DNA of 56,355 nt, counting the filler, from Jimgerdemannia flammicorona (Eukaryota), in the NCBI GenBank assembly GCA_003990765.1. It is 3 parts of 3 records of this genome, joined end to end, with 100 filler letters (N's around TTAATTAATTAA, not from the genome) between each part and the next. Parts side by side here need not be neighbours in the genome. Positions count along the whole stretch, not along the records: positions 1 to 18,720 come from RBNJ01002128.1; 2 more parts are not named here. The stretch is one strand, 5' to 3'. Shown one piece after another: positions 1 through 56,355 of the stretch (within the stretch, counting starts at the first letter, position 1; each line of letters opens with the position of its first letter). The position numbers were made by a program, and so were the translations under genes. A model generated the notes under the pieces. The model was given only the letters and a program-made list of their open reading frames with translations, had not been told where the DNA came from and ran no database searches.

Positions 1-3000
1 AACCTGACCCACGAAGGCAGAAAGATCACCCTGACACCCCAGGAAGGTACCAACCACCAAGGAATCGAAATCATCTCTGCCATTCAAATGAAGAGACTCT
101 CTCGAAAAAAGGGAAACACCTACTTCATCTGTACAGTACAAGAAGTCACTGAAGCCACAAGTAGCCCAATTCCAACAGAAGCTCAAGAACTGTTTGAAGA
201 ATTCCAAGATGTATTCCAAGATCCTCAAGGACTTCCACCCAAGCGCCAAATCCAACATGGAATTGATCTTATCCCAGGATCTGAACCTCCATACAAGAGT
301 ATCTATCAACTGGCTCAACCTGAGCTCAAGACCCTCAAGGATGAATTGACCAAACTACTGGCCCAAGGATACATTGAACCCAGCCGCTCTCCATTTGGAG
401 CCCCCATTCTATTTGTCAAGAAGAAGGATGGCTCTCTGTGAATGTGTATTGACTACAGAGTCCTCAACAAGATCACCATCAAGAACCGATATGCCTTGCC
501 CAGAATTGATGAGTTACTACACCAAATCTTCAAGGCCAAGACCTTTTCTCTACTGGATTTGCGAAATGGCTACCACCAGATTCTCATTGATGAGAAGGAC
601 ATTGAGAAGACAGCTTTCCGAACATGGTTTAGACACTACCAGTTCCGAGTCATGCCTTTTGGATTGACCAATGCACCAGCAACATTCCAGTATCTGATGA
701 ATGACATCTTTGGACCACTCCTCAACATTTGTATCTTTGTGTATATTGATGATATACTAATCTACAGTGAGACAGTAGAGCTACACTATACCCACCTTAA
801 ACAAGTACTGACCCTTCTGCGAGAACACCAGCTCTATGCCAAAATGAGCAAGTGTAAGTTCTACTAAGACCAGATCAAGTACTTAGGACACATCATCTCT
901 GCTGAAGGTATCAACATGGACCCCCGAAAAGTATCAGCCCTTAAGGATATCCCTATTCCTACTACCCTCAAGCTACTCCAGTGCTTTCTGGGTATTGCCA
1001 GTTATTACTGAAGGTTTATCCAAGGATACTCTGCTATTGCAGCCCCATTGACCAGCCTGGCCCATAAAGGAGTGAACATCAAAGCTGAATGGATCCCCGA
1101 ATGCATCCTGACTATGGACCATCTCAAGAGACTCCTTACTGAGGCCCCAGTGCTAATTGCACCTGATCCTACCAGACTATTCACTCTGACTACAGATGTC
1201 TCTGACATTGCTATTGGAGTAGTGCTCAGCCAAGAAGACCGCCTAGTGGCCTACCTTTCACAGAAGCTCAAGCCAGCTGAGACCCGGTATACCACTCACA
1301 AGAAGAAACTCCTGGCTATTGTCACTGCACTCCAGGAATGGCGCCATTTTCTCCTAGGACAGCCATTTGTAGCCTACACTGATCACCATACACTGCAGTA
1401 TATTTACACATAGCCTATGCTGACTCACAGACAAGCCCACTGGATGGAAATCATTGCCAACTTTGATATGGAAATCAAGTATATCCCAGGTAAAACCAAC
1501 CGTGTGGCTGATGGTTTCTCCAGATACATGGAAGATGAACTTGTCTTCATGGTCGAAGTAATTGGAGACCTTACCCAAATGATCAAGGACAGCTACCAGC
1601 AAGACAGCCCCCTGATGAATTTCCTTCAATTCTGCCAAGACCCAGAGGCCGAGATTCCAGAACCCATGAGGCAAATGGCCAAGAGATTCACCTACCATGA
1701 TAGACTTATTTACAGAGACCATGACAGAGTGATTATACCCAACAATGATACTCTGTGACTCAAGATCATACAGGAACTCCATGATACTCCTGCAGCAGGA
1801 CACTTTGGTTTTGAAAAGACCTACAACCTCCTCTCAAGAGAGTTCTACTGGCCAAAGATGACCAAGGATATCAAAGACTTTATGGCCTCATGCGAGATGT
1901 TCCAAAGGTTCAAAAGTGGTAACAAGCTACCAGTAGGACTCCTGCAACCCTTGCCTATCCCGAGCCACAATTGGGACCAGATTGCGATGGACTTCATTGT
2001 CCAACTCCCCAAGACCAAGGCAGGATGGAATGCCATCATGGTATTTGTGGACCACCTAAGTAAACAAGCCCATTTTGCACCCACTAAGACCACTGCTACA
2101 GCACCAGATATTGCCAAGATCTTTCTTAACCAAGTATTCAGGCTACATAGCATGCCTAGCACCATTGTATCTGACTGAGATGCCAAGTTCACAAGCAACT
2201 TCTGGAAGGCATTTTTCTCCCACCATGGAACCAAGCTGAAGTTCTCTACTGCCTACCACCCTCAGACTGATGGTCAAACCAAGTGAATAAACAGGACTCT
2301 CAAACAGATGCTTAGCATCTTCTGCTGTTACAAGCAAAATGATTGGGACAAGTACCTAGTCCATACTGAGTTTGCCTACAACAACAGTCAGCAAACCTCC
2401 ACAAATAAGACTCCATTCTTCCTGAACCATGGTCAACACCCAAGGACCCCAAGTACTACTGCGAAATCAGCAGTCCCAGCAGCCCAAGATCTGGCTGAGA
2501 CCATTTCTGACCTTATGTAAATGATAAGAGATGCTCTCATAGAAGCACAAGACTATCAGACCAAGTATGCAAACTTGAAGCAAAGAGAAGCCTCCTACAA
2601 TATTGGTGATATGGTCATACTTAGAACAGACCACCTCCACCCAGACACTCTGGCACAACAACTAGCCAAGAAACTCCATGCTAGAAGAATTGGACCATAC
2701 AAGATCGTGGAAAAAATCAGTGAAGTCAACTACAAGTTGCAACTTCCCCACAATATTTGAGTACACCCAGTATTCCATATCAGCCAATTGGTGGACTACC
2801 ATGAGAACCCATTCCCTGAGTGTACAGTTCCACCACCACCCCCAATTAGGATCAATGATTATGAGGAATTCGAAATTGAGGAAGTACTTGACCACAAGGT
2901 CTGCAAATATCCCAAAACAGTCAAGCACTTTTTCCTGATAAAGTGGAAGGGTTACCCCACCCATGATGCCACCTGGGAAAAAGAAGAAGTCTTGAAGAAT

Positions 3001-3069
3001 GCACACAAAGTCCTCCAGGACTACATGGAAACACTCACCCCCCAGCAAAAGAAGGAACTACAGCTCTAA
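1..3069 (+). pseudogene. pol: Gypsy-1 pol: RT, RNase H, integrase, chromodomain; many in-frame stops
   Basis: Motifs [101 protein letters not shown]..DATWE. One frame, broken by CGA>TGA and CAA/CAG>TAA/TAG stops (439, 865, 1411, 1756, 2176, 2518, 2758). Confidence 0.95.
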
Positions 3070-3635
3070 GTATAGGAGTATACAGCAAGTAAAAAGGATA
3101 CCACATATCTTTATCTGGAAACATATAATACCAAACATTGCAGTGAAAAAAGGAATGCTATGGATAACCAACAAGAGGATACCTGAGCAAAAGAACAATC
3201 TAGTACAGTATAGCAAAATGCATTTGAACAACTCTATTTCACGCCATCTGTGTCATCTCCGCTGGATGATGACGGACGCTTCATGTGAAACTTAGGAAAG
3301 CCGACAATGTCGAAACCAGTCTAAGTCTATCCACGTGACAGATATTGTTACTAAAGAATTGCCTCAGATTACAAGAAAGTCTATTTCTAAGAAGTTCGAA
3401 CCTCCAGCTGCGACAATGGGAGCCCTCACCCTAGACAAGGATGGCCAGTCCTTGCAAATGTGCTAACCAGACAAAAAAAAAAGTGGACCAAGACCTGTTA
3501 ACCCTGTATAACCACAGACAGGTGATGAGATCTTTGAAATCAGGATTTCCTCATGTGACCAGCACATGCTCTGCTTACAGCACAGGTCATGCATTTTGCC
3601 AGAAAGTGTGACCAAAGGAAGGTCACATCAGATGG

Positions 3636-4547
3636 ATGAATAAGTATAAATACCCAAGGCAAGAATACCCCACAACTCTCATCCCCCTTTCCTCACAAAG
3701 AAAAGACAAGATAAGAATACCTGGCACCTGCTACCAAACTGCCCGCCATAGCCAGCCCCTCTCAAGCCAGGTTGACCGCCTCTTTGGACACATTGAGGTT
3801 GCCATCCAAGGAAGGAACCGCCACTCAGAGGCCCTTAACCTCTCCAGCCCAGATCTAGGACAGTATGTCCTTGACCACTGCGAACTTATTGAAAGAACCT
3901 ATCTTGCTACCAGCCGCCTAGAAATCTGGCATGAATATGAAATCGGTCACCAGCTTCTCCAATATACAAATGGCCTACCCACAGACCAGGTCTCTGATTG
4001 GATCTACCTAGACAGGCACGAGCAAAGACTTGCCAAGAAGGTCCATCAAATCATGTACCATGCACCCTTCGCAATTCCCAATCTCAACTACATACAACTG
4101 AAGGACTTCCAGAACCTCTCTTTCCTCGAGGTTGATGCCCTAGAAGTCAAGGTCGCCCAAGAAGCCAACTCCTAGATTGCCCTCAAGTCTACTGACTGCA
4201 AACCCTACTGGAGCCCCCTCCTGAATGACAACCCTGACCAATGGCTCCAAGGTCTCTCTGACCTCTTTGAAGGACCACCTATCTGAATGGATATTCCCAG
4301 GCATAAAGATCAAGAGCCCTACTTGGATGGCCCCAACCGCATCAGATGGAGAACCCCTATACCAGCACCTATTCCAATGCAAGAACCATTTGCAGACCTT
4401 ATTGGCTTCTCCATCCTGGACAGCAAGCCCTCTGCAACCACCAACCCCCCTACTCTTGAAGAAGATGGTAATGACTCTGAGGAGAATTCCCCACCTTTCT
4501 CTCCCCTTGTTCTCAATTTCTCAATCAATGAGGATATTGATTTCTAA
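3636..4547 (+). pseudogene. Accessory ORF ('ORF-X') between pol and the PPT of Gypsy-1; unknown function
   Basis: Open frame 3636-4175 plus downstream segment 4287-4547. Translation aligns by eye with ORFs at 54890-55654 and inside both Gypsy-3 LTRs. Confidence 0.7.
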
Positions 4548-4558
4548 GGAGGGAAGGA

Positions 4559-5317
4559 TATAATAGAATGAACGAACATGATGAATGATGAGCAATGAAC
4601 GATGAACGATCACATGACCCAACAATGATGTCATCATATGAACGAAGCATGACATATGAATTACGAATGATGCGAACGATGCAAAATGATGCGGAAAATG
4701 ATATCCAGCTTATCCCCAACAATCGGCGCCACAGCAACAGTTGCCACAGCAGCTGATCATTGCCTAGTAATTGAGGTCCTGATCACAAAGTTGTTTTTGT
4801 CAAAAACCACCTAACAAAGGTCGCGATCACAAACCTCATTATAGTTACCAAATTAGTCACTCATACTTAGTCAGAAATCGCAGACCAACTTGTATAAATA
4901 CCCCCCAGTTTCCATCCGAAATAAAGCAGTTTTAGTTCAGTCCTTGATACAAGAATCAAGTCCCCCCCACACACACACATTCCCCTGAGTCTTAGTAATG
5001 ACATCTAAGTGACTCTAGTGTTTCTGACTAAACTCCAGAAGCCTAGCTAACTTCTGCCAGAACAGAGACCGGTATATAAATTCCCAAAGACTTAAAGTAA
5101 TCCCATTGAACCTGAATTCCAAGGCGAATTCAGTCTGTGCACAGCAAAGAACAAGACCCTTGAAATAGGGTACAAGAGAAAGACCTTTGAAAGATAAGGC
5201 ACTGCCACTATACTTACTTATAAGCGAGCGCTTCCTCAAACTGAAGGCTTCTTAGTACACATAGTGTACTAAGTCCCTAAGTAATAGTCCACTTCCCTAA
5301 TTATCCTAAGGATAAGA
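4559..5317 (+). repeat. 3' LTR of Gypsy-1
   Basis: Starts directly after the PPT with TATAAT (decayed TGTAAT). Short ATGAACGA-like repeats in U3, TATAAATA at 4893-4900, AATAAA at 4920-4925. 3' end approximate. Confidence 0.7.
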
Positions 5318-8300
5318 GAGGGGTAGAAGTGAGAGTTATTACAGATAACCTCACAGCTGAGCAGTTGGGAGAAGTTGACCTACATGTGATGCCGGAGGAA
5401 TATTGGGCAAGGATTCTGTATAGAGATGGAGTGGTGGAGGCATTTATAGTGGAGATACTTGCAATTCTTAAGGAGGAGGAGGGATATGTAGTAGAGGTAG
5501 TGAGGGAGACTGAGTTGGTGATCATTGCTGGTGAGCAGACTGCCTATTGTTGGATAGAGTGTCATGGATTGCAACTCTGACAGAAGGCATGTCTGGAATA
5601 CTGGGAGGACTTCAAGGAAAAGGAGGATGGGGCAATGGTGGAACTTCTGTCTGGGTTGGAGGCCAGGCAACTAAAGAGAAGGCACTGGCTGCAGAACATA
5701 ATTTGGACTTGGCACAGGAGGAGCTGACTACAGATTTGTAGAGGGTGTGGTTGATAATCAACATTATACATTATTCCTTATGAACAGTACAACTAATATT
5801 TTTTCTTTGAATATAAATGGGCTATAGGGATTGGGGTGGCATAGGAACATTTTTACTTGGCTTAAGAGATTGGAGGCTGATCTCTTTTTACTGCAGGATG
5901 TACAGTGTGAGAATGAGGAAGATCAAGTGGAGTGGACTAGAGAATAGAGAGAGGCTACTGCTTGGAATGAAAAAGTGGCAATTCTGGTGAAAAAGGGTAG
6001 AGGGGATTTGGGCAGTATTCAGGGCTGAGGGGACTATTTGGTCTGGGGAGAATGGCACCATCCTGGGTGGGAATCAGTGAGGGTTGGCTCCTGCTACTGC
6101 CCTGTGGTTAGGGGTGAGTGGATTGAGTGAATTAGAGACCTGTTGGAGGAGGGTGTTTTCTTGGAGGAAGGTGTTGATGTACTGGGAGAGAGTGGTGGCC
6201 TGGATAAGTGGGAGGAGGTGGAGAACCTTAGCTCCTTAGGGAATATGAGCAGGGCATGGTGGGGTGACAGGAGGGTCTATATACACTGGATTAATGGACT
6301 GGATACAAGGATTGATTGGATTCTGACAGCTGAATATTGGGGTGCTGATGTTTGGAGGACTCTGGAGGTGGAGTGGTGCCCTTGGTCTGATCATTGGAGG
6401 CTACTGGGGCAGGGACAGTTTGGGGGGAGTGGAGATGGACCCAGATATTGGTGCCTTAACTCCTCACTACTGGCTGAGAAGGGGTTGTGGGACCCATGGG
6501 TGGAGGATGTCCAAGTGAAGATTGCCACCTGGATACACCATAGATGTCTGGTGGATGAGGCTGAAGGAGGCTGCAAGGGTATATTGGAGAGGAGCTGGTA
6601 GGGAGGCTGGGAGGCAGAGAAGGAAGTGAGTATGGTGTGCTTCCAATAGGCTGATTAGATTGCAGATAGAGTGGGCTGAGTTGCTTCACTTGGAAGGAGT
6701 AGAGGATTGGAGGTTGGAGTGGGCGAAACTGGAGGTAATGGAGCTGCAACAAATATTGCAAGCAGAGGAGGAGATTTGTATAAAAGGAATGGCTGCCAGG
6801 CTACAATAGCAGGGGCATGAGGAGGGAGAGTGGCCTACTAGGTATTTGTTAAGGCTGCTCTAAGCTAGAAGGGTGCACCACTGATGGGATGGGGTCTTGG
6901 ATGCCAAGGGAGATATGGTGCATGGCATACAGTAGATCTTGGGGGTACTGAAGGATAAATGGAAGAGCCTGTGTAGTGAGGAGGAAGAGGGGGCTGATGA
7001 GGAGGCAATTGAAGATATACTGGCAGAGTGGGTACCACCACAAGTTGAAGGACTAGAGGATTTGATCCTACCAGTCCAAGAGGGGGAGATCTAGAGAGTT
7101 CTGGTGGCAACTAAGCTGGGGATGGCACCAGGAGAGGATGGGCTACCTTGGGACTTCTGGAAGAAGATGGCAAAGGTTCCTGGAGTGTTAGGAGAGATGG
7201 CTGTCATCTGCGACCATATGGAGAGCAGGACTTGGGACTGGTGGCCTTATTGTACAAAGATAAGGGAAGGAGGGAGAACTGGAAAAATTAGAGGCTGATC
7301 ATGCTTCTGGATATGGATAGGAAGATAGTGACTAAGGTGATTGTTGTGAGGCTACAGAAAGTTGCCCAACAGGTCCTAGGTGAGGAGCAGTGAGGCTTTA
7401 TAGGGGGCAGACTTATCAGGGATGGAATTGCCTGAGTGCATGGTATCATTGAGGGGGCCTGGGCTTGTGGACTGGATGGCAGACTGGTCTTTTTAGACCA
7501 GGAGAAGGCCTATGACCATGTTAGGCGAGTTTGGCTAGGTAAGGTGCTGGATAGAATTGGTATTTCCCCAAGGTTTCGGGCTTCTATGCTGAATTTGTTG
7601 GAGGGTAGTAGGGCTGTAATGTTGTATAATAGGCACTGGGGTTTGGCATTTCCCTTGAGAAGAGGAGTCCCTCAGGGGGACCCACTGTCTCCTATCCTCC
7701 ATGCTCTCTCATTGGAATCTTTGATGGATAGGATACATCAGAGGGTGGAAGGGCTCTCTGTATATGGTGTGGTGTGGAAGGTAGGGGCCATTGCAGATGA
7801 TATGGTAGTTGGACTTGGATCAGTAGTAGATGTGGAGGCACTCAAGGAGACAGTGGAATGGTATGAGGCACACTCTGGGGCAAAACCCAACTGGCATAAG
7901 TGTGAGACAATGGTGCTAAGGAATGGGCTGGTAGGAGGGGACATCATTAGAACAATTGTCCCCACTGGAGAGGTGGTGAGGTATTTGGGCATCTTCTTCT
8001 CTGTATATGGATCTGTCTTGCCATAGGTGTGGTGGGAGAGGAGAGTGGCCATTTGGGGAGAGGCTCTTAGAAGTTGGGGGGGTTGCCATATCTCCCTGAT
8101 AGGGCAGGTGTCAATTTTGAATGTCTACTGGTTTCCCAAGTTATGGTATGTAGCATACTACTTAGACTTCCCAGCTTGAGTGGTGAAGAGACTGATGAAA
8201 TAGGCTAGGGATTGGATTTGGGCAGGGAGGAGGTCCCAGATCAGTTGGGATACTCTTGTAACACCAGTGGTTAGAGGAGGACTAGGCCTCATGGATTTCT

Positions 8301-9198
8301 CTAAGTGGCTGCACTGCCTATGAGCTTAGTGGTTGAAAAGGGCTGTTGAACTGCAGGGAGGAGGTTGGGTACCACTACTGCAGAAGGTTTGGGAGATGAG
8401 GTTCTCCCCTCAGAGGTCCTCAGGAGATTTGCTCTCTCTGGTGGGCCTGACTGGAAGCTGATGGCTATGGTTTAAGGGCTTCTGGTGGGGGGTGGTGGAT
8501 GGAGCACACAGGATAGGACTGCACTGGAGAGGTAATGAGGGAGAGGAGCTGTGGGGCCCAGATATGTGGCAATGGGACAGACTCCTTCTGGGGAGTATTC
8601 TACTTACTGAGTTTGATATTAGTGAGAGAGTGGAGTGTCAGTGGGAACTTGGCCAGGATCTTTGGCCAGGTAGTTGGCAGGCTGTGGGGATTGGTGAGGA
8701 GTGGGACTGGGCAGGGGTCTGGTCATAGAGTACTGAGGTGAGGTGGTAACTCTCTCCTAAGTTCTAGATAGTATGGTGGAGGATGCTGAGGAGGAATATC
8801 ATGTTGAATTTTGGTTCTGAGTATCTTGTGGAGGGTGGCCAGCTAGATTGTGAGGAATGTTATAATATAGGGCAAGCTGGGGGGTTTGTGCAGATGTCTG
8901 AACATTGGCTGGGAGAGTGTGAGGTCCTGGGGGACTTTTGGATAGTAGTAGAGAATTGACTGGGTGTGAAGAGGAGACCTGATGGAGAGAGAGATCACTA
9001 GGAGGATTTGGAGTCCCAGCTAGTAGGTGGTGTGGGCAATGGTTGGCTTACTGTAGGGTGGGTTTTAGCAGTGTGGGTAGGGCTGACTGGTCATTGGCTG
9101 TATGTCTTTTTTTTTTTTTTTTTTTTTTTTTTTATAGTCACTTGGACTCTTCCTTTATTACACCCATTTATCCCATATAAGTACAGTGAACCCACCCC

Positions 9199-12100
9199 CT
9201 ATCCAATCCCCCTAGGGGGGCTCCTCTCCTCTATCTCTTCTTGATGAAACACCACTCTATCAAATACAATTCCCACCCTCCCACCACTCTGTTCACATAT
9301 CCTTGTCACCAAACCTCACCATCTCCCCCCTGAAGGACCCCAACCTATCCACCATCCAGTTATCAGATCTCCCAACAGCTCCTCTCACCTTAAAACCTTC
9401 ACCTGCAGGCTCATCTATCACCTCTCTTCAAACACAAATAGCCAATGTCCCACCAATCCCACCCAAACTGCTAATACCCACCCAACAGTGAGCCAACTAT
9501 CACTCACCCCCCCACTAGCCAAGACCTCAAGTCCTCCCAGCGATCTCCCTCACCTGCTGGCCTATACCCCATACCCAGCCTATCTCCTATTTCAACTCAA
9601 AAGTTCCCCAAAACCTCACACTCTCCCAACCAATGTTCCAGCATCTGCACCAAACCCCCAGCTTGCTCTACATTATAACACTCCTCACAATTGAAACAGC
9701 CACCATCCACCAGATGCCCGGTGCAGAAATTTAGCATAACATTCCTCTATAGCATTTACCACCACACCACCCAGAACTTGGGGGGAAGCCACTGCCATAC
9801 CTCAGCACTCCAAGACCAGATACCTGCCCAGTCCCACTCCTTGCCAGTCCTGACTGTCTGCCAGCCACTTGGCCAAAGATCCTGGCCAAGACCCTGCTGA
9901 TACTCCACTCTGTCCCCAATATCAAAAGTAGCAAGTAGAGTGCCCCCCAGTAGCAGTCTATCCCATTGCCACATACTAGGTCCCCACAATATCTCCCCCT
10001 CATTGCCTTACTAGTGCAGACCAATTCTGTGAGCTCTATCGACCACTCCCCACCAAAAGCCCTTAAACCTCAGCCTCTGAATTCCATTGAGCCCTACCAA
10101 AGAGAGTAGATCTCCTAAGGACCCTCGGGGAGAGGTTTGCATCTCCCACACCTTCTGCAGCAGAGGCACCCAACCCCCTCCTTGTAGTTCAGCTGCTCTC
10201 TTCAACCACTAGGCTTGCAAGCAGTGCAACCTCTTAGAGAAATCCACAAGGCCAAGACCTCTCCTGATCACTGGTATCGCAAGAGTATCCCAACTGATCT
10301 GAGACCTCCTCTCTGTCCAAATCCAATCCCTAGTTACCTTTGTCAGCCTCTTTACCACCCAAGCTAGGAAGTCTAGGTAGTAGGCTACATACTACAGCTT
10401 GGGGAATCAGTATATATTCAGGATTACTACCTGCCCTGCTAGAGAGATATGATGGCCTCCCCAACCTCGAAGGACCTCCCCCCAAACAGCCACCCTGCTC
10501 TCCCACTATACTTGTGGCAGGACATAGCCATATATAGAGAGGAAGATGCCCAGATACTGTACTACCTCACCAGTAGGGACAATTGTTCTAATGACATCCC
10601 CACCCACCAGCTCATTCTCTAGCACTATAGTCTCACACTTATGCCAGTTGAGCTTTGCCCCAGAGTGATCCTCATACCATTCCACCACCTCCTTAAGTGC
10701 CTCAACATCTGCCACAGACCCAAGGCCAACCACTATATCATCTGCAAATGCTCCCACCTTCTACACTATGCCATAGATAGAGAGCTCTACTACCTTCCGG
10801 CAAATTCTATCCATCAATAGTTCCAAAGAGAGGGCATAAAGAATAGGGGACAGAGGGTCCCCCTGAGGAACCTCTCTTTTCAAGGTAAACACCAGACCAT
10901 GGTGACCATTACACATCAGTGCCACCCAACTGGCCTCTAGCAGATTCAACATAGAAGCCAGAAATCCTAGAGGAACACCAATATGATCCAATATCTTGCT
11001 CAGCCAAACCTGCCAGACTCGGTCATAGGCCTTCTTCTGGTCCAAAAAAACCAACCTTCTATCCAGGCCACAAGCCCGGGCCCCTTCAATGATACCATGC
11101 ACCCATGCAGTCCCATCTCTTATAAGTCTGCCTCTAACAAAACCCCACTGCTCCTCCCCCAGCACCTGTTGGGCAACCTTCTGCAGCCTCACAACAACCA
11201 CCTTAGTCACCATCTTCCTGTCCATGTCCAAAAGCATAATTGGCCACTAGTTCTTCCAGTCTTCTCTCCTCCCCTTATCTTTGTACAATAAAGCCACCAG
11301 CCTGAGGTCCTGCTCTCCAACCCACTCACCACTCTGAAGAACATGATCACAGAGAGCAGTCATCTCACCAAAATGCCAGGGACCTTGACCATCTTCTTCC
11401 AAAAGTCCTATGGTAGTCTATCCTCCCCTGGTGCTGTTCCAGGTCTAGTTGCCACAAGGACACTCTAGACCTCCTCACCCTGTACTGGCAAGGCCAAGTC
11501 AGCCAGTCCAGCCACTTGCAGTGGCCTCCATTCCCCTAATGTATCTTCAATAGCCACCCCATCAGTACCCCCTTCTTCCTCACTCCACAAACCCTGCCAT
11601 CTCTCATTCAAAACCCCTAAGATTCATTGCATACCATGTACTATATCCCCATTGGCATCTAGGACTCCATCCCACCAATGTCTCACCCTCCTAGCTTTGA
11701 GCAGATGGGACAAATATCTAGTAGGCCACTCACCCTCCTCAAGCCCCTGCTACCTTAGCCTAGCAGCCATACCTTTTTTTTTTTTTTTTTTTTTTTTTTC
11801 TACACTCATTTGTTCCAAACATAGTTACATAGCAAACAGCAGGAAAACATCCCCTGGATTACCTGACAAGAAAGTAAGTGGGGTCAGGCCCTGAAAAGAG
11901 TAGCCTCAGGCTACCTGATACCTAACCTTAGCAAAGCCAAGGTGGCCGGAGCCTGGTTCTCTCTGCCCTGAGCTACTCCCACCCCCCCCTCCCTACTAAT
12001 AACAATGCACCACCAAGGCCACAACCAGTCCCCTCATACAAATAATATATACAATGAAGAGAAATGAAATGACATGTAGGCCTGATAATCCCCAACCATG

Positions 12101-14048
12101 AGTTACTCTATCCCACCTTGGCTGCCCAGCGCTAGCCTACATACATACTTAACAAATGGGTCTGCCATCCAACTGCCGCTCTCCCTACCCAACTCTGAGT
12201 CAGAAGTCACCATCTGGCTTATGATACTAGCACCTCAAGTGATACTGCCATCATACCTGGTCTTACCCCAAAGGGCCACTAGATGTGACCCCAGTACCTC
12301 GAGTACCCCTACAGCATGCACCTGGCCTACTGGCTCCTCTCTCCCCAAAGTGGCAAAGTAGTCACCTTGTGATCTCCCTGCTGATCATCACACTATCGCT
12401 GGTCAATCACCTGGCCCGATCGTCACTGCTATCTTGAATCGCACCATCCTGCATCTACCAATCACCAGTTGCTATCACCACATGCATTGCAATCACCTCA
12501 TCCACCTTATTCAATCATCAGCTATACCTTCCAAAATTCTCCAAGCCCCTTCCGAAATCACCTAGTATACCTCTATGCCTTGAGGATGCAGTGAGAGTCC
12601 CCCCCCTGAGTGAAAAAAGCCTAAGGGCCTGACCTATGTCCCCCAGCCCGCTAGAGCATACTAGTGAATAAGATGCTCACTACAATGCCAGTCACGTCAC
12701 CGGATGTAAGACTTCACATCTCCTTAAGAACTTGCCAGTGGCTCACAGAGCCTGCCTTGTACTGTCTGGCCCATGAAACAACAAAACACTTGAATTCTTG
12801 AAAACTGTAGCCTTGAGGTTGGGGCAACTCAACACCATTGGACTCCTCTTCTCTCACCACTTCTGGCACACCCAACCTCGGGACACTGATGGCCCCCCTT
12901 CCCCTGCACCATAGGGATCCAATTTCCACCTGGACCTTTTGACTGGTATCCCTAGCAGCCATATCATATATATGCACCTTCTCCTCTTCTCTCAACACCT
13001 GTTGCAGTTCCATTATCTCCAATCTGACCTGTTCTAACCTCCAATCCTCCACCCCATCAGCAGTAAGCAAACCTGCCCAATCTATATGTAATCTCCTCAG
13101 CCTATTGGAAGTATACCTCATGTGCTTTCTCCTCCATCTCCCCACTTCTCTCCCAGCCCCTCCTCAATAAACCCTTACAGCCTCTTTCAATCTCATCTAA
13201 TGGATACCCACTGACAAACCCTCACACCTCTAGTAGGAAACTTTTGCCTGAATGTCCTTTACCCATGAATCCCACAACCCCTTCTCAGCCAGCAGGGAGG
13301 AGTTAAGGTGCCAATGTCCAGGTCCATCTCCACTCCCCCCAAACTGCCCCTGTCCCAATAGTCCCCAGTAGTCAGACCATGGGCACCATTTCACCTCCAA
13401 AACCTTCCAGACATCAGACCCCCAGCATTCTGCCATCAGAATCCAGTCAATCCTTGTACCTAAGCCATTCACCCAATGCATATAGACCCTGGAGTTGCCC
13501 TATTGCATTCTGCCCATATCTCTTAAGGAGCTCAGCTGCTCTACCTCCTCCTATGTATCCAGGCCTTCACTTCTCCCCCCTGTACTCCACCCACCATCAG
13601 TTCGGTCCAGATGCTGATCCCGAATCATATTAAAGTCCCCCCCAAGCACATCAACCCCTTCCTCCAAGAGAATACCCTCCTCTAGTAGTTCCTTAATTCA
13701 TGCAATCCTCTCACTCCTAACTGCAGGGCAATAGCAAGAGCCAACCCTCACCAACTCCCACTCCAGCTGATGCCAATCTCTCCAGACCAAGCGATCACTC
13801 CAGCTCTCAATACCCCCCAAGTCTCCTCTACCCTTCCTCACCAGAATGGCCACTTTTTCAAACCAAGCAGCAGCCCCACCCCATTCCCTAGTCCACTCAA
13901 CCTGATCATCCTCATTCTCACACCTAACATCCTATAGTAAAAAGAGATTGGCCTCCAATCCCTTGAGTCAATTAAAAATGTTCTTATACCACCCAGATCT
14001 TCTTAGTCCATTCACATTCAAAGAGAAAATGTTGGTTGTACTGTTCAT
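9199..14048 (-). pseudogene. LINE-A copy 2 ORF2 (APE endonuclease + reverse transcriptase), disrupted and interrupted by a nested insert
   Basis: ATG 14048 MNSTTNIFSLNVNGL, VLGGDFN, TRIDWIL, WSDY, LDQKKAYD, VPQGDPLSP, FADD, C-terminal Cys/His motif. Confidence 0.9.
11774..12950 (-). mobile_element. Unclassified poly(A) retroposon 'family C' (~1.18 kb) nested in LINE-A copy 2
   Basis: poly(T) from 11774. TSD CCTAGCAGCCATA(C/T)C at 11759-11773 and 12951-12965. LINE ORF2 reads continuously across the removed insert. Confidence 0.85.
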
Positions 14049-14080
14049 AAGAGAAAAATGTTATATCATAAACTCACCCT

Positions 14081-16101
14081 CTACAATTCTATATCTTGCT
14101 CCTCCTGCAATAAATCCAAGTCATGATTCACAGCTAGTTCCCTCTCACCAGCATTCTGTGCCTCCAACCCTTCCAGAAGTTCTACCATTGCCCCATATTC
14201 TTGCTCCTCAAAGTCCTCACAACATTCCTGATAGGCCTTCTGCCAGAATTGCAAACCATACTGCTCTGCCCAACAGTATGCCGCCCACTCACCAGTGACC
14301 ACCACCAGCTTGGCCCTCCTCATCCCATCAACCTCATATTCCTCCTTCTCCAGGAAAATCAAAAGAATTTCCCCCTTCAGTGCCTCCACCACTCCCTTGC
14401 TATGCAAAATCTGTGCCCAATGCTCCTCAGGCATTACCCACAGGTCCACTTCCCCCAAAGTCTCAGCTGTAAGGTTATCCATCACCTTGCTCATCTACAG
14501 CAAGTTCCCCACCTCCTTCCCTCCTGGAGTCCCTGGCCATCTGATGTCCAATATTGTAATATCAGCCCCTACACTGGTAGCCTCATCCCACTCCTCCTCA
14601 GGGACATCCACCAGCTCATCCTCGCCAACCGCCACCACCTGACCCCCTTTTCCACATCAGGACCCCAAAGTACACTTGCTGGGCCCCCTTCATCAGCATA
14701 TCCTCAGTTGGCCATCTCTTTCCAGCTGGGCCCCTCCTGATAAGAGGGGGGGTCGCATCCAGCTCCAGCTCCCAGACCTCAAAAGTGCTATCAGCAAAGG
14801 GGTCCTTGCTCAGCACCTTTTCAGTTCCTTTCTTGTCTGCCTCTACCTCCCCAATCCCTTTACTTGCCCAAACACTAGCTTTCATACCCCCAGACCCTTC
14901 AGCTCCCACTGTCTTCTACTTTCATACTCACAAGAAGCTCTCTCTGTCTCCTGCGCCCCTGTGCCCACTCCCACTACTTTCTGTCAGTACAGAAGCATTT
15001 CCCATCCACAACCTCCAGATATGTCAACTCCTCATACATCTTTCAGGCCCTTGCCCTCCTCTCTACAGCTCCACTCATCTCCTCCAGCACCTCTAACAAG
15101 TCCTCCTCCTCCTCCTCCTCCTCCTCACTCCCCTTCACCCTCGAAACCTTACAGATGAATGCCCCCCACATCAGCACAGAAGGCCAGTCACTTGCCTTCC
15201 CTGTGGCCTCCTTGCCCACCAGCTGAATCCTGACATCAATGTTACCTGTCCTGATTGTTGTCTCCTCCTACACCTGAAAGCCAATGTCCACCATATCACT
15301 ATACTCAATCATCACCTTCTCTACCCTCTTCCTAGTCTCCTCCTTAGTCACCATGGGCACCCCCTTCACCAGAAGCTGCACCACCCTGGGATCCTATTGC
15401 AGGCACCACACCATAGGGACCACCACCTCCCCAACCATAACTCTAGTCTTCAGTGTCTCATCTAGTGGGCCTGCCTCCTCAAAGCCTACCTCAACCCCCT
15501 CCAGACCCTTCAAGAACTTCACCAAGACCACTCTAGCCACCTGCTTCGAAACAAGCCCCAGAACCATTCTCACCATTACTGCCAAGTCCCAGAAGCACAA
15601 GGTTACCACAAACTCCAAGATCAACTTCTTGAGCAACAGAGTCACCGCCAGCCTCATTATACTATCTGCCAGGTCCCTCTTCTGCATCGGGAGCCTCTGT
15701 CCCACCTGGCCATCAGCTGTCACATCTCTTTTTTTTTCCTGATTCCCTGTCACACTCTCATCAACAGTCACACCCTCAGCCACAGCACCTCCAGCCCCTA
15801 TGCCTGCACTCCTAGCCAGAGCACTACCCCCCCTCCCAAGGCTCACCTTGCCCTTCCCCTCAGCAGCACCAGCCCTAGTACCAGCCGGCCACCTACTCCC
15901 CTTAACCTTGTCCACAAAGCTCAGGAGATCAGATCTTTCCCCATTACCACTGGACACTGGTTCCCCTCCAGAGTCTTCTCCACTCTTTGGCCATCCGAAG
16001 GCCCCCATCCCCAGGCCATAACCCCTCCCCACCTGCTGCCAGTTGAAGGCCCTAGATCCATCTGACCTAGTATATGCACCTGTATTTTCATCACTTTCCA
16101 T
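14081..16101 (-). pseudogene. LINE-A copy 2 ORF1 (disrupted; acidic poly-Glu tract near 15100-15130)
   Basis: ATG at 16101, about 80 bp from the element 5' end. C-terminal part (14081-14494) is homologous to 5329-5740 of copy 1. Confidence 0.7.
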
Positions 16102-16513
16102 GTTGCTAGTCACCTTTCATCAAAGACATTGTCAAAAGTTTTGCCTGAGTCTTGTATCACCTGAATGTTACCAGTGAAAAGTGTTGGCTATATGTCTTTG
16201 AGAGAGGTGGCAGATGGGTCTACAAGAGAGGTTGTTAAGGTGGGAGGGGTTGATGGGGGACTTGCTGACTGGGTGGTGGGTGGGTTAGAGTCCTCAGGGT
16301 GGTAAACATCATCACCTGGTGGAAGAAATATGTAATCAGAGTGGTGGACAGATGGAGATGGTGTTAGACAAAGTGGTCTTTTATCAGGTAGGGGTAGGAG
16401 GGGGGGGCCCCTCTAGGGGGATTGGATAGGGTTGGGCCTTGTGTATTATTTAGATGATAGACAGTGATTTAATAAAGGGAGAAGTCTGAGTAACTATAAA
16501 AAAAAAAAAAAAA

Positions 16514-18076
16514 GGTGGGGGCTTTTGCAGATAACATAGTGGTTGAACTTGGATCAGTAGCAGATGTAGAGGTACTCAAGGATATAGTGGAATGGTATGA
16601 GGCACACTCTGGGGCGAAACTCAACTGGCATAAGTATGAGATAATGGTGCTTGGGAATGGGCTGGTGGGAGGGGACATCATTGGAACAATTGTTCCTATA
16701 TGAGAGGTGGTAAGGTATTTGGGCATCTTCCTTTCTGTATATGGGTCTGTCTTGTTATGAGTATGGTGGGAGATGAGAGTGGACATTTGGGGAGAGGCTC
16801 TTAGAGATTGGGGGGGTCATCATATCTCCCTGGCAGGGTGAGTGTCAATTCTGAATGTCTACTGGTTCTCCAAGCTATAGTATGTGGTCTATCACTAAGA
16901 CTTCCCAGCTTGGGTGGTGAAGAGACTGATGAAACTGGCTAGGGATTGGATTTGGACAGGGAGGAGGTCCCAGATCAGTTGGGATACTCTTGCAATACTG
17001 GTGGTTAGGGGAGAACTAGGTCTTGTGGATTTCCCTAAGCAGCTGCACTGCCTACAGGGAGGAGGTTGGGTACCACTGCTGCAGAAAGTGTGGGAGATGA
17101 GGTTCTCCCCTTGGGGGTCCTCAGGAGATTTGCTCTCTCTGGTGGGCCTAAATGGAAGCTGATGGCTACAGTTTAAGGGCTTCTGGTAGGGGGTAGTGTA
17201 TGGTACACACCAGATAGGACTATGTTGGCAAGGCAATGAGGGGGAAGTATTGTGGGGTCCAGATATATATATAGCAATGAGACAGACTCCTTCTGGGAGG
17301 TATTCCACTTGCTGATTTTGATATTGGTGAGGGAGTGGAGTATCAGCAGGGTCTTGGCCAGGATCTTTGGCCAAGTAGTTGGCAGACTGTGGGGATTGGC
17401 GAGGAGTGGGACTGGGCAGGTATCTGGTCATAGAGTGCTAAGGTGAGATAGTGGCTTCCTCCTAAGTTCTGGGTAGTATGGTAGAGGATGCTGTGGAGGA
17501 ATGTCATGTTGAATTTCCATGCTGGGCATCTTGTGGAGGGCAGCTGGTTAGACTGCAAGAAATGTTATAATGTAGGGCAAGTTGGGGGATTTGTGCAGAC
17601 ATCTGAACATTAGCTGGGGGAGTGTGAGGTCCTGGGGGACTTTTGGATAGCTGTAGGGAATCAGCTGGGTATAGAGAGGAGACCAGATAGAGAGAGAGGT
17701 CACTGGGAGGATTTGAAGTCTCAGCTAGTGGGTGGTGTAGATAATGGTTGGCTTACTGTAGGGTGGGTTTTGGCAGTGTGGGTAGGGCTGGCTGGACATT
17801 GGCTCTTTATTTTTGAGGAGGGGCGGCAGATGAGTTTACAGGAGAGATTGTTAAGATGGGAGGGATTGATGGTGGACCTGCTGACTGGGTGGTGGGTGAG
17901 TTGGAGCCCCCAGGGAGGTAAACATTATTGTCTGGTGGAAGAGATATGCAATCAGAGTGGTGGGCAGGTGGAGATAGTGTTAGACAAAGTGGTCTTTCAT
18001 CGAGTGGGGATAGGAGGGGTCTTGTGTATTATTTAGATAATAGACAGTATTTTAATAAAGGGAGAAATCTGAGTAA

Positions 18077-18131
<55 letters not shown>
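16514..18131 (+). mobile_element. LINE family A copy 3, 3' portion (RT FADD region to poly(A))
   Basis: Starts at GAFADNIVV immediately after the copy 1 poly(A). Colinear with copies 1 and 2. poly(A) 18079-18131. Confidence 0.88.
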
Positions 18132-18133
<2 letters not shown>

Positions 18134-18720
18134 TATCACTCTCAACTTCTTTTGGCGATTTAGCAGGTTGGGCCCTAGTTGTCAGGGGGGGTCAGGGGGC
18201 CTAAGGCTACCTATTTCAGGCATCTTGGCTACACTCAACTGGAACTAGGAGCTGATATGGCAACATGATCAAGGCCTGCAGGCTTGAGTAGTGGGGTATT
18301 GGGGGTCTCCTCCCACCTCATGTGTAAGTCCTTTACTCACCTCGACTGGGAGAACCAGGCCCTACCCTCCCTTTTGTGCTTTGATGAGGGTTTTTTTTTA
18401 CCTGTCATTCCCTTTAAGATGGTAGGGGTTATTCTATTCAGCTCGGGCATGGCCTTGTACATATGTTGGATTCTCGGGTATATGCTTTCAGTTGTTGATA
18501 TATAGCTGGGTTTCCCCTAGTAGTAGGGAGAGCATAGTGCACAGAATGAGGTGCAGGCCAACATAGGCCCTGCTGCACCTAGTATGATCGAGCTGCTAGA
18601 TAATAGCTAGCCTAGGTTAATGGGGGGGCAGTGCTTGATGGGTAGTGGGAGAGGGTTTTGGCCTATATAGTCTAGGTTCCCTTCCAATAAAAATCTATAG
18701 GACATTGAGTCTGTTAAAAA
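18132..18720 (+). mobile_element. 3' portion of poly(A) retroposon 'family B'
   Basis: Reverse complement closely matches 48824-49410. AATAAA near the end and an A-run running into the gap. Confidence 0.8.
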
Positions 18721-18820
18721 NNNNNNNNNNNNNNNNNNNNNNNNNNNNNNNNNNNNNNNNNNNNTTAATTAATTAANNNNNNNNNNNNNNNNNNNNNNNN
18801 NNNNNNNNNNNNNNNNNNNN
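18721..18820. other. Artificial contig-join spacer (N44-TTAATTAATTAA-N44)
   Basis: Six-frame-stop linker at 18765-18776 centred in Ns. Identical structure at 37539-37638. Confidence 0.97.
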
Positions 18821-18827
18821 AACTCAC

Positions 18828-20373
18828 CTCTAGCATTCTCCTCCATCATCGCCCGATCCCCCTCCCTCCCCCTCGTGGCCTCCTCTGCCCTTCTCCTCTC
18901 CCTCTCTGCCTCGGCCTCAGCCCTAGCGAGCGCGTCCCGGACCTCGGCCAGCTCGCGTGTCTGTGTCTCAATCGTCGCCCCGCGCTCGTCCAGCAGCCGC
19001 TCCTGCTGCAGCGTCACCACGTTCTTAAGCTTAATCTTGGAGCGCGCCGCACTCAAGTCGGATTGTAGGCGCTGAATGATCTCGTTGCCCTGGGGGTAGT
19101 AGAGAGAGAGAAAGACGGGGGGGCTGTTTAGTGGCGGGAAGGAGGGTTACGGAAAAAGGGAGAGAGAGAGTGTGTGTGTGTGTGTGAGAATTTGTACCTT
19201 GTTGATCTCTTCCTTAGTTTGGCGGAGAGAGTTCTCGAGGCGGGTGTTCTGGGCTTTGTACATGGCTAGGGACTCTTCCAACTTCGCCTGTAAGAGGTTA
19301 TATGGACATCATTAACACCCTCAACCACAAGCTTTATCCCCAAACCGTCTCCGTCCCCCTTCCCCTCGCCCCTTAGGTCCTCACCTTCTGCTCGCCTGCC
19401 ACCCACTCGTCCCCCTCCCTCTCCCTCCTCTCCCACTCCTTAGCCCTTGTTCTCCACCCCTCAGCCTCCCTCTCCGCGACCCTCTTGGCAGCCCTGCACT
19501 CGGCCGCGTCCTCCCTCGCTGCCCTCGCCTCTCGCTCCAGCGCCTCCAGATCGCGCCGCGCGTCCGACCCGTGGTCCAGGTCCCGCCGCAGCCGCGCGAG
19601 CTCGTCCTGTGCGCGAGAGAGGTCTGAGGCGAGCGAGCGGTTTTGAGAGTTGGCCTCCGCGAGCCGCGTGGTCAGTGTCGTTGTGGTCGTGTCGAGTTGC
19701 GTGCGGAGGGTGTGGATCTCGGACTGGGCGGATGAATTTCGGTGGTTGGTTAGGTTGTGATGGTTGGGCAGTATCACTATGCGGAGCATTAGAAAATTTA
19801 AGAGCAATATACCCATGTAATTACCTTATAGCCATTTACCAAGTCGGCAAGGTTCCGTTTGACTTCGGCGTCGCTGGCGCGCAGCAGGGTGAGCGAGAGG
19901 TAGGTGATGTACTTGAAGCGGTTGGTCTCCATAATCTTGAAGGTTGCGTTCCGGGAGGAAGCCGAGTCGCAGCTGAGCTGAACGAGGAACCTTTTTATTC
20001 CCAGTTAATGTAGATATACGGTTGTGTATTGAGACATCAGTAACTGCGGTAAACGAGTAGACGAGATAGGTTACTTTGGTGACAGGTCATTCTGGCATTT
20101 TGCGCACTCATCAAGCAGTTCGATGAGGTTAAAGGGGAATTGAGCAAAGTCAACGAGGAGGCTCTGGTCGGTCTGAAGGGCGCGGAAGTCGTTCTCGTTG
20201 ATCTCGGCTTGGAAGAGCAGGAGTGGGTCGTCGTCGTCTGTGATGTGTATTGCGATGAGCTTCTTGTTCTGCGAGCGGGTAAGCTGTATTGTTGCCAACA
20301 GACGGTTGTCTGGCTGAGGGAAAGAGGGGTGAGTGTACTGGATGTGTATCTGCTTCGAAAGGAGGGTGTCCAT
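18828..20373 (-). CDS. SAS6: Spindle assembly abnormal protein 6 (centriole cartwheel protein), 3'-truncated by the gap; exons 20373-20075, 19990-19825, 19723-19385, 19287-19198, 19089-18828
   Basis: All introns GT..AG and in phase, 385 codons without stops. SAS-6 head motifs ITDDDDPLLLF, DFRALQTDQSLLVDFAQFP, ETNRFKYITYLSL, then coiled coil with EINKGNEIIQRLQ..SKIKLKNVVTLQQE. Confidence 0.9.
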
Positions 20374-20548
20374 GGGGGGATCCAGGGGGGCCAGGTCCAC
20401 GGGGGGTCCACGGTGCAGGACGCGACTTTTGGGAGGACATCACGTGTGCTTACGTCACGCAAACACAGTCCTTCAAAGCCTCCCTCTCCTCCCTTTCCTC
20501 CCTCCCATCCCTCTCCTCCCTCCCTTCCCTCCCTCCTCCCTCCCCACC
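20374..20548. promoter_or_regulatory. Putative bidirectional promoter between SAS6 and VPS54
   Basis: 175 bp between divergent ATGs. CACGTG (20441-20446), TTACGTCA (20450-20457), ACGCGA (20420-20425), G6 runs and a pyrimidine-rich tract before the VPS54 ATG. Confidence 0.65.
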
Positions 20549-23500
20549 ATGGCTTCATTAAAGAACCTGGCACCCCCACAGCCGCACCAACGCCCGTCCC
20601 CCCTGACCCCCGGTGTCCCCATGGAGAGGAACGTCTCCGGTTCCTCTGCCGTCTCTTCAAACTCCTCTACCACTGACTCGGGCGTCACCGTCACCGTCGA
20701 CCCTCAACCGCACCAGCACCCGCCCGCCAAGAACCGCCCACCCTCCATCAACTCAGTCACCTCACATGGCCGTTCCCTCAACCGCATCATGCACGGCAAC
20801 GTTCGCCGCCAAAGCACCATGTCTGGCTTCTCAACGATGAGCGAAACTTCGCTGCCGTGGACCACCAAGGACATGGGCTTCAACGCGATATCGGGTACGT
20901 GCTACTACCCTATCTCTCGCATTTTTTTTTTCCCTCAATCGAGCCACGTTATATTCTAACCTCCTCTCTGCCCTCCTTCCTCCACAGGCGTCCTAAACGA
21001 TCCCGCGCAACGAACAAACGCCGCTCTCAAACCTACCAAGAACGATATCCCCCCAGTCCCACACGTCCCCATCCGCAAAATCAAGCCCTCCGAGTTCGAC
21101 CAGTACCTCAAGCACATCGCCCCCGTCTTCGACCGCTACAACTACAACAAACTCATCGGCACCGAAGGCACACCACGCCTCGACTCCCCCAACGACTCTC
21201 CCTACGCCTCCGTTCTAAATCTCATCGACAGTGACCCTTCCTCCCATCTCTCCCCGGATTTCCCAGCTCACCGTCGCGAGAGCTCCCGAAACCCGTACGG
21301 CATCCCTGCTTCACCGATCCTCCCTGCCGTCTCAACCGCAATCCCGGACCGTCCGCGACGCAAAGTTTCAGAGAAGGACCCACCCATGATTGAGAACGTG
21401 CCCACCATCTTCTTCGACCCGGAGTTCAACCTCGAGAACCCGCGCACCTTCGACACCGTGTGCGAGGGCGCGGACATCATCGGTAATAGCGGGCCCAATC
21501 CGCCCGTCGCCACAAACAGCATCCTACAGGAGAAGCTATCGCACTACCTTGATACTGTCGAAGTTCACTTGATCCAGGAGATTTCGCGGCGATCCAACTC
21601 CTTCTTCGAGGCCCTATCCAACCTACAGGCGCTCCACCAGGAGACGCTCGACTGCGTCGCCCAGATCCATTCCATCCGGCAGAAGATGAAGCGCATCCAC
21701 AAGTCGCAGGTTCGCCAGGGCCTCGAGGTCGTCCGCCTCAAGCGCCGCCGCCAGAACGTTGGACAGCTCTACAACGGCATTAAGATGGTCCAGGAGATCC
21801 GTTCTTCTCAGCCCATGATCCAGATTCTCCTCGGCCAAGGTGATTACTTCGCCGCACTAGACCTCATCGACGAAGCAAATCGCGTCCTCCAAGGCGGCAC
21901 CGGCGGACCACCTGGCGCACCACCATCCCATGACCACCGCGCAGACCCGCGCGCGTCCATCGACTCTCGTCAATCACTCGACGTCTACTACCACCCATTC
22001 ACACAAGATCCGCGCCAATCCCTCGATGGCCGACCGTCCTTTGACTCACGCCGTTCTCTCGACGGATACGACCCCTCTCTCGATCACGCTCTTGTTCCGC
22101 GAAGCCCGGCCCCCCTCCCATCTCCATCCCCATCTAAACAGGGATTCCAGCTACCGCCGCTCGACCTCCGCGCCGTGCGCGCCCTGCTCAACTTCTCGTC
22201 GCAGCTGAACGAAATGTACCGCGCCATCGGAGTCATGATGCAGCACGATCTCGTCACGGTGCTGCTGGCGGAGCTGCAGCGAGGGTTGGAGACCATGGAT
22301 GTCGCGGCCGCGGTCGGCGAGTTGATGGCTCATAGCCGGGAGGCGAGCGTGCAGGCCCAGATGGCCAAAAGGGATACGCATCATGTTAAAAGGACCGTTA
22401 CCGTCGAGGATGTGAGGGCCGAGGAAAAGTTAAGGGAACGGATTGCCCCCAGTGTGATGGGACTTGTGAGGACCGGGAAGTTGGGGCCCACGTTGCAGGC
22501 GTATAGGGAGAGGCTGATGGTAGAGGTGAAGGAGTTGATTAGGCAGGTGGGTGATGGCGGAGTAGGGATGGAAGGAGAGTTATGATGGGTTGGGTTTGGA
22601 GAGGGAGGGAGGGGAACGCAGTATCAAAAGGGGGTTGTTATGGTACGAGAGAGAGTGCGTCATTTGTGCTATCACGAATTTTCGGCTCGCTTGGTCTCTC
22701 TGTAGCAATATCCGTCATCGATGGTGATGCCGACCGTGGCGGAGCTCGAAGAGCAAGCCGAGGCGGATTTATCCCAGAAGGAGCAGAGGTGAGAAGGCCG
22801 TTTCTATCGCGCCCGCCCTCGTCTCTCGAGATGCACCGCGTCCCTATTGCACCACACTCATTTTTTCCTTTGTTCTTCCCCAGCTCCAAGCTGTCCAAAC
22901 AGCTCAGGAGCATGACCTTCGATTCCTTCTCCAAAATGCTTGTCTCCATCTACGCTGTCCTCCTCGACGCCATGAAACGCATCGCCATCTACCACGAACT
23001 CTTAGTCACCATCATGATCGACGCAGACCGCCATCCCACAGAATCCGTCTCCGTCCCCACCCCCTCCGCCGATACAGACGACGCACCCACCTACGCTGCG
23101 ACCCTTCCGCTCGTCTCTACCACGGCCGCCTACCATAGTCTCGTTACCGAGTCCGCTGAGATCGTCTTCGCTGTCGCCGACCTCGCCCACGTTCGCTGCG
23201 CCAAGCTCGTCGGCGTACGTGCAGATCAGAACGCCCAGCTCAATCCAACAGACTTCTACCGTCTCTTCGGTGTCACATGGAAGTTCGTCGTCGAGGGTGA
23301 GGGACTGTGCGGGCGCACGTGCTATGGTCTCCGCGGGACTATCATGTCCCAGGCCAAGTCGTTCCTCAACCACTTTCATATGGAGAAGATGAAGCAGCAG
23401 ACACTTCTCATAGAGAACGAACAGTGGATACAGGCGGGGGTGCCTATTGACTTTCAGCGCATCGTCGATCGTATCATCGCGTTTGCAAAATCAGAGGGCG

Positions 23501-25123
23501 TTGATTTCGAGGACCCACCCCCCACAGCCGCCGCTTCGGCGCCCATGCAAGTGGTCGATGTCCTAAGCCCCATACCGATCCGCGCGGGGACGATGGACTC
23601 AATCGGTAGTACGAACGCTGCGGGAGTGGAGGATGTTAGGTCGGGAGCATCTTCCCCTACAGTTGGTGGCGCAGGGGTTGAGATTATGGCGGAAAATGAT
23701 AGTAATAGGTTCTTAGTTGTGAATGGGCAGAGCTTCTTTATGGTTGGGTGTGGGTTGCTGTTAGTGAAGATGCTTGATGATTATTTGAGATGTATGGCGA
23801 ATATCCCGTCGTTGACCACGGATGTTATGCAGAAGATGATGGAGTTATTAACGGTATGGTCTGGTTTCTTTTTCTTGGGGAGAAGGGTTAGGTAGAGTTA
23901 CGATGGTGGGTTTGATTCTAGGTTTGTGCGTAGTGACCGGTCGATGGTTGCCAATTTGCATGGCGCTCCTGAATTGATTCGACCCGTTTCTACCAAACCC
24001 AGTTGTTCAACTCGCGCGTGTGCGGCGTTATCCTCGGCGCTGGCGCGATGCAGTCGGCGGGCCTCAAAACCATCTCCGCCAAACATCTCGGTAAGCGCCT
24101 TGATCAGTTTCACGGACCTCGTTCAAAACAGCTCTCGTTGAGCTGGATCGTCTCACGTTTCCATGTCACCTTCTTTTTACAATCCAGCTCTCGCGTCACA
24201 GTCCATTGGTATGATGATCGCGTTGAACCCGGCGCTCGAGGCCTGCGTACGACGTAATATGACGGCTAAGCAGGCCGTCATGCTAACGGAATTTGAGAGG
24301 ATCGCAAAGGTTTGTTTCGGGCGGAGCAGGATGGTGGGAGAGCAATGGAGGAGCGTTGCTGTCAACGGTTGGTTTGGCATTTATATTGTGTTCGCCGTAA
24401 ATCCCTCCCTTCCTAGGACCTCAAGGACCACCAGGCCGAGGTGTACGCGAAGCTGGTGTCCATCATGAACGATCGACTGGCGACGCATTGCAAAGGGTTG
24501 CAGGTAAGTCGTACTGACCAGTCGAGCAGAATGTTAAAACGTTACGGTGACATGCGTATTGATCCGTTTCCCTTTATCTTGTCTTTACCTAGTCCATCAG
24601 TTGGGATCAACAGGAGCCGAACGCCAAAGTCCCCAACTCGTACATGGACGTTCTCGTCAAAGAAACCACTACCCTGCATAAGGTACTGAGCAAGTACCTG
24701 CCGTTGGAGGATGTGCAGGTTTGTATACATTTCATCCTGGGTGGAAGGTTGGGAGACGGTTTGTGGTTTCAGGCTTGTGATTAGAGTACATTTCTTACTA
24801 TGAGCACGGAGCTGACGCGGATGTCAACTTCGATTAGCATATCATGGGTCAAGTCTTCGCATCGTTCACAAAAAAACTGGCAGAAGAGGTGGAGAAACTG
24901 AAAGTCACGACGGCGCCGGGGAAGACGAGGTTGGTTGTCTTTTATTTTTATTTCAATCTGGTTGCAATCATGTCAACTGCCCAAAACTTTTTCTGACAAC
25001 ATTCGCTTTGCCAGGCTGCTCGCCGACGCAGAGTTCTTCCGCCGCAAATTGTCTGCCCTGGGGGACGTCGAACCCCCCAGTGATGAAATTGAGGTCGTGA
25101 TAAACGCGATCCAAGTCGAATGA
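20549..25123 (+). CDS. VPS54: Vacuolar protein sorting 54 (GARP subunit), ~1193 aa; exons 20549-20894, 20988-22546, 22706-22788, 22884-23853, 24003-24090, 24188-24309, 24417-24503, 24593-24718, 24838-24929, 25015-25123
   Basis: GT..AG introns in phase. Motifs NAISGVLNDP, VPTIFFDPEFNLENPRTF, LQEKLSHYLDTVEVHLIQEISRRSNSFFEALSNLQ, FNSRVCGVILGAGAMQSAGLKTISAKHLALASQS, LVKETTTLHKVLSKYL. Confidence 0.95.
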
Positions 25124-25350
25124 ATGGGGGAGATGATGAGCGACTCATGTCCTTGTTCTTATTGTTTGAGGGTTTGCCGATGGGTATGTTTATTTCGTAC
25201 ATTCTTTAGGGTTGGTTGTCGTTTGTTGTTTTTATTGTAATTCTGAGAATGGGCATGCGTTACGGAGAATGCATCGAAAGTCGCTGTTTTATGTAGCGGA
25301 CACTACGGGAGTTTTGGTTTTTAGGTTTCGCACCATGTACATTCCATCAA

Positions 25351-25352
<2 letters not shown>

Positions 25353-25387
<35 letters not shown>

Positions 25388-25390
25388 TTT

Positions 25391-25426
<36 letters not shown>
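25353..25426. repeat. poly(T) tract at the edge of the gene island
   Basis: About 70 T with two G interruptions. CpG content drops sharply shortly after it. Confidence 0.8.
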
Positions 25427-25714
25427 CCTGTCTTCTGTCTTAATCGCGCTTTGGCGTCACGAATTCAAAAGTCTGTCTTCACCACATCATAGACATATAA
25501 TAATAATTCATACAATAATCAGTGATCACTTTTTTCAAAATAGTAATACCAAAAGAGTACTACTAGTTGCAGTCTCATTCTTATCAGATTTAGTATATTA
25601 TGACTTTTTCTTTATTTTTTCTTCTCTTTCTCCCAGCGACATAAAGTGGAGATGGAAAAATTATCTCTTAAGTTTGTAATATAGGCAAAGTTAAGCATTT
25701 TGACTTATATTTAC

Positions 25715-26545
25715 TGTAATGTGCCAGCTCAATGAAAACAAATTACAAGGTTGGGGTTGCTATGTAGATTGGCTTAAGCTCTTAGTTATTTTGTCAAAAG
25801 TAATAAAATGTTTAGTGGGTTCTTTCAAAAAATAGATGTAAGTTCTGTTCACATAATATGGATGGTTTTGGTGAGTTTCCTAATTAGGCAAAATCAGTAT
25901 AATATGATAAATTCAATAGATTTCTTATATTCTTCCAAAAATAGCAGATTTCTTGAATAGTAGATAGTAGTAGACTTCTCTTCAAATAGCAGATCTTCAG
26001 GTTTAGTCTGGCAAGTATACCAAATTGAATCTTCTCTTCTTTATATTGAAAAGTGGACCAGAGTATAAATCAGATATGAGCTCACAATCTTCTAAAAGTG
26101 GCTTTAGAGTAGACATTTCTCCTAAGTGTTGCAATCTTTCCTAAATCAAGTGGCTTTTAGCAGATATCTCTCAAAATGTAGTAGACAGACTTGTCTTTTG
26201 CTTTTTGGTTTTGAATTTTGGACTGAGGTTTATTCACTTGAATCTCTGAGGTATTTTATATATATAGTTATAATTACTAGCTAGTTGCTATATAGCTATT
26301 TATAGATTATTATTTCTGGTAATGTTTAGCTATTCTTATTAAGAATATAAATCTCAAATTCTGATACAATATACTAGCTAGAAATACTTTGTACTCTTAT
26401 TTGACTATTTGAGTTATTTATATAAGTTGATGTAATAAAGAAGCTCTGGTTACCTAATATATCTAATATGATATATAGCTAAATTATAGTAACTAATTTA
26501 GATAATAACTAGGTATATTTCTCTACTAACTTATTATATCAGCTC
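25715..26545 (-). repeat. Probable old LTR (continues after Gypsy-2 from 34004) into which Gypsy-2 inserted
   Basis: Begins TGTAAT. The minus strand has TATAAAATACC followed by AATAAA near 26230-26265, the same layout as other LTRs here. The other end was not located. Confidence 0.4.
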
Positions 26546-27008
26546 TATAATAGTTCTAGTTTCTTTAAGAGGAAGTAGCTAAATCTGAAAGTTCTAGTTG
26601 ACCTAAAGTAGCTTGAAGAGATACTTAAAGGTTCAAGGATTCTTAAAAGATTTCTGAGAGAAAATATTCTGAGCTTTATTCAGGCAGAGAACAAGAATAT
26701 TTATATATGATCAGAAAGAAAGATCTGAAAGGATCTTGGAAAGAAAGAGAAATGCCAAGAAATAGATTCTTACAAAGCTAACTAATATAATTCTACAATG
26801 TTCTAAAAGGTTCTATAACTAGCTAAGATAAGATACTTAGTACCAAGGAAAGATAAGAATATTCTGGTAGTATCTGAGTACCAAGAGAAGGTTTTTAAAC
26901 AAGTAGAAGATAGTGGAATATAGTAGAATATTTAAGAAATAATAAGAAAAGACTAACTAAAAGATGTGAAAATATACTAAGATTAAATATGATTGTGAAA
27001 TTGTTATA
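26546..27008 (-). repeat. Gypsy-2 3' LTR
   Basis: Direct repeat of 33591-34003, adjacent to the PPT. Confidence 0.9.
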
Positions 27009-30000
27009 TTTCTCTCTCCTTAAGAATCAATATCCTTATTGAGTTCTTAGGTAATACAAGACTAGATATATTTAACTAAAATTTCTCAAACTTGTATTGA
27101 TGCATTGGTGAAGATTAGTCATTCTCATATAGAGTAGAGAGCCTATTACTATACTAATCAACTGGGAGAAATTCAAACCTAGCTAGTAGCTTTATTTCAG
27201 TAGACTTCTTGTTCATTAAATGTTCTGCTAGTTCCAAGGTCCCAAAGTAAACTTCCAATATATAAGGCACTGGTTATTACTATAGGTTATCAACAATCCA
27301 AAAAAGTCACTATAGGGATTAGGTAATATATTTTATCTTGAAGTCTTGAAGTAGATCTTGAGAGTTCTTGAGATTGACCAGCAGTTTCCAGATAGTATTA
27401 TATTCAGGATAGCTCATCTACTGGATAGGTATTCAGGACAGTGATAGCAGATTTATTTATCAAGGATTTTCTCAGCTTTATACTCAATATGGTCTTCAAT
27501 AATCACAAGGACAGATGGCTTGGAAATTTGACCAGGGTAGGGTGGTGACTGGTTCCAGATCTTGAGATGTGATATATGAAAGACTGGGTATACTCTCATG
27601 GTTTCAGGTAGCTTAAGGCAGTGGGAGGATGTAGAGACTTATTTAGTGATCTCAAAAGATCCAATATACTTAAGTTGAAACTTGTTTGAAGGGCAGTTGA
27701 CTTGAGATTATATCTTAAGGTTCTTAGTAGACAGTAGGACTTGATCTCTAATAGTATAGGTAATATCATGGCATTTCTTATCAGCATACTTAGATTGATA
27801 CTATTAGGCCTTCTAAAGATTTATAATGGCAATCTTGAGTAGAGTGTCCATTTTATCTATAAGGCTCTTAGTGGTAGGAACTTGTATTTGACTGTTTTTC
27901 TTGAAAGAGACTAGACTTGTAGGGGTCTCAGAATCTTAACTATAGAGTAACCAGAAAGAGGAAAGACCAGTAGATGATTGGACAGCATTGTTGTATACAA
28001 ACTCTATATAAGTCAGATAGTAGTCCTAATTATCTTATCTATAACAAATATAGTTTTTAAGTATCTGTTTTAAAGTTCTGTTCATATACTCAGTTTGTCC
28101 ATCAGTTTATGAGTGAAAGGCAGTAGACATAGCCAATTGGATTTCCAGAGTCTTGAAGAGAGTTTGCCAGAAGTGACTGGTAAACTTGAGGTTATGATCA
28201 CTGACAATTACTCATAGTAGACCATAGTGATGGAAGATAAACTTGAAGAAGATTCTTGTAATCTTGGGTACAGTAACATTAGTAGTGGTTAGTTCAACAA
28301 CCATAGTCTTGGTCAGATAGTCAATGAATATAATAATAGCATCTGCACCAGATTGAGTTTGTAGTAGTTGAGTTACAAAGTCCATAGTAACTTGTTTAAA
28401 TTTCTTGGTGAGAATTGGCAGTAGTTATAGCAAACTAGCTGGTACTTGGTTGATAGACTTATTGTACTGGCATAGATCACAGCTAGTAATATAGTTCTTG
28501 ATTTCCTTGACTATGCTTGGCCAATAGTAGTAGCATTAGATGTTCTTGACAGTTTTCTTGATTTCTAGATAACTGACAAGAGGGGAGTTATGATGTTCTT
28601 GCAAAATCTTGTAGTATAGGTTCATACTTTCAGATAGATAGACTTGATCTTGATGATAGATCAGGTTGTTCTCAATAGTATATATATCTTTGAGCTTATT
28701 TAAAAAAACTCTAGTAGCAACTATGTCTTCTTTATAAGCTTGCCTAATTTGGTCTAGGAATTCTGATATCAAGGTGACTTGTATGATTATGGCAAGGTCT
28801 GGGCATCTTAATAAGGCATCTAGTACTATAAGTATCTTACCAGGCTTGTAGATGATCATCAGGTTGAAGGTTTGAAGCTTGAGACTCTACTTGGCTTGTT
28901 AGTATGATAGAGTAGGCTGGGTGTTGATATATTTGAGAGATTGATGGTTAGTAATGACATCAAACTCAACACCTTCTAAATAGCATCACCAGTAGTCTAA
29001 TATGTATATGTATTATTATCAGTAGTTTCTTCTCATGAGTGACTAGCTTCTGTTTGGCTAGAGCTAACTTGCAGGACTCGAAAGCAATAGGATAATATTC
29101 TTTGCTATAATCTTGTAATAAGACTACTCTAATAGCAAAATTCAACACATTAGTAGTGATTATGAATTTTAGGCTTTGATCTATATTATGCAGGACTGGA
29201 GCATGGGTTAGGTAGTTCTTGAGTTCTTGAAAGACTTATTGACAGAAGAGGTCTCAGATATAGGGTATATAGTGGTCTGAGTACAAGACCTTCCTCATGA
29301 GGTTAGTCAGTGGCTTGGCAATACTAGAGAAGTTTCTGACAAAGTAATAGTAGTAGCCAGCTAGACTAAGAAGGAATCAGAGTTCTATAAGGTTTGACAG
29401 AATAGGCTATTCTTGAATTGCCTCTATCTTGTGTAAGTCTACTTGAATTCCCTATATAGAGATAATGTATCCAAGATATTCAACTTGTTCCTTGAAGAAT
29501 TCACACTTCTTGAGCTTAGTATAAAGCTTATATTTTCACAGGATCTCCAGAACTATTCAAATACATTTAAGGTGTTCTTCTTTAGTTATACTAAAGATCA
29601 AGATATCATCAAGATATACCAATAGAAAAATAAATAGTTGGTCCTTAAATATATTGTTCATTAAGGTCTAGAATGTGGCAGATACATTGGTGAGACTAAA
29701 TACTAAGATCAGGAATTTGTAAAGTCTAAAGGGGATTATGAATACAGTCTTAGAAATGTCTTCTGGCTTGATTTGGATCTGGTGGTATTCTGATATAAGG
29801 TCCAACTTGGTGAAGTACTTGGTATTCTTAAGAGTATTAAAGATTTGATCAATCAAGGGTAGCAGATAGTGGTTCTTGACAGTGAGCTTGTTGAGTATAC
29901 AGTAGTCTATGTACATTTGCAGGATACTATTCTTCTTCTTGACAAATAAGACTAGTGAGCCATAGGGAGATTTGCTTGGCTGAATGGCTCCTCATATAAG

Positions 30001-30088
30001 TAGTTCTTTTAGACTGCTTCAATTTTGAGTGGTAATATGTGGTATATATATTTCTTGGGTGATATAGCTTCTGGGGTCAGTTTGATTT

Positions 30089-30091
<3 letters not shown>

Positions 30092-30128
<37 letters not shown>

Positions 30129-31486
30129 GGCTGTTGCCTCATTTATTAACTATCTATAATATGTCACATATCCTCATACAACATCAGTAGCCCCATTCTA
30201 CCCCAATCTCAACCCACCTTCACTCTCATCCAGTCTTGCACCTTTAGAGTGTGAGTTGCGACCTCACTGCCTGAGTAACTAGATCCTCCTACCCAGTCTG
30301 CCCTACCTGTAGGTATGGGTTGTGAGCCCCAACCACCTCAAGTACTTGGCATCTAGTGCACCTGACCTACCCCTATTAGTGCCTCCTGTCTTGCCCATCT
30401 AGCTCATCTTATCTGTCTTGCCCACTCATGTTACCCATATTGCCTATGCTGCCATCTTGCCATCTTGTCTGTCTTGCCCATCTTGCCCATCTTGCTCATC
30501 TTGCCTGTCTTGCCCACCCATGTTGCCCATATCTCATGTTGCCTGTGTTGCCCATGTTATCTGTGTTGCCTGTGTTGCCCATTTTACCTGTTTTGTCTGT
30601 CTTGCCCATGTCGCCTGTCTTGTCTGTCTTGCCCACCCATGTTGCCCATATTGCCCATGTTGCTATCTTGCCATCTTGCCTGTCTTGCCCATCTTGCCTG
30701 TCTTGCCTGTCTTGCCCATCTTGCCCACCCATATTGCCCATCTTGTCTGTATTGCCCATGTTGCCCATTTTGCTCATTTTGCCTATATCACCTGTCTTAC
30801 CATCTACCCATCTTGCCCATATCACCCATCTTGCCCATCTTGCCCATCTTGCTCATCTTGCCCATCTTGCCCACCCATATTACTTATGTTGCCCACCCGT
30901 GTTGCCTGTGTTGCCCATGTTGCCCGCCTATATTGCCCATATTGCCCATATTACCTGTTTTATCCATTTTGCCTGTTTTGCCTATCTTGCCCATGTTGTC
31001 TGTCTTGCCGTCTGCCCATCTTGCCCATGTCACCCATCTTGCCATCTTGCCATCTTGCTGTCTTGTCTGTCTTGTCCATCTTACCTGTCTTGCCTGTCTT
31101 ACCCATCTTGCCTATCTTGCCTGTCTTGCCCATATTGCCTGTCTTGTCATCTTGCCATCTTGCCTATCTTGCCTGTCTTATTCATCTTGCCCATCTTGTC
31201 CATCTTGCCTGCCCATGTTGCCCATGTTGCCTGTGTTGCCTATATTGCTCATGTTGCCCGCTCATGTTGCCCATATTGCCTGTGTTGCCCGCCTGTGTTG
31301 CCTGTATTGCCCATGTTGTCCGTTTTGCCCATTTTGCCCATGTTGCCTGTCTTGCCATCTGCCCATCTTACTCATGTCACCCATCTTGCCATCTTGCCAT
31401 CTTGCCCGTCTTGCCCACCCATGTTGCCTGTATTGCCCATGTTGCCCCTGTCTGTGTGGCTTAGCTCACTCTGAGTGGTTTGAGCT
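30092..31486 (-). mobile_element. Non-autonomous poly(A) retroposon with internal VNTR, inserted in Gypsy-2 pol
   Basis: poly(T) to 30125. 17-bp TSD GGTCAGTTTGATTT(C/T)AT at 30075-30091 and 31487-31503. Gypsy-2 pol resumes after the second TSD. Confidence 0.88.
30387..31448. repeat. 9-bp minisatellite (CTTGCCCAT / CTTGCCTGT / GTTGCCCAT variants), more than 100 units
   Basis: Directly visible tandem array. Confidence 0.95.
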
Positions 31487-32127
31487 GGTCAGTTTGATTT
31501 TATGATCAACTTCTCATATAGGTGGTAGATCAGGTAGCTTATCTGAAAAGACATCCTTGAATTCTTCTAGCAGTAACTTGATACTTTCATTGACTGATAG
31601 TCTCTTATCTTGTTTCTTAAGATAGACTATTACAATAAAGGCATACATCACCTTCTTGAGTGCTCTCTTATGTATACTGTATAGCTAACAGTATTGCAAT
31701 CTGGGTCTTGCTTATAGTCTTGTCTGTCTTGATAGTAATATTGACTCCATCTTAAAGTAAGGTAACTTCATTCTTGTACTAATTAATGTCTGAGTTGTAT
31801 TTTGTAAGCTAAGGTTTTCCTAGAATCAGGTCATAATCTCCTAGTGGTATGATCTTAAAGTCTACTTATTCCCAATATTTCTGGATCTTGATGAGTAGTT
31901 TGGCAGCAATTGACTCAATGGAGTGCAGTATGCCATCTGTAGTAACTATATTGTTATTCTTAAGTATAGGCTTGATGAGAATCTTGAGCCTTTTGATGAG
32001 GTTCTGATTGATAAAGTTCTCTGTAGCTCTACTATCTATAAGTATTTGAACTTCCTTTCCTTTGAATAGATTTTTGAAAATGAGTATAGCTTGAGCTCAG
32101 TTTTTAGTAAGACTTACTGCTTGATCA

Positions 32128-32535
32128 GTGCTATCAAAACCTTTTTGGTCTTATTTGGTTTCAGAGAGTTCTTAGACTTCTATAATCTTAAGTTGATTGG
32201 CTTTTTCTAGAATTATTTGCATAGCTCAGTCTCCTTCCTTGACTGTATAGTCTTGATTCTTCTAGTTGATAAGCAGAACTTGAACTTGTTCTTAAAAGTC
32301 TGAGTCAATAACACCAGTGCCTATATCTAAATGATGTTTAATACTGAGTCCTAATTATGGTACAATTTTGGCATAATGTCCTTCAAGATATTAGACAGCA
32401 ATTCCAGTAAGTACCAGAGTTCAGCTTTTGGCTGGAATGGTAACTTATTTGACAGAGTATAGGTCAAAACCAATGGCTCCTTCTGTTTGATATTAAGAGG
32501 CCTGGGCCTTTGAGTGAAGCTTCTTGATCTTGAGC
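32128..32535 (-). pseudogene. dut: dUTPase domain of Gypsy-2
   Basis: GAIGFDLYS (motif 1), P*LGLS (motif 2), GVIDSDF (motif 3), GD*AMQ (motif 4), KGFDST (motif 5). Confidence 0.85.
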
Positions 32536-33590
32536 TTGGGTTGACTGATAGTAGGGCTAACAGGTGTATCTTTAGACAACATAGTGACTGGTCTAGAAGG
32601 TTTGCTAGTCTTCTTAGGATGTTTAGTTACAATATGTCCTATTTAGTGACAGAAGAAATAGACTCCAGATTTCTTCAAGTGATTCTTTTCTTCAGAGGTA
32701 AGCTTGGTATTCTTTTTGTTCATAGTGTCTAAATTTATTAGTACTGGGCCAATTGTCCTTAGTTGATTTTTATAACAGTTCTCAAAGTGATTATTCTTAT
32801 AGTGTTCTGGTTCAAAGTGGTTGTCAAAGGTAATGACATCAAACTTATTAGTGATCCTCATAGCTTCATCAAGGCTTTGTGGCTCTTCTAACTTGATCTT
32901 GACTTATGTGTTTTCCTTCAGACCTCAGATATAGTAGTCTATCTTTTCATCCTCAGCTATCACTGGTAGTTTGAGTAGGATTGATAGGAATTATATATTA
33001 TAGCTTTATATAGACTTGAGTTGCTTGATGTTTGCTAGCTTGTCTCTGGCTAGCTTGGTAGTATTAGTAGGCTTGAACTGTCTGTGAAGGGCTCTCTTGA
33101 AAGCTTTCCAATCTTTGATTTATATATATAAATGTATAGATATAGTCATAATATAATTGTATCAAATGGCTATATTTCTTTAGAGGAGTGTAACAGCAAA
33201 TTGAACTTGTATGTTTTCTTTCATTCTTATAAGCTCAAAGTATTAGTCCAATTGGAAGGTCTATATATATATCTGTAGATAGTCCTTCTCAGTGACCTGG
33301 CTTGAGTGGCTTGAAACTGACTAGTACTATAGTAGAGTGTGATATACTTACAGTTATTGTTTTTACTATTCTAGTTGTACTTAAAGTACTTAGATTTAGT
33401 AGGCCATAGAGGTGATCATGTCTTCTATACTGATATGTGATTCTCCTACTTCTTCTATAGCAGAGAGATTCAGCTAGTAGGCTAACTCTTCATAGCTCAT
33501 TTTAGATTTGTGTAACTAGTTGTGATGGATTTCCAAATTTATATAAGATTTCTTAATAAGGTAAGGTATAATAATACCACTACTATCAAG

Positions 33591-34003
33591 TGTAATAGTT
33601 CTAGTTTCCTTAAAAGGAAGCAGCTAAATCTAGAAGTCTAAAATAGCTTAAAGAGATACTTAAAGATTCAAGTATTCTCAAAGGATTTCTGAGAGAAAAT
33701 ATTCTGAGCTTTATTCAGATAGAGAACAAGGATATTTATATATAATTAGAAAGAAAGATCTGGAAGGATCTTGGAAAGAAAGAGAAATGCCAAGAAAAAG
33801 ATTCTTGGTAAAGCTGACTAATATATATAATTCTACAATATTCCAAAAGGTTCTATAACTAGCTAAGATAAGATGCTTAGTGCCAAAAAAAGATAAGAAT
33901 ATTCTAGTAGTGTCTGAATACTGAGAGAAGGTTTCTAAGTAAGTAAAAGGTAACAGAATATATAAAAATATACTAAGACTAAATATGACTATAAATTATT
34001 ATA
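33591..34003 (-). repeat. Gypsy-2 5' LTR
   Basis: TGTAAT...ATA termini; direct repeat of 26546-27008. Confidence 0.9.
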
Positions 34004-35013
34004 AGCCCCCACTAAAGGATAGTTATTATTCTAATATAAGTAGACATCTTCTGTATCTACTTCTGTTCTATCATCTTCTTTAGTTTCAGAGCTATTTTAT
34101 TTTAAAGGCTCTTTTTCTTCACTTTAATAAGTAGTAGGAGTCATTCTTTAGATATCTCTAAGGCAAAATTGGGCCTGGATTAATGCTTCTATATTTTACT
34201 TATAGATAGTATAGAGTCTGTCTACTGTAATAGTATTCCTTTAGATGAGGCCTATGATATATATATCTAATATAGATATACTCAGAGGTTAAGAGATCTT
34301 GTAGTTATTCTCTAATAATATAGTATATCTATAGCTGGTAGATTTCTAAAAGTTACTAAACTATGATGAGATTCTCTTAATGAATCTGAATTAATTAGAA
34401 GTAGTTACTAACAGTTTCTCTAAACTGAGATAAAGAAATTGATAGAACTTAAAAAGAACTAAGGGTAAGGATCTGAAGGTACTAGTTGATTCTCTGAGTT
34501 AGTTAATATATACTAGAGTTCTCAGAGTATATTTATCCATATTTCTTATATAGATATATATACTACAAATAGTGATCATGTGATCTATATATATTCTTTT
34601 CTCTACTATTTTACTAGTTACAAGATTTAATAGGTAACTTTTTGAGTCTACTTTCCATAACCTTTACCTTCTCTACCTTAGATTGGTTTGCTATACCTAT
34701 TGCAAAGTAGTAGAAGAGAGGCAATAGTGATAACTTGCTTCTTTATCAGTATCAGATCAGTGTCTTTTCTACTTTTTTACAGTTTCTAGTATCTTCAGCT
34801 ATATCTAGAGTATTCTTATTTTAATGTAGTGCTTTCTTTCTTTTACTATTATCAATAAGATATTATCTAGTATATTATAGGCTATATATAGAGTTAGCTG
34901 ATCTTGGGCATCAAGTACTAGTATAGGTTATCTATAGGTCTCCAGTATCTGTAGTAGAGCCCTCTGAGCTTTAGTGAACTTTCTGATAAGTACAGTTAGT
35001 GCTCTGATTGAGT

Positions 35014-35163
35014 CAGGGAAATTCAAATCTGATTCAAATTTATCAACCATATGACTGATTTGAGCTAGTTTGAATTCATCATGTAATAAATTTAAATTAG
35101 TTCAAATTCAAATTCATTACATGATAAGTTCAGGTTAATTTGAGCTAGCTCAAATTCACCCTA
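35014..35163. repeat. Short imperfect palindromic element, MITE-like
   Basis: Ends CAGGGAAATTCAAAT... and ...CTCAAATTCACCCTA are imperfect inverted repeats. Internal GAATTC/TTTGAGCTAG/TTCAAATT repeats occur in both orientations. Confidence 0.4.
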
Positions 35164-36286
35164 AGAGCCGAAATCCCAGTAAATTCTTCAGATAACAAAC
35201 CAAACTGAGTTAGAAGTCAACTAGTGCAAATTAACAAGCATATCAAAAAGAGCAATTCTTTAGTAAAAAAAAAATCTGAAAAAAGGATACTATATCTGCC
35301 AAACTTCTATTAAATATTTAAAAACTAAGATATAATATGAAAATCAGTTACCAAATATATAAAATATCTATAGATTTTTTTGCTCCTCTAAGTTTTCAAA
35401 AAATTTATTATAGTGGTATACAGCTTTCAAGGTTCTATAATAAACACTCAGAGATAAATTATTCAAAACTTCCTCATCACTAATAATTATTGAACTATAT
35501 ATATAGTTAATTTGAGTGAAACACTATTATCATATTAGACTCCAGTAGAACTCCAATATTATAAGCTAAATTATAGAATAAATCCCTAGATTTTGGAGTA
35601 TACTGTCCTTTACATTTGACAATATAGAGTAAAACAGATATCACTTCTTAATCAGTATAGGTAGGAGAGCTTGCATATTAGTTAAAAAATATGTTGCTGA
35701 CTTTTGCTATATTTTACTCAAACTGAAATCCTCCAAGTCTAAAATATATTCTAGATTAACTCAGATTCATCTGACCTCCATCTATTCCAGATAATTTCAG
35801 AGCTGATGAAGATACTGATACTAAAGTTGGGAATGCCAAGGATGTCAAGGATGCCAAAGTTGAAAATACTGGAGATGCCAGAAATGCTAAGGATACTGAG
35901 GATACTGAGGATGCTGAGGATATTGAGATATTCTCTGAAATTTTCTTAGAAGATAAATAGTAGAAAGTATTGAATTAGTTAAAAATTAGGTGAAGTAGGG
36001 AAATTTATCACTATATTTAGCAAGAAGTATTGAAAAGAAGTAAAGCTATCTCTATAACAGCTATTTCATATTCCTCCTATTTATCTTATCTAATTTTTGG
36101 TTTAAAATTATTAAGAGGTATAATATAGTAATACATTTCTCTAGTATTGATCAAAGTATAGCTAGCTGATATATAAGATCCAGTTCTAGCTCAAGCTTTG
36201 CCATGCAATCCAGCTTTCTGAACCTTAAATATCTTCTCACAAATATCTGTCAAAATCTGGCTTACTTGATCTCCCAACATCTTCCT

Positions 36287-36921
36287 TTTTTTTTTTTTAT
36301 AGTCACTTGGACTCATCCTTTATTACACCCATCTATCCCATATAAGTACAGTGAACCCACCCCCTATCCAATCCCCCTAGGGGAGCCCCTCCCTCCTACC
36401 TCTTCTCAACAAAACACCACTCTATCAAATATAATTCCCACCCTCCCATCACTCTGTTCACATATCCTTACCACCAAACCTTGCCATCACTCTCTTGAAG
36501 AACCCCAACCTAACTACCATCCAGTCATCAGATCCCCCAACAGCTCCTCCCACCTTAAAACCTTCTTCTGCAGTCTCATCTACCACTCCTCCTCAAATAA
36601 AAATAGCCAATGTCCCACCAATCCCACCCAAACTGCTAACACCCACCCAATAGTGAGCCAACTATTATCTACCCTCTCCACTAGCCGAGATCTCAAGTCT
36701 TCTCAGCAATTCCCCTCACCTGCCGGCCCATGCTCCACACTCAGTCTATTCTCTATCTCAACCCAAAAGTCTCCCAAAACCTCATACTCTCCCAGCCAAT
36801 GTTCCAGCATCTGCACCAAACCCCCAGCTTGCCCTACATTGTAACACTCCTCACAATCAAAACAGCCACCATCTACCAGATGCCCAGTGCAGAAATTCAG
36901 CATGACATTCCTCTACAGCAT
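36287..36921 (-). mobile_element. LINE family A, 5'-truncated copy (~630 bp)
   Basis: poly(T) followed by sequence matching 9134-9755. Degenerate 15-bp TSD at 36272-36286 and 36922-36936 (mismatches all C/T). Confidence 0.85.
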
Positions 36922-37220
36922 TCCTAATATCTCCCTCCAAATGAAAAGAACAACTTCCTTTATATCAGTATCTAAGATAATATAATTGTAGTATGAATTT
37001 AGAATACCAGCTAGTAAAGTGGAGGACTCCAAAAATGTCACAGTTTGAAAATAATTTTGGTAAATTTTGTGTATAAAGTATTATTATCTGATCTTCTAGA
37101 AGATCAAGTCTTGGAATTCTCAGTATTTTGAAATCCTGCAGACTTGAGATATGGAACTGAGTCTAGCAGTATTATCATTATTGATCCAAAAAATCTGCCA
37201 ACTATACTTTATATTAATTC

Positions 37221-37523
37221 TTTTTTTTTTTTTTTTTTTTTTATAGTCACTTGAACTCTACTATTTATTACCAGTCTATAAATAAGTTTACATTATCTCC
37301 TCCCACTACCCAATCTCCATAGAGGAGCCTCTTTCTACATTCTTATAAATAAGGACCACTTTCTCACCTACTACTCCAACCCTCCCCCTACTCTGCCTAC
37401 AGATTTTCTCCACCAAGTGATGCCTTCGACCACTCTGCAACCCCCAACCAAGCCACCAGCCTGTCAAGGTGTCTTCCATAAGGCTATGTTAATGCAACAG
37501 CTGGTCTCTCATACTCAGTCTCC
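37221..37523 (-). mobile_element. 3' end of a LINE-A-related element
   Basis: poly(T) 37221-37242, then ATAGTCACTTGAACTC...TTTATTA as in LINE-A 3' ends; more diverged internally. Confidence 0.65.
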
Positions 37524-37538
37524 TTTTTTTTTTTTTTT

Positions 37539-37638
37539 NNNNNNNNNNNNNNNNNNNNNNNNNNNNNNNNNNNNNNNNNNNNTTAATTAATTAANNNNNN
37601 NNNNNNNNNNNNNNNNNNNNNNNNNNNNNNNNNNNNNN
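37539..37638. other. Artificial contig-join spacer
   Basis: N44-TTAATTAATTAA(37583-37594)-N44. Confidence 0.97.
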
Positions 37639-39250
37639 CAAAATCAGGTGGGTGGTGAGAGAGAAGGAGAAGGAGATATTAGGTGGTCGAGGAGGAAGTA
37701 ATGTTAAAGGAGTAGAAGGGGGGGGTCTTGTTGATGAGGCAGAAGAGAGAACTACAATAAGGTCCACCAATTCGCCAACAGGATCCTATAATGTACATTC
37801 AAATATGCTATGTAGTCATGTACAATAGGAGCACAGATATTGGTAAGAGCAGTTTTGGTGGGTACAGCCAGTTAAGGAGGAGTTGATGGTACCATTCTGA
37901 TCAATGTGGTTAAATGCATGGTATATATTTGATAACTGATAAGGCTGGTTGTGCCAAGGTGGTTGTGATAGAGGAGAGATTCTCAATGAATAAGCAACAG
38001 ATGAGGCAGACCCAGTGGGATGGCACAGAGGTCAAGGGAGTAGGTGCAAAGACATAAGTTCACTATCTCAAGTAGTCTATGCCAAACATGATGTGTGAGA
38101 GAGGGGGGGTAGCTATCCATTATGCATAGAACTCAATGTGATAATCAAGTATTGCCTCCTATTGATAATTACTGTTTAGGTGGATGAGGTCAGAGATGTA
38201 GCAAAAGAATGCTGTCGGATCAGTAAGACCTGGGAATGCATCATAGAGTATGCTGAAATATAGTAATAAAGGGCCAAGTAGTATAAGAAGATGGGGGAAA
38301 TCCTTGACCATGGCAACTTCCTATGGCCATAAGATATGCATGAGGGTGGAAGAGTCAACCTTCTCAATAAAATGAGGATTGGGAGAAGTAAGGGTTAAAG
38401 AGGAGCAGATAACTAGCTTTCCCAGATCTTGCAGTCAAAAAGTGTTATAGAGAATGGCAGAGAACATAGTGGGGTTTACACTCGAGTACTTGGTGAGGTT
38501 GGGGCTACCATATATAGAAGGAAAAAAGGACACACCTGGGACCACACCTATGGGTATCAGGGCAGCCATAGAGGTGGGTAGTGTAGTTGTAGTGGTAGGA
38601 GGTCTCACAGAGTTTGCCACATAAGGAAAGTAGCTAGATGTCGAAAATAGAGGTGGGATGCCAGAGTAGGTGGTAAGTGGAATGTCAGTAGGTAGGTGCC
38701 AGAAACCAGAAGGGTCTAGCAACACCAGAAGTAGAAAGGCAGCAGGCAGTAACAATGGCCAAAAGACTGGCTGGACCATTATAGGTAAAGACTGCTAAGT
38801 GGGAAGCTCCAGTGACTGAGGTATGAAAATATCTGAGACAGGAATGTCTGAAACTCACATTGTGGATATGCCTATGTCTGAAACTGAAATTAGTACCAGA
38901 TGCAACATAGATATCACTGGTACAGTGCCCAAAGGTTCAGAGTCAGTGAGATAATCAGGGTCAGATACTGGGTCGATGATAGTGATCAGAAGAGGTGGAG
39001 CTTGGGCTTTTTCAAGGCAGTGGTATAGAGTGACAATTAGTTGGTCTTACTTGACGATGTAGGCATCCCAGTCGAAATCCACCTGTGGTAGTCTGGTGGA
39101 TGTGCTCACAGTGAGTTCAGGTGAACATTGCAGTATATTGCAATAATTGTGGAGTTGGAGAAGAGTTGTTAAAATGTCATTGTCCCCTTCAGTATATGCT
39201 GCGATGATGGCCATGATAGCCTCTATATTATGAGATAAGGGGCACATATT
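37639..39250 (-). pseudogene. DIRS/Ngaro-like (tyrosine-recombinase retrotransposon) gag remnant
   Basis: Manual translation gives YISDLIHLNSNYQ*EAILDYHIEF (~38125-38200) and IYHAFN...GCTHQNCSYQYLCSYCT*LHSIFEC (~37795-37928), a pattern I associate with fungal YR-retrotransposon ORF1. RT and YR are not in this contig. Confidence 0.6.
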
Positions 39251-39603
39251 TGAGCTGGTAGAATGTCATCCAGAGAAGTTGTCACCTGTAGTACAGTAGA
39301 TCTGGCAAGAGTTGCAGGGGCATATCATGGTTGATACAATTTGTATAGTTTTTTTTTTTTTTTTTTTTTTGTATATATATATTTGTATATTACTATTGTA
39401 ATTATTGGTGGTTATAATGATGACTATGCTTTAATGATGAATGTGTGAGTAAAACTGTATGATAGTGAAGATAATTGAGCATAAGGAAAAGGGGACAAGA
39501 TGTTGAGCATACAATGAATTCTGTAATTGTATGATATATATATATATAATTGCCTAATCAAATAATATATGTCTTTAACATGCTATCTCTTCAGGATCCC
39601 TTC

Positions 39604-40917
39604 ATCTATAAAGAGTGCTTCTCAGATTACTTCTCCTTATTCACTCATATAGTAATACATTGGAACCTCATTGCCATCTCATAGGATAGCATCATCTACC
39701 TCATATACTGGATATAGAGTTAGTAGGCAAAGGAGGGGTGCATTATCTTCACTGTCTGCATACCTTCTATAAGTTATGGTGCTATAAGTTGCTGGGTTGT
39801 AGTAAGCTGGCAGCTGTGTTCATATCGCTCATACTTAGGTGGTAGAGTTGTTGGTTTGATCTCAAGAGTTATCTAGAGATACAGATTGTGTTCTCTGGTC
39901 TCCTCATTATAGTTGAAGTAATCGGGGGTGAATGCAGGTTAGTACTCATATCAGTGGTCATTATCCCAATAAGTCTTGTAGGTGGTTATAAACTATTGTA
40001 TGTTTATCAGCAAGATTGGTGAGGTAATCAGGGTTGGCAGGGATCCTTGGCTTGAGATCATGTCAGTATCAGAGGGATCATTATCTTCTGCTTCATTATT
40101 ATCAAACTAGATTATATCATAGATATCCTTCATAGTATATCCAACTTGGGGCATTTGTAGGATGTGGTCATTGGGGTATGGGAAGGTTCTATCCGTGGTT
40201 TGAACATACTCAATGTACTTGTGGTTGAGTTCTTGTATCATGTCATTGATTTGACCATAGAACAGGGTGGTGACCATTTTGGCAGTAGTGACTCAGAGGT
40301 GGAGAATAATAGTACTGTACTCATAGAAGAGTTCTTGGTGTTTGTAGGCAATGAGTTTCTGATGTTGAGACATCTGGGTAATATCTGTGTCATGGTGGTA
40401 TTTGACCATATCTTCTAGGAGGTGGCCGATCTGATAGTAACTTGAGATTTGTCCAATTTGGTAGGCTTTGCTAAGTATGTTCAGGGCATTCCATCAGGCT
40501 TCGACAAAGTAGAGGGGTGCTAGGCTATGGATATTCATAAGGGGCAGAGGAGGTGTGGCTTAGTTGACAATGGTATTCCAAATGTCAGCATGGATGCAGT
40601 TGTAGATTTCAGTAGTTATATTTGTATGTATGTTCAAGAGTTGGAGTTGTTTGTTTGGTTTATTGTGGTTCTCTGTTTCAATATATCTGAATGCTCAGTA
40701 TATATATATTTGGTCCTAATTGAAAAGATTCTGTTTGTGTAAGTCTGGTGTTCTATGACTTTGAGTTAACTCAGCTTTGTACACTGTGACTTCAGCTTGA
40801 CTCAGCTTCATAATCTTGCATGTGATTTCTGGATTTGTTTAGAGGTTATGGGTAATTTCAGTAGCTTGTTCTGAGAGTGACATGTGATTTCAGTGGCTTA
40901 AAAGTTGTACACTTACA
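39604..40917 (-). repeat. Gypsy-3 3' LTR (U3 part only; contains an ORF-X copy at ~39660-40619)
   Basis: Direct repeat of 47232-48561. Homology stops at ~39604. Confidence 0.88.
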
Positions 40918-43900
40918 ACTCTCCCCTTCTTAGCTTTCAATGTCCTCATCAAGATCTTATAATTTGGTCTAGTATTGTTACACTATTTGGATGGTCAAAA
41001 GTCTGGTAATGTCCATTTTCTCAGAAAGTGGCATGCTTATAGTACAGTTGCCTAATATATTGGATTCACACATTAAAGAGTTATATGTTTGATGCCATGT
41101 GCCAGAAGTGATTCTGATGTCATTCACTGCTGGAGAATTTTCTCTAATAAATCTTCTTAAATATCTATGCCTTGTTTCCCACCAGTGGTATGGAGAGAAT
41201 AGGCTGGCTTTCAGTTTTGTTATTTTTCTAGAGGGTTGGTATTCTTTTGTCTTGTCTTGCTGAGTTCATGATTCTGTTCATGATAATTATAAGGGTACTG
41301 AATATTCAGGAGGGTAATATATAGTATAGACTGATAGATACAGAGTATTTGGGTTTCAGTTATTTAGGAAATCATATTCCTGAACTAAGTTAGTGGCATT
41401 CTGGAGGTTGGTTTTGGGTTCTCATGTTGCATCATGGATTGGGTAACCTTTCTATTTGACAAAGTACTCTGGATAGTTCTTGTGGCCATGTTTATTGAGG
41501 ATTTGTTCAACTTTGTATTCTTTTTGGTCATTAATAATGACAGATATAGGTAGTTCTGTGGTTCAGTTGGGGAATAGCTCATTGTTATTTTCATTATATC
41601 ACTTGAGACATTGGACATTGAAGACTGAGTGAATCTTAATAGTGTCTGGTAGCACCAATTTATAGGAAGTTGGAGAGACTTGTGCAATGACTTTAAATAG
41701 TTCAATGAATTTACTGTTCAGCTTTGTAGATAGTCTGTACTTGAGGTTGTCAACTCAGTATCCTCAGATATCTAGTAGAACTTTTTCTCTGATATCAAAA
41801 GTTTCTTCTTAGCAGTACTAGTTAATATACTGTAACTGTTGTTCTTGAGCTCAGGCTAAATTCTCAATTGCAATCTGACTTAAATTGTACATTCAGAGCA
41901 AGAATTCTTCAACAGCTTTGACCATAGAAGGTTTATTGATAGTTCAGATAAGTATCAGAGAGGTGTTCAGGTTTTGTCCTGTATTAGTAAAGAATGAGGT
42001 CATTCCCAGAGAGGCTTGTTTGCTATTGTTATATGTAAACTTGACTGTGGTGAGGTGTTCATGCCAATTATCTTGTCTATAGGAAATATAGTTCCTTAGC
42101 ATTTGTTCCAGAGTTCAGTTCATTCTTTCAGTTTGGCTGTTGGTTTTGGGATAAAAGGCTATAGATAGTACAAGCTTTGTTCCAAGGTGTGCATGGAGGG
42201 CTTTCCAAAAATGGCTGGTGAATTTTGGGTCTCGATCACTAACAATGATCTTAGAAAGGCCATTATAGCAGAAGATATTATCAAACAAGAGTATAGCTAT
42301 GTCTGGTACAGTTGCAGTAGTAGTAGTTGGTCCAAAATGAGCCTGTTTGCTGAGATAGTCCATGAAGACAACAATTGCATCTTTCCTGTTCTTGGTTTGG
42401 AGTAGTTGTACAATGAAGTCCATAGAAATTTGTTTCCAATTAGTGGATGGTACTGGAATAGGGTGGAGTAGACCAGGTTTTTCTAGTATTGATGACTTGT
42501 TGTATTAGTAGGCATCACAGGAAGTGATGTAGGTTTTTAGCTGATCTGCTATGCAGGGCCAATAGAAGTTTCAGGAAATAACTTCATAGCATTTGTCAAA
42601 TCCTAAATGTCTGGCTATAGGGGCATCATGACATTCAAATAGGATAGTTCTTCAGAGATCTCGATTTTTTGGAATATACAATCTATCCTTGTAGTAGATA
42701 GTATTGTCCTTCAGTTGGTATTGATGATACTGGATATACTTGTCAATATCATCGATGTAGATAAAAACAAATTTGTCCAGATATGGGTGTAGGATGGTAT
42801 TCATCAGTGTCTGGAAGGTTACAGGAGTATTAGTTAAGCCAAAAGATATAACCAAGAACTCAAAGTATCTATAGTGAGTTTGGAAAGCTATCTTGTAGAT
42901 ATCTTATTCTTTCATAGCAATTTGCCAGTAATCATTTCACAGGTCAAAAGAGCTCATAAATTGTAAGTTGGTAAGCCTATTGAATATTTCATTGATTCAG
43001 GATAGTGGATAACAGTTTTTGATAGTCTGTTCATTGAGGTCTCAGTAATCAATACACATTTGCAGGTCTCTTCCTTTCTTGATAATAAAGAGAACTAGTG
43101 CACTGTAGGGCAATACACTGGGTCTAATGAATCCTTGTTCTAGGAGTTTATTAATCTCTTTCTTGAGTGCATCAATTTCTCTCAAAGATATGTGGTAGAT
43201 TGACTTAAAGGCTGGTTTGGCATCTGGGATGGTCTTGATGGTATGGTCTACTGCTTGTTTAGGTGGTAGGCCTTTTGGGAGTTTCTTTAGGAATATATCT
43301 TGGAATTTCTGAAGTAGGGGTCTGACATGGCTGTCAACTTTGGAAAAATCTTCTTCAGAGTTCTCAGTTTCTCCTTTGGATGGTTGGATGGAGATAGCAA
43401 AGAGAGGGCATTTCTTGGCCAATTTCTTGAGTTATAGCTTGTTAATGTGGGTGATCTTTGGTCCAGGGTCACAGGAATTGAGTGGGTCTTTTTTGCCTTG
43501 CAGTTTGAAGTTGTGGCATCCTTTCTTGATGATTAGAGAATGGTTTATCCAATCAATCATAGGGTTCTCTTATTTTAACCATGGGTTCCAAGAATGATTT
43601 CATTGTCAGGAAGTGGTACAATCTGGAGGGTAACATGTACTTGATAGTCACCAATTCAGAAGGGTAGGTTGCAGACTTCCTTGCTAATGATATGGGAGGT
43701 TTCATCAGCTATAGCAACTGCTTGAGTCTATTGTACTGGAGAGGTCAGGACCTTGAGTCTGTTGGTTGTTTCTTCATTGATGAAGTTGCTTGAAGCTCTA
43801 CTATCTATCATAATCTTGATTGACAAAGGCTTGAAGTGTAAGTAGTTTGTATGATCCAATGCTAGTGATTTCAGTTGTAGGAGCTTTCCTTCTATTGGTT

Positions 43901-44064
43901 CTTCTTTGGACCAGTTCATTGACACAAGAGAAGCAATTGTCAATCATTTGGGAAGAGTACATTTCAATGCCATGGGGACATCAGCCACTTGGTACAAATC
44001 CATCTTTGATTTTCTTATAGAATTATTCTTCCTTATTTATAGTAGGTTGGGTTGGGGTCTTGTT

Positions 44065-44472
44065 TGATGAGCCAAATCCCTTTGATCCTTGGATGGTAGG
44101 CAGTAGTTCAGGGACTTCTTTGACTGTCAGAGTTGATTTAATTTTCTCAAATAAGATCTGAGTAATACAGAAACCAATAGGGATCTTGAATGGTGTCCAA
44201 CTATGGTTCTGGATGAGGACTATGATTTCGCCTGTATAATCCTTGTCAATGGCTCCTCCTTCTACTGAGAGTCCTTTCAATGCTAGGTTGCTTCAACAGT
44301 ATATTCTTCCAACATATCCTTCAGGAATTTGAATGCTAATCTCTGTATAGACTTGCTTGACTTCTTGGTTGAAGACTGTAGCTTCTTCAGCTGCATATAG
44401 ATCATATCTGACTGCTTTTTGACTTCTTTTGGTTGGGGCCTTGGCAGTTTGCCTTAACTTGACAAAGTCTAC
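44065..44472 (-). pseudogene. dut: dUTPase domain of Gypsy-3
   Basis: AVRYDLYA, IPEGYVGRIYC*SNLA, GGAIDKDYTGEI, ITQILFEKI, QGSKGFGSS. Confidence 0.9.
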
Positions 44473-46479
44473 TGTCTTGGTGGTCAGATTATTGAGGTGG
44501 TGCAGGGTAGTAACAGTTGCTCATATTGTTGTTCAGGGTTTTTGGTTGGGACAGGCACTGGTCATATGTCCTGTCTTTTGGCAATAGAAGTATGCTCCAC
44601 TTCTGTAGAGTTCATTTCTTTCTCCTTCTGTGAGTTTCTTGAAGATACTTAGCTGTATAGGTTCAGGATTTCAGAGTGTCCAAGAGGTGGATGTGGAGGG
44701 AGCTCAGGATGCTTCATGCTTGGGTTCTTCTTTCTTGGTTCAAATCTTTTTCTTATTGTTGAATTGTCTTTGAGGCAGAATTGGTCCAGCTGTTAGGATT
44801 CACTTGACCATAGTCTTGATTCTTGCCAGGCACCATTGTTGGTGATCATAACCAACTGGGCATCCTTGTTCTCAGATTTTTCTGGTAAGCTATTTGGGTA
44901 GTGCATCAAATAAATGGTCTGCTCTTGTACCATTTCGTGCTTCATCATTGGAAATATATCCTAGGCCAATGGTGTTCAGAAGTGGCTTGAGTTTTGTACA
45001 GAAGGTTTCAAATTCTTCTTTGCCATATATATCAAACTTGAGGTTGCAGAGTTTTACTTAAGATTCAGCAATCATTGTTTTGCTACAATATTGAGCAATC
45101 ACAAGTTGTTTGAGTCCAGGGGCTGCAGGATGGTTTCTATATCCTGGGGCATTATTTGCTGCATTCTGGGCAACTACTGCAGGTCAGGTATTCCATGTGA
45201 GGGGTTTTTCAGGAAGAGTTTGCTACCATTCTTTGGCAGGTTCTCAGAAGAATGTAACAACTCTACAGACATGGACTGTAGTAGTAGCAAAGAGTTGTTC
45301 CAGAGTGTGGTCTTGATTGTTTGTCAGAAGGTGGTCAGCAACTTGCTCATTGGTCTATTGATTGGCTTCAAAATTGGTGTCAACTATACTAATGAAGCTT
45401 TGGACTTCTTGTACAGTACCATTGAAGATAGATAGGCTCAGATTTTTGGTTGGTCTGTTTGGCTAAGGTAGTAATAGTTGCTGCCATTATGGCAACTTGT
45501 GCTGTGAGGTCTAGAATCTGTTGATTTGCCATGTTGTTTACTAGAGGCAGTTAGACTACTGATAGTGGTGTTACTGGTACTACTTGAGATACTGGTGCAG
45601 AGTATGATGGTGTTCTTTGAGTCTGTGTAAGCTGCTGGAGTAAATATTATAGGTCTGGTATAAGGGCTTGATGGATAGCTGTCTGTTGCTGTATAGGTGT
45701 GTTTTGTTCTGATGGAGGTGTGTCTTCTTCTGTAGTATATCTAAGATCAAATTTACTGAGATACTCCTCCTCCTCTTCAGTTTGGTCCTCATATAATTGG
45801 GTTTACTCAGTGTCAAAGCAGATAGTATCAGTTGTATATTGGATTTCAGATAGACTTAATTCAAGAGTTTGATCTGATTCAGTATGGGTATTGGTTTCAG
45901 GAAGAGCTGTAGCTGAGTCTGCTTCAGATTCAGGGTCAGGTAGTTGATGAAGAGTTTCTCTTGCTTCTTCTTTAAGAATATAGCAGGTCTTGAAATTCTG
46001 GAAGCAGTAGTATAAGATGGTCTTGGTCCTGATACAGTGATAATTGATAGAGTTAAGCCACTTGGCTATAGAGGTTTGGGCTTCATGAGGAACTAAGGTT
46101 AGAAATATTGCTGCTAGTTATTCTAGGTCACTCAGATATGTGGAGCTGACAAAACTCTTGTTGAGTAGAGTAAAGAAGGCTTCTATAAGATCTTCTTCAT
46201 CTTGACTTGTAGGGTGTAGAGCAAGAAGTTCAGTGAATAGGGTTTTGCCTATCTGCTGATTTAATTGGAGTACTTCTTTTTGTAAATAAAGTCTGTCCCA
46301 CTTGTTGCAGGTGTAAAGGTCAAATTGTCCTTGTATGTCAGGTACAATTCTCTCCAGATTGTCAGATAATTTATGATAAATTTCAGATCAGAGGTTGGGC
46401 TTTATACCAACTTGTAGGAATTCTCGGAGGGGTTTGTAGTAGGGTGAGGAAGCATCTTGAAGCAGAATTGGATTGTAAA

Positions 46480-46491
46480 CTGCTGCTACCA
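46480..46491 (-). promoter_or_regulatory. Primer-binding site of Gypsy-3 (initiator tRNA-Met-like)
   Basis: TGGTAGCAGCAG three bases after the LTR end (..TTACA). Complementary to a ...CUGCUACCA tRNA 3' end. Confidence 0.75.
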
Positions 46492-46494
46492 AGT

Positions 46495-48561
46495 TGTAAG
46501 AGGGTTTCTTGTTAGGGTAATTGTTACATAGTTCTGGAAGAGTTTTCTGGAAGTTTTGGATATTCTAAAAGACTGTTTTCTTAAAGTCAAGATCAATTTC
46601 ATATGCAGTACATCCTCTATGCTTATTGATTTCAAGATTGGATTGACATCTCAACCAAAGTCCTTTTTGGACTAGTTCAGGATGTTCAGAATTTTTCATA
46701 TTTCAGAAAGTTCAAAAAACTAAAACCAGCTTAGTTAAATTGGCATATTGCTGCAGACAATACTCAATTAGAAAATTTTGTAATAGGGTTAGGAGTGGGA
46801 TCTAATGGGGAGCAGATTTACTTAAGAGTGGTTTATAGGTTATTAAATAGGTTTATTTGCTATTCATGATATTACTATACTAGGAGTAGTTGTGTAAGGG
46901 AATATTGGGAAAGTGTTCAGGAATTATATTCTTGTCTGTTTGAGTTTGAGATTCTAAGGTCTGGGGGAAGGGGTATTTATACTAATGGAAGGCTATCTGG
47001 ACTATGCTTATATAGATATAACACTTAGTACCTTGCTGAGTCGAAATGCAGTCATGTAGTACAAGTGTGATCTGATATGTCAAGAGATCATCTGACTGCT
47101 GAGTCAGTTCACAGTCACGTCGTACAATGCTAATCTAACTATACTAATGACTGCTGAGCTATCTATAGATTTAGATATTGTCTAGATAGTCTTCGATGAT
47201 ATCACTATCAATGATATTATCTGAAGTAGTTATCTATGAAGAGTGGTTCTTGAATTACTTCTCCTTGTTCACTCATATAGTAATACATTGGAACCTTATT
47301 GCTATCCCATAGAATAGCATCAGCTATCTCATATACTAGGTATGGAGTTGGTGGGTAAAGGAGGGGTGTGTCATCTTTGCTTTTGTCAGATTTGCTGTCT
47401 GCATATCTTCTATAAGTTACAGCACTATGAGTTGCTGGGTTGTAGTAAGCTAGTGACTGTGGTTCATATTACTTATACTTGGGTGGTAGAGTTATTAGTT
47501 CAATCTCAAGAGTTGTCTGGAGGTATAGATTGTGTTCTCCAGTCTCCTCATTATAGTTGAAGTAATCAGGAGTGAATACAGATTGGTACTCATGCCAGTG
47601 ATCATTATTCCAATAAGTCTCATAGGTGGTTATGAACTGTTGTAAGTTCATTAGCAAGGTTGGTGGAGTAATCAGAGTTAGCAGGGATCCTTGGCTTGAG
47701 GTCATGTCAGTATCAGAGGGATCATTATCTTCTGCTTCATCATTATCAAACTGAATTATATCATAGACATCCTTCATGGCATATCCAACTTGGGGTATTT
47801 GTAGGATGTGATAATTGGAGTGTGGGAAGGTTCTGTCTGTGGTTTGAACATACTCAATATACTTATGGTTGAGTTCTTATATCATGTCATTGATTTGACC
47901 ATAGGATAGGGTGGCGACCATTTCAGCAGTAGTGACTTAGAGGTGGAGAATAACAGTGCTATACTCATAGAAGAGTTCTCAGTATTTGTAGGTGATAAGT
48001 TTCTAGTGTTGAGACATCTGGGTAATATCTGCATCATGGTGGTATTTGACCATATCTTCTAGGAGGCAGCTGATCTGATAGTAACTTGAGATTTGTCCAA
48101 TTTGGTAGGCTTTGCTGAGTATGTTTAGGGCATTCTATCAGACTTCTATGAAGTAGAGGGGTGCTAGGCTATGGATATTCATAAGGGGCAGAGGGAGTGT
48201 GGCTCAGTTGACAATGATATTCCAAATGTTAGTATAGATGCAGTTGTAGATCTCAGTGGTCATGTTTGTATATATGTTCAAGAGTTGGGGTTGTTTGTTT
48301 TGTTTGTTATAGTTCTCTGTTTTGATGTATCTGAATGCTCAGTATATATATATTCAGCCCTGATTAGTAAGATTCCATTTGTGTAAGTCTGGTGTTCCAT
48401 GACTTCAAGTTGACCCAGCTTTGTATACTGTGACTTTGGTTTGACTCAGCTTCATGATCTTGCATGTGATTTCTGGATTTGTTTAGAGGTTGCATGTAAT
48501 TTCAGTGGCTTGTTCTGAGAGTAATGTGCAATTTCAGTAGCTTGAAGGTTGTGGGCTTACA
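46495..48561 (-). repeat. Gypsy-3 5' LTR (~2067 bp) with ORF-X (ATG 48263 to ~47300) in U3 and TATAAATA near 46975-46982
   Basis: TGTAAG terminus at both ends; matches 39604-40917; followed by the PBS. Confidence 0.88.
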
Positions 48562-48744
48562 GAAAGTATATGGACCAAGATAGATTATAAACATAAACAC
48601 TACTGTAAAGTTAATCTAACTCTCTAACTGATCTTCTATATATCTTATTTTTAAACTTTTAGTACTACCAGCAGTTTCCACTCAACCACACATATATGAA
48701 GGAGCACTTGACCATTCTCTTTCCTGATATCTCTTTCAAGAATA

Positions 48745-48749
<5 letters not shown>

Positions 48750-48827
<78 letters not shown>

Positions 48828-49995
48828 GACTCATAGTTCTACAGATTTTTATTAGAAGAGAACCTAGACTATATAGGCCAAAACTCTCTCCCACCACCCA
48901 CTGAGCACTGCCCCCCTATTAACCTAGGCTAGCTATTATCCAGTAGCTTGACCATACCAGATGCAGCAGGTCCTATGTTGGCCCATAACTCATTCTACAT
49001 ACCATACTCTCCCTACTACCAGAGAGAACTCAGCCATATGCCAAAAACTGAAAGCACACACCCAAGACTCCAACATATGTACAAGGTCATGTCCGAGCCA
49101 AATAGAATAGCCTCTACTACCCCAAGGAGGATGACAGGTAAAGAAAAAACTCTCATCAAAGTACATCATGGTGGATAGAGTCTGGTTCTCCCAGGTGAGA
49201 TGAGTAGAGGACTTATATGTGAGGTGGGAGAAGACCCCCAATACCCTACTACTCAAGCTTGTAGGCCTCAATCATATTGCTGTGTCAGCTCTTGGTTCCA
49301 GTTGAGTGCAGCCAAGATGTCTGAAATGGGTAGCCTCAGGCCCCCCAACCCCCCCCAATAACTGGGGTCCAACCTGCTGAATTACCAAAAGAAGCCATAA
49401 GTAATACCTACTACCTAACCACTCTGTATCAATCAAAAGGCCCCACTGAAGCAGTACCTACCTCAGCCCTGATGACCGCCCCCAGCCTGACACCCTACTG
49501 GTTCACTATTATCACCCTTACTCCTATCTGTGATGGTCATCTCCCCTCCCATCCTGACAACACCTGAAAAACAGTCACCTATGCCAGAACCATACTCACC
49601 AGGAAGCTCGCCAAAGTCAGAGGGCCCCACCACAGACACTGAGGACTTGCAGGTAATCTATACTGGGCACTTGATGCTCAAGGTTGGCTGACTCTCTATA
49701 TAATCTATGATCTACCAAGATGACTCCTTGTTGATAACAGTAAAAGGAAGAAGATGCTGCACCAAAATGAGTATATCTCAGATATATCCGAAGGCACCAG
49801 AAACCATGAAAAAGTAGAGAAGACACCAATCTGACACTGATAAAAGGGTAACTCATCACCATTGCCCTCCTCTCACTATGCCCTTGTAGGCACAGAAAAC
49901 CAACCTAAGGTAGAGAGGGTAATAATAGGAGAAAGGAGACTCAGAAGGTTGCCTACCAAACCTTATAACTGGTAAGGTAGCAGAGAAAGGAGCTG
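48750..49995 (-). mobile_element. poly(A) retroposon 'family B' (~1.25 kb)
   Basis: poly(T) of ~74 nt. TSD TTCAAGAA(T/C)ATTACT at 48735-48749 and 49996-50010. Second copy at 18132-18720. Confidence 0.87.
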
Positions 49996-52900
49996 TTCAA
50001 GAACATTACTGCTACTCTGGTAAACTCTGACCCAAAGAAGGTGGCTGCTGAAATTGAAAATTGGCAATGTGAGGCTATAAAATATCTTGGAGAGCAATAT
50101 TGCTTTCTAGTAGACTGTGATGATATTTCAAAAACAATGGGGCCTAAGTTTCATTTGAAATGAATTACAATTGCAATCAGTCTTCTTTTTACTAGTGAAA
50201 AGGTATGATTCAAAAATATATGAAAGATAGGCTGATAGTTCCCCTGTTAGCTATAGTTGTCATACTTGTAAGAATTATCTATATTATAGTCTGATTTATT
50301 TTTTTAAATATTATTTATTAATCTTTCTCAATTTTTCAGCTTGAATATCTCATCACTATTCATGAGCATTGCTACTTGACAGAATCTGAGATCTGCCCAT
50401 GCTATCATGCATAGACTATAAAAATCAAGGAAATTATTACAACTGATTCAGGGTAAATTGACTGGGAATATTTGCTCAAAAAATTGCAAGAGATAGAGAG
50501 CACAGCTGTAGATAATCCAATTCCACTTCCAATTGGGTAAGAAAATGCTATCATTGACCTGCCTAATGAGATTGAGTACTATGAACTACCCTATGATAAC
50601 ACCATTCAGTAGTAAATATTTGAAATACCTGATATGATATTATTCTTTATATTAAGATTAATTATCACTACTTATTTTTTATATTTAACTAAATCTATAT
50701 CTTTATTAATAATTGCAATATAGTATTCCTTTTATGATTTAACATTTTTTTGCTTTTGTAATTATATAAATAGTTTGATGTTGAATTTTACACAAATCTT
50801 GATTTATATATTAATTTGTCTTTTCTATTTTCAATGTATATTAGTTGTGAGATCTATACTTGAAGGAGTGTATGTCATAACCATGGCATGCAATATTCCT
50901 CCTGACATGTGATCTGTGCCATTCAAGATATCACTTTTAGTTGCATATATTGTCAGAGGCAGAAATTATGTCAGGGGCATCACGATGGCTGATAATGTCA
51001 CATGACTTTACAAATTAAACAATCAGCCACCATATTGGTCACTGTTTGCCAAGATCTGAACCTACATCTACATTATTGTTGAACCATCACTGATATTGAA
51101 GAGGAAACTGCAGAGTTTATAGTGCCAGATATGGCTGGGCTTGATGAGAGTCTATAGAAAATAATATATAAACAATCTTTCAACAAATATCAGTACTAAT
51201 AATAGACAACAGCAGAGAATGCCAGCAACCTTTCTGATTCTGGTTTTACTCTTCACAACTCCCAGATTTGCCATACTGGTTCATCAGTCATTATCAATCA
51301 TTAGGTCTCAAGACCTCTACTCATTTTGCCAATTGGTGATAAGATTAGATTTCTGCTAAGACAATGTCCATTGCTATTCTTCTGACTCTAGTCTAGTTAT
51401 GATTTTGGTTCTTCTGCTTTATATGGCTCTCAAGATTTGCCATACTTAGTTATTAGTCATCAGTTGTCAGTTATTTGGTCCCAAGGCTCCACTGGTTTTG
51501 CCAATTGATAGGTGGGGTCAGTGTTGCAGTTACTGGTATTAGGATATATTAACAACTTATCTGACCATCTCCCTAACTCACCATTCATAAACTTCATCTT
51601 TTTGACTATTTTCTTTAAGTCTATTACTAATAACTATTATCTTTTGACCTCATTTCAAGATAGTGGCTGTCTTGACAAACATTTCTTCTCAGTCTATCTA
51701 TATACCAAACCCTTTATTATTCTGCATCTGAGCCTGGAATTGATAGTGGTCCTGTGCTAAGAGTGGTAAGTAGTTAATATACTAGGTTTAGAATTGGGGT
51801 TTTTTTGAATATGAGGTTTCAGTCTGCTAATGGGGGGTTTTTTTTTTCTCTCTCTTTTGGCAATGGCCATAAGTCATTCCCAACCTTGGATCCTTCTGCC
51901 TCACAATGAAGTATATTTATAGTATCCTCTCAGTGAACAACTTTCTCTTATGTAAAGTAGTATAATCATGTAATGGGTATGGTCAATGAGGCCTTAAACA
52001 TCTTGACCTCTAGCAATTACTTCTGGGTCTATGAGAGGGTATACTTATAGTGGCATTCTTGACAGCTGGCATGGTGTTGGTGATGGGTTTGATCTTTCTC
52101 CTTATGATTGGAGCCCAGTTGAGATCTAGGTTAGTACTGGATACAAAGCTTGGTACTTGCAGTCTCAAGTTTACTATGGAGGATTTCATTTGAGATACCT
52201 GACATATCAGTTTTATGGCAGATCTTTCTTTATTTGTTTTGTTTTTATTTATTTGTATACTACATTTTATTTATAATAAATAGATGAGATGGAGAAGAGG
52301 ATACCAGAATAGAAATGAGGTACCAATGAATTAGCCAACAAAACCCATATGTTTTCATCAGAATTCAATAATTTGCAGAATCTACTAATTCTCTAAAATC
52401 CACTAATTCTTCAGAATCTGCTGATTCTCAGAACTCTCTCAGAGGGCCTTATGAATCCAGAGATCCTTGCATAAATGATCCTTTACAAAGTATACATAGC
52501 CTTATAGTCTATTCATATTCTGGAAGCCTTTTCATATAGAGTGTTCATACCACTTCTAGAACTCTCTCAGAACCCCTCAGAAGAGGCCTGAGAATACTGT
52601 TTTAATTTTCTGATATCAGAACAGTAAATGTATTTGGGACAAGAACTCCTCCTATGATAGTATGATGTACAGTATATATATCTTCCAAAGTTCTGAAGTG
52701 AAAGATTGCTATTGAGTTCTTATCTCAGAATCTCAAAAGTGGAAGACTGTGAGTTGTGAAGAGGTTCATAATGGCATCATATACAAGCTGACTATACTGT
52801 GTAATCCAAAGTAGCAAACTAATAATAGAATAGATCCACAATAATTTCTCAGACACCAGTAAGCTGTTATATATAGAAGAACTTTTCATTCTCCCCATAG

Positions 52901-54342
52901 TTACTCTGGTTTATACCAACCTTGTAAATAATCCAGGCCTTCCCAATAGACTGCAATTGTACCCCAAGATGAGCAGCATACAAAATAGGCAGAATATGAA
53001 AAGTATTTGCAGCAGCACCTCCATTATAGATTGTCCTTTATACTTGAAATAGTTCTGCCATATTCCAGAAGTAGAAAACTTCCCATGAGTCCAAATCTCA
53101 ATAATGTGGATAGTTGAGGCCAGTTGTGGTAAACAGATCTATGATGGTATCATAATTGGGCTGCCCTTCTTGAGTGATCTATGAATTGTTAGGTATAATT
53201 ATGAGTAAAGAATCATTTTTGACACTTGTCATCTCTTTCTTAATCTTGGTGATTTTCTTTTTGGACATATTAGACTGGAGAGTTCACAGAGTTTTAGTGA
53301 TCATTAGAAATCCCTCTAAGAAAACAATCAACAGTATATTAGATGCAGTTCAAATTAGAAAGCCCATCTTCACTAAGGACTTATAAATCCCATAGGAGTA
53401 GTCTATAAGAAGAGTGGAGGGAGAGTTGCTTTAAAGAATGACATAGTGGTATTCAATTGTGAGAGAGTGGGAGAGAGGATTAGTGTGGAAATAAGATAGG
53501 TGGAGTGGTAGAGAGTGGCTACCAGTATAGTATGAGAACATATTGTGTGTATTTCTTTAGATAGTAATAAAGATACCACAGTACTATAGAGAAGAACTTA
53601 TAAATCTTGCAGTATTTTAGAGTAATGTCTAATATTTATAGGTTATAGTTCTAAATAATATATTCCCTAATAACTATCCTGGGGTCCAATAGCTACTGGG
53701 CCAGCATTTTAGTAATATATAAAAGTCTTATAATTATAGTATTGATGGCTAGCTTATCAACAATAGATAGCTCTACAACTGGTGCTTGTAATTCAGTAAT
53801 AAAATCAAAATTATTTTGAACTGCTGCTATATATAATTTATCTATATTATTATTATATTGGCTGGTGTTAGTACTATAATTGTTTCCAAGATCTTGAATA
53901 TATTATGGTCATCATTTAGTATAATAAAGATGAGCACAAAATTAATATTCTCCTATATAGCTCTGAACAGATTATATAGTATATAAATTGTCTAATAGTA
54001 TTTTTTATCTACTATCAATAGTAGTACTATTTAATTATATCAATATTTAATCTCAATATCAGTACCAAATCTAGTATAGAGTATTCTTACAACCTCAGGG
54101 TAATTTTGCTCAACTATAATATATAGTACTATTATTTTCTCATATCTCTATATATTGATATTGAACTTGAGATCAATAACAAAAGTCTTAATAAGATTGA
54201 GGTCTCTTAGTAGAGCAGCTTTTATAGTACTATCTAGTATTTATTAAAGTGCATAATTCTATAGATTTTATATCTTATAATAATTTTCTCAAAATATAAG
54301 TATAAACTCTATTTATATCTTTAGTCTAGCTATTTTATATAT

Positions 54343-55785
54343 TGTCATATAGTGGGCACTAAGTTCTCCAAGTACATCAGATTCTTTCAAGATATATCTC
54401 TTAGACCAACTATAAGTTTCTTATAAGCAAGTTCTATTGAAGTGTCTTCCCAAAATCTTATAGTCCTCAAACTTCTTATCTTTAAACTGTTCTGTTGTCT
54501 CCTGGATTCACTTGCTTGGAATTGAGTAGAGGACTGAAACTTCTATACTTCTTGAGTAGTTAAGGACTTGAGTGTTTGAATATTTTGCTACTTTACTACT
54601 TAACTACTGACTTTATTTCAAAAGAAATGAGAGGGGTATTTATATAAAATATAATTCAATGGTTGCTAAGTTATAAAACTAAATATAAATTCCAATAACC
54701 AAATAAATGGGGTCCTTGAATACAGAAAACTTCAGGTTGTAAGTACAAATTCAAGTATCTATACAAATAGTTATACAAGATCAGAATGCTAGAATTTTTG
54801 ATAGTTATGCAAGATGAGAATGCCAGAAGAATTACAGTTACACAAAGAACTCAGAGCAGAATGTTCAGGACTCTGGGGACTTCATCTTCATCACTACTAG
54901 AGGTTAGAGACAGGATATCTTGGAAATGAGATCAGCAAACATTTTGTCCATTTTGCATATATTATGAGTTTCGCATGCTTTATATATGTCATCAATTAGT
55001 GGGATGACATCATTGTGGATGACATCATCATGTTCGGTAGTGGGAGTAAGGAGATCAGGGGCTCTCCAATCTATGAGATTCTCCTCCACAAAATATGAGA
55101 CAAAGGTGGGATCTTGAGGGGGTCTAACTTGGATACTGGGGCCTTGGATTACTGAGATTAATCCTTATAGGAATTGATCAGAATTGTCCTTGAGGATGGG
55201 ATTCCAGAACTCTCCTACCTCATTACTTTTTAGGGTGATGGTGGATTGGACTTCTGCAGCCACTATGGCCTCCAGTGTATCTATGCAGTGGGCTGACAAT
55301 TTCTTGAAGTCTGAGACTCTGGTATACTTCAAGTTGGGGATTAACCAAAGTATATGCCTGAAGACCTAATGGATCTTATATTTCTTGAGGACTGGCCTAA
55401 GAGAATTCCCAGCAGAGGAGGTTTCATATTTCATATTTCTGTCATATCCAGAGGCATTCAGTAGTGATGGTGATTCTTGTTTCTATTTCACAGCAGTTGA
55501 GGATAAAGTGGTAAGAGTCACTGATATCCAAGTTGAGGCTAGGAGTCCTTCTAGTGTAGATCCTCATGGCTCTTCTGATGTCTTGGAATATTCTTTCTTA
55601 AACCAAGAAGCCTTAGTGATTCCTTGACCTTGAGGTTTGGCAGGCAGCAGACATTTCATTTATAGTAAGTCTTTGAACTATTTCAGAATTTTGTGAGTCT
55701 TGTTTGAGTTTCTGCTGCTATAGTTCCTTAGTCTTTCTTTTATATTCTTTGAGATGTCTATCTTATGGTTATGATGACTCATGGT
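54343..55785 (-). repeat. Probable solo/3' LTR of a further Gypsy family carrying ORF-X, truncated by a LINE
   Basis: Ends ..TGACA at 54343. TATATAATACCCC...GAAATAAAG at ~54612-54645 resembles the Gypsy-1 LTR core. ORF-X lies upstream with no PPT between. Confidence 0.55.
54890..55654 (-). pseudogene. ORF-X homolog (degenerate)
   Basis: MSAACQTSR..ERIFQDIRRAM..SLNL..HFILNCCE..I*QKYEI*NLL..KIH*VFRHILWLIPNLKYTRVSDFKKLSAHCIDTLEAIVAAEVQS..IDWRAP..FADLI aligns with 3720-4547. Confidence 0.75.
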
Positions 55786-56355
55786 TAGGAAGAGAAGGAG
55801 GCGCACGAGGTGTGCTTCCAGTAGGCTGAGGAGACTGCAAGTTGACTGGGCAGATTTGCTCGCTATTGTAGGGGTGGAAGATTGGAGGTTGGAGAGGGCG
55901 AAACTGGAGATAGTGGAACTACAACAGGTGCTGAGGGAAGAGGAGGAGGCTCATATGCGGGGCATGGCTGCTAGACTGCGGTGGCAAGGACTTGAGGAGG
56001 GTGAGCGGCCCACTAAGTACTTATCACGACTTCTAAAAGCTAGGAGGGTGCGTCATCGGTGGGATGGGGTCCTCGATGCCGATGGGGGCATGGTTCATGG
56101 CACGCAACAGATCCTGGGGACCTTGAAGGAGAGGTGGCAGGGTTTGTGGAGTGAGGAGGAAGGGGGTGCGGATGAGGCGGAGATTGCGGATACACTGGAG
56201 GAGTGGGAACCACCGCGGGTTGTTGGATTAAGGGACTTGATCTTACCAGTCCAGGGGGAGGAGATCCAGGGTGTCCTGGCGGCAACCAAGCTTGGGACAG
56301 CGCCAGGGGAGGATGGATTGCCTTGGGACTTCTGGAAGAAGATGGTGAATGTCCC
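55786..56355 (+). mobile_element. LINE family A, young 5'-truncated copy (ORF2 EN-RT linker), runs off the window
   Basis: Uninterrupted frame ...ARLRWQGLEEGERPTKYLSRLLK...TAPGEDGLPWDFWKK, colinear with 6610-7180, CpGs retained. Confidence 0.9.

Follow-up and report, generated by a model that had tools for sequence, protein, structure and literature searches.

ORF-X, a New Protein Family in a Known Slot of LTR Retrotransposon Architecture

Additional Genes of LTR Retrotransposons

Extra genes of LTR retrotransposons are the raw material of retroviral accessory and envelope genes, and very few of them have a known role. In MMTV, the sag gene is located inside the LTR. In plants, sense additional ORFs between pol and the 3' LTR make up a recognised class (aORF-3S or eORF-3'F), with Athila and Bagy2 as examples, and the passages cited here describe their function as mostly unsettled (PMC7264820; PMC6317226). 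The LTR retrotransposons of bdelloid rotifers carry varied ORF3s, for which enzyme domains are described in the sections of that study used here (Rodriguez, Kenefick, and Arkhipova, 2017; PMC5408684). Among the retroviruses, the Tas (Bel1) protein of foamy viruses is described in the excerpts cited as binding both the LTR and an internal promoter (PMC517496; PMC8670036). For fungal chromoviruses, the legend of Figure 3 in a survey of fungal Gypsy elements (Novikova et al., 2010; PMC2864245) lists an 'add. ORF', without known function, for one or more full-length elements. Beyond this 'add. ORF', the parts of the open full-text literature that were covered describe no family of accessory proteins in the Gypsy elements of fungi.

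The gene described here, ORF-X, is found in 56,355 nucleotides of Jimgerdemannia flammicorona DNA (assembly GCA_003990765.1, three parts joined by filler), in the following called the window. ORF-X is real, unannotated, and internal, and not a part of the LTR; it is a sense ORF that comprises about 250-340 codons and is flanked by pol and the polypurine tract (PPT). It constitutes a new protein family in a known slot of retroelement architecture, the slot being known from plant and animal relatives. As far as the cited plant sources go, ORF-X shares position and orientation with the aORF-3S genes, and like them it is found in many copies rather than in one. However, the plant proteins are mostly env-like and have membrane helices, while ORF-X has none, gives no Pfam match and belongs to a fungal host. 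The rotifer ORF3s, in the sections cited, are likewise third ORFs following pol, some of them not env-like, and they are found in more than one lineage; they carry domains such as GDSL lipase and DEDDy exonuclease, while ORF-X is without a recognisable domain. Tas is, according to the excerpts cited, also encoded by an accessory gene near the 3' end and has a second, internal promoter, for which ORF-X has a candidate. On the ORF-X side this likeness extends to an acidic C-terminal part and to a TATA core common to the internal site and the LTR. No sequence similarity between Tas/Bel1 and ORF-X was found (no Pfam family at E ≤ 10 for five of five intact homologs, no PDB chain), and the foamy virus system is the closest working analogy for ORF-X, in the sense of analogy and not of membership.

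The Gypsy-1 Element and ORF-X Copy 1

The window starts within pol of a Ty3/Gypsy chromovirus on the plus strand, Gypsy-1. This pol (1-3069, +; stop codon at 3067-3069) is 5'-truncated by the window edge and encodes reverse transcriptase (RT), RNase H, the zinc, core, and SH3 parts of integrase, and a chromodomain. Its Pfam domains span 442 to 3066 and include RVT_1 (E = 2.9e-32), RT_RNaseH_2 (1.3e-30), Integrase_H2C2 (7.5e-21), SH3_Tf2-1 (1.1e-12), and Chromo (1.2e-13). It is followed by a non-coding spacer of about 650 nt (3070-3716, +) with stops in every frame. The spacer displays indels and skips in metagenome contigs, and blastn gives no alignment between it and the DNA upstream of ORF-X in L001, a metagenome contig of 1535 nt containing an intact ORF-X.

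The first-pass annotation had reported an extra sense ORF between the chromodomain and the PPT of Gypsy-1, and the frame 3612-4547 (+) yields exactly the peptides quoted there. The frame is open from 3612 to 4172 and then contains two in-frame stops. The start at 3636 proposed in the same annotation needs to be moved, however. Alignment with intact relatives places Met1 of the homologs at 3717, where Gypsy-1 has ATA, and the in-frame ATG at 3636 is upstream of the TATA box at 3645. ORF-X copy 1 thus extends from 3717 to 4547 (+), with the natural stop TAA at 4545-4547. The first premature stop, TAG at 4173-4175, stands where three A-type relatives (see below) have Trp, and the second, TGA at 4284-4286, stands at their Arg or Lys; the changes in the start codon and at the TAG are G-to-A transitions. 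Because it has ATA for a start codon and two in-frame stops when compared with its intact relatives, copy 1 is a pseudogene.

The PPT AAGGAGGGAAGGA (4548-4560, +) is found directly 3' of the ORF-X stop, and the same PPT follows the ORF-X stop in L001 (blastn, 88.6% identity over 35 nt). The 3' LTR of Gypsy-1 (4561-5343, +) starts with TATAATAG, where L001 has TGTAATAAG, and contains a TATA box at 4893 and AATAAA at 4920-4925. Its last bases, up to 5343, read GTTATTACA, the inverted complement of the LTR start; the resulting terminal inverted repeat, TGTAATA...TATTACA, is intact in L001. When soil-metagenome contigs were aligned to 1-5600, those reaching 5343 were seen to continue with ACTTGGTAGCAGCAG (five contigs in run X1 and three in X5). 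We take ACTTGGTAGCAGCAG to be PBS-like, of the initiator-tRNA type by resemblance, as is expected at the 5' LTR junctions of other copies. Contig depth over 4676-5423 exceeds that over 1-4675, which would fit, but since contig depth cannot rank the parts it was given no weight in setting the LTR boundary. From the inverted repeat ends, the junction between stop and PPT, and the loose ends behind 5343 it follows that the LTR is 4561-5343 and that ORF-X is internal. Situated between the pol stop (3069) and the 3' LTR, and on the gag-pol strand, it is a sense additional ORF of the aORF-3S kind.

A Second, Diverged Copy

A homolog of ORF-X had also been proposed near 54890-55654. It is indeed found there, on the minus strand at 55654-54851 and split over frames. 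With copy 1 as the query against the window, tblastn gives two collinear HSPs in this second copy (40% identity over 107 aa and 33% over 57 aa, E = 3.7e-23), that is, a significant pairwise similarity at the protein level, and the next best match within the window has E = 0.7. The family HMM detects copy 2 with E-values of 1.4e-51 and 8.4e-24. Compared with the intact protein P0011, copy 2 is 61% identical over 114 aa (E = 6e-34) and 67% identical over 152 aa (E = 1e-56); the corresponding match of copy 1 to P0011 has E = 3e-41. Copy 2 (54851-55654, -) is of the B type and heavily decayed: its two HSPs to P0011 contain eight stops and are separated by one frame shift, and a further frame change is found near the C-terminus. 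Both copies of ORF-X in the window are dead. The two copies had been described as dissimilar in DNA, and no blastn alignment of at least 100 nt exists between them.

A 5'-truncated LINE copy cuts the element carrying copy 2 about 130 nt upstream of the copy 2 start, and its pol is therefore outside the window. In the LTR downstream of copy 2, the core TATAAATACCC is found at 54634-54644 (-), about 200 nt past the copy 2 stop, and is followed by GAAATAAAG. This core and a nearby AATAAA are common to the LTRs behind both ORF-X copies (in Gypsy-1, TATA is at 4893 and AATAAA at 4920). ORF-X had been assumed to be shared by several otherwise unrelated elements, a view that is not sustained: only two lineages are certain, and as the LTRs behind both copies share TATAAATACCC and AATAAA, vertical descent within one chromovirus clade is the simpler reading.

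The ORF-X Protein Family

A phmmer search of 1.84 billion representative proteins gave eight matches at E ≤ 0.001. Three of these, P0001, P0002, and P0003, are convincing relatives (E = 3.8e-50 to 2e-22, 42-61% identity), all of them short. Two of the five others (P0004-P0008) were inspected, P0004 and P0005, and both are long repeat proteins. A cluster look-up and a profile search added P0009-P0016, bringing the family to 11 proteins, all encoded on metagenome contigs of at most 4848 nt and all unnamed or annotated as 'hypothetical'. The full-length intact relatives comprise 247-342 aa, and the phmmer search, which had no length restriction, revealed no fused or longer forms. L001 is the one relative locus found in the metagenome_contigs set; no ORF-X relative was found among 78 pattern matches in viral_contigs or among 65 in genome_contigs.

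The alignments show that ORF-X has split into two types at least, A and B, with about 35-40% identity between them. The A type comprises copy 1, P0001, P0009, and, more distantly, P0002, and the B type comprises copy 2, P0003, and P0010-P0016. Within the A type, copy 1 is 57% identical to P0009 over 245 aa (E = 1.8e-85) and 44% identical to P0002 over 301 aa (E = 1.6e-70). With two window copies of two types, L001, and 11 metagenome proteins, ORF-X is present in many copies and lineages and does not represent a one-off transduction.

The dN/dS ratio was calculated by the Nei-Gojobori method (NG86) for copy 1 and L001 over 268 codons. It is 0.20 (pN 0.253, pS 0.654) rather than near 1, for a single pair of which one member is a pseudogene, and is a rough ratio because dS (1.5) is near saturation. 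The differences are distributed as 81, 62, and 130 over codon positions 1, 2, and 3. The first 215 codons have a dN/dS of 0.16, and the tail has one of 0.40. Together with frames that are open across 35-60% protein divergence, this ratio shows that the protein is under constraint and that ORF-X has been kept open and under purifying selection in other copies. The earlier suggestion of a conserved, selected retroelement gene is thus borne out both by the ratio and by the intact homologs of 247-342 aa.

The conserved blocks of the protein include LNL, W-[HQ]-EYEIG, AKK[IV]HQ..RHAP..IPN[LI].Y, WNP[IL]L.DNPDQ[WF]LQG, and F[EQ]GP.I. AlphaFold2 predicts helices at about residues 18-150, with low confidence. 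The last 90-180 residues form an acidic tail of variable length, as had been noted in the first-pass annotation; residues 161 to the end have a pI of 4.05-4.25 in all four intact homologs analysed. Two tail motifs are kept in both types, F-x-[DN]-L-I-x-F and, near the C-terminus, P-x-x-L-N-[FI]. Activation domains, and adaptor-binding motifs as well, characteristically consist of hydrophobic islands set in a tail that is acidic and disordered. Neither a signal peptide nor a membrane helix is indicated by Kyte-Doolittle analysis of the same four homologs, whose highest 19-residue mean is 0.59-0.74. This agrees with the lack of a visible transmembrane helix remarked on earlier, and since there is no hydrophobic stretch suited to a membrane, ORF-X is not Env-like.

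ORF-X had further been said to match no known gag, pol, or env domain, and the domain searches are in accordance with this. No Pfam family was matched at E ≤ 10 by the ORF-X pieces of the window or by any of five intact homologs, and a sequence profile search of PDB gave no chains. The best score in the ESM Atlas, to unnamed clusters, was 0.88 and thus below the 0.9 line. The AlphaFold2 models have a mean pLDDT of 34.2 with a 6-row alignment and of 44.6 with a 12-row alignment, which is too poor for a fold. Foldseek with the better of these models gave no PDB match at E ≤ 0.001, its 207 weaker rows being noise that stems from the poor model; a confident match to an already described accessory domain was thus obtained in none of the Pfam, PDB profile, and Foldseek searches. 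Used on all six frames of the window, the family HMM detected nothing beyond the ORF-X copies, and in particular nothing in the gag and pol regions of Gypsy-2 and Gypsy-3.

A Candidate Internal Promoter

The TATA-box 12-mer GTATAAATACCC (3644-3655, +) is located 72 nt before the start of ORF-X copy 1 and is a candidate internal promoter. On the sense strand of Gypsy-1 (1-5343) TATAAA is found at three sites only, 3645, 4893, and 5075, and the 12-mer only at 3644, before ORF-X, and at 4892, where it forms the TATA box of the LTR. The sole TATA[AT]A in the 1535 nt of L001 is at -80 relative to the ATG. In the element carrying copy 2, TATAAAAG (55737-55744, -) is found about 90 nt before the start (ATG at 55654); a second TATA is present about 10 nt before this ATG, so the -90 box is not unique there. 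A TATA box is thus located 72-90 nt before the start in all three ORF-X loci with DNA (copy 1, L001, and copy 2), and the spacers around these boxes do not align between the loci. The 56-kb window contains four instances of the 11-mer TATAAATACCC, one at the internal site and the others in the LTRs of Gypsy-1, the copy 2 element, and Gypsy-3 (46981). The match between the internal site and the LTR ends at 12 nt, and an equally good local match was obtained in 9 of 300 shuffles; beyond the TATA 12-mer the internal promoter region and U3 share scattered 8-mers only.

Given the placement of these boxes, there is about an even chance that ORF-X is transcribed from a TATA promoter of its own some 70-90 nt upstream, giving a 3'-coterminal subgenomic mRNA. 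Such an mRNA would start at the internal TATA and end at the poly(A) signal of the 3' LTR.

Just before the ORF-X start, both copy 1 and L001 have a C-rich tract ending in AG. The motif CA[CT][AG]TGAC is found in the candidate promoter region and in U3 of copy 1 and L001 and is absent from pol, ORF-X, and copy 2.

The LTRs of Gypsy-3

The minus-strand element Gypsy-3 shares 38-50% identity with Gypsy-1 in pol. Its PPT, close behind pol, lies at about 40930, and its LTR begins at about 40908. This LTR is longer than 1.3 kb; the 5' copy reaches TATAAATACCCC at 46981, and the 3' copy is truncated at 39604. A more distant homolog of ORF-X had been claimed in both LTRs. The strings quoted for the 3' LTR stretch (40239-40538, -) are present and are sense to Gypsy-3; homology is not established. 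The stretch is collinear with the ORF-X profile over about 100 residues, with HMM scores of -2.9 to 2.2 bits. An HMM built without the window rows gave 2.2 bits for the 3' copy and -1.8 bits for the 5' copy, and 2.2 bits was reached by none of 150 shuffles (maximum 2.1) and by none of 32 other window tiles (maximum 0.3). Reverting the transitions between the two LTR copies brought no improvement (1.8 bits, a score that 1 of 150 shuffles also attained). The probability given by hhalign is 4.6%, and for the 135-aa open stretch it is 0.7%, with a second WHEY string, located further down, aligned out of order. With HMM scores of at most 2.2 bits, an hhalign probability of 4.6%, and no gain after reversion, the stretch is suggestive by its position but is not a proven homolog of ORF-X.

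In the 5' copy of the Gypsy-3 LTR the sense frame runs for 135 codons without a stop, and reverting transitions extends it to 172 codons; the other five frames reach 66-85. Because the LTR holds this decayed sense frame, it is possible but unproven that a very diverged ORF-X has moved into it. A likeness to the tail motifs, DMISS...PILLIN, is unique in the window and was found in none of 40 shuffles, for a motif that was written after the string had been seen. The stop that follows it is missing in the other Gypsy-3 LTR copy.

Decay of the Elements

As many as 158 of the 166 mismatches (95%) between the Gypsy-3 LTR copies are transitions, mostly CpA to TpA. The observed/expected ratio of CpG is 0.03-0.23 in pol, ORF-X, the LINE, Gypsy-3, and copy 2, while it is 0.33 in the spacer, 0.56 in the Gypsy-1 LTR, and 1.08 in the Vps54 gene found at 20960-24465, a gene of fungal appearance. 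The decay of the elements in the window is thus RIP-like and accompanied by CpG loss, as in many ascomycetes. Of itself, the CpA-to-TpA pattern points to a host of the ascomycete type and not to an early-diverging fungus.

Possible Roles of ORF-X

We read ORF-X as the third gene of a fungal Ty3/Gypsy chromovirus clade, probably with its own promoter, and guess that it encodes a trans-acting regulator; this joint reading, taken as a whole, is held with slightly less than even confidence. To judge from its sequence the protein is soluble: about 150 N-terminal residues are predicted to be helical, the conserved middle is rich in proline and aromatic residues, and the acidic tail is disordered. 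Binding to a component of the element or to the element DNA would be the task of the N-terminal part, and the tail would recruit host machinery. That ORF-X acts as a trans-acting regulator or adaptor is a guess by analogy, and it draws solely on composition and analogy because no DNA-binding or other domain is recognised. The acidic tail and the promoter-like TATA are compatible with trans-activation. The specific option we favour is that ORF-X switches on the promoters of its own element as foamy virus Tas does, which taken by itself is rather unlikely. A wider version, in which these elements are complex retrotransposons whose ORF-X regulator switches on internal and LTR promoters sharing GTATAAATACCC, and in which a shift of the PPT in Gypsy-3, as a sister lineage, moved the gene into the LTR where it is carried twice, is improbable.

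Splicing is the usual route by which sense ORFs between pol and the 3' LTR are expressed. It is reported for barley Bagy2 (PMC7264820), and ORF-X could in principle be expressed in the same env-like manner from the LTR transcript and have a role in particle assembly, trafficking, or nuclear import. The C-rich tract with its terminal AG, seen just ahead of the start in both copy 1 and L001, would suit this route, and the tail motifs can equally well be read as adaptor-binding motifs. However, the TATA box is kept at -72 to -90 in three of three loci although the spacer does not align, and ORF-X has neither the signal peptide nor the membrane helix of an env-like protein, which leaves this explanation doubtful though worth considering. 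ORF-X might instead counteract repeat-directed silencing, be it RNA silencing, DNA methylation or heterochromatin, or RIP. Many accessory genes of complex retroviruses are counter-defence genes, and the host clearly attacks these elements, as seen from the share of transitions between the Gypsy-3 LTRs and from the CpG depletion relative to Vps54. On the other hand, no likeness to known suppressors was found with Pfam, the Atlas, or the PDB profile. Both window copies were inactivated by exactly such mutation, so any protection is not absolute. We regard a counter-defence role as unlikely.

Retroelements do take up host sequence, according to the part of the review cited (PMC7264820), but ORF-X is very unlikely to be a captured piece of a host gene that is carried passively. 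The three convincing phmmer relatives in 1.84 billion proteins are all short and of the same family, with no long or host-type protein among them, and two diverged types of ORF-X are found at the same place beside the LTR. Still harder to credit is that ORF-X belongs within a long LTR (U3), as sag does in MMTV. The Gypsy-3 arrangement, with the PPT close behind pol and an LTR of more than 1.3 kb holding a decayed sense frame, might be taken to suggest this. In Gypsy-1 and L001, however, the LTR starts (TGTAATA) past the ORF-X stop and the PPT, so ORF-X is outside the LTR, while sag is inside it, and the Gypsy-3 frame is not demonstrably ORF-X; a likeness to sag would exist only if that frame were a moved ORF-X.

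Read as a third chromovirus gene, ORF-X offers a compact case for study, with a protein of about 270 aa, intact natural copies, a candidate second promoter, and a host that mutates repeats. If the protein regulates transcription or blunts silencing, fungal retrotransposons share a strategy with complex retroviruses. If it has no measurable effect, it is one more orphan gene of a transposable element.

Occurrence of Gypsy-1 in Environmental Sequence Data

Searches of the window with Rfam gave no matches, and a tRNA scan gave no genes. No sequencing run contained half of the words of Gypsy-1; Gypsy-1 DNA was found in part in 20 runs from 15 studies, mostly of soil.

A shared TATA sequence in LTRs and upstream of ORF-X

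The 11-mer TATAAATACCC forms the TATA box of the LTR in three different Gypsy elements of the window, at positions 4893, 46981 (minus strand) and 54644 (minus strand). It is also found at 3645, 5' of ORF-X, the sense-strand third gene of one chromovirus clade. Four occurrences in 56 kb are to be compared with a chance expectation which we estimate to be far below one. The 11-mer looks like a core promoter that has been kept across these chromovirus lineages.

The LTRs of the minus-strand element Gypsy-3 are found at 39604-40908 (3' copy, cut at 39604) and at about 46850-48552 (5' copy). Their length is unusual, exceeding 1.3 kb and reaching approximately 1.7 kb in the 5' copy. A decayed sense frame is located within this LTR, 5' of its TATA box, and 135 codons of it are open in the 5' copy. 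A further minus-strand Gypsy element, Gypsy-2 (26548-33978), has an LTR at each end (26548-26937 and 33593-33978), each approximately 390 bp long. Approximately 400 nt separate the end of its chromodomain from the 3' LTR, and no match to ORF-X was found in this element.

Repeat decay

The decay of the transposable elements, both at 39604-48552 and in all other such regions of the window, is RIP-like. When the two Gypsy-3 LTRs are compared, 158 of the 166 mismatches are transitions, predominantly CpA to TpA. The observed/expected CpG ratio is 0.03-0.23 in pol, ORF-X, the LINE, Gypsy-3 and the second ORF-X copy, 0.33 in the spacer between Gypsy-1 pol and ORF-X, and 0.56 in the Gypsy-1 LTR, while the Vps54 gene, in contrast to these regions, has a ratio of 1.08.

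Other features of the window

This host gene (20960-24465, plus strand; Pfam Vps54_N and Vps54) encodes a Vps54-like GARP subunit and lies in a GC-rich island (0.55-0.59) with transposable element blocks on both sides. One LINE-like family (RVT_1) is represented at 5344-9109 (+), 14479-9430 (-), 16512-17804 (+) and 55787-56355 (+). Its strand asymmetry is extreme, with a sense-strand GC skew of +0.3 to +0.5, and its CpG ratio is 0.03. The Gypsy-1 LTR ends exactly where one copy starts, and another copy cuts off the element carrying the second ORF-X.

Imperfect direct repeats spaced by multiples of 9 nt occupy 30366-31502, where three plus-strand frames (379, 364, and 353 codons) are open simultaneously and GC and AT skews are both strongly negative; a Pfam search with one of these frames, that of 30366-31502, gave no match. 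Four runs of 44 N at 18721-18820 and 37539-37638 adjoin repeat junctions and were read as masked or unresolved bases, although these positions are the filler joining the records.
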